Below, piece by piece: positions 1 through 64,000 of a stretch of DNA of 64,000 nucleotides. Origin of the DNA: Heteronotia binoei (lineage: Eukaryota); the NCBI RefSeq assembly GCF_032191835.1, contig NC_083240.1:37758001-37822000 (forward strand), in the 5' to 3' direction. Every line of letters starts with the position of its first letter. Position 1 is the stretch's first letter. Both the position numbers and the translations under genes were made by a program. Under the pieces are notes generated by a model. That model did not search any database and was not told the origin of the DNA. It was given only the letters and a program-made list of their open reading frames with translations.

Positions 1-1196
1 GAGTGTTACGCTCAGGCACAAAAAAATCTCTCGGAGGACAGAGATATCTGGCTGTCCTCAACCAGGGCCAGGGTCTTTTTGGTCCTGGCCCCTGCCTGGC
101 AGAACTCTCTCCCAGAGAACTGTGCCCTGCGGGATTTGTTACCCTTCTGCAGGGTCTGGAAGGCAGAGATGTTCTGCCCGGCCTTTGGTTAAGGACAACA
201 AAGGGACAATAAACAAATTGGGGCTCTCAGGTTTCCCACCCCCTTACCTGCCTTCAGAAGCTGGGGGAGTGGCAATGTTATTTAAATGAATCACTGTTTT
301 TAATGCTAATTTTTTTGTAAATTGATTTACATCGTTTGTCATCAGTGTTTTTATTCTGATGTAAGCTGCCCTGAGCCCTGCCTGCAGGCAAGGGTGGCTT
401 AGAAGTTCAAACAAATAAATAACTTGCCTTCTTCGGACAGACTTTGCCAATGTCATTTGAAAGAGGTTGACTCTCCATTCCACATGGTATTGGAATGCCC
501 TCATTATAACTTTTATCACACGTTATGGGTTGCCCCTAATCTAACAAAATTACGGTACCTTCCACTGCATTAAAAAAACAAATGTAGTCCCCTATCTGTT
601 GGTGGACAGAGACCCAAGGATTATGCTGGCTGTGCCCAAGTATTTCACCACCTTAAAGAAATACGCTCCTTATCTGCTGCTCGAGATCACTGGATCAAAG
701 GAGCCTGAGAGAAAGGAAATGCTCCACCATCTTAAAATGCAAGAGAAGGAAACAGGGCATTTGATACAGCCTTTCAGAATAAAACTGGGGTGCGGGGACT
801 CCCCATTCATTAGTAATAAAGCTGATTATTATTTTGTTTAAAGAATAGATCGAGTATGTGGCATAGGCATTCCCTTTAAACCTCTCTGGATAAAAGAGCA
901 GTAATAACAATTGTACGTAAATAGCACTTTGCAGTATTCAAAGCATTTGCCAAGAGTCAGTAAATCCTACAACAATCCTGTAAGATAGGCCGGTATTACT
1001 GTTAGCATCTTGAAGAGGAGAGAGACTAGGCATACATTTTTGCACCAAAATGATGAGAGACTTGTGTGTAGCTCTCTCTAAATAGACACGCAAGCCTTCC
1101 CCACCCCCCATGATGCAAATACATATAAAATACATGTATGCAAATACCATAAAAGACAAAACTGTATCTTATTCTGATTTTTTTTTTTGCCTGCAG

Positions 1197-1257
1197 ACCA
1201 TTTCCTGCCCTATACGTGAGTGAAAGAGCCCCCCAGAACACTGACTTTGAATTCCAT
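1197..1257 (+). CDS. ITGAE: Integrin alpha-E internal exon (calf domain), xPFPALYVSERAPQNTDFEFH
   Basis: Polypyrimidine-CAG acceptor at 1196, GTAAGT donor at 1258; resembles human KPSIMYVNTGQGLSHHKEFLFH; phase joins the next exon. Confidence 0.85.
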
Positions 1258-1337
1258 GTAAGTTTGAGGCCTCACCTTGTTGCCAGCTCACGGGCAAACA
1301 TGGTGGTATTTTTCTGACCTTTGGTACTGCCTTGCAG

Positions 1338-1445
1338 ATAAATGGAAAAAACCAATTTGGGGCGCAGCTTGAACTGCAGGTCTGGGTGCCAGCCCTCATA
1401 GCCAACCATCGGGTCAGCCGTGTGAGGAATGCAACTGGGATGCAG
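1338..1445 (+). CDS. ITGAE: Integrin alpha-E exon preceding the HASPIN-containing intron (INGKNQFGAQLELQVWVPALIANHRVSRVRNATGMQ)
   Basis: ccttgcag acceptor, GTAAT donor, 108 nt phase 0-0; resembles human VHGENLFGAEYQLQICVPTKLRGLQVVAVKKLTRTQ. Confidence 0.9.
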
Positions 1446-2853
1446 GTAATATGTTCCACACCCCACCTGGCCTCTTCATAGCTTTGGATGTATGAAATTG
1501 GGATTATGGGAATGATAGGTCTAGCTTGGCCACCTCATTCCTACCAGCAGGATTGCCTTTTCATTGACAGATCCATGTCACTTCCCTGGCTTCCTCTACC
1601 ACGCTCTGCTTAAACTGGTGGCCCTTTGAGCCTGCTGTGTCTGGAGGTGTGTGTGAACATTTTGAATGCCCTCCTTTTCCTGTCATCCCATGGTTCCCTT
1701 CTCCTGGGAATAAGTTTCAGAGTTCTTGTTTATGGCCAGCACAGTATTACTGCTGTCCAGGTCAACCATGCTACAGGAATGGCCAAACCATGGTTCAGGA
1801 GCCACGTGTGGTTCTTTCACACATATTGTGCGGCTCTTGAAGCCTCCACCACTCTCTTGACTGGCTTAGAGAATGCATTTAAAGTTGCTTTCTTTCCACC
1901 TCTCCCTCCCACCTATTTGTCTTCCGTCTTGTGGCTCTCAAACATCTGTCATTTATTCTCTGTGACTCTTACATTAAGCAAGCTTGGCTGCCCCTGCTAC
2001 AGAGCCACCGCAAGCTCTGCCATACTTCACTGTGAATCACGAGCCTGTGCTGTTTCAGCAGAGCTGCATCTGCGATACAGACAAATGGAGGCCTGGTTCA
2101 CCCATGCAGAAGGGTTAGGTTGCAAAGCCCCATTATGGCACAATGGATCCAGGCCATTTCAGACAGCGAGTGATGCATTCCTTGGGTACTTACTGCCTTG
2201 CAGATAAATGGAAAAAACCAATTTGGTCAACATATCCGTGCTGTGAAAGCTTGCTGCAGGTAGAAAACCAGCACAGCAAGGAGCAAAGGCTTGACACCGA
2301 CTTGGCTTGCTGTGCTGCCCTTCTGTTTGCATGGAGTTCTTAACATACGAGAACACTCCAAAACGAGACCCTCTATCAGCAGTCTGAACTGGTACAGTTT
2401 GTTCTATCACTGTATTCTCCTGAGTGTGTGAATCACACCTAAGACCCCACCCCAGTTCGCAGGGCAATAAGCACAGACAACTCCCCACAAGCCTTGAGAG
2501 AGATGTGTATGGCCATCGGGCAAGTCATGACAAAGGGCAGCTCCTGTCACAACCACATGCTCTGCGCACAACTGTCGTTCACACTTTGCATGAATTCAGC
2601 CTTGCAAATGAGTCTACACACTTACTGGTTCAGGAAAATGCTTGACAGGAAATCTGTGACCTTAAAGATGCTTTTGGCATAGCTTACCTTGCTTGCAGGA
2701 AACCCTAGGTCAGCTCAGGTGATTAGACAATTGGTGAGAAAAGGCATTCTTCCCTCTACAGCAGGGGTGGCCAAACTTGCTTAACAAACTGTGCTGACCA
2801 ACTATTCAGACTGCTAGATATCGGGCCTACAGCTATGACACCTAAATTAACTG

Positions 2854-3134
2854 GAGAGCCAGTTTGGTGTAGTGGTTAAGTGTGCGGACTCTTATCTGGA
2901 AGAACCGGGTTTGATTCCCCACTCTTCCACTTGCACCTGCTAGCATGGCCTTGGGTCAGCCATAGCTCTGGCAGAGGTTGTCCTTGAAAGGGCAGCTGCT
3001 GTGAGAGCCCTCTCCAGCCCCACCCACCTCACAGGGTGTCTGTTGTGGGGGAGGAAGGGAAAGGAGATTGTGAGCCGCTCTAAGACTCTTCAGAGTGGAG
3101 GGCGGGATACAAATCCAATATCTTCTTCTTCTTC
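2854..3134 (+). mobile_element. tRNA-derived SINE (Squam3-like), nested in a hAT MITE spanning 2761-3603
   Basis: tRNA-like head ccagtttggtgtagtggttaag..gggtttgattcccc, (CTT)n tail. Confidence 0.88.
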
Positions 3135-4372
3135 TATATTATATCTTAATTTATAAAACACGCTGTATCATCCATGCTGCATATTTTAATTGTTTTATGG
3201 TTTTATTGTTGGATTTTTATTGTTTTACTGCATTATCGTGCTTGTGATCCACCCTGAGCCCATTATGGGGAATAGTGAACTATAAATCTACTAAAATAAA
3301 CAAACAAATAAATAAATAAGAGCCACATAGAATAAACATCAGATGTCTGAGAGCTGCAAGACATGAACATCAGATGTTTGAGAGCCTCAAAAGGAAGGAA
3401 AGAAGGGAGGGAGGGAGAAAAGGGAAAAGAGATGTGGAAGAGAGAGGTGGAAATAAAACAACTTTAAATGCCTTCTCCAAGCCACTGACTGGCTTGGAGA
3501 AGTGATTTAAAGAGACAAATGCCTTCTCCAAGCCAGCCAATGAGGCAGGGGGGCTTTGAGACCCACACAATATGTGTGAAATAGCCACAGTTTGGCCACC
3601 CCTGCTCTGCAGGAACAGTTTCATGGAAGACTTACTGTTCTGTGGTAGCTCAGGGAACTGCCACAGGCCCACCCTTCCCCTAGACTTGTGGCTCTTTTAA
3701 AATCCTTGATGGCCATAGCTGCACAAGAAGGTGCATTGACATGGGACAATGAGGCGGTATCATGTCCATAGCAGGCATACACCTTCAAATGGCCACAGCA
3801 CAACAAGGCCAGACTTGTGCAATCCATCCTTGCTATCCTGGATGCTACAGGAGTTATTTACCTAACCCTATTTCCAAAGAGGGGGCCTTATAAGACATAC
3901 CGCAATGTGCTCATTCAAGACAACTAAACCATTACAAATCAGTTAAAAATATCACTAAAGGAGGAGCTCTGACTCCCCAAGTCTTACCACTGCAGCGTTT
4001 TGTGTCCTAAAAACAATATAAAGTAGCTATAAAAATGCTATTTGTTTAACTAGAAATCAGAATAGATCCCCCCCCCTCAAAAAAAACTTCGTCAAAAGCA
4101 AATACTCACTAATATGATGGTTTCTCAGGATTAATATTCAAGTCAAGTCAGCCATTATTGGCATAAAGGTTTAATATTCTAAGACTTGGGAGTGATAGAG
4201 GTACTATAGCAAGTAGCAATATTCTTTTATTGTGAGATAAGCCTCTGTGTCTAGGAAACAAAATGGTGTTTGTTCTTTTAGTTAACTGAAAGCAAAGTAT
4301 AAGCACACATCTAGGTTGAAATCAATCAATAACATAAATCCAACTGAGAAATAAAAAGCTCCTCTCCTGCTA

Positions 4373-4378
4373 TTTATT
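4373..4378 (-). terminator. Candidate HASPIN polyadenylation signal (AATAAA on -; second at 4226-4231)
   Basis: TTTATT on + about 120 and 270 nt beyond the HASPIN stop. Confidence 0.5.
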
Positions 4379-4496
4379 TACTTATGTCCTCTTTTTCTAT
4401 ATACAGAAAACATAATTGCTGTATTTGCTACTGTTGGTTTAGAAAACACTTCCTGCAGTGCTAAATGCCCGTATGGAACCTACAGCTCACCTCAAG

Positions 4497-7265
4497 TCAG
4501 TGGAAAAAGGTGCTCGTGTTTAACAGCTCTGTGGCAGAACAGAAGCCGAGAATCTGTTTACAGAACAACTCAAGTTGTTTCTGTGCTTGCCTCATGGAGG
4601 GGGATGTGGGCTTTTTTTTGTAAGACACCTCTTTCAAAAGTTTGTCTGCCAGATAGTGAAGCCACAAGATATTGCTGTGCGGGAAATAGTCAGCCCAGCT
4701 GTTCGAGTTTTCCTCTCTCATCTGCCTGTAAATGTCAAACTGATAGTCCCCTCGTCCTTGGAACACCTCTTCATCAGTGGAGAGGTCGCAGTACACTGTG
4801 AGGCCATCTTTCTCCAACCTGGAGAAGGTGTAGTCTATGATGTTCACAAGGACTCCCTGAGTGGGAAGGGTGCGGCTTTCCCCTCTCAGCTTAAAAGTCA
4901 GCTCCTTCACAGTGGCTTTCTTGATCAGCACGTTCCCCCAGTGTAGGTCTCGATGCTCAAACTGCAACGCTTCCTCAGCCACCGCCAAAGAAGCAGTGAC
5001 CTGGTGTAAGATGCTTTTAGCTACTGTCACGGAGCTCAGCTGCCGGTTCCTCATGTTCTCCAGGTCAGTGCCCCCAAACACGAACTCCAGGACCATGAAG
5101 AGTTGCTGGTCTCCAAAGAAATCTGGCCTGTCATTTTCAGACTCTCTCAGTCTGTCGTATTCATCCCAGGCTTTCAGGAGATGTTCAGGATAGGCTCCTC
5201 GCACGCAGTGCACAGAATACAAGCTGATGAATCCAGGGGTCTGGTTATCCGCCTCTTCAGCCAAAAGACTGAGTTCTTTTGAAATGATGATCTCCGGTAA
5301 GATCTCGCTGAAAGTCTTCTGAGCTTCTCCATTGACTTTAGTGTTCCCTTCGATAGGAATTATTTTCAAAGCCACGGCTCCCTTCTCGCCTTCGGTTTTG
5401 AAAACCTCCCCAAATACCCCTTCTCCAATTTTCTCACATTTCTGCATTTTCTCCGGGGGGATACATTCCTCAAAGGAGATGGGGCCTTCTTGTTGACATT
5501 CGCCATAAACTTTTTCTGCATCTGTCAATATCACTTCTGCTATGGAAAAAGAGTTCATGGATGACAGCAGGACCATGGAAGAGGAAGGACAAATAGAATA
5601 TCCAAGTGTTTTTGTGAAAGAGGTCTTGGGCATCCTTGCATGGAGAGAACTGGGAGATGAAATGCTCAGTTCAGTGCTGTTGAAACTTTCCACCTCAGAC
5701 AGAATTTTCTTTTTCTTGTGGAGGGAAAGAGAGGCTCGGATCCTGCGCCACAAGCTGGAGTTCTTTACTGAGGAGCCATCTGGGAACGAAGAGAAAGCAA
5801 GATTGTCCTCCATCTCGTTCCACTTCAGATGATCCTGAAGCAGGGAAGCATCGGCCCGTTCCTTCCATCCTGTGTTCTTCTTGCGCCTGGCTTGCCCAAG
5901 TTTTCCTTGTTGACCCCATCTCTTGGAACTGAATCCACTGATACAAGCTTTTCTCCCCGTGGCTCCCTCGCCACAGGTGGGAACCACCTGACTGCTGCTT
6001 GTGGTGTCAGACACTCCAGGAACAGCACAGGGGGAATCTGACGGCAAGCCATGTTCCTTTTTCCGCAAAAGACCCACTACTTTTTTTTCAGAGCACTTAT
6101 TTGCCAACCAGTTGGGTACCACTTGATTGTCCAGGATGACAACAGGCTGCAGCTGGGGGCTGTTTTCAGCCAGGCTGAAGTCACTTCTTTGGTCTAAGAG
6201 AACCCCATTTAATCCACCCACTTTTTTATAAGGGGTGATACCTGCTTCAACAGACATCCGTTGTCTCTTGTTATCAAGAGCCTCCGTCCCTTTTGGCAAA
6301 GAAAGGGCAACCTTTCCATCACGCACGCTGACTTGCAACTGGCAAGCTCCCTGCAATGGTCTCTGGGAAGTCATCGGGGTCTTTGGTGGCACTGACGTCT
6401 TTGGGGAATGATCCTGATCAGCATCTGGAAGATAGCCGGCCTCACTTGGAGGAGATGCGGCCTTATTTGGTGACACCGCAACCCCTCCCCAGCTCTTGAG
6501 AGGCGCTTCTGTCTTGCTACAGAGGCTGTGAGACAGCACGGCACAGTGGCTTTGAAAGTGCACGCAGGAAGAATGGGACTTCGCCACAGATGGCGTTTGC
6601 ACCTGAGGACCCAGGAAAGGGTGCTGGCACAGTAGGCTCCCAGCATCTTCATGTGTGAAGAGCTCCAAACTTCCCGTGGCGGCCTGCACTTCGCCATCCC
6701 CATCCATGTTCAGCAAACTCAGCTCTGGGAGCACATCACGGAAAGCGCCACTGTTGTCCCTCAGGGATTCCCGCTTGGTCTGAGGGCTGCAGCAGCGGCA
6801 GGCGGCAGAGAACCTGTGCCCTGCGGGACTCCCTTCCACCGGATTCTGCTTCTCAGTAGCCAGGGGCTGCTGGGGGGTGCTGCACACCAAGGGGGGGCGC
6901 AGTCGAAGGTTGGCCCTTCGGGGGCGCTGCGTGACGTTCTTGCACAGCGGGGTGGTGGGCAAGCGGCAGTCCTCAGCCCGCCGCCCTTTGGGCGGGGCGC
7001 GGTTCTCCTTGGCACCCTTCTTCCTCCTCCTGCGGCGCCGCGTCGAGCTGGGAGGCAGGAAGTCCGGGTCGCCGAGGCTGGAGGGCGAGGAGGCGCCCCC
7101 CGAGGAGCTGGTGCTGCTGAAGTAGCGCCTGCGGTCGACCTGGGGCGAGATCCAGGGCGCGGCGGCGCCGACGCGCCTCAGCCCGGCCTGCCCGCCGCCC
7201 GCCTTTCGCCGGCCGCCCCGCGGCCCCGCATAGGTCTTCAGCAGCCGCGGTCGGAGCCTCTCCAT
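4497..7265 (-). CDS. HASPIN: Haspin atypical Ser/Thr kinase (histone H3 T3 kinase), intronless, 922 aa
   Basis: N-terminal RLLKTYA motif, CSTP site, basic WRRIRASLSLHKKKK segment, kinase motifs KIGEGVFGEVF, VALKIIP, HRDLHWGN, IIDYTFSR, GDYQFDIYR; nested antisense in an ITGAE intron as in mammals. Confidence 0.98.
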   Translation of the reverse strand: MERLRPRLLKTYAGPRGGRRKAGGGQAGLRRVGAAAPWISPQVDRRRYFSSTSSSGGASSPSSLGDPDFLPPSSTRRRRRRKKGAKENRAPPKGRRAEDCRLPTTPLCKNVTQRPRRANLRLRPPLVCSTPQQPLATEKQNPVEGSPAGHRFSAACRCCSPQTKRESLRDNSGAFRDVLPELSLLNMDGDGEVQAATGSLELFTHEDAGSLLCQHPFLGPQVQTPSVAKSHSSCVHFQSHCAVLSHSLCSKTEAPLKSWGGVAVSPNKAASPPSEAGYLPDADQDHSPKTSVPPKTPMTSQRPLQGACQLQVSVRDGKVALSLPKGTEALDNKRQRMSVEAGITPYKKVGGLNGVLLDQRSDFSLAENSPQLQPVVILDNQVVPNWLANKCSEKKVVGLLRKKEHGLPSDSPCAVPGVSDTTSSSQVVPTCGEGATGRKACISGFSSKRWGQQGKLGQARRKKNTGWKERADASLLQDHLKWNEMEDNLAFSSFPDGSSVKNSSLWRRIRASLSLHKKKKILSEVESFNSTELSISSPSSLHARMPKTSFTKTLGYSICPSSSMVLLSSMNSFSIAEVILTDAEKVYGECQQEGPISFEECIPPEKMQKCEKIGEGVFGEVFKTEGEKGAVALKIIPIEGNTKVNGEAQKTFSEILPEIIISKELSLLAEEADNQTPGFISLYSVHCVRGAYPEHLLKAWDEYDRLRESENDRPDFFGDQQLFMVLEFVFGGTDLENMRNRQLSSVTVAKSILHQVTASLAVAEEALQFEHRDLHWGNVLIKKATVKELTFKLRGESRTLPTQGVLVNIIDYTFSRLEKDGLTVYCDLSTDEEVFQGRGDYQFDIYRQMREENSNSWADYFPHSNILWLHYLADKLLKEVSYKKKPTSPSMRQAQKQLELFCKQILGFCSATELLNTSTFFH

Positions 7266-7700
7266 CCGGAGGGGGAGGGGAGGCGCAGGCCGGAAGCGGA
7301 GGGCCTTGCCTCTCTTCTGCCGCGCAGGGCCCGCCTCGCCGCCCCTCAGCCCCGCCGCCGCCTCCGCCGTCGAACCGCCAGCGCGCCCGCCGCCATTTCA
7401 AACCCGGCTCTCGCGAGAACTCCAATCGTCGAGCGAGACTCGGCGGGAGCAGCGGCGGCGAGAGGGGACTTGGTGGCGCGCGGGAGGCGGGCGGCGCCGG
7501 TTTGTCCTTCGACGTCGCGCTCAGCCAATCGCGGCGGATGGAGGAGGGCGGGGCTAAGGCGTTTCACCCGGGCGTCGCCGTCGTCATAGAGGTAAGGGTG
7601 AGGAGAAAGCGTCGGTAGCCCTCCGGTTTCTGATTGGAGTGAGAGGGCGTTCCACGGGAGTGGTAAAAGCGGGGCGCGTCTGGGTGCAATACAGGCGCTG
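6850..7700. promoter_or_regulatory. CpG island / HASPIN (probably bidirectional) promoter
   Basis: Very high CpG density; CHR TTTGAA (- strand, 7397-7402), TCTCGCGAGA palindrome (7409-7418), CCAAT boxes (7422, 7525, 7633), GC box at about 7546. Confidence 0.85.
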
Positions 7701-8019
7701 GAACACAGGAGGAGTCCAGCAACACCTTTGAGACCAGGGGTGGCCAAACTGCGGCTCGGGAGCCACATGTGGCTCTCGTTCACACTTTCTGTGTGGCTCT
7801 TGAAGCCCCCACTACCCCATTGGCTGGCTTGGAGAAGGAGATTGTCTGATTAAATCATTTAAAATTGCTTTCTTTCCATCTCTCCCAAGCCCCATCTTCC
7901 TTCCGTCTGTCTTCGAGTTCTCAAACATCTGACATTCATGTCTTGCAGCTCTCGAACATCTGGTGCTTATTCTATGTGGCTCTCACGTTAAGCAAGTCTG
8001 GCCACTCCTGTTTAAGACC

Positions 8020-8400
8020 CAACAATTTTTTATTCAGATTGCAAGCTTTCGTACACATGCAGACTTCATCAGACGAGGGAATGGGGTACGGTGACTAGAG
8101 CTATATCTAGCTGGTGGGCAGGGGTTAAGAATGCCAAGTGGTACAAAGTTAGAATCCGGTGGCCAAATAGTGAAATTAACAAATTGAAGGAACATTTGGT
8201 CTGGAGAGCATCTGCATGGGAAACCAATAAAACAGTAACATGTCAAAATGGGAGAATGATGGTGAGCGTGTCATAAGTGGTGAAGTATGCGTGCATACGA
8301 AAGCTTACACTCTGAAAAATACTTTGTTGGTCTGAAAGGTGCTACTGGACTCCTACTTTGTTCTATGGCTTCAGCCCAACACGGCTGCCCTCCTGGAACT
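8020..8400. mobile_element. Penelope-like element remnant with inverted pLTR ends
   Basis: ctgatgaag..acgaaagctt..ttgttgggtcttaaa on - (8020-8075) and the related gaaagcttac..ttggtctgaaaggtgctactggactc on + (8280-8370). Confidence 0.7.
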
Positions 8401-9371
8401 TAATACAGGAGCTGGTTTTTGATGCTTTTCGAAGGCACGGTATAACCAGTATGCACACGTGCTTTTGACATGATGGGTGTTTCGTTGGGAGTAAGGGGAA
8501 CGCTCCCTCTGCTGCAGGCGGAATAGAGTGCAACGTTTTGCATGCACTTCCTCTATATTTCGAATTCTATTTTGAATTTTTTGAGCTATGACTCTTTATT
8601 TCCAGTGGCTTTTGTGCTTCAAGTTGTATTTTGAATGGAATTTGAATATCTCAATTGGCACTCTAAAATATAACATCTAACGGGAGAGGGCTGCCATTGC
8701 ATCTGAATCTATTGTGCTTTGGTACCAACTGCCTAGGATCTGTATGTGTTGAGAAAGGAAAATATTACACGATCCGCCTGAATACATGAAGTAGCACGAT
8801 TGCAATTTTATTCGATTGTTTTACTGTCTTAATATCGCTGACTGGGGGCAGGAAGGAGTCTGGGAAAGTGGAAGAACCCCCGCTGGGACCTGGGGATTGG
8901 CAAGCCTAACTCTACGGCAATATACCCTGCTGAGGTCCCTCCTCAAACCCCACCGTTCCCAGACTTCACCCCTGAAATCTCCAGGAATTTTCCAATCTGG
9001 AGTTGGCAATCATACTCACGAGCTACAGGGATGTGCTGCAAACAGTATAGAGACAACAGCACCAGGTTGCATTACTGGGCTAGTCCAAAGACTCCTATGA
9101 GGAGGTTAGAATAAAGGTTGGGAAACAGGGCATTGTTAACTGTTTTCTTTCAGTGGCAAGTCCTCTGTCCCCCCCCCCCCCAATAATATGGGGTCAGCAA
9201 GACCAGTCTCTACCATAAGATGGTCATAATATTGTTCCTGGTTTGGGTAGTATGCAAAGGGGGACTTTTCCCTTGTATTCCTGCAGATGTCCTTTTAGCC
9301 AGCAATATATGATAAAAGTATTATGACTTAAGGTACTATTATCATTGATTTTCTTCTCCCGTCCCCTTCAG

Positions 9372-9437
9372 AAAACCACAGTGTGCAGAACTGCAAGTGA
9401 CTTCATAAGGAAAGATTCTGGACACATCAGCTCAGAG
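9372..9437 (+). CDS. ITGAE: Integrin alpha-E exon following the HASPIN intron (KTTVCRTASDFIRKDSGHISSE)
   Basis: cccttcag acceptor, GTAAAA donor, 66 nt phase 0-0, only open frame; position and TVC motif match human ASTVCTWSQ exon. Confidence 0.8.
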
Positions 9438-9979
9438 GTAAAAGGGGCCTTGGCACTGTTGGTGCCGCATAAATCTTTTGTGAAATCGTGGCTGTTTGCG
9501 AGAAGTCAAAAAGTCACCAAAATAAACAACAATTTGCAGCATCTTAAAAGATTCTCAGTTTTTTATTCCAGCGTAAGTTTTTATGGGCTACAGCCCACTT
9601 TGTCCGATTCAAGGATTGGCTCCTCTCTAGGGGTGGTGCTTATCTGCATGTTGGATTTTGATCTAGGAAACCTGAGTCCAAATCCTCAATCTGCCTTAAA
9701 ACACACTGGGTGATCTTAGGTCAGTTACTACCTGTCCGCCTGACCTCCCTCACAGGGTTGTTGTGAAGATAACATGGAGGAAAGGAAAAGTATGTGCCTG
9801 AGTTCATTGGAAGAAAAACTGGATAAAAATGCACTAGATAGCGATCTGGTCCGGGTCAAACAACCCCTCTCCATCTGCTGGAAGGCTACAGTTGCCATAT
9901 TCAAAACAGGAGCAATTCATTCTGGGCTTGACGTTTCTAGACATGTGCTCTGTGACAGCAATAAGTTGATGGTTGTGAG

Positions 9980-10174
9980 CAGTGTTCCCTCTCCGTTGAG
10001 TGAGTGTGAGCTAGCTCACAGGTTTTTCGCCTCTGGCTCACACATTTTTTGTCTTAGCTCAGGAAAAATGGCCCCAGAGTAAACTAATTTATGCAGTAGC
10101 TGACAACTTTAATGCCCATAGCTGATGAAGTAGAATATTTGGTCCCAAGACTCCATAGCTTAGAGGGAGCATTG
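9980..10174. mobile_element. About 195-bp hAT MITE (TIR CAGTGTTCCCTCT)
   Basis: 8-bp TSD GTTGTGAG; further copies 44497-45011 (two), 47802-48017, 48060-48161, 54518-54713, 61543-61738, 63812-64000. Confidence 0.9.
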
Positions 10175-10272
10175 GTTGTGAGCCCCAGTTTTTTCCAACA
10201 GTGCTAAATGTTCTCTCTCTGGCTTGTGTCCCCTACTGGGAAAAATCTCATTTGGCCACCTTTGTTTTTCAG

Positions 10273-10374
10273 AACAGTGAGCCAATCCAATACCAGCTTG
10301 TGACCTGTGCTATTGTGTCGGAGAAAGAGAAAGTTACTGTGACCGCAGAGCTGACTTTAGTCAGTTCTTTGCAG
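10273..10374 (+). CDS. ITGAE: Integrin alpha-E exon (NSEPIQYQLVTCAIVSEKEKVTVTAELTLVSSLQ)
   Basis: tttttcag/GTAT boundaries, 102 nt; resembles human HSVSCVIASDKENVTVAAEI. Confidence 0.92.
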
Positions 10375-10471
10375 GTATATTCTGCCCCGTCTATCAGCTG
10401 TGCTTGCTTGAAGACTGGAAAATCACATCAAACCATAGTTTGCTGTTCATATCATCCCCTTTCTTCTCTAG

Positions 10472-10567
10472 GTCTTTAAAAACAGCACTGGTTTGGTCGT
10501 TACTGGAAAAATAATTTTCAACAGAGACCTTTATGTGGGCTTGAATGAAAAACTCCATAAAACAGAG
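10472..10567 (+). CDS. ITGAE: Integrin alpha-E exon (VFKNSTGLVVTGKIIFNRDLYVGLNEKLHKTE)
   Basis: ctctag/GTATG boundaries, 96 nt; resembles human GEISFNKSLYEGLNAENHRTK. Confidence 0.92.
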
Positions 10568-10769
10568 GTATGAGAGAGGTGGGATTCTGGGCTCTTTTTC
10601 CTATGGAGGAGAAAAGGTAGAACCAAAGTGGGATGTGAGGTTGGTGTTCCTCTTTTGCTCAGTATGGGTGGATCCCATGGGGTGCAGGGAGGAACCAGAG
10701 AAAGTGGGCTAGCTCTGCTGAGGTAATTCTGGCCTACCTGAAAGGTTTGGTGTAAGGCTTTTGTTGGTA

Positions 10770-11391
10770 CATTAGTGAAATGCTTAGAGTATTCACAAGC
10801 TCACCTTAACCTATCAATTCAGTATAGTCAAATGGCCCAATATCTTCATAATCTCAGCCACCCCGGCCATCGTAGAGCCTTTACATTAGCGCAGCTGAAT
10901 GTCTTCCCCTCTAATATGCTGTTGGGTCAATTTCATAACATTCCCTTACAGGAAAGACTCTGCAGCTGCCCCACTACTGATATTGACTCAATTTCCCATA
11001 TTATGTTCGATTGCCAATTACATACAGAGTCTCGCAATAAACTTCTACCCTTATATTCTGACCTATTTAGAAACCAATATAGCACAGTTCGATATTTGCT
11101 TAATGATATTTGCACAGAAACCACTAATACGGTAGCTAAATGTTTAACAGAAGCAGTTGTTCTTCCAGGGGTAGGGAACAGTGGCTCTCCAGATGTTTTT
11201 TGCCTACAATGGCTGGGATTGATGGGAGTTGTAGGCAAAAAACATCTGGAGAGCCACTGTTCCCTACCCTGACTTAGACATAGGCTTTTTATATGAACTG
11301 TGCTTTTTTGGGATAATTTTAATCACTGGAAGTGTATGTTGCAATGAATCTTTTAATACTATTATGCCATTAAAGGTTTTTGATTTGATTT
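10770..11391 (+). mobile_element. LINE 3' end (L2-like; C-terminal CxC...HxxxDC), interrupted by a small MITE at 11165-11271
   Basis: RAFTLAQLNVFPS..ERLCSC..SISHIMFDCQLH; (TTTGA)n tail; second copy at 13020-13341. Confidence 0.7.
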
Positions 11392-11997
11392 GAAATGCTT
11401 AGGTTAAAAGCAGTAAAGGAGGGAAATGTAGCCCAAATTAAGCACTTAATTAATACCCCATTCATTTTAATGGATAAATTGGACTGAGCAGCACCATGCT
11501 GTGCTTTTTAAGTAAGCTCCATTCATCCTGACGAAATTTACTTCTCAGCACACATGTAGAGGCTCTGGCTGCAAATCTCTCCCACTGAAATAAATTTAAA
11601 TTACTTAGCTTTTGGCTGGATACAAGAATCTAAAGCCAGCTTTCATAAGTGAATGGGGGAAGAGAAGGGCTGTGTCCTGGAGTGTGGGAAATCAGAATGT
11701 TCAAACTAGTTTAAGATGTCGGTGAAAGATCAGGTTCTGGTTTAGCAAGACATCTAAGAAAAATAAGCTGAGATCTACACCAAGGGTGGTGGGCACTTTG
11801 GTTCAGATTTCCCCTCTGCCAAGAACAGACTCTGTCTCAGCCTTAGCTCCTCCCTCATACAGGTTAGTAATACTGGCCTACCTTCTAAGACTGGCTTGTA
11901 AGGATTACAACAAGATAGCATGTGTAGAGTGCTTTTGGTTTGAGAATTTATATACAAATGACATTAGCTCCCATGTTTTTGGTTTTTTTAAAACCAG

Positions 11998-12108
11998 ATC
12001 ACTGTTTTTTTGCTGAAAGAGATTGACTTTAATTATATTCCTGTCCTTGTTGGAAGCTCTGTCGCTGGGATTTTGGTCTTGGCTTTTATTGTTGTTATCC
12101 TTTATAAG
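11998..12108 (+). CDS. ITGAE: Integrin alpha-E transmembrane exon (ITVFLLKEIDFNYIPVLVGSSVAGILVLAFIVVILYK)
   Basis: ccag/GTAAG boundaries, 111 nt; hydrophobic TM helix ending in K before the GFFKR exon. Confidence 0.95.
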
Positions 12109-13019
12109 GTAAGCATCAATCTTTCCTTACACGTCAAGTGTTTAATTCTCTTTCAGCTGTGTATATTTTAGGACTGCTATGTTGTTATTAGTGATAGGCT
12201 GACTTTCTCTGTTTTAATCTTAGTGGGAATTAAAAAAACCCCCACTGCCAATAGAATTTAATAAAGAGTTAGGGTCCCCAAATTAGGCTCTCTCCAACAC
12301 CTTTTCTGGTGTTTTTAGGGAGTAGTTGGGACATGGTAGGCTTCTGATTTACTATTGACTAAGCCACAGTTCTGTCAGAACTGTTCTCTCAAGAGCAGCT
12401 CTCTCAGCCCCACCTACCTCACAGCATGTCTGTTGCGGGAAGGGGAAAGGAAGGAGATTGTAAGCCTCTCTGAGACTCCCAGTGAATCAAGTCTCCTTCT
12501 CCTCCTCCTTTGATTGGCTGTGCAGATTTTTTAAAATGTTGTTTGGGAAGAAGCTTCCACCACAGCGCAAGGATCTTCACTGTATTACTGAAGTTAAGCT
12601 GTGGCAGCTATTTTGTTGCTTGCATCCACCGTGCTGTGCCAGAATGCCAAATGTGCCTACAGGCTCCAAAAGGTAGGGACCCCTCAAATGAGACTGGGAA
12701 GTAGAAAATGAGGGCAACAGTGATTTGTGCAGAGCTGGGGCCTTTTTTTGAGCAGGAATGCACAAGAACACAGTTCCAGCTGGCTTGGCATCAGGGAGTG
12801 TGGCCTAATATGCAAATTAATTCCTGCTGGGTGTTTTCTAAAAGCCCTGTGTGAAACAATGGTGATGTCAGAAGGTGTGGCCTAATATGCAAATGAGTTC
12901 CTGCTGGGCTTTTTCTACAAAAGAAGCCCTGTTCAGAGCTAACTTCTTGCAGGTGTGGAAGTGAACAAAGAGTACGAGTCCCGGCTTTCCAGCTGTCGGA
13001 ATGGCTTGTAGATGCTTAC

Positions 13020-13341
13020 GAATACTTGCCTCCAATTCAATTGATTCAATTTCCCATATTATGCTTGATTGCCAATTACACACAGAGTCTCGTAACAAAC
13101 TTCTACCCTTATACTCTGATCTATTTAGAAACCAATATAGCACAGTTCGATATCTGCTCAGTGATACTTTTACAGAAACTATTAATACGGTAGCTAAATT
13201 TTTAGCAGAAGCAGTTGTTTTTAGATATAGGCTTTTTATATGAATTGTACTTTTTGGGATGAATTTTTATCACTGGAAGTGTATGTTGCAATGTATCTTT
13301 TAATACTGTTATGCCATTAAAGGTATTTTGATTTGATTTGA
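13020..13341 (+). mobile_element. LINE 3' end, sister copy of 10770-11391
   Basis: Close similarity to 10985-11391 without the MITE. Confidence 0.75.
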
Positions 13342-13381
13342 CTGAGCTATAATGCATATTTCTGTTTCTTCTTGTTTCCAG

Positions 13382-13438
13382 GGTGGCTTTTTCAAAAGGA
13401 ATTACAAAAAAATGTTAGAAGATCAGCGCAGATCCTAA
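13382..13438 (+). CDS. ITGAE: Integrin alpha-E terminal coding exon (GGFFKRNYKKMLEDQRRS*)
   Basis: tttccag acceptor; integrin alpha GFFKR signature; TAA stop. Confidence 0.95.
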   Translation, partial: GGFFKRNYKKMLEDQRRS

Positions 13439-13764
13439 GTGAGGCAAGATTCCAATTATAGGGGAAATCACCCAGGAACTCCCTTGGGCTGTATAGAAAA
13501 AAAGAAAAATCCAACTTATCCAAGCTGAAAAAAGCTTCCGATTCTGACTTGGCACCATTTACTTCTGATCTGGGAATTTTACAGAGTGGGGAGTTGGATG
13601 AGCTGCAGAGCCAGCCTGAGCAGAGTTATGCTCTTTGTCCATTTAACTTTGAGCTTAGAAAGGTGTGACTTTGCTTGGGTTTGCAGTGAGAATCATTCAC
13701 TTGCTTAGATTGCAAGTGGTTTGGATTTTAGCACGACTTGGTCAAATGTGGCCTCTTCTGGCTG

Positions 13765-13770
13765 AATAAA
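13765..13770 (+). terminator. Candidate ITGAE polyadenylation signal AATAAA
   Basis: First canonical AATAAA noticed after the ITGAE stop (about 330 nt downstream). Confidence 0.5.
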
Positions 13771-14193
13771 AAAGAAAGTTTACGTCACGATCAGAATGAG
13801 TGTAATGTGCATGACCCAGGGACCTTGAGGTGTTTCTGCTACAGCTTTTGCTGTGATGTTAGACCTATGTGCTGTGTAAATGAATCCGGATGGCAGTGTC
13901 CCTTTGTACCAGGCACACCAGTGTCCTGTAGGGGGCCAGGTCAGATCCTTCCTCTTCTTGGTTCTGCTGCTGTCTGTTTACCCAACATGCTAATCTCTTC
14001 CTTCAAGCTTGACTTCCTTCAAGCTTCTTCCTTTCCTGTCTTTGTTTTCCCTCTCTGACCTCCTTGAGACCAACATGTGCTGTCCCTGAGAATCAAACTA
14101 GATGTTATGGGCGACATGAGCTGGGGAACGGGTGCCTGACTTGCTGTCACACATACTGAACGATCCAAGTGGGCAGTTGTGTCGGTCTGAAGT

Positions 14194-14278
14194 TGTTGAA
14201 CAAAGCAGGAGTCAAGTGTTACCTTTAAGACCAAGTTTTGGTCTTAAAGGTGCAACTTGACTCCTGCTTTGTTCAACA
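14194..14278. repeat. 85-bp near-perfect palindrome from an inverted Penelope-type tail
   Basis: 41-bp arms, 3-nt loop, one small internal mismatch. Confidence 0.9.
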
Positions 14279-16639
14279 TATTGAATGGCGGAACTGACCT
14301 TGAAAGGGCTCCATGGTGCCATTTGGCTCCTGCAAAGGAGGGGGAAGGGCTTCTGGTTTCTCTCCCTTACTGTTTTCATTGGGAGGCCTTGTTTGCCTCT
14401 TCTGGAGGAGTCAGCTGGTATTAAAGCCTCTCCTCACCTCTGCCCATTATTGGTGTTCTTCTGAAGCCTGGAGAGAGCCCTGGCAGAAGTAACCCTGTCT
14501 GCCTGCTGCCAGTCTGTAGCTGGCTTTTCTCAACGAGGCTGGGAGAAATGTGGTTTCCGGCACCAGCCAGTGAAATGGCCCTGTCCCTAGAGGAAGGATT
14601 TCATGGGAGGCGGAGTGGCCTGGCAGTGCCAATAATTGGCCTCTAATTAGACTGATGTGTGCCTGCGTGGAGGGCTCTTAGCATGCCTCCCCAGGGTGCA
14701 TCTGTAGACAGAACAGTTGCTCATTAAGGGTGACTTAAGGGATTCAGAGCCGTTCTGGAGCTCCTCTGGGTATGGTTTGTTTTTAATGACTTCTGATTTG
14801 CAAAAATCATTTTTTTTTAAACTTGAGATTGTTTTTACACCCTGCCCGGCCTTCACTGCCCAAAGCGGCTTACAATCTCCTTTCCCTTCCCCTCCTCACA
14901 AGACACAGCTTTGGATGGAATAGGGCAGCTAGCTCATCTTTTGGTGGTGCTGAAGCTAAAAGAGGTTCTGGAGGGGGTACCAAGTATGGCAGGGGTGTCA
15001 AACTCATTTGTTATGAGGGCTGGATCTGACATAAACGAGACCTTGTCGGGCCGGGCCATGTCAGGCCAGGATGGGCCATGTCAGTCTGGGCCATGTGTGT
15101 ACCTATTTAAGATTAGGTAGCAGCAGGGTTTTTTTTGAGCAGGAACGCAGTTCCAGCTGGCTTGGTGTCAGGGGATGGGGCCTAATATGCAAATGATTCC
15201 TGCTGGACTTTTCCCACAAAAAAGCCCTGTGAAACAATGGTGACATCAGGGGGTGTGGCCTATTATGCAAATAAGTTCCTGGGTAGCAGATATATAAACT
15301 TCATAAAGGACACAAACACTATTAATTTAAAAAAAAACTTGAAACATGCTTAAAACATTAGCACTCATTGATTATAAAGGTACTTTCCTTGTATTTCTCC
15401 CATTGATCCGGGGAACTGGGCAAAGGCAGCTCTGGCTCTTTCCTTCCTTCCCCAGGGGACTGGTGGGGGAAGAGCCTCAGCCAATAGAAGAGAGGCTTGG
15501 CTAGCCCTGCTGTGTGATTGAGAGAGCCTGGCAAAGCAAGCTCTGCCTCCCCTAGGAAGGAGCCTCAGCCAATGGAGAAAACAGAGGTTTTGCTCTGTGG
15601 CTTCTGTGAGCAAGCCTGGCAAAGCAAGGTGTTATTGCATTAGGAAACAAGAGAGGGTAAAGGAAGCAGGTGACAGCCAGTTGCTTGGGGGCCTGATAAG
15701 AGCCCTCCAGCCACACCCCTGAAGTAGGGGATGCTAAAGCCTCTCCTCAGCTCCACCCATTGTTCCTGTTCTTCTGGAGCCTGGAGCAGAGCAAGCTCAA
15801 GAGCAACAAGTTCAAAAATCAGGGCCAGCCTTGAGCAACCACAGCAACTGGACTCCCTACATCAGATCAAAAAGTAAGGATCCTAAGAAATAATGTGATC
15901 CACCCCCTCTTTTAAGGTGACACTCTGTGGGAGGCTGAAAGAGCTCCTTTTAAAAAAAACCCAGTGATCTGCAACTGCATACGATGCAGCAGACACATAC
16001 GAGAAATCAAAAAGAACCCCTGCACCTCGCGTTTGTCTTCACATCTCCAATAAAGAAATTACGTTGAAGTTGTAAAAGCTACCACCCACCAATTCCTCTC
16101 CCCCTCCTCAGAAACAGTCCATTCTACTTCGGGATGGGGGTGGGGAGGGCATTTTCTTTCTTGTCTCCGTTCTCTACCCACCACACATTTATTCAAAAGG
16201 AAGCCTCCCTGAATTCAACGGGCCACACATACAGCCAAGCAAAGAGAGTTGGGGTGTAGTGGTTAGAACACCAGCCTAGGATCTGGGAGACTCAGGTTGA
16301 AATTCCTGCTCCATCATAAAAGCCTGCTGCAGTGACCTTGGGTTGGTCTCGCTTTCACTTACCTCGCAGGGTCGTTGACACCCCTGCCACACTCTCGCTT
16401 TCACTTACCTCGCAGGGTCGTTGCGAGGATGAAATGCAGGGGAGCAACGCAAGCTGTTTTGGGTCCCCATTGGAGAGAAACGTGCACAGCAGTTTGATAT
16501 CCCGCCCCCCAACATTTGTATCCCTTTCTGCCCTAACAAGGACCACTGAGGTGGCTAACGATTGAAAACATACATAATAAAAGTTGCATTTCCAACCCAT
16601 TAAAACCCATCCCCCTCCTAAACACCTCCTTGAAGGACG

Positions 16640-17050
16640 AGGGCCCAGGCATTTGACAAGATGTCTGCTCGGTGCTGCAGCAGTCGATAAGGCCAACTCT
16701 GTGTTGAGGATTATTAGAAAAGGAATTGAAAAGGAAAACGCCAGTATGGTAATGCTCTTTTAGGGAATTAGGATGCATCATTAGGAGAACCCGATCTCTC
16801 TCAAAAAAGATATTGCAGAACTGGAGAAAATGGCAAAGGGAGCAACCAAAATGATTAAGAAGTTGGAACATTTTCTTATGAGGAAAGGCTGAATAGTCTA
16901 GGGCTTTTCAGTTTAGAAAGGCACAACAATTGGAGGGACATGATACAGGTTTATAAAATTATGCATGGAGTTAAGAGGGCAGAAAGAACTTTTTTCTCCA
17001 AAAATATTAGAAATTGAGGGCATCCAACAAGGCTATAGATTCAGGATAGC
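16640..17050 (+). mobile_element. Degraded CR1 fragment
   Basis: aaggccaactctgtgttgaggattattagaaaaggaattgaaa and atgaggaaaggctga CR1 motifs with frameshifts. Confidence 0.8.
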
Positions 17051-19434
17051 CAACTTCTTTATTTAAGAATTTCTTTTGGCTAACAATCATGTAAGAAGAC
17101 CAAACCAGTGGTCCATCAAAGCCAGCATCCTGATAGAGGACGGGGCTTTCCACCGATGTTGCCGCCTCTCTTTGGTCACAATGGCTAGTAACCATTGTAT
17201 TTCCCCCACTTCCTCTTTGCAAGGTTTAAGCTCTTTACGGTGTTTCACCTTCTGTCTATGAGTCTGCATCATCCACTTATAAAGCCATCGAAACTCACGG
17301 CCACCTCTGCATCCAGCAGCGAACTCCACAATTAAATCTCCTGTTGAATAAAAGAACTATTTCCTTTTTAAAATGTTATTATATTGATAACCTCCCCGCA
17401 AAATGGGCTTGTCCATCTTAAGAGCTCTCCTGGTTTGCAGGTCGCTTGTTTCACACCCAAAATGCAGCCAAAACCACGTGCAGACATAATATCTGCAGTC
17501 AGCTCACTCTTGCAAGTCTGGGAAGAGAATGAGTGGCAGGCCTTTGGCCATGTGCCTAGCCCAAAGAGGTTATTTGTAGAAGCATGTCTGAGAAGCGGGA
17601 GAAAGGACTGTTCAAGGGCAGTTCGGCCCCAAACATTCTTTCCTGGCATGTTAATCTAGCTGGACACCATTAAATCCCCAAGCGTAGCTTTTTTTCAAGC
17701 TGTTCTGGCCTTTGCCAGTGAGAGTCAGTCAAAGTGTGGGTTGCTATGGTTTTGAAGGAGGATGTGGGAAGTGTAGAAAAGGAAGAGCATTTGGAGAAGA
17801 ATAGATTCCAGCCTGGTGTGTTGCTCCTTCAGAGAGCAAAAATCACATGCCGGGTGGGGGCCAGGGACACGTCTGAGATGCCACCTCCTTGTTCCCAGGT
17901 TTGGGACTGGCTAGTGCAAGAACCGCCATCACAGCTTGTGCAAGTAGATTTAGATTTATTGGATTTCTATCCCACCCTCTCTCCGCCAAAGCAGGCTCAG
18001 GGCGGCTCACAACAGTAAACAGTAATAATTCAATAAGTACCGAGTTAAACACAGACAATTCATAAAATTAACAAGCTAAACAATTAAAAAGTGTGGTGCT
18101 AATGTCATTTGATTCATTCAGTGCTCTTTAGGTATCCTGATGTTTCTGTATCAGCAGTTCAAATGAAAGGCGAGCTGGAATAATGTTGTCTTACAGGCCT
18201 TGCGGAGCTGGGCGAGGTCCCGCAAGGCCCTAATCATGGGGAGTCAAGAGTGTAAAGGTGCTGCTGGAAATGCTTTCATTCTGAGGGTGGATATTTTTTT
18301 TTACCATATTAACATCCTCCCTTCTTCTAGTGTGAGATTAAAGATGGTATACATGTAAGAGATCCCAGGAGGTCTCCCAGCCAGGTACTGTCTACATCCT
18401 GACCTGCTTAGTTTCTGGCAAGGTTCCCATGTCATGTGACCTCATTCCTAACGTTCTGTCTCTTTAAGCACTTCCTGCATCACAGCACAGAAACTGTAGA
18501 TATCTGATCTGTGTGTAGGAGACTTGTCAAGGATCATTTCCGGGGAGCACCACCTGAACAGCTGAGAGGGGATGGGCACCCCGGGTCAGCTTGCTGTGTT
18601 CTCCGCCATCCTTGCTTTCAATCATGTACTCTGTAGTAGATGACTCTGGGAGAAAATCTGAACCTGGTTTTCCCAAATCATAGTTCAGCAATATACCACT
18701 GTGGTTTCCTGGTGAAAAAGAAATGGGAAAGAGCCAATAAGGACTGGCCTCCTGCCGATGTGCATCCCGTGATGACTGGTTTTAAGGATACCCCCAGGAT
18801 TTCCTGCAGTGTAACTGGAAAAACCTCTGGTCCCTCTAGGGTTGCCAGATCTGAGCTGGGAAATACCTGGAGATTTGGGGGTGGGGTTTGAGGAAGGGAG
18901 GAACCTCAGCAGGGTAACGCCCTAGAGTCCCCCCCTCCAAAGCAGCCATTTTTTCCAGGGGAACTGATCTTGGTCATCTCGAGAGCAACTGTAATAACAT
19001 GGGATCTCCAAGTGCCTCCTGGAGGATGGCAACCCTAGGTCCATCCAATTTCTTGGCAGGGGCGTTTCCAGGCCTTGCCTGATTTGACTCCCTTTCTTAT
19101 TTCAAAAGGACGTGAAACTCTTCCTTTTAGGATTACCAAATGAAAGTTGAGGTTGCCTAGTGCTGAAAAATCCCCTTCCTCTTTAAAAACGAATAGCTGC
19201 AGAAGCACAAAATATGGGCAGCCTCAATCAGCATCTGTTCAATAATAACCAGGTTGCCACAATGCTCAACCCTCTGAATTATTACGTCTCTGAGTAGAGT
19301 TGCCAACCTCCAGGTAGTGGCTGGGGATCTCTCACTAGCCAACCCACAACCAGGCTCAGCTATGGGGGTATCTGAAGTGAGCAGTGACTCACAAAAAGTT
19401 CCTACCTTGCCACAAATTTCTCTAGTCTTTAAGG

Positions 19435-19991
19435 CAGGGGTGTCAAATATGCGGCCCGGGGGACAAATCTGACCTTCAGAGGGCTCCTATTAGGCCCACT
19501 AGCAACTGGCTGATGTCTGCTTTATTCTGCATCACAGCTTGCTTTGCCAGGCTTGCTCAATTGCACAGGAGATACAGAGTAAAGTCTCTATTTTCTCCAT
19601 TGGCTGAAGACTCTTCCCTTTGGGAGGAAGGGGGAGGAGAGCTTGCTTTGCCAGGCACAGTAGAGCTGAGCCAAGCCTCTCTTCCTTCTATTGGCTGAGG
19701 CTCCTCCCCCTCCTGGTTCCCTAGGGAAGGAAGGAAAGAGCCATAGCTTCCTTTGCCCAGTTCCCTGGGCCCCATGGAAGAAATGCAAAGAAAGCACCTT
19801 TAAGACTGAAGCGTTAATATTTTAAGGATGTTTTAGGGTTTTTAAAAAATTGTCTTTTATAATGTTTATATCTCTGCTACCTTTTCATAAATAGGTACAC
19901 GCATGGCCTGGTCCAATCCAACATGGCTCAGCCTGACAAGGTCTTATTTATGTCAAATTCGACCCTCATAACAAATGAGTTTGACACCCCA
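19435..19991. mobile_element. About 550-620-bp hAT non-autonomous element (TIR CAGGGGTGTCAAA)
   Basis: TIRs at both ends; relatives at about 14990-15700, 24895-25190, 26000-26447, 42146-42766. Confidence 0.8.
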
Positions 19992-21189
19992 GATTTTATG
20001 TGCTCCTGGGCCCTTGCTCTTTTCTACCTTGTTCCCCAGCTGATGTTATTGACCTCTGTGCCACAGAAAGCATCACCTCCTCATATCCACTTCACAGTCA
20101 CATTTGTTCCTACCTTCTTTGTATAAAAGTTTGTATTTTCTTCCTCCCTGCAATATTTAAGCTCCTTAAGGTGTTCACAATAATTTCCTTTTGCCAACCT
20201 GTTTCTCCAATTCTGCAGCCAGAGTGGATTTCTGCATCCTCACAGCATTATCTGCTATAATGAATTCCTCCTCCGTTTTTGAAATTTTTTTCTTCTAGAA
20301 TTTTGTGGTCTTCTCCGGATGCCATCATTATCGCACGCTTGATGAATGAATAAATAAATAGTAATTTAATGCCCCTATAAGGCTTCATCTCATTCTATTT
20401 TTTTTTTTAAACATGGGGTTGGGGAGAGACATTTTTGAGCACAAATGGCAGCTCAAAAATTGGAGGGGCGGTCCTGCAGGCAGTCTGACAACTCCCCATT
20501 TATACACCCCAGTGGGGTGTCTAATGGAGGCAGAAAACTCGGGGCTGCCTTTGACACGGCAAAAGCAGACGATCTAGCTCCCCCCACCATTTAAACGACC
20601 CACTGGGGTGTTTATATGGGGGGGGGGGAAAGCCTCAGGGCTGCTTTTGCTGCAGCAAAAACAAATCATCTGTGCAAAAACACTATGTAAACTTATTCAG
20701 GGGTGGCCAAGGGTAGCTCTCCAGATGTTTTTTGCCTACAACTCCCATCAGCCCCAGCCAGCATGGCCAATGGCTGGGGCTGATGGGAGTTGTAGGCAAA
20801 AAACATCTGGAGAGCTACCGCTGACCACCCCTGTTATATGTAATACTCCATCAAATGCATATAAATCGTATTGCATTGCTATGTCTTGCAGTACAAAACG
20901 TTCATAATTCCAGAACAGTACAAGATCAGCACACCAATCATCATCTTCAGACGCTTGTATCCTTTCCTTCGATAGGTGCAGAGACCCCACTGACTGTATT
21001 CTTTGTAGGTCTATACAAGGATTGCTATTCAAAGCAGAGGGATCGCCCTGAAATCCCATCCCCAGAGCCGTTTTCTTGCCAATTGACCTCTCCCGCGAGC
21101 AATGTCGCCAGATCTTCATTTGCAGCGCTTGATATGCGTGGTAAATAAAAAATAGTAAATTAACAGCTAATTTCCTGACCACCCGCACC

Positions 21190-21850
21190 CCCCTCTGACT
21201 GACAACGTCTGGCAGGTAACCGTTGGAGGAGAGAACGCGTCCCCCTTGCTCCGCCTCCAAAAGTAGTTCCTCCAGCTCCGCCTCCTCCCGCCCGTTAAAG
21301 AAGAAGCCCAGCCCCTTTCCTCTCCTGGCGCGCTCCCCCAGCCCAACCCTCTGACTGGCAACGTCTCGCAAATAACCGTTGGCAAGAACGTGGCCCTCTT
21401 GCTCCGCCTCGAAAAGTAGTTCCGCTCCGCGCAGCCGCCCCGAGGGATAGACGTTCCCTGCTTCGAACGAGCGACCGTTGAGGAGGCTCCTCCTTCTCCC
21501 CCAACGGCTCCTCCCGCCCGTTAAAGACACCCAGCCCCTTTCCTCTCTTGGCCACGCCCCCTCCTTACCCAGACTGAGAACGTCTGGCAAAGAACCGTTG
21601 AGGAGAACGTGGCCCTCTTGCTCCGCCTCGAAAAGTAGTTCCGCTCCGCGCAGCCGCCCTGAGGGAGAGACGTTCCCTGCTTCGAACGAGCGACCGTTGA
21701 GGAGCCTCCTCCTTCTTTCCCGACGGCCCGTTAAAGACACCCAGCCCCTTTCCTCTCTTGGCCACGCCCCCTCCTTACCCAGACTGAGAACGTCTGGCAA
21801 AGAACCTTTGAGGAGAACGCGGCCCTCTTGCTCCGCCTGGAAAAGTAGTC
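21190..21850. repeat. GC-rich tandem repeat, about 3.5 diverged units of about 155-220 bp, upstream of DNLZ
   Basis: Recurrent blocks cttgctccgcctcgaaaagtagttcc and cccgttaaagacacccagcccctttcctctc; last two copies near identical with 210-bp period. Confidence 0.95.
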
Positions 21851-21877
21851 CCCCTTCTCCTTCTCTTCAGGGGCGAA

Positions 21878-22342
21878 ATGGCGGGCTCGGGGCGGCTGCT
21901 GCTGCCGCTGCTGGGCCGGCTCGTGCTTGTGGGGCCGCGCCGGGCCGCGCTGCCTGGGGCACTCCAGAGAGGCTTGGGGGGCGGTGGCGCGGCTGTGGCG
22001 GCATCTCCGCGCCTCGGCCTGGCCTACACGTGCAAGGTGTGCGGGGGGCGGGCGGCGCAGACGGTGTCGCGGGCGGCCTACGAGAGGGGGGTGGTGGTGG
22101 CCACCTGCCCCACCTGCCGGAGCCGCCACCTCATCGCCGACAACCTCGGCTGGTTCGCCCACCTGCCCGGCGGCCGCAGGAACGTCGAGGAGATCCTGGC
22201 GGCGAAAGGGGAGACGGTGAAGCGGGTCGTGGGCGGCCAGGAGGACTTGGAACTCTTCCTCGAGGACTCCGACAAATCCCCGGCCCAGGCCTCGGGAAGG
22301 GCTGGAAGAGAAGCTTTGGCGCCTGGGAAAGATCCAGAGTGA
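21878..22342 (+). CDS. DNLZ: DNL-type zinc finger protein (Zim17/Tim15/HEP1 mtHsp70 escort chaperone), intronless copy, 154 aa
   Basis: YTCKVC...CPTC...[11 protein letters not shown]...[12 protein letters not shown] zf-DNL signature; Arg/Leu-rich N-terminus without acidic residues; good Kozak (gaaATGG); no introns or disablements. Confidence 0.9.
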
Positions 22343-23168
22343 TTAGGGTGGGTTTAAATAGTAAAAAAACCCGCTCTGAACAATTCTATATGGAAATAAT
22401 TTTTCCACACATTTTTCTATTCTTTTAAACATGCATATTTCATTAGAACTCAAAATATACAACTTACATTGTAAAAAAACCCCACTGTGAACGTTTATAT
22501 ATTCAAATAATTTTTGCACTCTCAGGTTTTTTTTACAATTTAAACCAATCTATACACTGTGGTTTCCGGTTTGTACTAATCCCCAGGTGGGGCCAGGGAA
22601 TCCCCTGGTCTGGAGCACCCCCACCCCTTCAGGGTCATCAGAAAGCAAGGGGGGGCGGAATGCCTGCTGGGCATTCCATGGTTGCCTATGGAGACCGATG
22701 CTCATAGAGTATAATGGAGAATTGATCTGGGGCTGGGGGGGAAGCTGTTTTTTTAGGTAGAGGGACCAAATTTGCAGCGAAGCATCCAGTGTGTCTCCTC
22801 AAAATACCTTCCAAATTTAAAAAAGATTGGACTAGGGGGTCCAATTCTATGAGTCCCCAAAGCAGGTGTCTTCCCTATTTCCAGTGGAGGGAAGACCTTT
22901 AAATCTGATAGCCCAGAACTCCCTTTGGAGTTCAATTATGCTTGTTAGAACCTTGCTCCTGGCTCCACCCCAAAGTCCCCAGATATTTCTTGAATTGAAT
23001 TTGGCAATCCTAGATTAGGGACTCTCTTGCCTTTGGACGGGACAGCCCCTTTTGTTTTTCAATGTGAAGAGAGACTTTATGGAAATCTCCGTTCCAGTGT
23101 TTCAGACTTTTCCTACTGTTTCCTGATAAATGCCCCCTTTTCGTATGAGAATTGAAGGGGGGGGGAGT

Positions 23169-23413
23169 AGAAGAAGAAGATGATATTGGATTTATATCTC
23201 GCCCTCCACTCCAAAGAGTCTCAGCGGCTCACAATCTCCTTTACCTTCCTCCCTCACAACAAACACCCTGTGAAGTGGGTGGGGCTGGAGAGGGCTCTCA
23301 CAGCAGCTGCCCTTTCAAGGACAACCTCTGCCAGAGCTATGGCTGACCCAAGGCCATTCTAGCAGGTGCAAGTGGAGGAGTGGGGAATCAAACCCGGTTC
23401 TCCCAGATAAGAG
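23169..23413 (-). mobile_element. Squam3-like SINE, 5'-truncated
   Basis: Reverse complement of the family consensus seen elsewhere in the window. Confidence 0.85.
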
Positions 23414-24327
23414 TAGTTCTGGTCTGAGGGGAAAATGGGCTTTTTTTTAAACCCCCAGCCACCCTCCAAAAAACCCTGATCCCTCTGCACACACAGGTAT
23501 TATGTGGTGTTTTGGTTACTCTAGATATCCTTAAGCACTGTGGTTCTCTAGGCGTGTTCTTTTTTAATCTCCAGGTGCGAGCTGGAGATATCTCAGAGTT
23601 ATAACAGATTTCCAGATTATATCAGTTGTCATTTATTGACATTTATACCCTACTGGCATCCCTCCCCTTGTTAACCCTCGGTATCTCAAGGCTCCGCTCT
23701 CAAATCTCCGGGATTCCCCAGCTCAGCATTGGCAACCCGGTTCCATAGAGAGGCATATACATATGCAAGAAAACTAGAATATTTCTAAAGGCAGAATTTT
23801 TAACAGTTAAAAAAAGTTAAGTCAGATTTTAAAGATGTCCGGCGAATAAATTATTTGCCTGGAATAGTGGTACTGGCACTCTTAAGAGGCTGATGGATGA
23901 ATTTAACAAGGAACAAGACTGAGAGCAACAAGTTAAAAAATCATAGGCAGCCTTGAGAAATCGGAGCAACCAGACTCTCCACAGAGTGAAGGTCCTAAGA
24001 AATAAATGATCTCTCCTCTCTTTTATTTAAGGTAAACACTCTCTGGGAAGCTGAAAGAGCTCCTCGCTCCTCACTGTCTTCTGCCTCCGACACAGGGAGA
24101 AGGGAGGCGAATCTCCACTTCTTTGACCCTTTGCTGACGACATCCTTCCTGCAGAGACTGAGGACTGCATCCATTTGAGGAGCCTGAGGAACGGCAGAAA
24201 AACCCTCACCAACATTATTAGGGTAATGAGACTGCTGAAGGCCTTCAAGGAAAATGGTGCCTTGTAAGGGAGTACCCAGAGTATGGAGATGTGACTCAGC
24301 ATCAAGGGGACCAGAGTAAGGAACATA

Positions 24328-24669
24328 AGAGAAGCCATGTTGGATCAGGCCAATGGCCCATCCATTCCAACACTCTGTGTCACACAGTGGCCAAAAAAAT
24401 TATATATACATATATATACACACTGTGGCTAATAGCCACTGATGGACATCTGCTCCATATTTTTATCCAGCCCCCTCTTGAAGCTGGCTATGCTTGTAGC
24501 CACCACCACCTCCTGTGGCAGTGAATTCCACATGTTAATCACTCTTTGGGTGATGAAGTACTTACTTTTATCCGTTTTAACCCGATTGCTCAGCAATTTC
24601 ATCGAATGCCCATGAATTCTTGTATTGTGAGAAAGGGAGAAAAGTACTTCTTTCTCTACTTTCTCCATA
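24328..24669 (-). mobile_element. CR1 LINE 3' fragment, same family as 32320-32999
   Basis: Near-identical reverse complement of 32660-32999. Confidence 0.92.
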
Positions 24670-25447
24670 TATGTCAGTTTCTTGTAGAGATTGGACTGCC
24701 TAAGATGACACAGAGAACACTTCATTTGTTTCCAATTCCAACTTTCCTTCCAGCACACCTGTCCTGTAAAGATGCCCACCTCTCTTCCTCTCCTGGCCGT
24801 GCCCCCCTCCTAGCCGTGCCCTCTGACTGAGAATTAAGCAGGCCTCATTTTGGGCAGGCGCTCACAGGAGCAGAGTTCTGGAACATCTAAATCGGGGTGT
24901 CAAACTCATTTGTTATAAGGGCCAGATTTGACATAAATGAGACCTTGGTGGGCAGGGCCATGTGTGTCATAAAATGTAATACTAGGTAGCGGACATATAA
25001 ACTGTATAAAGGGGGTGCAAACACATTTCTTTTACTTAAAACATTAGCACTCTTGCAATATTTTGTTTTACAGTCTGATAAATGTCATCTCTTGCTATGA
25101 ATTATTGCATCAAAAACTACAATGTCTGTGCTGTACCAATCTTGAATATGCTGTTCAAGTGTGCACATCTATAAGTTGCAGACCTACTTTTGATTTATTG
25201 ACATTCATTACAAAGATCTCATAGTCGATGCTTTGAGCCTCAGGCCCAGAGGAAAACATGAAGCTGGGTATTGTGAGCTTTGTACATAAGTTGCTTCATG
25301 TGCTGGTCAAGATTATGTGAAGGCACCATGGCAGAGACTGAGGGCTTTGTGCTTGTCTGCAAAACTATAGTCTTCTCCAGAAAGAAATAACTACAACTCC
25401 TATGTGGCAGTGCAAGACAGAGACAGCCATGCACAATGATTACTATG

Positions 25448-25720
25448 GAGAGCCAGTTTGGTGTAGTGGTTAAGTGTGCGGACTCTATCTGGGAGAACAT
25501 GGTTTGAATCCTCGCTCCTCCAGTTGCACCTGCTAGCATGACCATGGGTCAGCCGTACATCTGGCAGAGGTTGTCCTTGAAAGGGCAGCTGCTGTGAGAG
25601 CCCTTTCCAGCCCCATCCACCTCACAGGGTGTCTGTTGTGGGGGAGGAAGATAAAGGAGATTGTGAGCCGCTCTGAGACTCTTCGGATTGGAGGGCAGGA
25701 TATAAATCCAATATCTTTTT
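25448..25720 (+). mobile_element. Squam3-like SINE
   Basis: Family head and body. Confidence 0.88.
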
Positions 25721-28700
25721 CTACTATCAGCCTATTATCTGGGAAGTAAATTCAAGATCCCCAATCAAAGGAAAATGTGAAAGAAAAATCAATGGAAATT
25801 TGCTGGTTAAACCTGGGCTAGACATACATACACTCAGCCTAATGCTAGCTTGTTGTTATTTCTCTTCTAAATAGTTCACATACTTTCCTACTGAGAAAGA
25901 CTGGAGGGCATAAATATAATGAAAAAGATGAGGGGAACCCAGCTGCACCCATAACAAGCCCAACAAATCTCCCTCTCTCTGTAGCAAGGCAAAAAGCTCA
26001 TACCTTCAATAAAACATTGCTAGTCTTAAAAGTGCTCTTTGTGTTTCTCCCAGTGGTGAGGACTGGGCAAAGGAAGCTCTGGCTCTTTCCTTCCTCCTCC
26101 AGAGCACAAGGAGAGGGAGGAGCCTCAGCCAGGAAGGAAGAGAGGCTTGGCTCAGTAGCTCCTCAGGGTGATTGAGTCTGGCAGACTTAATCACCCAGCA
26201 GAGCTATAGAGCCAGGCCCTTTAATTGGCTGAGGCTCCTCTCCTCCCTTTGGGAAACGGGAGGGGGAGAGAGAAGGAACCAAGAAAGTCTGCTTTGCTGG
26301 CCAACTGATCTCTGGGGGGAAATGCAAAATGGCAACCGAACACTGCAGGCAAGGGAGAATGAAGCAGACAATGGCCAGTTGCTGGAGGGCCTGATTGGAG
26401 CCCTCTGGGGGCCGGCTCTGGCCCATAGGCCGCATGTTTGACACCCTGATCTAAATGTGCTGGATCTTTCTTACCACCACCACCCCCCCCCCAAAAAAAC
26501 CCCAAACAAACAAAAAAACCTTGCTTCTAGGTGCCGTTGTTTGAACTCTCTTCTTCCTTGCAAGATTTAAACTCTAAGGTGTTTCACAAGTGAAAAACAT
26601 CTTTTTCAAGGTCTGCAGTCAGGGTGGATTTCTGCATCCTCAGCATTATCTGCTAGACTGAATTCCACTGTTTTTGAAAAAAAAATTTCTAGAATTTTTT
26701 GCTTGTCTTCTCCTGAATTATAATCTCACACCTGATTAATAAATAAATAGTAATTTAATACCCACATCAGACTTCATCTCATTCTGGTTTTTTTTTAAAC
26801 ATGGGGATGTGGAAGGACAGTTCAAAGCAGGGCTCCCCAACCTTTTTGAGCACGACAGCCAGCCACAAAATGGCTGCCACAGGAAACAGTCAGCTGCAAA
26901 ATGTATGCTGCAGCTTACTTTCAGTCATGCAGTGAAGATCCTTGTGCTGGGGTGGCAGCTGCTGTCAAGCCATTTTTAAAAATCCGCACAGCCTGTCAAA
27001 TTTTAAATGAGCAAACTGCTTTTTACTCACTACTGTGACAATAGACTTCTGCGTTTTTACAGACTGATCAGCTGTAATGGATTCCTCTTCCATTTTTGAA
27101 ATGTTATATTCAAGCATATAATGTTGCACTTTTCTAGATGCCATTATAGCATGCTTGAGAAATAAACACCCCCCCCAAAAAACCCCTTGCTTCTGGGCGC
27201 CATTGTTTGAACCCTCTTCCTCCTCGCAAGCTCTTTAAGGTGTTTCACAAGAATTTAGAAATACCTGGTTTTCTAGCTGTTTTTCTAGTCAGGGTGGATT
27301 TCTGCATCCTCACACCATTATCTGCTGTAATTAATTCCTCTGTTTTTGGAATTTTTTTCTTGTAGAATTTCACGCTAGTCTTCTCCAGATGCCATTATGC
27401 CATGCTTGATAAATAAATAAATAGTAATTTAATACCCCCATAAGAGAGGCAAGATTGAAGGCTACCAGAGAACGAGCCTTCTCTGTTGTGGCCCCCCACT
27501 GGTGGAACCAACTCCCTGATGTTAGAGCCTTGCGGGACCTTGCCCAATTCTGCAAGGCCTGCAAAACAACATTATTTCGAATGGCCTTCAACCAAAGTAC
27601 ATAGTTGCTCAACATCACCAAAACTACTGTTTTTAAATTGTTTTTAATACTTTTAAATTGCAAATTGTTTAATTTTAACTGATATTATTGTAATTGTTTT
27701 TACTGCTTTATGGTTTTATTGTCTATTGTTGATATTCAATGTTGTTAGCCGCCCTGAGCCTGCTTCAGCAGGGAGGGCGGGATATAAATATGAAAAATAA
27801 ATTAAAAAATAAGGCTTCATCTCATTCTTTTTGTTAACATGGGGATGTAGAGGTGCAGAGTTCCCCAACCTTTTTGAGCCTGCAGGTAGGATGGGATCTC
27901 TGGCACAGCTGGTGGGCACAGCCACAAAATGGCTGCCACAGGAGACAATCAGCTGCGAGATGTATGCTGCAGTTTACCTTCAGTCGCAGAGTGAAGATCC
28001 TTGTGCAGGGGTAGCAGCTGCTGTGAAGACACTTTTAAAATTCTGCACAGCCAGTCAAATTTCCAATGGCCAGTCATATGTCAGGCACCATGTTGGAAAC
28101 CCCCAGCTGAAAGGGTGTAAGGTGCAGATTTACAAAACTGAATGTGTGAAGGAAGAAGATAGGGAATTTTCATGCTGTTGCAAGTCCAAAATGTAAGCGA
28201 ACCCCCTAAACTGCTGTTAGCCCAGTGAGGAGTGGAGAGGAAATTTTTTGTGCAAATTCCAAAGTTCCATTTATTTAAGAAAACCCCCCAAATTGCTGTT
28301 AGCTGGACTGGGGGTGAGTGGGACGCAGGGCCGGATCTACCTGTTTTTGGAGCGGGGGCAAAACCAAAAAATGGCGCCCCCACTCAGCAATGGGAGGAGT
28401 TGTGGGTTATGTGACTCCACCACATTTGAACACCCCAGCGGGGTGGGGGTGGGGGGAAGCCAACTAGACAACAGTGTTTTCAGAAAAAAGCCAAGTTTGA
28501 CAAGGTGCCTGTCTTGAGACAATTTGTGACACAGCCCTTGCAGCTTGCTGTGGTTTTGAAGTGTCAATCAAAGTGTGGGTTGCTACTTTTCTGAAGGAAG
28601 ATGTGGGAAGTGTAGAAAAGGAGCAGTTGGAGAAGAATAGAGTCTAGCCTGGCATGTTGCTCCTTCGGAGAGCAAAGGTCACATGCCAGCTGGGGGCCAA

Positions 28701-30123
28701 GGACACATCTGAGATGCCACCTCCTTATTGCCAGGTTTGGGACTGGCTAGTGTTGAAATGGGCCCAAGAGCTGCCATTACAGCTTGCAAGAAGTTGACTC
28801 TGGGTGAAAATTTGAACCTGGTTTCCCAAATCGTAGTTCAGCAATATACTACTCTGGTTTCCGGGTGAAAAAGAAATGCAAAGGGGCCGATAAGGACACC
28901 CTGGCCTCCTGCTGGAGATGTGTGCCCAGCGATGACTGGTTTTAAGGATACCCCCAGGATTTCCTGCAGTGTAATTGAAAAACCTCTGGTCCCTCGGGGG
29001 TTGCCAGATCTGAGCTGGGAAATACCTGGAGATTTGGGGGTGGAGCCTGGGAAGGGTGGGGTTTGAGGAAGGGAGGAACCTCAGCAGGGAAACGCCCTAG
29101 AGTCCCCCCCCCCCCCAAGCAGCCATTTTCTCCAGGGGAACATCTTGGTCATCTCTAGAGCAACTGTAATAACATGGGATCTCCAGGTGTTTCCTGGAGG
29201 ATGGCAACCCTAGGTCCATCTAATTTCTTGGCAGGGGCGTGTCCAGGCCCTGCCTGATCTGATTTGACTCCCTTTCTTATTCCAAAAGGACGTGAAACTC
29301 TTCCTTTTAGGATTACCAAATGAAAGTTGAGGTTGCCTAGTGCTGAAAAATCCTCTTCCTCTTTAAAACTGAATAGCTGCAGAAGCACAAAATATGGGCA
29401 GCCTCAATCAGCATCTGTTCAACGATAACCAGGTCGCCACAGTGCTCAACCCTCTTTGAATTATTATGGCTCTGAGTAAGGTTGCCAACCTCCAGCTTGT
29501 GGCTGGGGATCTCTCACTATTACAAGGTTAGCTGAACTTGCTTAATGTAAGAGTCGCATAGAATAAACATGTTTGAGAGCAGGAAGGAAGATGGGGAGGG
29601 TGGAAAGAAAGCAACTTTAAAAGCATTCTCCATGCCGCTGCCTGACTGGGCTTGGAGAAATGATTTAAAGAGAAATACTTCAAGCTGACCAATGGGATGG
29701 TGGCGTTTTTTAGAGCCACACAATACATGTGAAAGAACCACATGTGGCTCCCGAGCCATTTGGCCGCCCCTGTGCTAGTCAAACTGATATCCAGGTGACA
29801 GAAATCAGTCCACCTGGATAAAATGGCCACTTTGGAAGGTGGTCCCTCCCCTCCGCAAACCCTGACTTAAAGTTCCACCCCAAACATCTCCAGGTATTTC
29901 CCAACCCAGAGCTGGCAACCATATCTCTAGGCAGCAGAGATCACCTGGCAAAAAAAGCTGCTTTTGACGGTGGACTCTGGCATAATACCCCTTTGTAGTC
30001 TCTCTCCTCAGGCTCCACCCCCCCCCCCCCAATTCTCCAGGTATTTCCCAACTCGGAGCCGGCAACCCTACCCCCAGATGAATAAACTCAACAGTCAGCC
30101 AATTGCCAGGTCAAATTTCCTCT

Positions 30124-30443
30124 CCAGTTTGGTGTAGTGGTTAAGTGTGTGGACTCTTATCTGGGAGAACCGGGTTTGATTCCCCACTCCTCCACTTGCA
30201 CCTGCTGGAATGGCCTTGGGTTAGCCATAGCCCTGGCAGAGGTTGTCCTTGAAAGGGCAGCTGCTGTAAGAGCTCTCTTAGCCCCACCCACCTCACAGGG
30301 TGTCTGTTGTGGGGGAGGAAGGTAAAGGAGATTGTGAGCCACTCTGAGACTCTTCGGAGTGGAGGGCGGGATATAAATCCAATATCTTCCTCTTCTCCTC
30401 CTCCTCCTCCTTCTTCTCCTCCTCCTTCTCCTCCTCCTCCTCC
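30124..30443 (+). mobile_element. Squam3-like SINE with expanded CTT/CCT microsatellite tail
   Basis: Family head and body; about 60-bp pyrimidine triplet tail. Confidence 0.88.
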
Positions 30444-31164
30444 TGGGCCAGGGCATCACTCATTTGTTTTTATTTAGTGCCTTCCCCTTTTCTCCAGGGG
30501 AGGAAGTTCCAGGAGGTGACGAGAGCCTGGGAGGTTTCCAGCGGTCGGTCGTGCGAAATGAGCAAAATGTAAATGTGTGAGCGTCAGGTCGCAGTTTGGC
30601 AGTCAGGCCGTGGGAGCCTCCAAAGGAGCCCAAGATACGGCAAAAGACCTGCAGCATATCTACACCCATGTACCCACCAGGCTGCCTCGGTGCTTAAGGT
30701 TGCCACCTGCCTAGAGAAAAAGCTGTCCTGCCCCCCTGGTGGAAGCTTAACAACGCCTTGTTTACCGTGGAGATAAATCAAGAGGGGTGGCTGAGTTAGT
30801 CCGGCTGTAGCAGCTGAAAAGAGCAAGAGTCCCGGAGCACCTGAAAAACGAAGAAAATTTGTGGCGGGACAGGTGCTTGTGTGAGTCACTGCTCAACCCA
30901 CAACAGGCCCATAACTGGGGGGTATCTGAAGAAGTGAGCAGAGACTCACGAAGCTCCTATCTTGCCGCACATTTTTAGTCCTGAAGGTGCTCCTGGACTT
31001 TTCTGTCTTGTTTACGTGGTGACATTATTGAGCTCTATGCCATGAAAAGCATCACCTCCCCATATCTGCATTTTGTTTGGTTTTTGTTTTGCTGTCAAGT
31101 CGCAGCCAACTTGTGACAACTTCATGGGGCTTTTCAGCGGAGTTCACCATTGCAACTCTCAAGT

Positions 31165-31588
31165 GGTGAGGGGTCTGGAGACCAAGTCCTATGAAGAAAG
31201 GTTGAAGGAGCTGGGCATGTTTAGCCTGGAGAGGAGGCAGCTGAGAGGTGATAGGATCGCTATCTTCGAGTACTTGAAGGGCTGTCCTATAGAGGATGGT
31301 GTGGAAATGTTTTCTGTGGTCCCAGAAGGTAGGACCAGAACCAATGGGTTGAAATTAAAGGAGTTTCCGGCTCAACGTTAGGAAGAACTTCGTGGCAGAG
31401 AGGTACCTCAGTGGAACACGCTCAGGAGGTGGTGGGCTCTCCTTCCGTGGAGGTTTTTAAACAGAGGCTAGATACCCATCTGACAGCAATGAAGATCCTG
31501 TGAATTTAGGGGGAGGTATTTGTGAGTTTCCTGCATTGTGCAGGGGGTTGGACTAGATGACCCAGGAGGTCCCTTCCAACTCTGATTC
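31165..31588 (+). mobile_element. CR1 LINE 3' fragment (second subfamily)
   Basis: YEERLKELGMFSLERRQLRGDRIAIFEYLKG; ends ggtcccttccaactctgattcta. Confidence 0.9.
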
Positions 31589-32319
31589 TAAGTTCCTTGG
31601 TGGTCCCCCATCCAAATACTAGCCAGGGCTGACCTTGCTAAGCTTCCAAGATCTGATGTTATCGAGCCAGCCTGGGCCGTCCAAGTCTTTGGCTTCTGTC
31701 AAAGGGACACAGCATCCCTCACCCAGCTCTGTTGGCAATCCTGTGCCAAGTTGTCCAAACAGACTGGTCCAGCAGAGCGCACTCCGGCAAGCAGCTGCAG
31801 GTTAGAACCCGCTGAGCACTTTCCTGGGAGCAAGTTCCATTACATTAAATTGGGCTTACTCCTGAGTAGAGCTGCTGAGTAGAGGTTTACCCAGTGAGCC
31901 ATTAACAAAGCGTGTTGGCTTTCCAGAACAAACGGGATCTGTTATCTTCCCCCCCAACAGCAGTTTTAAAGATTGGCTGAAGTTCTTCTTGGCATCCAGT
32001 GTGTTGCTGGGCATGATCCCAGCTACTGGGCATCTTTTTGGGAGGTGTTTGCGGATCTGCGGCATTCACCGGAACAACCTGTTCTGTTCCGTGCACTGCA
32101 GGGCAAATGGCTATTTTTATCCAGGATCTCTTCTGGATCTCTTTTCCTGGGGACTGAGTTCTCTTTTCCTGGGGACTGAGTCCTGAAACATTCTTGGGCT
32201 CTTAGGAGCAGGGCTTTTTTTGTAGCAGGAACTCCTTTGCATATTAGGCCGCACACACCCCTGATGCAGCCAATCCTGGAGCTTACAGTAGGCCCTGTAA
32301 CTAAGAGCCCTGTAAACTG

Positions 32320-32999
32320 AAAGTGTCAAGACAGTGTGCGTCTGCAATAAAAAAGGCCAACGCCATGCTGGGAATTATTAGGAAGGGAATTGAAAACAAA
32401 TCAGCCAGTATCATAATGCCCCTGTATAAATTGATGGTGCGGTCTCATTTGGAGTACTGTGTGCAGTTCTGGTCGCCGCACCTCAAAAAGGATATTATAG
32501 CTTTAGAGAAGGTGCAGAGAAGGGCAACTAGAATGATTAAAGGGCTGGAGCACTTTCCCTATGAAGAAAGGTTGAAACGCTTGGGACTCTTTAGCTTGGA
32601 GAAACGTCGACTGCGGGGTGACATGATAGAGGTTTACAAGATAATGCATGGAATGGAGAAAGTAGAGAAAGAAGTACTTTTCTCCCTTTCTCACAATACA
32701 AGAACTCGTGGGCATTCGATGAAATTGCTGAGCAGACAGGTTAAAACGGATAAAAGGAAGTACTTCTTCACCCAAAGGGTGATTAACATGTGGAATTCAC
32801 TGCCACAGGAGGTGGTGGCGGCCACAAGTATAGCCACCTTCAAGAGGGGTTTAGATAAAAATATGGAGCAGAGGTCCATCAGTGGCTATTAGCCACAGTG
32901 TATGTGTGTATATAACATTTTTTGCCACTGTGTGACACAGAGTGTTGGACTTGATGGGCCGTTGGCCTGATCCAACATGGCTTCTCTTATGTTCTTATG
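32320..32999 (+). mobile_element. 5'-truncated young CR1 LINE (3' end of ORF2 intact, 32323-32892)
   Basis: HLEYCVQFWSPHLKKDI...EKRRLRGDMIEVYKIM...RTRGH motifs; (TTCTTATG)n tail; TAAACT on both outer flanks. Confidence 0.95.
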
Positions 33000-33188
33000 A
33001 TCTTCTTCGTGGTCTCTGTGCAGTCCCACACATGGGTTTTCCTATCAGGACGAACCCTACCTCGGAGATTTTAAATAGCTAGCCTAGGCGTTATTTTTGG
33101 CGCGCACTCCCTCCCGCTCTGGGGAGCAGGCATCCACTGCGCATGCCTGTAGCGCGAGGGAGGCGCCCAACCCACTCAGTTTCTTTCC
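33000..33188 (+). repeat. DIRS left ITR
   Basis: 33027-33188 is the exact reverse complement of 38889-39050. Confidence 0.95.
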
Positions 33189-33409
33189 AACCGCCGCCCG
33201 GGATAGTCCTACCTCGTTGCGCTCCTCACTTACCTCAGATATCTAGCCTTCGTTTTCCTCAAGTTTCCTCTTCTTTCATCCTTCGCTATTTCTTCATATT
33301 CTTATCTTCAAAAAAAAAAAAAAAAAAAAAAAAAAAGATTTAGATAAATATCTTCCCCGCTTTTTCCTCAGACCTCCCTTCCCCCACCCCCACACCCCCC
33401 CCCGGGCGT

Positions 33410-35686
33410 ATGGAAGGAAGGGACAGTAAAATAACTTTCAAAAGGTGCTCGCGCTGTAGGGCGAAAATCCCTACATCGGACGGGCATTCGCTTTGCTTGT
33501 TCTGTTTGGGAGAATCCCATAAAGTGGACGCCTGTGCGCACTGCCTTCAATTTTGCAAACAGGCGCGAAAAAACAGAGCCGCTAGACTCAGAAGCCACTT
33601 AATGGAGTCTGTGCTCCAGCCTGATATGTCGCAATCTTCGTCAGCAAGTAAGTCGCCTCCCCTACTGACTCCCCAAGGGGACGGCGCAAGGTCGGCAGCT
33701 TCAGTGGCCATTGCTCCCAGCAAGCATAAGTCCGGCGATGCCGCGAAAGCCGGCGACGGCGCGAGAACGTCAGAACAAACGGCCGCGGCGACTAAACCAA
33801 AGGGCGGGAAGCACACTAAGAAACATAAGCATTCCGACCCGAAGGGCCAGAAGGATTCGAGAAAACCGTCCGATCCGAAGGCTCCGCGGAAACCGACAGA
33901 CCCGAAGGACCCGAAGATTCCGAAGGACTCGAGAAAATCCTCCGAACAACAGAATGAGCCTGAGACGCAATGCGAGCCTTCCACTCCCGGATCCGACACC
34001 CAGGAAGTGACCACCCCGGCTACGGAGTCGCCGCACCAGCAGACGGAAGAAGTTATTCCCATTCCGTCCCGATCCCCTTCCCCGCATGGATCCATGCTAG
34101 ACCCTGCGCTGGAGCCGATTCGAGACCCGCAACAGTGGACTCGACACCACATCAATCCTAGATCGTTCCGCGATATGTCGAATCCCATCCAGCACAAACA
34201 TGATGCTTACAGGTACTTCGATGCGCATCGGTTCCCAGCCAGGTCTCCCAGCATGGAGAGATATAGGTACCATCATGCGCGTTTCCCGGAGAGATCCCCT
34301 AGTAGAGGGAGGGACCGCCATCGCTACAACCCGAGATCTCGGTCCCCATCCATGTCCCCGAGGCGACGCCATTATGCTTCAAGGTCTCCTTCCATCGAAT
34401 CCCATGCATGCTGCGGATACCATCATTCTCGGTACCGAACCGATTATCACATGAACCCATCCAAGGAAGCGACTCCTGTCCAACGGAGCAAGCAACCACC
34501 GAGACAGCCGTCTCCGACTCCTTCCACTTCGACTTCTAAACCTAGGGGTGCGATTCCAGTGGAACCCAAAAGCACGACTCCAACCAGACCGGACCTACCT
34601 GAACCCGAACCTGACTCTGATGCTGAATCCGAAGCTCAATCATCGGATTCGATACAGTCCATGTCCCCTGGGTCCCCTGCTTCAGATATCGCCAAGCCCG
34701 CGGATTTGTCACCTTCCGAAGGGGCAAAGACATACCTGGACTTGATTGCCAATATGGCCTCTGCACTTAACGTAACTCTGACTTCGGATGCACCCAAGGT
34801 GACAGACGTGGTACACGACCTGGTGCACTCAGATTTACCTGCTGGTTCCTTTCTGCCGATGCTGCCGGTACACCTAGAAGCCATCAAAGAAGCTTGGGAC
34901 AACCCAGCCTCCATTCCCCCGGCTTCAAAACGAATCGAATCCCTTTATAGGATCCAAGCACCGGATTCGAAATTTTTATTTAGCCATCCAGCACCGAATT
35001 CTCTGATAGTGCATTCATCTTCTAAAACCAAACAGACCCGCCACCCGGTACCCCCTGAGAAGGAAGGCAGGAAGTTAGATACTCTTGGAAGGAAAATGTA
35101 TTCAATCTCGACGGCAACTGCCAAGATCAACAATTACCTAGCATACTTCGCCGCGTATTCCCACAACATCTCCTCCCAACTGAATACGCTAGTCTCTGCC
35201 CTGCCTGAGCCCTCCCAGAAACAAGCCTGCAAGCTACTTCAGGAGCTCAACAGGATTTCAAAGCAACAGATAAACACCATCCGTCACTCTGTGGGGTGCA
35301 CTTCCAAGGCGATGGCCGCCTCCATTGCCCTAAGGCGACATGCTTGGCTTCGATCCTCTTCGTTGCAGCCTGATCTAAAATTCAAGATAGAAGACCTTCC
35401 CTTCGATGGCCAAGGTCTCTTTAATGCCACAACGGACGATATACTGTCCACCGTGGATGACAGCCGCAAACGAGCGAAAAGATTGGGGGTAGCCCAACAG
35501 CAACAACAACAACAGAGCTATAAGCCCAGATCATGGAAACCAACCCCCTTCAAACGTTCCAGATCCCCTCGACAATCTGAATACTGGAAACGTAAAGCTC
35601 CTCCTCCAAAGCAATCCTTTAACCAGAGACAGCAGAGACCACAACCACCTAAAAAGGCTGCATCTTCATCGAAGCAGTCTCTTTGA
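33410..35686 (+). CDS. DIRS ORF1, gag-like (N-terminal C/H zinc finger, RS-rich region, LAP2alpha-like C-terminal domain), 758 aa
   Basis: CSRC..CLFC..H..CAHC cluster; C-terminal EAWDNPAS...FLFSHPAPNSLIV...EGRKLDTLGRK typical of vertebrate DIRS1 gag; uninterrupted. Confidence 0.9.
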   Translation: MEGRDSKITFKRCSRCRAKIPTSDGHSLCLFCLGESHKVDACAHCLQFCKQARKNRAARLRSHLMESVLQPDMSQSSSASKSPPLLTPQGDGARSAASVAIAPSKHKSGDAAKAGDGARTSEQTAAATKPKGGKHTKKHKHSDPKGQKDSRKPSDPKAPRKPTDPKDPKIPKDSRKSSEQQNEPETQCEPSTPGSDTQEVTTPATESPHQQTEEVIPIPSRSPSPHGSMLDPALEPIRDPQQWTRHHINPRSFRDMSNPIQHKHDAYRYFDAHRFPARSPSMERYRYHHARFPERSPSRGRDRHRYNPRSRSPSMSPRRRHYASRSPSIESHACCGYHHSRYRTDYHMNPSKEATPVQRSKQPPRQPSPTPSTSTSKPRGAIPVEPKSTTPTRPDLPEPEPDSDAESEAQSSDSIQSMSPGSPASDIAKPADLSPSEGAKTYLDLIANMASALNVTLTSDAPKVTDVVHDLVHSDLPAGSFLPMLPVHLEAIKEAWDNPASIPPASKRIESLYRIQAPDSKFLFSHPAPNSLIVHSSSKTKQTRHPVPPEKEGRKLDTLGRKMYSISTATAKINNYLAYFAAYSHNISSQLNTLVSALPEPSQKQACKLLQELNRISKQQINTIRHSVGCTSKAMAASIALRRHAWLRSSSLQPDLKFKIEDLPFDGQGLFNATTDDILSTVDDSRKRAKRLGVAQQQQQQQSYKPRSWKPTPFKRSRSPRQSEYWKRKAPPPKQSFNQRQQRPQPPKKAASSSKQSL

Positions 35687-37586
35687 CTTTCTACCTCTAC
35701 CACTTCAGCACGTCTCCAGGCTTCTTCCATTTCTCGACAATTGGCAACAAATAACCACAGACAAATGGGTTCTGAACATTATTTTGAGGGGCTACTCCAT
35801 AGAGTTCCAAGCACCACCAAAAAGACATCATTTTGTTTCCACTCCCCCATCACCTTCCCTTCAGGAAGAAATAGACACCTTAACAGCCAAAGCGGCTATA
35901 GAGCCTGTCCCAGTCCAGTATCATCGGACAGGTTTTTATTCCAGGTACTTTCTAGTCCCGAAAAGGGATGGGGGACAGCGCCCGATTCTGGATCTAAGAG
36001 CCCTAAACAAATTCATCCGCCACAGAAAATTCAGAATGATCACCTTACAATCGATTCTGCCATTAATCCCCAGAAACTCCTGGATGGCACTGGTAGATTT
36101 ACAGGACGCATACTTCCACCTGACAATACACCAATGCCACAGGAAGTTTCTGCGTTTCGCCGTTGGCAACAACCACTACCAGTTCCGAGCTCTGCCCTTC
36201 GGACTTTCCACGGCACCACGGACATTCACAAAATGTATGGCGGTTATTGCAGCGTACCTCAGGCAACGCGGCGTTGCAACCTACCCATACATAGACGATT
36301 GGCTCCTTGTGGGAGCTTCAAGGACACAGTTGATGAAGGACATTTCCATCACACTTGCGCTCCTAGCAAACCTGGGCCTCCAGGTCAATCATCAAAAGTC
36401 ACACCTTACCCCAACTCAAGACATTCAGTTTATTGGGGCTCGTTTGTGCACCACGGACCACAAGGCGTATCTTCCTGTGGACAGGATATCCTCCATTCAG
36501 ACGCTGGCCACACAAATAATGCAACAACCCAAACAAGCGGCCTTCAACATTCAGCGCATGTTAGGACTTATGGCAGCCACAACGGCAGTTCTGACACACG
36601 CAAGACTACGCATGCGAACCCTACAAATCTGGTTCGTCCGCGCGTTTCGACCCCAACACCAATCTCAAGGAACGGTCCTCACTGTTCCGAGCCACATCCT
36701 CCCTTCGCTCGAATGGTGGACAGTTCGAGCTCACCTGCTTGCGGGAATGCCCTTTTTACGGCCAAGTCCATCAGCAGTGGTTACAACAGACGCCTCGAGA
36801 TGGGGCTGGGGAGCTCATCTCGACGTACTCACGGTCCAGGGGCAATGGACACCGTACGAACAGTCGCTCCACATCAATTGCTTAGAGCTTCTAGCTGTTC
36901 ACAGAGCGTTAAAATCGTTCCTTCCATCTCTTCAAGGCCTACACGTACAGATCGCCTCAGACAATGTGGCGACGGTTTTTTATATAAACAGGCAAGGAGG
37001 GACAGCATCCACCCGCCTTTGCAAAAGAGCAATGCACCTGTGGCATTGGAGTATTGCCCATCAGATTCACCTCACTGCGGTACATCTTCCTGGCATACAG
37101 AATGTTCAAGCGGACAGACTGAGCAGATATTCCATCAACGACCACGAGTGGTCACTCCACCGGTCATACCTTCTGCCAGTATTCCGGAAATTCGGAACTC
37201 CGTCAATAGATGCGTTTGCTGCACCAGACAATGCACAGTGTGCGATCTTTTTTATGAGAGGTCCGCCCTCACAACAGTCTGCAGGGGATGCCTTCATACA
37301 GACGTGGACCGGTCCACTACACTTCCTCTTCCCTCCCTTTCCGTTAATAACACGGTGCATACAGAAAATTCAACTGGACAACACAGATTGCATTCTCGTG
37401 ACGCCATGGTGGCCACGTCAGCCATGGTTCACAACCCTTCTCCTCCTGTCAGAAAGCACTTACCATCACTTCCCTCTGGCACACAACCTCCTGTCCCAAC
37501 AGAACGGCAGGGTTCTGCACCACGACCCGAACAGACTTCGCCTGACGGCCTGGAGGATATGTTCTCAGACTTTCCTGAAGGAGTAA
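35685..37586 (+). CDS. DIRS ORF2: reverse transcriptase, RNase H, phage-type adenine methyltransferase-like domain
   Basis: RPILDLRALN, DLQDAYFH, LPFGLSTAP, YIDD; RNase H TDAS..GWG, HINCLEL, DN, NVQADRLSR; MT-like DAFA and FPPF; frame open from 35493; true start unknown. Confidence 0.93.
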   Translation, partial: DFLPLPLQHVSRLLPFLDNWQQITTDKWVLNIILRGYSIEFQAPPKRHHFVSTPPSPSLQEEIDTLTAKAAIEPVPVQYHRTGFYSRYFLVPKRDGGQRPILDLRALNKFIRHRKFRMITLQSILPLIPRNSWMALVDLQDAYFHLTIHQCHRKFLRFAVGNNHYQFRALPFGLSTAPRTFTKCMAVIAAYLRQRGVATYPYIDDWLLVGASRTQLMKDISITLALLANLGLQVNHQKSHLTPTQDIQFIGARLCTTDHKAYLPVDRISSIQTLATQIMQQPKQAAFNIQRMLGLMAATTAVLTHARLRMRTLQIWFVRAFRPQHQSQGTVLTVPSHILPSLEWWTVRAHLLAGMPFLRPSPSAVVTTDASRWGWGAHLDVLTVQGQWTPYEQSLHINCLELLAVHRALKSFLPSLQGLHVQIASDNVATVFYINRQGGTASTRLCKRAMHLWHWSIAHQIHLTAVHLPGIQNVQADRLSRYSINDHEWSLHRSYLLPVFRKFGTPSIDAFAAPDNAQCAIFFMRGPPSQQSAGDAFIQTWTGPLHFLFPPFPLITRCIQKIQLDNTDCILVTPWWPRQPWFTTLLLLSESTYHHFPLAHNLLSQQNGRVLHHDPNRLRLTAWRICSQTFLKE

Positions 37587-38584
37587 GACACGTTCTCCTT
37601 AATGCAAGGAAACCGTCAACAAGGAAGTCATATTCCATGAAATGGAAAAGGTTTTCCATCTACGCTACCAAGCATAATTTCAGACCCTCCTCGGCTTCCA
37701 TGCCTCAAATCTTAGCATATACACTGCATTTGTCAGAAAAGGGCCTTACGTACTCCTCTCTGAAGGTGCACCTGGCAGCAATCTCAGCTTTTCACCCGCA
37801 TGTACAGGGTCGAACTGTCTTCTCACACCCTGCTGCGAAATCCTTCTTAAAGGGAATCTTACATTTGCACCCACCACTACGGCAAATGTATCCTAGCTGG
37901 AGTTTGTCACTAGTGCTTAGCCAACTAGTAAAACCACCTTTTGAACCTATGGCTACGATACCACTTCACCTCCTCTCATGGAAAACGGCTCTTTTAGTTG
38001 CACTCACCTCTGCTAAAAGAGCAAGTGATCTCTGCGCGTTCAGAGCGGACTCGCCTTACACCATGTTTCACCATGATAAGGTGGTGTTACGGCCAGATCC
38101 CGCTTTCTTACCGAAGGTGGTCTCCGCATTCCATCTGCATAGAACCACTACCTTACCTGCCTTTTTCCAACGGCCTACGGATAAGGGCCAAGAAGCTCTA
38201 CACTGTCTAGACGTGAGAAGAGCACTCGCCTACTATATAGATCGAACTGCATCGTTCCGCACAGACTCCAGACTTTTCGTGGCCTACGGCCGCCGTCATA
38301 AGGGAAAAAAGATATCTACGCAGAGACTATCAAAGTGGTTGGTTGCTGCTATAGAGCTGTGCTACAAGCTCGCGAAGCAACCAGTTCCATCTGCCATAAG
38401 AGCTCATTCTACAAGAGCTTTGTCAACGTCATCTGCCCTTGCCAGGGGTGTATCCATGGAGGACATTTGCGCTGCTGCCGCTTGGTCTTCCTCCTCGACC
38501 TTCGCCACGCACTACGCTTTGGACGTTCGTGCTAGGCGGGATGCATCCTTTGGACAGGCAGTTCTTCGCTCCATCTTTGACTAA
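35765..38584 (+). CDS. DIRS ORF3: tyrosine recombinase (overlaps ORF2 in another frame)
   Basis: ARKPSTRKSYSMKWKRF, catalytic set R (SAKRASDL), H-x-x-R (HSTR), W (AAWSS), Y (THY); first ATG 35765; frame open from 35687. Confidence 0.93.
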   Translation: MGSEHYFEGLLHRVPSTTKKTSFCFHSPITFPSGRNRHLNSQSGYRACPSPVSSDRFLFQVLSSPEKGWGTAPDSGSKSPKQIHPPQKIQNDHLTIDSAINPQKLLDGTGRFTGRILPPDNTPMPQEVSAFRRWQQPLPVPSSALRTFHGTTDIHKMYGGYCSVPQATRRCNLPIHRRLAPCGSFKDTVDEGHFHHTCAPSKPGPPGQSSKVTPYPNSRHSVYWGSFVHHGPQGVSSCGQDILHSDAGHTNNATTQTSGLQHSAHVRTYGSHNGSSDTRKTTHANPTNLVRPRVSTPTPISRNGPHCSEPHPPFARMVDSSSSPACGNALFTAKSISSGYNRRLEMGLGSSSRRTHGPGAMDTVRTVAPHQLLRASSCSQSVKIVPSISSRPTRTDRLRQCGDGFLYKQARRDSIHPPLQKSNAPVALEYCPSDSPHCGTSSWHTECSSGQTEQIFHQRPRVVTPPVIPSASIPEIRNSVNRCVCCTRQCTVCDLFYERSALTTVCRGCLHTDVDRSTTLPLPSLSVNNTVHTENSTGQHRLHSRDAMVATSAMVHNPSPPVRKHLPSLPSGTQPPVPTERQGSAPRPEQTSPDGLEDMFSDFPEGVRHVLLNARKPSTRKSYSMKWKRFSIYATKHNFRPSSASMPQILAYTLHLSEKGLTYSSLKVHLAAISAFHPHVQGRTVFSHPAAKSFLKGILHLHPPLRQMYPSWSLSLVLSQLVKPPFEPMATIPLHLLSWKTALLVALTSAKRASDLCAFRADSPYTMFHHDKVVLRPDPAFLPKVVSAFHLHRTTTLPAFFQRPTDKGQEALHCLDVRRALAYYIDRTASFRTDSRLFVAYGRRHKGKKISTQRLSKWLVAAIELCYKLAKQPVPSAIRAHSTRALSTSSALARGVSMEDICAAAAWSSSSTFATHYALDVRARRDASFGQAVLRSIFD

Positions 38585-38723
38585 GAAGCTGGTCCGGGCT
38601 TGGTGAGTAGTTGCTTACCTTATAGCCTATAATGTGCTGCCTATGTTGCACTAACCTTTGCACTATTTTTTCCTCCAACTCTAGTGCCAGCACCCACCGC
38701 CTTGCAGATCAGCTTATCAGTCA

Positions 38724-38819
38724 CCCATGTGTGGGACTGCACAGAGACCACGAAGAAGATAAACAGGTTACTCACCTGTAATTGATGATCTTCGAGTGGT
38801 CATCTGTGCAGTCACACAC
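38724..38819. repeat. DIRS internal complementary region (ICR)
   Basis: 38724-38760 complements the left terminus; 38761-38819 complements the right terminus; implies circle junction ...CCTGTTT|ATCTTCTTC... Confidence 0.93.
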
Positions 38820-38888
38820 GCCCGCCCAGCCGTCCCCGCTGCTGGCTACTTGTCTTATATATCCGCGCTCCTATTATGTCAGCGGCGG

Positions 38889-39104
38889 GGAAAGAAACTG
38901 AGTGGGTTGGGCGCCTCCCTCGCGCTACAGGCATGCGCAGTGGATGCCTGCTCCCCAGAGCGGGAGGGAGTGCGCGCCAAAAATAACGCCTAGGCTAGCT
39001 ATTTAAAATCTCCGAGGTAGGGTTCGTCCTGATAGGAAAACCCATGTGTGTGACTGCACAGATGACCACTCGAAGATCATCAATTACAGGTGAGTAACCT
39101 GTTT
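38889..39104 (-). repeat. DIRS right ITR with terminal extension
   Basis: Inverted copy of the left ITR; outer end complementary to the second half of the ICR. Confidence 0.95.
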
Positions 39105-39694
39105 TTCTTAAACTCTTAGAGGATTGGCTACATCAGGAGTGTGTGGCCTAATATGCAAAGGAGTTCCTGCTACAAAAAAAAAAAACCCTGCTTAGGAGTG
39201 GTTGGCTTCTGCTCTTCACGGATCCTGGGCAAGAAACCCACAACCGCATGCTGCGTCTTGCCTCCCTTTTGCCTTCATAGCAATGGGTACCACTCACCAG
39301 TGGTCTGCATCAGGTGCTGGGAAATGGGGTGTGTTATAGCCAGAGCTTTTGTTTTTGTAGCAGGAGCTCCTTTGCATATTAGGCTACACACCCCTGATAT
39401 AGCCAATCCTCCAAGAGCTTGCAGGGCTCTTAGTACAGGGCTTTCTGTAAACTTCAGGAGGATTGGTTACATTGGGGGGGGGGGGTGCCCTAATATGCAA
39501 ACGAGTTCCTGCTACAAAAAAAAGCCCTGGTTATAGCACATCTTCCCTTCAACTAACTACTGCCTCTGTAGGTGAGCCCAGGGCCAGGAATCCACAGGTC
39601 TACTCAACGGATCAATCACAGGCTTGAAAGCAACACCTTTGCCCTTGAATGACTCCACAGGAAGCCCAAATTAAAGCGCAGCCTCTGTCTTTAG

Positions 39695-39980
39695 AAAGCA
39701 AGCGACGGTGAAAGCTTTGCCGGTTGGATTTCTGCCTGTGGCACAGGATCCCTGCCGCAAAGACATGGTGGTGACTTGTTGGCTGACCTCATGGAAAAGC
39801 ACAAGGTCGTTTCAGGGGCCTGATTGAAGCAGCTCCTTAGAAAGCAAGTGATGGTGAAAGCTTTGCCCGTTGGATTTCTGCCTGTCGCATGGGATACCTG
39901 CCACAAAAACATGGCGGTGGCTTGTTGGCTGACCTCCCGGAAGAGCACAGTGTCATTGCAGGGGCCTGATTTAAACAGCT
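39695..39980 (+). repeat. 146-bp tandem duplication with exon-like units
   Basis: 39695-39840 and 39841-39980, 18 substitutions in the 129-nt core. Confidence 0.9.
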
Positions 39981-41772
39981 CTTTGTTTTCACCTCCAAGC
40001 CAGCTTCAGAAGTCCGCCATCAGTAGCTCAGCCCTCAGGCAGCACCTGGAGTTCTGAAATTACCTGGATAAAACAGTTGCTTTGGAGGGTGAACTGTTTG
40101 GCGTTATACTCTGCTGAGGCCCCTCCCCTTCCCAAACCCTGCCTTCCCCAAGCTTTGCCCCCAAATCTCCAGGAATTTTCCGACCCAGAGTTGGCAGCCC
40201 CGAGCTCACCTCTTTTTGTTGCAGCCTCCTATATCTGAGAGAGACAGGCGGGAACTGTTGATGGAGGAGAAGACAACGGATAAAGGGGGAACAAACAAGC
40301 GCAAGCTGTCAGAATTTACTGATCTGCTGGCCGAGCGAGTCAAGGGGGAAAAATGGACATCGTAGCAAGCTGGAATGCGGCAGCCAACAGATCGGCCAGC
40401 TCGTATCCCCAGCTCCGTATTTCAACCCTTTCGTGGCTCTAAATTACAGCCCAAAAGGAACGTGGTTACAGGGCAGCAGGGAAATGCTAAATCGATGGAC
40501 AATCCTGCCTTTGAAAGAGTGCAATAAGATGCATTGTCGAATGAGGACAAAGAGAATGTTTTGAATGCAGCACGGACAGTTTGAAAGTCCTTTTTTCCCC
40601 TCCTCCCAGGTTCAGGTTGCCAACTCTGGGTTGGGGAATTTCTGGAGATGTCTGTGTAGGGCCTGGGAAGATGGGATATGGGGAGGGGAGGGAACTCAGC
40701 AGAGTAAAAAGACTTAAGCTCAACCTTCCAAAGCAGCCATTTTCTCCTGGGGAACTCATCTCTGTAGTCCAACGATCACTTGTGATTTCAGGAAATCTTC
40801 AGGCCCCATCTGGAGGTTGGCAAGAAGATGCTGGATTTATACCCTGCCCTTCAGAGTCTCAGAGCAGCTTACAGTCTCCTTCCCTTCCCCACAACAGATT
40901 GTGAGGTAGGTGGGGCTGAGAGAGCTCTGGCAGAAACTGCTCTTGAGAGAACAGCACTGAGAGACCTGTGACTGACCCAAGGTCATACCAGCAGCTGCAC
41001 GTGCAGGAGTGAGGGATCAAACCCCGTTCTTCCAGATTAGAGTCCGCCCTCTTAACCACCGCACCAAATTTTCTCAACCTTACGCGTGCCAGGAAAAATG
41101 GGTTCTAATTCCAGCAAGCTCTGCCTGAACCAGGGAAATGCCACAGGCAGGGGGAGGGACTTGTGAAAAATACCAACATGATCACCCAGTCTCTGGAGTA
41201 AATTGGCAATCTTTTTTTAAATGCTAAAACTAATAATTCTGCCCCCAAAATTTGGGCCAAGATTGTGGTCATGGTGTGTGACGGGAGTGGTCCCTGAATA
41301 TTCAGCTCTGTCGGGGTTTTGGGTTTTTTTTTTTTTTAAACCCTCCATTTCAGTGATGAAAAAATATACGCTGGCTGGCACGGATCCTTGCACTGAGACG
41401 ATGAAATGTATCACAATGTTTGCAGCGTCCTTATGTCCTCCAAGGGGTGATTTATCGACAGCGCTTAGGAGCCAGAGAACAGCCTCGTCCTAATAAAAAG
41501 AGCCTCTATCAGTATAGTCTTTAACATCTTGCTGCCGTTTCTCATCTTAGGCCAAGGCCTTCCATTTACCAGCCCCCCCACCTCCCTCCATGACAGCTTT
41601 GCTGTTGGTTTATTTATTGGGAAGAAATAACAGAGTCTCCAGCTTATCACGCAAACCAAAGCAGCAGTCTGGCCTCTCCATTTCCGATTGCCACTTTTAG
41701 TTCCAGTTCATTAGGCAGAGGAGAGGACATGTAATGTTGCTTGCTTGGATTTATATATCTGCAAATGCCTTA

Positions 41773-42050
41773 AAAAGGTAGCCCCCTGTGCAAGCACCAG
41801 TCGTTTCCGACTCTGGGGTGAAGTTGCTTTCACAACGTTTTCACGGCAGACTTTTTACGGGGTGGTTTGCCATTGCCTTCCCCAGTCATCTACACTTTCC
41901 CCCCAGCAAGCTGGGTACTCAGAAGGATGGAAGGCTTAGTCAACTTTGAGTCGGCTACCTGAACCATCTTCCACTGGGATCAAACTCAGGTCGTGAGCAG
42001 AGGACTCCGACTGCAGTATTGCAGCTTTACCACTCTGCGACATGGGGCTC
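41773..42050 (-). mobile_element. Sauria SINE
   Basis: gagccccatgtcgcagagtggtaaagctgc head; gactggggaaggcaatggcaaaccacc Bov-B-like body; further partial copies at 42905-42995(-), 43790-44046(+), 62105-62378(+). Confidence 0.85.
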
Positions 42051-45000
42051 TTATACCTTATAGGCAGAGAATTTTCACTTCTCTTCTGCAGCATTTTGAC
42101 AGTTCTACATTCCTGCCCTTAGATGATCTGTTGAAAACCATAGAGCAGGGGTGTCAAACATGCAGCCCCTTGGGTCAAATCAGGCCCCCGGAGTGCTCCT
42201 ATCAGGCCCTTGAGCAACTGGCTGTCATCTGCTTCCTTCTCTCTATCTCTTGCTTCCTTCTGAATCACAGCTTGCCTTACAAGGTTTGCTCGATCACACA
42301 GGAACTGCAGAGCAAAAACTCTATTTTCTCCATTAGCTGAGGCTCCTCCCTTGGGGAGGAAGGGGAGAAGGCAGAGCTTGTTTTTCCAGTCTCTCTCAAT
42401 CGCACAGCAGAGCTACTGAGTCAAGCCTCTCTTCCTTCTGTTGGCTGAGGCTCCTCCCCCTCCTGGTCCCCTGGGGAAGGGAGGAAAGAGCCAGAGCTTC
42501 TTTTGCCCAGTTCCCTGGATCCCATGACAGAAGTACAAAGAAAGCACCTTTAAGACCAACGAGTGCTAACGTTTTAAGCATGTTTTAACTTTTTTTTAAA
42601 TTGTTTTTGTCTGTGTCCTTTATAAGTTTATATCTTTGCTACCTGATCTTAAATAGGCATACACACGGCCTGGCCCAACATGGCCCAGCCCAACCTGACA
42701 TGGCCCGGCCCAACAAGGTCTCTATCTCAGATCCGGCCCTCATAACAAATGTGTTCGACACCCTTGAAATATCCCATTCATAGCTGCTTCAAAGAACGTT
42801 TTCTTGCTCTGATAAGACTTTATAAAGGTCATATTATTTTGGCATTTATATAAAATGTGAGTAATTTTTCTCTATTGGATCAACTTACCTTACTAATATT
42901 GCATAGAAAGGTAAAGGAAAGGTCCCCCATGCAAACACCAGTTGCTTCTGACTCTGGGGTGACGTCGCATCACGACGTTTTCATGGCAGAGTTTTTATTG
43001 CATAGCTCCTCCAATTTTTGCTATAATACAAGTCTGGGCTTTTCATTTTAAATTTTATCGTCCCTCCAGTTGGATTCCTTCCCCTTCGCATTTGCTTGTT
43101 ATGCCTCGCCCAGACTATCGGTTTCCAATACGTGATTTCATTCCTTAGGTACATAACCTTCTGGGAGGAAAATAATGTCCTTTCTTTTCGATCTATTGGC
43201 GGTGGAAAGCACCGTCAAGCCACAGCCAACTTAGCGTGACCTTGACAAATTTCCAAGGCAAGGTTTTCAAGATGTTTTTTTGCCATTGGCTGCCTCTGCA
43301 GAGCTACCCTGGACTTCCTTGGCCAACTCTGCTTAGCTCCCAAGATCTGATGAGATCAGGCTAACTGAGAAGAAGAAGAGATTGGATTTATACCACCCCG
43401 TTCACTCGGAGTGGCTTACAAACTCTTTCCCCTTTCCCTCCCTACAACAGATGCCCTGTGAGGTAGGTGGGGCTGAGAGACCCCTTTGGAGAACTGCTCT
43501 TGAGAGAACAGCTCTGACAGAACTTATGACTGGCTCAAAGCTGGCTGGATGTGGAGAAGTGAGGAATCAAACCCGGTTCTCCCAGATTAGACTCCACACT
43601 CCTATCTACTACACCAAATTCTGGCAAAGTTGTTGTACTGGGTCTCTGACCCTTTGCTGGTAGGTGCCAATCCTGACCTCTATCTTCATAAAGCCCTGTG
43701 AGACGGATTAGGCTGAGTGTGTGACTACCCAAGTTCACCCAGCGAACTTCCATGGCATGAGTGGTGATTTGAACCCGTGGCACAGAGTGTTAAGGCTGCA
43801 GTACTGCAGTCCTAAGCTTTGCTCACGACCTCCCCGGTGGAAGCTAGGTTTTCAGGTAGCCTGCTTGAGGTTGACTCAGCCTTCCATCCTTCATAGGTTG
43901 GTAAAATGAGTACCCAGCTTGCATAGATGACTGGGGAAGGCAATGGCAAACCACCCTGTAAAAAGTCTGCCATGACAACGTTGTGAAAGCAACATCACCC
44001 CAGAGTCGGAAACGACTGGTGCTTGCACAGGGGACCTTTCCTTTCCCTCCAGATACTAGTCTGACACTCTTAGCCACTACACCACAATGGGATGTTGTGC
44101 CTTGACCTGGATAGCCCAGGCAAGCTTGATCTTGTCAGATCTTGGAAGCTAAGCAGAGCCAACCCTGGGAAATACTTGGATGGGAGACCTCCAAGGAATA
44201 CCAGGAGTGGGAGGCAGAGGCAGGTCATATCAAACCATTTCTCTGAACATCCTCCATGCCCCAGTAGGGATCACCAGAAGTCACCATGGCTTCTACGAAT
44301 GCACACACGTGCATACACAATACAAAAAATACCACAATGGGATGTTGGGAAGGAAATCAATGGCTGTATTAATGAGAGCTCTGGCCAGAGGACAAAACTA
44401 CAGAAAAGCATCTTAGACCCACATTGAGATTTTTTAAACCTAGAAAGCCAGAGTTGAACTGTCAGAAATTTCCCAGTAGTTCCTGCCTATACGTTATGGA
44501 GTACACAGTCTGGGTCTAGGTACCCTCTAAGCTGCAGAGTCTTGTGAGCAAAAATTCTACTTTGTGAGCTGCTGGCATTGAAGTGGTGAGCTGCTGCTTA
44601 AATTAGTGTGCTCTGGAGCCATCCTTCCTGAGCTAAGACAAAAACATGTGGGTATTAAAGTTGTGAGCCACAGCATAAATTAGTGTGCTTTGGGGTCATC
44701 CTTCCTGAGCTGAGACAAAAATGTGTGAGCTGGAGGTTAAAAATCTGTGAACTAGCTCACACTAACTCAGCTTAGAGGAAACACTGCTTGTGACCAATGT
44801 TTCCTCTAAGCTGCAGAGTCTTGTGAGCAAAAATTCTACTTTGTGAGCTACTGGCATTAAAGTTGAGAGCTGCTGGCATTAAAGTTGTGAGCTGCTGCAT
44901 AAATGAGTGTGCTCTGGGGTCATCCTTCCTGAGCTGAGACAAAAATGTGTGAGCTGGAGGCTAAAAATCTGTGAGCTAACTCGCACTAACTCAACTTAGA

Positions 45001-46883
45001 GGGAACACTGGTCCCCACCCTATGTCCTGTGTAATTGCTGTGGGGTGTCAAATATTGTCTATCAGGGATCTTTTCAGGTCAGAAAAGGAGACAAGTTATT
45101 TTTTCACATGTACCACAGTCACCATCTGAAACCAACACCAAGCTCAAAGGAACTGAGAAGAACTTACACCCAGTTGGTATAGAGAGCCTAGGGTAGGGAA
45201 TGGGTGCAGTGGCCATTGGTCAGTTGTCCTCCTTGTCTCCATGAAGAGAGAAAGGAATGTCTACTCAGCATGTTTCTAAACTGGTCCCTGCACTCTTTCT
45301 CTTGCTGTGATCCAATGTGCGGCTTAGGCAAGGAAATGGGTTGAAAGGAAGTAGGTCAAAACAGAACACCCGGTGGAAGTCTGTGTATGATGGGCGGCTG
45401 TGGGAACCGTGTCAGAGGCAAGTCACTTCAGGATGTGGTCCACAGCATGGTTGCAACAACACCCTGCACGGGTGAGAGAAAGGGCACACATCCACACTGG
45501 TTAAAATGTGGTCAAAAGTTATTATGATCGTATGCGGTTATTTGCAGCAAAAAATGCTCTTGACTTTGATTTTTTTTATTTAAAGTTCTCAGCAGGCCGA
45601 GGTGGCTTCCACACAGGCTCCCCCCCCACACACACACACGGGGCGTAGAATATGCCAAGGGACTTTGACTCGGAATGTCCCTTTGGCCAGATTTTTTAAA
45701 ATGCCCACCGTGATCTGGTTCAAGGGAGGAAGTGTGAAGTGGCTGTCAGCAGAACATCCGTGTGGATTGCGGGGAGGGGGCTTGAGCTAACTCCCCATCA
45801 TGTGGAGGCTGGCATTCCTAAATATACCAAACTCATCTTTGCCTCTACGCTTTTGTGCAGGTGTGATGGGCAACACAGACAAATGTGCAGTGGGAATGGG
45901 AGCAGCCGAGAGACCAGGAAGTATCTGGGGTTGCCTCATCCTGCCCCAGCTGTTGCCATGGCAGGGATACATTTTTGCACCCCCATGTGGAAGCAGCCAG
46001 AGACCAGACCCCCATGTCCACTATGCATGGAAATATCTGTAGCGGAAGCCCAATAGTCTTGCCATGTTAAGTGGAAAGCTAGATCCTGTTACATGTTAAG
46101 TGGAAAGCTAGGAACAAAAACAAACCTGATGGCAGCCATGTATGTTTACCTGTGTCATGTGTCAACACACGGGTCTTGTTCTGAATACATCTGAAATAGC
46201 CTTATAACGTTCGTTACCCGCAGTGCAATCCTGTATGCTTTGCCCAGGAAATAAGCCCAGAGTAGGAATTAATTCTGTGTAGAAATGCTTAACGTTTGTT
46301 ACAGATCTGCTCCCCACCGCCTGTTAACTGGGAACCTCAATCTTAACTTAAAGGTGGAGGCTGCGGTCTAGCAGGCAGGGGGTTAGGTGTGGAATTTAGG
46401 TTCAAATCTCTGCTCAGAGCCAGAAAAAGACAAAGATAAATGCCACGTACTGCCACAAGTTGGACTGACACTGATTAATATCACTAATCAATGCTTTTAG
46501 CAGCATTTTTTAAATGAGAAAGGCAAGTTTCTTTCTGGACAAGTTATCCCTTTTAAAAATTATAATAACCATCCAAGGACCACGGTTTTGATTAACATTA
46601 TCAAGCAGGGGTTGATGGGTGAAATCCCCTCTCTCTGTCCTGTGCGGCCCCTCTCCAAATCAGGACCACACTTACTTGCAGTTTACTTCTCACAAGGAAA
46701 TTGATTTGGACTTTGAAATTGTCACTAACTTTTGGCCCAGTCTACCTTTCAGGGCTGTCGTGAAGGAAGAGAATGGAATAACTGCACATATGCTGCCAGG
46801 TAGGAAGGGCAGGAATTGAATAAACTGATTGCGATTGTGCTTTTCATTGCGATTATTCCTCTTGTTGCTAAGTAGTTTTACTC

Positions 46884-47165
46884 AAGAAGAAGAAGAAGAT
46901 ATTGGATTTATATCCCGCCCTCCACTCCGAAGAGCCTCAGAGCGGCTCACAATCTCCTTTACCCCCCCCCCCCGACAACAGACACCCTGTGAGGTGGGTG
47001 GGGCTGGAGAGGGCTCTCACAGCAGCTGCCCTTTCAAGGACAACCTCTGCCAGAGCTATGGCTGACCCAAGGCCATGCCAGCAGGTGCAAGTGGAGGAGT
47101 GGGGAATGAAACCCGGTTCTCCCAGATAAGAGTCCGCACACTTAACCACTACACCAAACTGGCTC
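46884..47165 (-). mobile_element. Squam3-like SINE
   Basis: Full-length reverse-complement copy. Confidence 0.88.
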
Positions 47166-47801
47166 ATGGGAGAGAGATCCCATTCCATTCCAAAAAAATT
47201 AGAAATCATTCCTACACTTTAAAAAAAAATTAATAGATTTTATTGAATCTAATCCAATACAAGGGGAACATAGGAAAAATAAATAACAGAAATATAAATC
47301 TAACATACAAGAATCCAATTTAGATCATTAGATGCATATAACAAACCATTTACAAAAAAACAATACATAATATGCTAGGTATTAAGAATTAAGAAAAAGC
47401 CTACAATTCATTCTATTAGGCAAAAAAGGAAATATTCCCAAAGAATTCCAAACCTGGGGCCCAAAGCAAATCGTAATCTATAGCCAAATCAGTAATTTTC
47501 AAAAAAAAGGGTTATCCATTGCCTTACCCATTACATACTGGTCCCCTAACTTATAGTGGGAGTATGTGGGGGTTTCCAATTTTTAGCAGTCGTCATATTA
47601 TTATCATTATTATTTTATTTCTATTCTGCCCCTTCCCTCGTTTTTGGGGGTGCAGAGCGGAGTACAACAATTTAAATTAAAATCACAATAAAATCATACA
47701 AACTATTGCCAATATTGTCAAGATTAAAGATTCCTGATTTTTTTCTAAATATCAGGCCCAAATTCTACACCCGTAAAGGCCCAAATCCCACGCCTGTTGA
47801 C

Positions 47802-48017
47802 CAGTGTTCCCTCTAAGCTGAGTTAGCGTGAGCTAGCTCACAGGTTTTTAGCCTCCAGATCACACATTTTTGTCTTAGCTCAGGAAGGATGACCCCAGAG
47901 CACACTACTCGATGCAGCGGCTCCCAACTTTAATGCCAGCATCTCACAGCTTTAATACCAGTAGCTCGCAAAGTGGAATTTTTGCTCACAAGACTCTGCG
48001 GCTTGGAGGGAACATTG
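47802..48017. mobile_element. hAT MITE, same family
   Basis: Perfect 8-bp TSD CTGTTGAC. Confidence 0.92.
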
Positions 48018-48686
48018 CTGTTGACCCAAAAGTGAATTGCACTGCCGTTCGCTAAGTGAGGGTGTGGTCATCCATTCCTGAGCTAAGACAAAAATGTGTG
48101 AGCTGGTGGAGACTAAAAATCTGCAAGCTAGCTCATGCTCACTCAGCTTAGAGGGAACACTGGTGTGTAGAACTATCCAGAAGACCCAGGGTTGCCCAAC
48201 ATCTGGAGAGAGAAAAATATCCTGCCCCTTTAAGAGAGGCTGAAGGGGCTGTTATTTACCAGGTGATGCTATTTACCTCCCTGCCCTGAAAAGATTCAGC
48301 TGCCCATCTCCACGCATTTCCTCTGTTAAAGAGACAGGACCGTTTCCTCCAGGCCTGTTGGTAACCCTCCTTGCCGGATGCCATCGCTGGTTCCTACCGA
48401 AGGTGGTTTTTCGGCATGCCTCGCCTGTCAGTCCGCATTCCTCAGCGGCTGCTGCTGCAGTGCTCTCCTCTAGCGCTCCTTCTCTCTGCGCCTGGGAGCA
48501 GCTGAACAAGACCGAGAGAGGCGGAGCAGGCGGGGGAGAAAGAGCCACCTTCCCCGGGACTCTCTCTCGCCAGCTGATGGTTCAGGTTCTGGCGCCAGGC
48601 ACGTGGGGCTGCTTGTCTCTTCCGGAGCTGTCCTTTCCCCCACCGCCTCCTTCAGATGTGCCTTGGGTGCCCAGCCAGCCGGGAGG

Positions 48687-48823
48687 ATGGGGCAGATCGC
48701 CTGGAAAGCCTTGTGCTTGTCGCTGTTTGACTACAAGACGGAGAAATATGTCATCGCCAAGAACAAGAAAGTGGGGATTCTCTACCGAGCCGTCCAGTTG
48801 TCCATCATGGCCTACATCGTGGG
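48687..48823 (+). CDS. P2RX5: P2X purinoceptor 5, coding exon 1
   Basis: [46 protein letters not shown] matches the P2X5 N-terminus/TM1; 137 nt then GTAAGG donor. Confidence 0.96.
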
Positions 48824-48880
48824 GTAAGGCTGGCTCTGCTTCTGCAGCTGTGAGAGATTAACAGAAGGAAGGCTGGTCGA

Positions 48881-48991
48881 GATTCCCTCATCTGATTGAG
48901 ATGGGATTCTCTCATCTGATTGAGATGAGAGTCCCTCATCTGATTGAGATGAGAGTCCCTCATCTGATTGAGATGAGAGTCCCTCATCTGA
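48881..48991. repeat. 24-bp minisatellite x4.6, each unit a CTCATCT-GATTG-AGATGAG hairpin
   Basis: Direct reading; unit GAGTCCCTCATCTGATTGAGATGA. Confidence 0.95.
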
Positions 48992-50918
48992 CAGGATGGT
49001 GCCCTGTTTGTGAGCTACCCCCCCCCCCCCATAAAGGGCAGCTGGCTTTTCGCCACTGAAAACAGAACCCTGGGCGGCATGGACCTTTGGTCCGATCCTG
49101 CGACGCTGTTCTTACGATCTGGTGAACAAGGGAGAGAATCAAGTGTAATTTTGAGATGGTGGTCTTTGCCTCCAATGCGGAGCATGCTGATCGCTGGGTC
49201 CTGTGGGATTCAGCACGGTTCCTGTGTAGTTGTACCGGATCAGTTGTTCCTTGTCTGGAAGCACGGGAAAGGTTGGCTGCTGACAGTTTGGTGTAGTGGT
49301 TAAGTGCGCAGACTCTTATCTGGGAGAACCGGGTTTGATTCCCCACTCCTCCACTTACAGCTGCTGGAATGGCCTTGAGTCAGCCAGAGCTCTCACAGGA
49401 GTTGTCCTTGAAAGGGCAGCTGCTGGGAGAGCCCTCTCAGCCCCACCTACCTCACAGGGTGTCTGTTGTGGGGGGAGAAAATATAGGAGATTGTAAGCCG
49501 CCCTGAGTCTCTGATTCAGAGAGAAGGGTGTGGTATAAATCTGCAGTCTTCTTTTCTTTGTGTGGTAGACTTGCCTGCCTGCACCAGTGTTTCCCCGGGG
49601 GTCACTATCCCATCAGAGATGAACACGAAGGTTTCTGATAACACAAGGAAAACCCTAAGAAAACCTGCGCTCTCTGTGCCGCCCCAGTGTGTGTTAGCTG
49701 CATGTGAGGAGGCTCCCTTCTTCTCTCCTTTGCCCGTTGTGCAAACATGTGGCACGTACACCTTTGGCATGCAAAGTCCATTAGCTTTTAATAAGGTTTA
49801 AACAGGTCTGTCAACATGGCCATTAGCCATGATGACTACATAGAACCTCCAGATTCAGAGGTAGTGTACCTCTCAGTGACAGCAGCTACTGGAGGAAAAC
49901 AGTGAAGAAGAAGATTTGCAGATTTATACCCCGCCCTTCTCTCTGAATCAGAGACTCAGAGTGGCTTATCTTCTCCCTCCACAACAGACACCCTGTGAGG
50001 TGGGTGGGGCTGAGAGGGCTCTCACACCAGCTGCCCTTTCAAGGACAACCTCTGCCAGAGCTATGGCTGTCCCAAGGCCATTCCAGCAGGTGCAGGTGGA
50101 GGAGTGGGGAATCAAACCCAGTTCTCCCAGATAAGAGAGCTATGGCTGACCCAAGGCCATTCCAGCAGCTGCAAGTGGAGGAGTGGGGGAATCAAACCTG
50201 GTTCTCCCAGATAAGAGTCTGCACACTTAACCACTACACCAAACTGGCTGGCTGGAAAGGCCTTCGTGTCCAGTTCCTGGGCTTTCCAGAGGCACTTGGC
50301 TGTGTGCGCTGTTGGAAATAGGGTGGGCATACTTAGCTGTAGCCCTCTTCTTCTGCCATTTTTAAACATAATTTTTGTGTCACTTTTGAACAAATGGAGC
50401 AAAAGAAGCAAACAAATTGGGAACAGCATCTGCAAAGAAAGAAATGGGGAATGAGGCAATCTGTACAGCCGTCTTTCAGACAACAGCGCTATTTGGGAAC
50501 GTTTCTTGACAGTAGTACCCTTATTACCTTCTCTAGACCAAGGGTCCCCAACCTTTTTGGCACCAGGGTCCGGTTTTGTGGAAGACAATTTTTCCATGGA
50601 CCCAGGTGGGGTGTGGGGAGTGATGGTTTCAGGAAGATACAATTGTGCACTTTATTTCTATTAGTTTGGTGTAGTGGTTAAGCATGCGAATTCTTATCTG
50701 GGAGAACTGGGTTTGATTCCCCACTTCTCCATTTGCAGCTGCTGGAATGGCCTTGGGTCAGCCATAGCTCTCGCAGGAGTTGTCCTTAAAAGGGCAGCTT
50801 CTGTCAGAGCCCTCTCAGCCCCACCTACCTCACAGGGTGTCTGTTGTGGGGGAAGAAGATAAAGGAGATTGTAAGCCACTCTGAGACTCTGAGATTCGGA
50901 GTGGAGGGCGGGATACAA

Positions 50919-51070
50919 NNNNNNNNNNNNNNNNNNNNNNNNNNNNNNNNNNNNNNNNNNNNNNNNNNNNNNNNNNNNNNNNNNNNNNNNNNNNNNNNNN
51001 NNNNNNNNNNNNNNNNNNNNNNNNNNNNNNNNNNNNNNNNNNNNNNNNNNNNNNNNNNNNNNNNNNNNNN
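50919..51070. other. Assembly gap (152 N)
   Basis: N run beginning inside a SINE 3' end. Confidence 1.
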
Positions 51071-51738
51071 GCCATCATGCTTGTGGCTGATAGCCTCTGT
51101 AGCCAGGCTTTCCGCACATGCCCAGATTGCTGTAGTCGGAGGTGCTAGTGCAGGATTCGTATAACAAGGAGGTTGAACTGCTGGGGCAGGGGGTCTGGCT
51201 GAGTCCAGCCAGCAATGCGCATCAAAAGGAGAAAGACACACAGAGCAGCAGCAGGCACCGACGTTTCTGCCGGGTTAGCTCATCAACATTAGCAATCGTT
51301 TCGTCTTTTCTGTGTCCGCGTTCTATGCCCCGTCTGTCAAGATTAACCCTGCGGACGGACAAAGAGTTTCCATTGCAGAATCATTCGACAGTCAGTTGAT
51401 CAAATTAAACTAAAATGCCCTTACATGTCCCCACCCCCACCCCGACTTTCATGAGGTTCAGGCTGAACAAACTGACAGCAAATTCAGTCAGGGCTTGTGG
51501 AGCTCTCCTGCAATCCACCCCTCCCCTCTCACACCCCCCCCCCCGCTATTGCGCTTAATTTCCGGCCTATTTCCAGTTTTCCACTAGGGACAAATAAAGA
51601 ACTGGGGTGCTCCAGTTATGAGATGCAAAACATGGTACCCCAAGAGAATTCACCTCCCACTTCCTGCCTGTGCGGTGTGTTTTATCACCCTGTTGTGAGA
51701 AGAAGAGATTGGATTTATACCCTCCCCTTTACTAACCA

Positions 51739-52044
51739 GCGGCCCCGTGGCGCAGAGTGGTAAAACAGCAGTACTGCAGTACTGAACTCTCTGAACTCTC
51801 TGCTCACGACCTGAGTTCGATTACGGCGGAAGCTGGATTCAGGTAGCGGCCCAAGGTTGACTCAGCCTTCCATCCTTCTGAGGTTGGTAAAAGGAGTACC
51901 CAGCTTGCTGGGGGGAAAGTGTAAAAAGACTGGGGAAGGCAATGGCAAACCACCCCATTAAAAAGTCTGCCGTGAAAACATTGTGAAGCAACGTCACCCC
52001 AGAGTTGGAAACAACTGGTGCTTGCACAGGGGACTTTTCCTTTT
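51739..52044 (+). mobile_element. Sauria SINE inserted into an older Squam3-like SINE
   Basis: 12-bp TSD CTTTACTAACCA at 51727-51738 and 52045-52056. Confidence 0.9.
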
Positions 52045-54517
52045 CTTTACTAACCAAAGGAGTCTCAGAGCACTTAAAAATCCCCTTTCCCTCCTCACAG
52101 CAGACACCCTGTGAGGGTGGGGCTGAGAGAGCTCTGACATAAACTAGCTCTTGAGAGGAAAAGCTCTGGCGAGAACTTGTGACTGACTCAAAGTCACATC
52201 AGCAGGTGCTAAAATCAGATCTGCCTCTGAGAGCCAGTTTGGTGTGGTTAAGTATGTGGACTCTTATTTGGGAGAACCAGGTTTGATTCCCCACTCCTCC
52301 ACTTGCAGCTGCTGGAATGACCTTGGGTTAGCCATAGCTCTCACAGTGGTTGTCCTTGAAAGAACAGCTGCTGGGAGAGCCCTCTCAGCCTCACCCACCT
52401 CACAGGGTGTCTGTTGTGGGGGAGGAAGGTAAAGGAGATTGTGAGCCACTCCGAGATTCAGAGTATAGGGCGGGTTATAAATCCAATATCTTCTTCTTCA
52501 TATAGAGGAGTGGGGAATCAACCCTGGTTCTCCCAGATAAGAGTCCGCACAATTAACCATCATACCACACTGGCTCTCAGAGGCAGATCTGATTTTAGCA
52601 CACAGGTTACTGGTATGCTGGCTAAATCACCCTTGCAATGAAGAAGGAGCTTAAGAACATCAGGAGAGCCTTCCTAAATCAGGCTGGAGGCCCATCGATT
52701 GCAGCATCACTCTTTTTCCCACAGCACCCAACTGGATGTTCCGGAAGCCCCACAAGCAGAGCTCCCCACACTGAGTGTCTGTTATTCAAAGGTTTAGAAG
52801 AAGAAGACGACTGCAGATTTATACCCCATCTCCCTCTCTAAATCAGAGACTCAGAGCGGCTTAGTCTCCTATGTCTTCTCCCCCGACAACAGACACCCTG
52901 TGAGGTGGGTGGGGCTGAGAGGGCACTTGTAGCAGCTGCCCTTTCAAGGACAATTTCTGTGATAGCTGTGGCTAACCCAAGGCCATTCCATCAGCTGCAA
53001 GTGGAGGAGTGGGGAATAAGATATAAGAGTCTGCAGACTTAACCACTGTGCCAAACTGGCTCTCTCCCCCTCTACATTGAGGTTCCATTCAGTCATGACC
53101 AATAGCCATTTTCCCTTTAAGTTGTCTTTTCAAGACAATTAAGCCATTGCAATGTCCTGTGGCAATTCGTTCAACAAATTAACTATGAGTTTTGTGGATA
53201 AGTGTTCCCTTTGGGAGGGGCTATGGCTCAGTGAAGAAAAGAGAGAAGAGGCTGTTGGATTTATACCCCGCCCATCACTCAGAGTCCCAAAGTGGTTTAC
53301 AATCTCCTTTCCCTTCCCCTCCCCACAACAGACACCTTGTGAAGTAGGTGGGGCTGAGAGAGCTCAGACTGAGAACTGCTCTTGAGAGAACAGCTCTGAG
53401 AGAACTGGGGCTGGCCCAAGGTCATCCAGCTGGCTGCATGTGCAGGAGTGGGGGAAGCAAAACCGGTTCTCCAGATTAGAGTCTGCACAATGAACTACTA
53501 CACCAAATGGTAGAGGATCTGTTTGGCGTGCAAAAAGTTGCAGGTTCAATCCTGGTAGCTCCAGTTAAAAGCTCTGGTGGTAGGTGAGGAGAAAAACCTC
53601 AGCCTGAGACCCTGGAGAGCTGCTGCCAGTCCAAGTAGACAAGACTGACTTTGATGGACCCAGGGCTTTTCTAATAGCAGGAACTCCTTTGTATATTAGG
53701 CAACACTAGGGTTGCCAAGACCAATTCGAGAAATATCTTGAAACACCTTTTTAAATGCCTTCCTTCCATAGGAAATAATAAAGGATAGGAGCAACTTCTT
53801 TGGGGGCTCATAGAATGGGACCCCCTGGTCCAATCTTTTTGAAACTTGGGGGGGGGGGGTATTCTGGGGAGAAGCACTGAAAGCTATACTAAAAACCTTG
53901 TGCCTCTACCTCAAAAAACAGCCCCCTTAGAGCCCCAGATAACCACGGATTAATTCTCCATTATTTCCTATGGGAATAAGTCTCCATAGGAAATAGTAGA
54001 GTTCCTAGCAGACATTTCCCTCTCCTCCCCCCGCTTTCTGATGACCCTGAAGTGGGGGGAGGGCCTCCAAACTGGGGGATCCCCTGCCCCCACCTGGGGA
54101 TTGGCAACCCTATCTCCCGCTATTCCAACTGATCTCCAGCTCCCCTGGAGAAAATGGCTGCTCTCGGTGGCATTTGTACCCTGCTGACGTCCCTCTCCTC
54201 CTTAAACCCTGCCCTCTCCAGACTCTACCGTCCAAATGTTCATGTATTTCCCCACCCAGAGCTGGCAACCAGAGGCTCAGGCCGTATCTGCCCTGCCCTG
54301 TAGATAGAATGCTTTAATCATGATATCTTCTCCTCAAGGTGCGCTTGGGATTGCTACTTTGGGGTGGGGGAGGATTAACGAAGAATGTTTAGGGCCTATA
54401 ACAAGCAACAATTCCCAGAATTTGGAAAGGAGAGAGATAAATCATAACCGTTAAACTAAAACAGAACCGGTCTGTACAACGAGGCTTTTCTTTTTTGTAT
54501 AAATACAGTGTCACAAG

Positions 54518-54713
54518 CAATGTTCCCTCTAAACTGCAGAGTCTTGTGAGGAAAAATTCTACTTTGTGAGCGACTGGCATTAAAATGGTGAGCTACTATA
54601 TAAATTAGTGTGCTCTGGGGGGTCATCCTTCCTGAGGTAAGACAAAAATGTGTGAGCTGGAAGCCCAAAATCTGTGAGCTAGCTCATGCTCACTCAGCTT
54701 AGAAGGATCACTG
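54518..54713. mobile_element. hAT MITE, same family
   Basis: Perfect 8-bp TSD GTCACAAG. Confidence 0.92.
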
Positions 54714-57700
54714 GTCACAAGCCTTTTCATTTCTGGCATTCCTGACTTGTTTGCTCCACACATAACCTTTACGCATTTAAGGCAAAAACAGGCATCATTT
54801 CAACAGCAATTATTCTTCCAAAAATTATTACTACAGCTTGGGGGGGGGGGTGGGAGGGGAGAGACCTGAAGTATCATGTTAAGGGTGGAGCAAACTCATG
54901 TCAGGAACCGGGTTGGTTTTCAAATCGAAACAGCGTGGCCATGACATTTGGCCACCTCACAAATGTACCTTCACTAGGGTTGCCATATGAAGTGGGCACG
55001 CCCCCCCTTTCCAGCAGTCCCTAACCCCCATCAGTGCTCAGTGGAGTGGCGAGGAGGAATGGTGTCACACAACACCACTACATCACTTCTGAGGAGGAAG
55101 TGACATCTATGCTTTGTGCAATGCTCTAGGAATGTTCCCGATCGCTATTGTTTTTACTATAGAGCTCAGGGGAAATTCTAGAGTGTTGTGCAACACAGGG
55201 CCATCACTTCCAGGTTCCTAGCCAGAAATGATATTGTGACATCACACAGTGCCATTTTTCCAGTATCTGTCAACAAAACGTTCCTCCCCCTGCTGTTGAG
55301 CCAAGAGTGGGAATCCTAACTTCCATTCTATTCCAACCCCTCCACTGTCTTTCTACTTATTTAAAAGCTGAAAGCCAGTGATACATGGGACTGTGATGTT
55401 GTGGGTTTTTTTTTGTTTTTTACATTTTTACTAGCCAGTTTGGTGTAGTGGTTAAGTGTGCGGACTCTTATCTGGGAGAACCGGGTTTGATTCCCCACTC
55501 CTCCACTTGCACCTGCTGGAATGGCCTTGGGTCAGCCATAGCTCTTGCAGGGCTGTCCTTGAAAGGGCAGCTTCTGTCAGCATTCTCTCAGCCCCATCTA
55601 CCTCACCGGGTGTTTGTTGTGGAGGAGGAAGGTAAAGGACATTGTGGGTCACCCTGAGATTCGGAATGGAGGGCGGGATATAAATCCCATATCTTCATCT
55701 TCTTCTTCTTCTACTCCGCCTTCCTTCTCAATGGGGAGCCAAAGCAGCTTGCATCATTCTCCTCTCCTCTTATTGTTATTGTTATAATATGGTGCAGTAT
55801 AGCCAGGAGATCCTAAGATTGACTGGCAGCCAGAAGTTCTAGCTCTTTTTAGTGTAATGCACCAGTAGGTGGCGAGCTAGATGTTTTTAAGGCAAGAGAC
55901 CATCAGAGGTGGCTTGCCGTTGCCAGCCTGTGCCTCACAACCCTGGTATTTCTTGGAGGTCGCCCTTCCAAATACTAGGCAGGGCTGACCCTGCTTAGCT
56001 TCTGAGATTTGATGAGACTGGGCTAGCCTGGGCTATTCAGGTCAGGGGTCCTTTCCTCTGTTTTATCCTCACAACAACCCTGTGAGGTAGGTGAGGCCAA
56101 GAGTGTGTGACTGACCCAAGGTCGCCCACCAAGCTTCTACGGCAGAGGCTAGGATTAGGACCTGGGATTAGGACCCTAGTCTGATACTTTAACCACTGCA
56201 CCAAACTGGCTCTCCCGCACGCTAGCTGAAAGCCAGTGATCCCTGGGACAGTGATAGTCTCTGCAGAGAGTAGTTGCTCTTTCGGTAGCACCAGCTGTCT
56301 GTTTGGCGTTGGAGGGAAATCAAAACCATCCTGCAAAGCCTCCATTTGGCGCAGGATGGGTTGCTATGGGAGCAGCTTTACCACCTCATGTTAATTATAT
56401 CTGTGGGCAAAGAATGCTTTTCCGCATTCTTCCCCGGTTGCTCTAACCTGCTGCTGAAGCGAAGGAAGCGGCGACCTCTCAGCTGAGGGAGGAAGCGTTT
56501 GGACCCAATGTGACTCTGGGCCACGTTCCCACACATCCTGGTTGTCCCTACAGCATTCTGGTTTGTGGTTACCACCAAAGCATCTGCTCAGGCAAGCCTC
56601 GGGAGTCAGCTGGCTGGATGCTGGATGCTTTGGAGGCTCCTGCGTGTCTCAGCCCTGCAGCTTGTGCCCTGGGAAGTGTGAGTGAGATGTCTACTGCAAC
56701 TGCAGAAACTGGAGGGAGGCTGATGAAGGATTTTGGCAACTGGGACAGAGCTTTGATGCCCGGCCAAATTTTATGCTTTTCACCCCATGCCCATCTAAAG
56801 AGGAGGGATGATGCAAGGGTGCACATTGTTTATGCTGGACTGCCAATGCAGTTTGGACCATCTGTGCCCAGATAACCTTTTCTCTTTTGTAAGCAACGGT
56901 AGACACTGCTCTGTCTGCAGAGAGCTTTTGAGAGCCAGTTTGGTGCAGCGGTTAAGTGTGCGGACTCTTATCTGGGAGAACCGGGTTTGATTCCCCGCTC
57001 CTCCACTTGCAGCTGCTGGCATGGCCTTGGGTCAGCCATAGCTCTGGCAGAGGTTGTCCTTGAAAGGGCAGCTGCCGGGAGAGCCCTCTCAGCCCCACCC
57101 ACCTCACAGAGTGTCTGTTGTGGGGGAGGAAGATAAAGGAGATGGTGAGCCGCTCTGAAATTGGGAGAGGAGGGCAGGATATAAATCCAATATCATCATT
57201 ATCATCATCACTATTGATTCACACTTGGGCTTTAAGGAAGAGGAAATGACTATTGTCTGTGTCAGCGGCTCTGCCAGCACTCGGAAACGGAAGCATCACT
57301 TTTATGTCTTGGGATGCTGCTCAGCATGCCTGGTGATGTCAACAGTGGCATTTAATGGTATCCCAGGTTCATTCCTTGCCCAAACAGATGTTGACACCAG
57401 CAGATGTTGGAGGAAGGCAGCCTAGTGGCCAGGACTGGATTGTCATGTTTGTTGAGAGGGGGCAAAATTAAAAAATGGCACCCCCTATGGGCCATATGAT
57501 CTTATGGTCCCATAGAATACAATGGACTCCATGTCCAATTTGGCACCCCCCTCTGTTGGCGCCCAGGGCAAGCATCCCCCTTTGCCCCCCCCCCCCCCCC
57601 CCCCAGATCTGGCCCTGCTAGTGGCTGTTCCGGGGACTTTGACAGCCACCTTTACCAGGCAAAACTTCTTCTCTGACTTGTTTTGTCCCGTCTGTGTCAG

Positions 57701-58479
57701 GCATGGAATCAGAGTGAGGAGAAAGAGCCAAAGGAGTGAACTGTGTTAGTCCGTTGTTGCAAAATAGTAAATAGCCCAGTAGCATCTTTGAGACGCACAA
57801 ATTTTATTGTAGCATAAGCGTGAAGAAACACAGCTCTCTTTGTCAGAAAGGAGAGAGGGATCGAGGATATCTAAAAATCCAAATATCTCTAAAAATCCAA
57901 ATGAGTCTGAGCCTTCCCCCAAGGGGAAACTGATGGCCACTTAGGAGGTTTGGAGGCCCTCCCCCCTCCGCTTCAGGGTTGTCAGAAAGCGGGGGGAAGG
58001 GAGGAAAATGTCTGTTGGGAACTCTGTTATTCCCTATGGAGATTTATTCCCATAGAAAATCATGGAGAATTGATCCACGGGTATCTGGGGCTCTGAGGGG
58101 GCTGTTTTTTGGGATAGAAGCACCAAATTTTCAGTATAGCATCTAGTGCCTCTCCCCAAAATACCCCCCAAGTTTCAAAAGGATTGGACCAGGGGGTTCA
58201 ATTCTATGAGCCCCAAAAGAAGGTGCCCCTATCCTTCATTATTTCCTATGGAAGGAAGGAATTGAAAAGGTGTGCGTCCCTTTAAATGTGATGGCCAGAA
58301 CTCCCTTTGGAGTTCAATTATGCTTGTCACAGCCTTGATCTTGGCTCCACCCCCAATGCCTCCTGACTCCACCCCCAAAGTCTCCTGGCTCCACCCCCAA
58401 AGTCCCCAGATATTTCTTGAATTGGACTTGGCAACCCTAAAACCAGTTCACTGTTGCATCTCTTTTTGTGGCTTTCCAG

Positions 58480-58630
58480 GTGGGTGTTTGTGGTCAAGAA
58501 AGGCTACCAAGATGTGGACACGTCCATCCAGAGTTCTGTCATCACCAAGGTGAAAGGCGTGGCCTTCACCAACACCTCTGAGCTGGGGGAACGACTCTGG
58601 GATGTTGCCGACTACGTCATCCCCTCGCAG
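58480..58630 (+). CDS. P2RX5: P2X purinoceptor 5, exon 2
   Basis: tttccag/GTACTG boundaries, 151 nt, phase matches exon 1; WVFVVKKGYQDVDTSIQSSVITKVKGVAFTNTSELGERLWDVADYVIPSQ. Confidence 0.96.
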
Positions 58631-59144
58631 GTACTGACAGGGCCTTCGTTGTATTGTGCTTCTTCCCCACATGCTTTCAACTCATTCGCATCATCTAAAG
58701 TTGCCAACTTCTAGGTGGGCCCTGAAAATCTTCTCTTCTAATGGTCAAACGGGGCCTAATCTGTGGGAACTTAAATCCAGGGCCTTTTTTTGAGCAGGAA
58801 CACACAGGAACGCAGTTCCGGCTGGCTTGGCATCAGGGGGTGTGGCCTAATATGCAAATGAATCCCTGTTGGGCTTTTCCTACAAAAACCCTATGTGAAA
58901 CAATGGTGACATCAGGGGGTATGGTCTAATATACAAATAAGTTCCTGCTGGGCTTTTTCTACCAAAAAACCAATAGGGAAGAACACAGTATAGTTGAAAG
59001 CCTAAGAAAAACCGTGTTCAAAAGAGATGATAAACCTCTCAAAAAAGTCTCGTAAGAACCGCTAATGCCTGTTTGGAGTAATTGATTAACTGCGTGCATA
59101 CTGTGATAGAGCATTGGTTCCAGATTATTGAAGTATTTTGAACA

Positions 59145-59429
59145 GAAGATGAAGATGAAGATATTGGATTTATATCCCGCCCTCCACTCCGAAGAGTCTC
59201 AGAGCGGCTCACAATCTCCTTTACCTCCCCCCCCCCCGACAACAGACACCCTGTGAGGTGGGTGGGGCTGGAGAGGGCTCTCACAGCAGCTGCCCTTTCA
59301 AGGACAACCTCTGCCAGAGCTAAGGCTGACCCAAGGCCATTCCAGCAGGTGCAAGTGGAGGAGTGGGGAATCAAACCCGGTTCTCCCAGATAAGAGTCCA
59401 CGCACTTAACCACTACACCAAACTGGCTC
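59145..59429 (-). mobile_element. Squam3-like SINE
   Basis: Full-length reverse-complement copy. Confidence 0.88.
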
Positions 59430-59673
59430 TCCAGAAGAAGTTGGTATCGAAACACGTAAATTTTACCTGGGAAACGTGTTACCAATTATACTTCTTATTT
59501 GTCTTCGAGTCTTCATTACACTGCAACATTGTTGTTCAGAGAGTTTGTCAACAATCATTTTGCTTTTCTACAGAGGGGTCTGGGTATCAACGCTGCTACT
59601 TCAGCAACCCTTCCTGGGGTGGACAAGTGACTTGTTTTTCTGTATGATTTGTGACTTTGTAATGTTGTAAATG

Positions 59674-60202
59674 TAGGGTTGCCAAGTCCAATTCAAGAAA
59701 TATCTGGGGACTTTGGGGGTGGAGCCAGGAGACATTAGAGGTGGAGCCAAGATCAAGGCTGTGACAAGCATAATTGAACTCCAAGGAAGTTCTGGCCATC
59801 ACATTTAAAGGGACGGCACACCTTTTCAATGCCTTCCTTCCATAGGAAATAATGAAGGATAGGGGCACCTTCTTTTAGGGCTCATAGAATTGAACCCCCT
59901 GGTCCAATCTTTTCGAAACGTGGGGGGTATTTTGGGGAGAGGCACTAGATGCTATACTGAAAATTTGGTGCCTCTACACAAAAAAAACAGCTCCCCCAGA
60001 GCCCTGGATACCCGCGGATCAATTCTCCATGATTTTCTATGGAAATAAATCTCCATAGGGAATAACAGAGTTCCCAGCAGACATTTCCCTCCCCTTCCCC
60101 CACTTTCTGAAGACCCTGAAGCAGGGGGAGGGCCTCCAAACCGGGAGATCCCCTGCCCTCACCTGGGGATCCCCTGCCCTCACCTGGGGATTGGCAACCC
60201 TA
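59674..60202 (+). mobile_element. About 520-bp MITE with TAGGGTTGCCA termini
   Basis: TIRs tagggttgccaa/ttggcaacccta; relatives at about 22590-23013, 53707-54111, 57936-58439 (inverted), 60929-61463. Confidence 0.8.
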
Positions 60203-60218
60203 TGTAAATGTTTTGTAA

Positions 60219-60522
60219 GAGCCCCGTGGCGCAGAGTGGTAAAGCTGCAGTACTTCAGTCGGAGCCCTCTGCTCATGACCTGAGTTCGATTCCAGCCGAA
60301 ACCGGTTCAGGTAGCTGGCTCCAGGTCGACTCAGCCTTCCATCCTTCCGAGGTGAGTAAAATGAGTACCCAGCTTGCTGGGGGGGGGGGGGAGCGTAGAT
60401 GACTGGGGAAGGCAATGGCAAACCACCCCGTAAAAAGTCTGCCGTGAAAACGTTGTGAAAGCAACGTCACCCCAGAGTCGGAAACGACTGGCGCTTGCAC
60501 AGGGGACTACCTTTACCTTTTT
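60219..60522 (+). mobile_element. Sauria SINE, full length
   Basis: Complete head, body and (ACCTTT)n tail. Confidence 0.9.
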
Positions 60523-62966
60523 AAATATTTTGCATAAGTGGTATAAGTTTGTAAAAAATAGGCTTTGTGCCTTTAACGAGCTCACAGCTTTACTAGTTAG
60601 GCTGGCAGTAAAAACAATTTTTGGCATTGAGCCTGTGTAACTCTTCCAAGTTTCTTATCAGCCCTTAGAGACTTTTTTGAGAGGTTTATCATCTCTTTTG
60701 AACACGGTTTTTCTTAGGCTTTCACCTGGGGATTGGCAACCCTACCAGGCCCAGAGGCAACTGCTAGGCCTGGATTCACAAAGTGTTCAGTAATTGGGGT
60801 GAGGGTGAGGTGGAGTTGAAAGGGAGCTGCACCCAGCCTCCATGGGCAAGTGTGGCGGGGGGGGGGGCGGGGGGAGGATGGGATCCCCTCTGTGAAATTT
60901 GAAGCCCCTCCCCCAAACGTGTCATGACTAGGGTTGCCAAGTCCAATTCAAGAAATATCTGGGCGTTTTGGGGGTGGAGCCAGGAGACTTTGGGGGTGGA
61001 GCCAGGAGACATTAGGGGTGGAGCCAAGATCAGGGCTATGACAAGCATCATTGAACTCCAAAGGGAGTTCTGGCCATCACATTTAAAGGGACCTCACACC
61101 TTTTCAATTCCTTCTTTCCATAGGAAATCATGAAGGATAGGGGCACCTTCTTTTGGGGTTCATAGAATTGGACCCCCTGGTTCAATCTTTTTGAAACTTG
61201 GGGGGTATTTTGGGGAGAAACACTAGATGCTATACTGAAAAATTGGTGCCTCTACCCCAAAAAACAGCCCCCCCAGAGCCCCAGATACCCACAGATCGAT
61301 TCTTCGTGATTTTCTATGGGGATAAATCTCCATAGGGAATAACAGAGTCCCCAGCAGACATTTCCCTCCCCTCCCCTCCCCCCGCTTTCTGACGAACCTG
61401 AAGCAGGGGGAGGGCCTCCAAACCAGGAGATCCCCTGCCCCCACCTAGGGATTGGCAACCCTGGTCATAACTGATCTCCAGACAAGAGGGGTCAGTTCCC
61501 CTGAAGAAAATGGCTGCTCGGGACGGTGGGCTCTGTGGTATTCAGTGTTTCCTCTAAGCTGAGTTAGTGTGAGCTAGCTCACAGATTTTTTTAGCCTCTG
61601 GCTCATACATTTTTGTCTTCGCTCAGGAAAAATGGCCCCAGAGCAAACTAATTTATGCAGTAACTCACAACTTTTAATGCCAGTAGCTCACAAACTAGAA
61701 TTTGTGCTCACAAGACTGCGCAGCTTAGAAGGAACATTGGGAGTATTATACCCTCCTGAGGTACTTGCCCTCCCCAAACCCCGCCCTTTCCTGGCTCCAC
61801 CACAGAATCTCCTAGAATGTCTCAACTTTGCGTCGGCATCCCTATTCAGAACACTTTAAATGTAGTGGGTGTTCTGTTTTTTTGTACAACATCCTCCCCT
61901 CCCCCCCCATATAAGGACATCCCCCATTTTAGTTTCAGCATCCTCAAGGTGGTGCCTGGAATTCTCCTAGAATAACAACCGATCTCTACACCACAAGAAT
62001 GGGGAGCTCTAGTAATGACCGCCAGCAAAACAAAAAGACTTGCGGAGAAAACAGAAGAACAAAAAGGAAATCTGTTTCAAGAAAGATCCAGTTTGTACAT
62101 TGCTGCTGCACTACTGCAGTCGGAGCTCTGCTCATGATCTGAGTTCGATCCCGGCGGAAGCTGGGTTCAAGTAACCAGCTAAAGGTTGACTCAGCCTTCC
62201 ATCCTTCCGAGGTGGGTAAAATGAGTCCCCAGCTTGCTGGGGGGAAAGTGTAGATGACTGGAGAAGGCAATGGCAAACCACCCCGTAAAAAAGTCTGCAG
62301 TGAAAACGTTGTGATGTGACGTCACCCCAAAGTCGGCAACAACTGGTGCTTGCACAGGGGACGACCTTTGCCTTTTCTTTTTTTAAAACTGAATTTTCAT
62401 TAGCCAGAGTAAATCACTTCTATGCAGCCCCACCAACTGTCCCTCCCTGCATAGCAAAGCCGTTCAGCTGTTTTTGTGCTTTGCACAAGAATTGTGGTGT
62501 GGCGTTAGGCCTTTGTAGCTGCTTTCCCAAAACAGCCCAGGCAGCTTGCAAACAGTTAGGCCAAAGGCTTTCCCAGAATCCTCTGGGGCTTTCAGGATCC
62601 GATGTTGCTCCTGTTTCAAGGTTAATGCAGTTTGCCTCAGACGTCCTCCCTCTGAGAGAGGGCTGTTGCCGCCCTGTGCCAAGTAGTGCTGATGGAGCCA
62701 GACCAAGATCTACAGTAGCAGCCGAGCCAAAAGATATTTATAACATATCAATAATGGACCACAAATTAAAGTGCATTTTTATAGGCATGCTGCTTGAAGC
62801 TGGAGCACCTTCCAGCTATTGGAGGCCAAGTACAACGGCTTGCCACTGCAGTCTTTCATTGCTGACAGAACTTTATGACATCCGGAATCATATGCAATAG
62901 AGTTCTTCAGGGAATTTCGACCTCCTTACTGCTTTCCTCCTCTGCTAATCATTTTTTTACACATTG

Positions 62967-63247
62967 GAGAGCCAGTTTGGTGTAGTGGTTAAGTGTGCGG
63001 ACTCTTATCTGGGAGAACCGGGTTTGATTCCCCACTCCACCACTTGCACCTGCTGGAATGGCCTTGGGTCAGCCATAGCTCTGGCAGAGGTTGTCCTTGA
63101 AAAGGCAGCTGCTGTGAGAGCCCTCTCAGCCCCGCCCACCTCACAGGGTGTCTGTTGTGGGGGAGGAAGGTAAAGGAGATTGTGAGCCGCTCTGAGACTC
63201 TTCGGAGTGGAGGGCGGGATATAAATCCAATATCATCTTCTTCTTCT
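62967..63247 (+). mobile_element. Squam3-like SINE
   Basis: Full-length copy with (CTT)n tail. Confidence 0.88.
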
Positions 63248-63526
63248 TAATTTTGAAGTAAACAAAAAAATATGAATATGAATATACATCTAAAAAAATC
63301 TTACAGGAACAAGTTAATACAGGCATGGATACTTACATCATTCTGACCTATCTACAAGGAGTTTAGGGGGGAATGAGCTCTGTGTTGATCAGGGTCACGA
63401 GGTTTGATGCAAAGGGTCAAGGGCTTAGAGTTTCCTTCTTGGGGCCTTCTGGGGAAGGACTTCATCTCTGTCTCAGGAGCCAGAAGCACAAGCCAAGTGA
63501 TTCTCCCTTGGGCGCACTCATGGACC

Positions 63527-63700
63527 AATTTCGCACTAGACCTTTAACCCTGGTTTATCCCTGTCCCCAAGCTGACATTCTACACTAAAATCATAGAATC
63601 ATAGAGTCACAGAGTTGGTTTCTCGGATTCTCTGATTCTAGTGTAGAATGTCAGTTTGGGGAGAGAGTTAAACCAGGATTAAAGATCTAGTGCGAAATTA
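63527..63700. repeat. Hairpin MITE (about 57-bp imperfect arms) with CR1-tail-like filler
   Basis: ttcgcactagac..ctacacta / tagtgtag..tctagtgcgaa inverted arms. Confidence 0.75.
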
Positions 63701-64000
63701 GTCAAGGTCTTCTCTTGCTGTCCCCACACCTCAGTTTATTTATCTCACGTTGTCTGTCTGAGAGGGGGTGCTTTTCTCCTACTGAGGTGGTTTCATAGGG
63801 GGCTCCAAGCAAAACTCCCTCTAAGCTGTGGAGTCTTGTGAGCACAAATTCTACTTCGTGAGCTACTGGCATTAAAATTGTGAGCTACTGCATAAATTGG
63901 TTTGTTCTGGGGCCATTTTTCCTGAGCTGAGACAAAAATGGGTGAGCTGGAGGCTAAAAAACTGTGAGCTAGCTCACACTAACTCAGCTTAGAGGGAACA

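Follow-up and report, generated by a model that had tools for sequence, protein, structure and literature searches.

How did the gecko Heteronotia binoei come to carry a single-exon DNLZ between ITGAE and P2RX5, and is this copy its working gene? DNLZ/HEP1 is a single-copy co-chaperone that keeps mitochondrial Hsp70 (mtHsp70) active and is normally indispensable; yeast Zim17/Tim15 and human HEP1 keep mtHsp70 soluble and stimulate its ATPase activity. The window analyzed here is the whole stretch of 64,000 nucleotides from contig NC_083240.1 (positions 37,758,001 to 37,822,000, forward strand), and positions given below refer to it. The assembly (GCA_032191835.1) is the H. binoei SM6 reference (PMC12811818). 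An earlier note on this DNA proposed a candidate functional retrogene, a proposal now supported by intron loss, a new locus, substitution ratios (omega), and RNA contigs. We consider it reasonably likely that the H. binoei gene is a working DNLZ that arose as a processed retrocopy and is probably the sole functional DNLZ of this gecko.

The intact, intronless reading frame described in that note holds up: it is free of disablements (Table 1) and encodes a full zf-DNL domain: the Pfam profile PF05180 matches over positions 2–63 of 64 with 87.6 bits (cut-off, 27 bits; E = 5.3e-25). The interval first assigned to the gene, 21878–22369, was correct up to the end of the stop codon at 22342, while its last part, 22343–22369, lies outside the gene. 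A long reading frame is weak evidence by itself because the DNA is 72% GC and poor in stop codons; indeed, frames of 143–316 codons are also present in overlapping frames at the same place. The ORF could, in principle, have survived by chance in GC-rich DNA as part of a transcribed but non-functional processed pseudogene, an explanation that fits poorly with the residues the protein has kept. All 33 of the 33 columns invariant among 30 vertebrate DNLZ proteins are retained in the H. binoei copy. The zinc ligands are C52/C55 (C52-K-V-C55) and C77/C80 (C77-P-T-C80), and all four cysteine columns are invariant in the 30 vertebrate sequences. The motif after the second CxxC, R83-H84-L-I-A-D88-N-L, aligns with ‘VRHLIADHL’ of Tim15; the R-H-x-x-x-D and DNL residues matter for Hsp70 stimulation in yeast Zim17. 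Thus, the two CxxC pairs and the R-H-x-x-x-D motif reported at the outset are confirmed by residue position and by alignment to Tim15.

The fold agrees with the sequence. Yeast Tim15 (PDB 2e2z) matches H. binoei DNLZ at E = 2.5e-16, and an AlphaFold model resting on 30 homologues reaches a pLDDT of 83–91 in the core (residues 41–80). A Foldseek search with this model returned 2e2z Tim15 as the sole significant PDB match (E = 1.1e-4, probability 1.00). The mean pLDDT of the whole protein is only 62 because both ends are disordered. Residues 1–47 contain six R/K and no D/E, with E69 being the first acidic residue of the protein; this basic, acid-free N-terminus fits a putative mitochondrial presequence.

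Table 1. Features of the window around H. binoei DNLZ (positions count from the first letter of the window).
Feature	Position	Strand	Description
HASPIN	4497-7265	-	Pfam Haspin_kinase E = 9e-77; 76% identical to Paroedura haspin; marks the ITGAE locus
ITGAE 3′ end	~13438		Inside the stretch 767-17723 that matches the Paroedura ITGAE/HASPIN locus
CpG-rich tandem array	21183-21849	+	219-bp unit, ~2.6 well-preserved copies and one degenerate copy
5′UTR remnant	21850-21877	+	CT-rich tract, then GGGGCGAA, before the ATG
DNLZ CDS	21878-22342	+	Single-exon ATG-to-TGA ORF, 154 aa plus stop, zero disablements
zf-DNL domain	22019-22213	+	aa 48-112; Pfam and Tim15 alignment
R83-H84-L-I-A-D88-N89-L90 motif (RH...D + DNL)	22124-22147	+	After the second CxxC
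Composite transposable-element insertion	22349-23012	.	664 bp, directly after the stop
MITE-like element	22351-22546		22-nt terminal inverted repeats (TIRs) at 22351-22372 and 22525-22546
Old dispersed repeat	22578-23012		Right part of the 664-bp insertion
Ancestral DNLZ 3′UTR	23021-23153	+	Conserved in 4/4 geckos; GATAAA at 23125-23130
Young SINE	23158-23414	.	Abuts the 3′UTR end; at least 10 copies in the window, 85-95% identity
Downstream segment	24030-24341	+	Directly follows 22352 in RNA contigs, where it makes up the 3′ portion of the transcript
P2X receptor (P2RX5-type) exon 1	48684-48824	+	Pfam P2X_receptor E = 1e-8
P2X receptor (P2RX5-type) exon 2	~58454-58630		Pfam P2X_receptor E = 2e-18

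The neighbors of the gene, i.e., HASPIN, the end of ITGAE, and the two P2X exons, bear out the placement between ITGAE and P2RX5. Collinearity with the ITGAE/HASPIN locus of Paroedura picta extends over the whole of window positions 767–17723; the Paroedura stretch ends ~1.3 kb past the match to 17723, short of the DNLZ position, so that a search in it for an empty ITGAE–P2RX5 site did not reach that point. The ITGAE 3′ region of the window shares 11 collinear blocks with the Paroedura ITGAE locus, compared to 0 with the Gekko DNLZ locus. Matches to Gekko at 24326–24395 and 24488–24663 were considered as locus orthology and rejected as copies of a dispersed repeat that recurs at 32410–32989 and 16835–16968. 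In the human genome, ITGAE and P2RX5 are neighbors on 17p13, and DNLZ adjoins CARD9 and GPSM1 on 9q34. In Anolis and Rhineura, DNLZ has three coding exons and sits between CARD9 (a CARD-domain gene) and GPSM1 (a TPR and GoLoco gene), which makes the H. binoei locus non-syntenic, as originally claimed. HASPIN and DNLZ lie on different chromosomes in Paroedura, Rhineura, and Sceloporus, as seen from the differing sizes of their contigs, and a database look-up found no HASPIN on record for Sphaerodactylus.

The introns of the ancestral gene are well defined. In Anolis, Rhineura, and Gekko kuhli, intron 1 is in phase 0, between the K and V of YTCKVCG, and intron 2 is in phase 2, within the R codon preceding N-I/V-E-E-I-L. 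Both are precisely missing from H. binoei DNLZ, where the former sites fall between 22036 and 22037 (phase 0, K53 and V54) and between 22179 and 22180 (phase 2, within R101). Gekko kuhli DNLZ has three exons, with an intron 1 of 90 nt that contains an in-frame stop and an intron 2 of 2.5 kb; its spliced GT-AG model equals the annotated protein exactly, and intron positions and phases are ancestral. Sphaerodactylus townsendi DNLZ, located at a scaffold end, has lost intron 1 and kept intron 2 (7.1 kb) in the same phase. As intron 2 sequence is common to Sphaerodactylus and Gekko, orthology between their genes extends to the DNA level. Finally, Paroedura picta DNLZ is a single exon of 149 aa on CM110988.1, oriented head-to-head with PGAM5 at a distance of 3.3 kb, with HASPIN and ITGAE on another chromosome, CM110990.1. 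A general rule whereby squamate DNLZ is a single exon at ITGAE–P2RX5, which the earlier note had named as a finding that would refute its proposal, is contradicted by Anolis, Rhineura, and Gekko kuhli, whose genes have introns and occupy other loci.

The same series suggests another route to an intronless gene. The ancestral gene itself may have been moved by a DNA-level rearrangement and have lost its two short introns stepwise, e.g., by gene conversion with cDNA. Partial intron loss is known, given that Sphaerodactylus lacks intron 1 and that only 90 nt of it remain in Gekko. The gecko gene may also have been mobile already: within 10 kb of Gekko kuhli DNLZ, no sequence of CARD9, GPSM1, PGAM5, or ITGAE was found, and CARD9 and GPSM1 were likewise not found within 10 kb of Sphaerodactylus DNLZ, which ends its scaffold. 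PGAM5 exons were not found in the window or in the Gekko and Sphaerodactylus DNLZ loci. The gene tree, moreover, agrees with the expected family relationships. However, descent of this kind needs three events, a move and two exact intron losses, as opposed to one for retroposition, and no flank collinear with the Gekko DNLZ locus was found.

A further point against direct descent is that the homology ends with the transcript. At the 5′ side, ~35 nt are common to Heteronotia, Gekko, Sphaerodactylus, and Paroedura, consisting of a CT-rich tract and GGCGCAAG-ATG, and upstream of this 5′UTR no homology was seen among the DNLZ loci of the four geckos. At the 3′ side, the four geckos have in common a 3′UTR of ~130 nt that ends soon after a (G/C)ATAAA hexamer, and the homology of H. 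binoei to the intron-bearing genes stops ~23 nt past GATAAA. Gekko and Sphaerodactylus, although more distant, share both intron 2 sequence and a block past the poly(A) signal (local score 53 versus a shuffle maximum of 24); this block is absent from the window (23 versus a shuffle maximum of 27) and from Paroedura (19 versus 26). Flank homology between the Paroedura and H. binoei copies was not found either. Given that both introns are exactly missing, that the loci are new, and that the homology is limited to the transcript, retroposition is the simplest origin for both intronless copies. For H. binoei, we regard retroposition as quite probable and go no higher because a poly(A) tract and a target-site duplication (TSD) of the retrocopy were not found, both of which speak for direct descent, and because in situ intron loss does occur in Sphaerodactylus. 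Specifically, no poly(A) tract follows 23153, and the SINE begins at ~23158; decay of the tract or insertion of the SINE into the tail could explain why it is missing. No convincing direct repeat was found around the retrocopy, and a search downstream of it did not recover the remainder of the interrupted tandem-array unit. Taking these observations together, we consider descent of the ancestral gene by rearrangement and stepwise intron loss unlikely.

One apparent trace of a poly(A) tail has a different source. The A7 tract at 22363–22369 had been read as a possible remnant of the tail, a reading we can now refute. A 664-bp insertion, with an exact 8-bp TSD, GATTAGGG, on either side (22341–22348 and 23013–23020), separates the coding sequence from the ancestral 3′UTR, and the tract falls in the left 22-nt TIR of the MITE-like element within this insertion, with a T8 mirror at 22529–22536. 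The A7 tract therefore belongs to the inserted element and not to the retrocopy.

Upstream, the gene begins where a tandem array ends: the last position of the array directly precedes the DNLZ 5′UTR. TRF calls the array at 21289–21849, and a degenerate copy extends it to 21191. The 219-bp array is absent from the other gecko loci compared and from the remainder of the window. The CpG observed/expected ratio is 0.73–1.01 over 21200–22400 (0.8–1.0 in the array itself), versus 0–0.6 in the flanks, in agreement with the CpG-island-like character noted before. A CpG island in a CpG-poor neighborhood argues for a germline-unmethylated, promoter-like state, and the array is probably a recruited promoter of H. 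binoei DNLZ. We rate its promoter activity as a candidate function because no RNA contigs cover 21183–21849.

Substitution patterns indicate that H. binoei DNLZ is under purifying selection. Only omega values within geckos were used, ML dS being saturated against outgroups. In pairwise comparisons of H. binoei with other geckos, omega is 0.17–0.39 for the whole gene and 0.03–0.35 for the domain. On the H. binoei branch, with changes assigned by majority rule among three other geckos, we count 26 nonsynonymous and 23 synonymous changes, against a neutral expectation of ~36 to 13; the resulting pN/pS of 0.42 combines the periods preceding and following the relocation, and the other gecko branches have values of 0.36, 0.42, and 0.62. 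Every indel that separates H. binoei DNLZ from those of other geckos preserves the reading frame. The linker and tail show nearly neutral evolution in all DNLZ genes; even for the intron-bearing pair, Gekko and Sphaerodactylus, omega outside of the domain is 0.4–1.4. The low omega of the domain, the departure of the branch from neutrality, the in-frame indels, and the maintained CpG content all speak against a pseudogene. Likewise, the H. binoei genome has no other known DNLZ to supply a co-chaperone of this importance.

The locus is also transcribed. The RNA evidence consists of Logan contigs from three RNA-seq runs of one study, organisms A and B. Contigs from the three runs are 98–99% identical to 22022–22352, leaving ~140 nt at the start of the CDS uncovered, carry an in-frame 6-nt insertion behind 22166, and run on into the locus-specific segment 24030–24341. 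RNA contig depth is zero on the unique flanks, 20953–22009 and 23520–23972. The locus-specific continuation and the zero depth on the flanks point to transcription of the H. binoei DNLZ locus and not to DNA carry-over. Between the two covered segments, the contigs skip 22353–24029. The joint from 22352 to 24030 was considered as an intron and rejected, given its non-canonical TT..TA ends and the 22 other letters found at the joint in one run. We read the skip as a genomic indel that removed the ancestral 3′UTR in the RNA-sequenced animals, which lack the conserved 3′UTR and its poly(A) signal.

This loss might be taken as a sign of a decaying gene, as might the ten coding differences between the RNA-run animals and the window, eight of which are nonsynonymous and two synonymous. 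Of the nonsynonymous differences, seven map to the linker or tail, regions poorly conserved in all DNLZ, and we treat the 8:2 ratio as a mild caveat and not as evidence of decay. The check proposed at the outset, in which a dN/dS near 1 together with no expression would mark a recent processed pseudogene, gave a ratio well below 1 and RNA contigs on the CDS. A transcribed, non-functional pseudogene is, in our judgment, very improbable.

If the copy works, does it work alone? The 90% identity cluster of the H. binoei protein has one member, just one place encodes this exact protein, and no second H. binoei DNLZ protein was found among the best 120 DNLZ matches. This is weak evidence that the parent is lost because annotated geckos also go without a DNLZ protein: a protein search found none in Eublepharis, Euleptes, or Gekko japonicus, all annotated by RefSeq. 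Evidently, DNLZ is a gene easy to miss in annotation, and gaps are common for a GC-rich gene. An intron-bearing parent could accordingly persist in H. binoei, unassembled or unannotated, with the ITGAE–P2RX5 copy being a second, possibly tissue-specialized, paralogue. Gekko kuhli, itself a gekkonid, keeps a parent-type gene, and the mostly nonsynonymous recent differences could mean relaxed or altered constraint. On the other hand, the pN/pS of the H. binoei branch equals that of single-copy gecko genes, and all RNA contigs at a likeness of at least 90% fit the ITGAE–P2RX5 copy. The germline specialization suggested in the earlier note has no support. We consider an additional retrogene beside a surviving parent rather doubtful and mildly favor replacement of the parent, given that no second DNLZ is annotated in the H. 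binoei genome.

Whether one retroposition or two gave rise to the intronless gecko genes cannot be told from the gene tree because the order within gekkonids is not settled in it. The DNLZ proteins of geckos group together with 100/100 support; the stem of this clade is long (0.83), and within the clade Sphaerodactylus is sister to the three gekkonids (99/94). GC3 is 0.76–0.91 in geckos, above the 0.63 of Anolis, which makes the burst on the stem look GC-biased. That the Paroedura and Heteronotia copies occupy different loci and have no flank in common favors two events. A tentative scenario, to which we give somewhat less than even chances, is that DNLZ was replaced by retrocopies more than once in gekkonids: the Paroedura event next to PGAM5 and the Heteronotia event at ITGAE–P2RX5 would be separate, while Gekko and Sphaerodactylus would retain the original gene, gradually losing its introns. 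If true, an essential mitochondrial co-chaperone would have undergone recurrent orphan-retrogene turnover inside one family, perhaps favored by an mRNA that is very short and highly expressed in the germline, and by an unstable, GC-rich ancestral locus.

In general terms, the path that we propose for H. binoei can be rationalized into three steps. (i) Retroposition: the spliced mRNA of an intron-bearing gekkonid DNLZ, with a structure like that of Gekko kuhli, would have been reverse-transcribed, and the cDNA inserted between ITGAE and P2RX5, directly downstream of the CpG-rich array. (ii) Recruitment: the array probably serves as a promoter for the retrocopy. (iii) Function: the protein would be imported into mitochondria and there, like its yeast and human counterparts, maintain the solubility of mtHsp70 (HSPA9) and stimulate the ATPase of this chaperone. 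Import and activity on HSPA9 are expected because the presequence-like N-terminus, the zinc finger, and the R-H...D/DNL surface are kept, and the loss of the parent would leave this copy as the only source of the protein.

Compared to the DNLZ/HEP1/Zim17 family, the H. binoei protein is alike in its single zf-DNL domain with four cysteines and the RH...D and DNL residues, and in its basic, acid-free N-terminus and acidic, variable tail; it is 44–50% identical to other vertebrate DNLZ and 68–76% identical to gecko DNLZ. It differs in the gecko-specific, GC-biased substitutions of the domain (AAQTVSR, VIATC, RSRH) and in a T, specific to the H. binoei copy, that replaces the near-invariant G79 (CPTC), while its gene is intronless, occupies the ITGAE–P2RX5 position instead of CARD9–GPSM1, and has a function that is predicted. 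The closest parallel is Paroedura picta DNLZ, which is also a single exon, is the only DNLZ annotated in its genome, and has the same short 5′UTR and 3′UTR homology; unlike the H. binoei copy, it is adjacent to PGAM5, in flanks the two do not have in common, and is most simply explained by a separate retroposition. The gecko series thus offers a natural system for comparing retroposition with in situ intron loss, with three exons in Gekko, two in Sphaerodactylus, and one each in Paroedura and Heteronotia, at two loci. Gecko DNLZ will also be mis-handled by orthology pipelines based on synteny.

Retrocopies that replaced their intron-bearing progenitor are known as orphan retrogenes (Ciomborowska et al. 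2013, PMC3548309), cataloged from human, chicken, and worm comparisons (PMC3548309). A literature search found no paper connecting DNLZ with retrogenes or retroposition. H. binoei DNLZ resembles the orphan retrogenes of that catalog (PMC3548309) in being an intronless copy at a new locus that is transcribed and bears the marks of purifying selection, with no parent annotated in its genome and with a multi-exon gene kept in related species; it differs from them in that the loss of the parent is putative, that the poly(A) tail and TSD were not found, and that it comes from a squamate. A relocated, probably parent-replacing DNLZ adds a squamate case to this small set and illustrates how a retrocopy can gain a putative CpG-island promoter from a local tandem array. 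In summary, the H. binoei protein belongs to the DNLZ/HEP1/Zim17 family and, like its likely function, is ordinary; its gene is a new example of the relocation phenomenon known from orphan retrogenes.

The 3' edge (window 21849) of a CpG-rich tandem array with a 219-bp unit coincides exactly with the start of the DNLZ 5'UTR, and we regard the array as a candidate promoter recruited by this intronless gene. It has no match in the remaining window or in any other gecko locus fetched, and no RNA contigs cover it. A MITE-like element, which contains a 46-nt direct repeat, begins at window 22351.

RNA contigs from all three runs, which belong to one study, differ from the reference in two respects. 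They carry a 6-nt in-frame insertion (CCGGCG) that changes the protein from LPGGRR to LPGAGGRR, and they join 22352 directly to 24030 or 24041. The ends of the skipped sequence read TT..TA, and in one contig set (X1) the 22352/24030 joint holds 22 other letters. The skip probably represents a 1.68-kb deletion allele in the RNA-sequenced animals, in which it would remove the conserved DNLZ 3'UTR together with its GATAAA signal.

Features of the window and of DNLZ loci in other geckos
Feature	Location	Details
Conserved non-coding block	window 14450-14822	unique; downstream of ITGAE
Conserved non-coding block	window 17449-17723	unique; downstream of ITGAE
CpG-rich tandem array	window 21183-21849	unit 219 bp; ~2.6 good copies and 1 degenerate
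In-frame insertion	window 22166	RNA contigs of 3/3 runs; not in reference
MITE-like element	window 22351-22546	~196 bp; terminal inverted repeats 22 nt, 91% complementary
Sequence skipped in RNA contigs	window 22353-24029	3/3 runs
Two long ORFs	window 33410-38584	758 and 947 aa; part of a retroelement
N run	window 50919-51070	first P2RX5 intron region; assembly gap or mask
Paroedura picta DNLZ	L002 10001-10450	CM110988.1
Paroedura PGAM5 exon 1	L002 6465-6734	CM110988.1
Gekko kuhli intron 1	L004 10151-10240	90 nt
Sphaerodactylus townsendi intron 2	L003 895-8036	7.1 kb

Elsewhere in the window, the two non-coding blocks share 74-75% identity with Paroedura and may be regulatory or untranslated sequence.

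In the gene tree, the stem branch of the gecko DNLZ clade is long (0.83 changes per site), and GC3 is 0.76-0.91 in geckos versus 0.63 in Anolis. Because many substitutions in the gecko DNLZ domain go to GC-rich codons, the pattern suggests GC-biased evolution of the gene in the gecko ancestor.

DNLZ likewise lacks introns in Paroedura, where it lies head-to-head with PGAM5 exon 1, 3.3 kb away, and on a different chromosome from HASPIN and ITGAE; this copy is probably an independent retrocopy. In Gekko kuhli, intron 1 is still present; its length is divisible by three, and it contains an in-frame stop. Sphaerodactylus has lost intron 1 and retained intron 2. The structures in Gekko kuhli and Sphaerodactylus are intron loss by steps within one gene, DNLZ.
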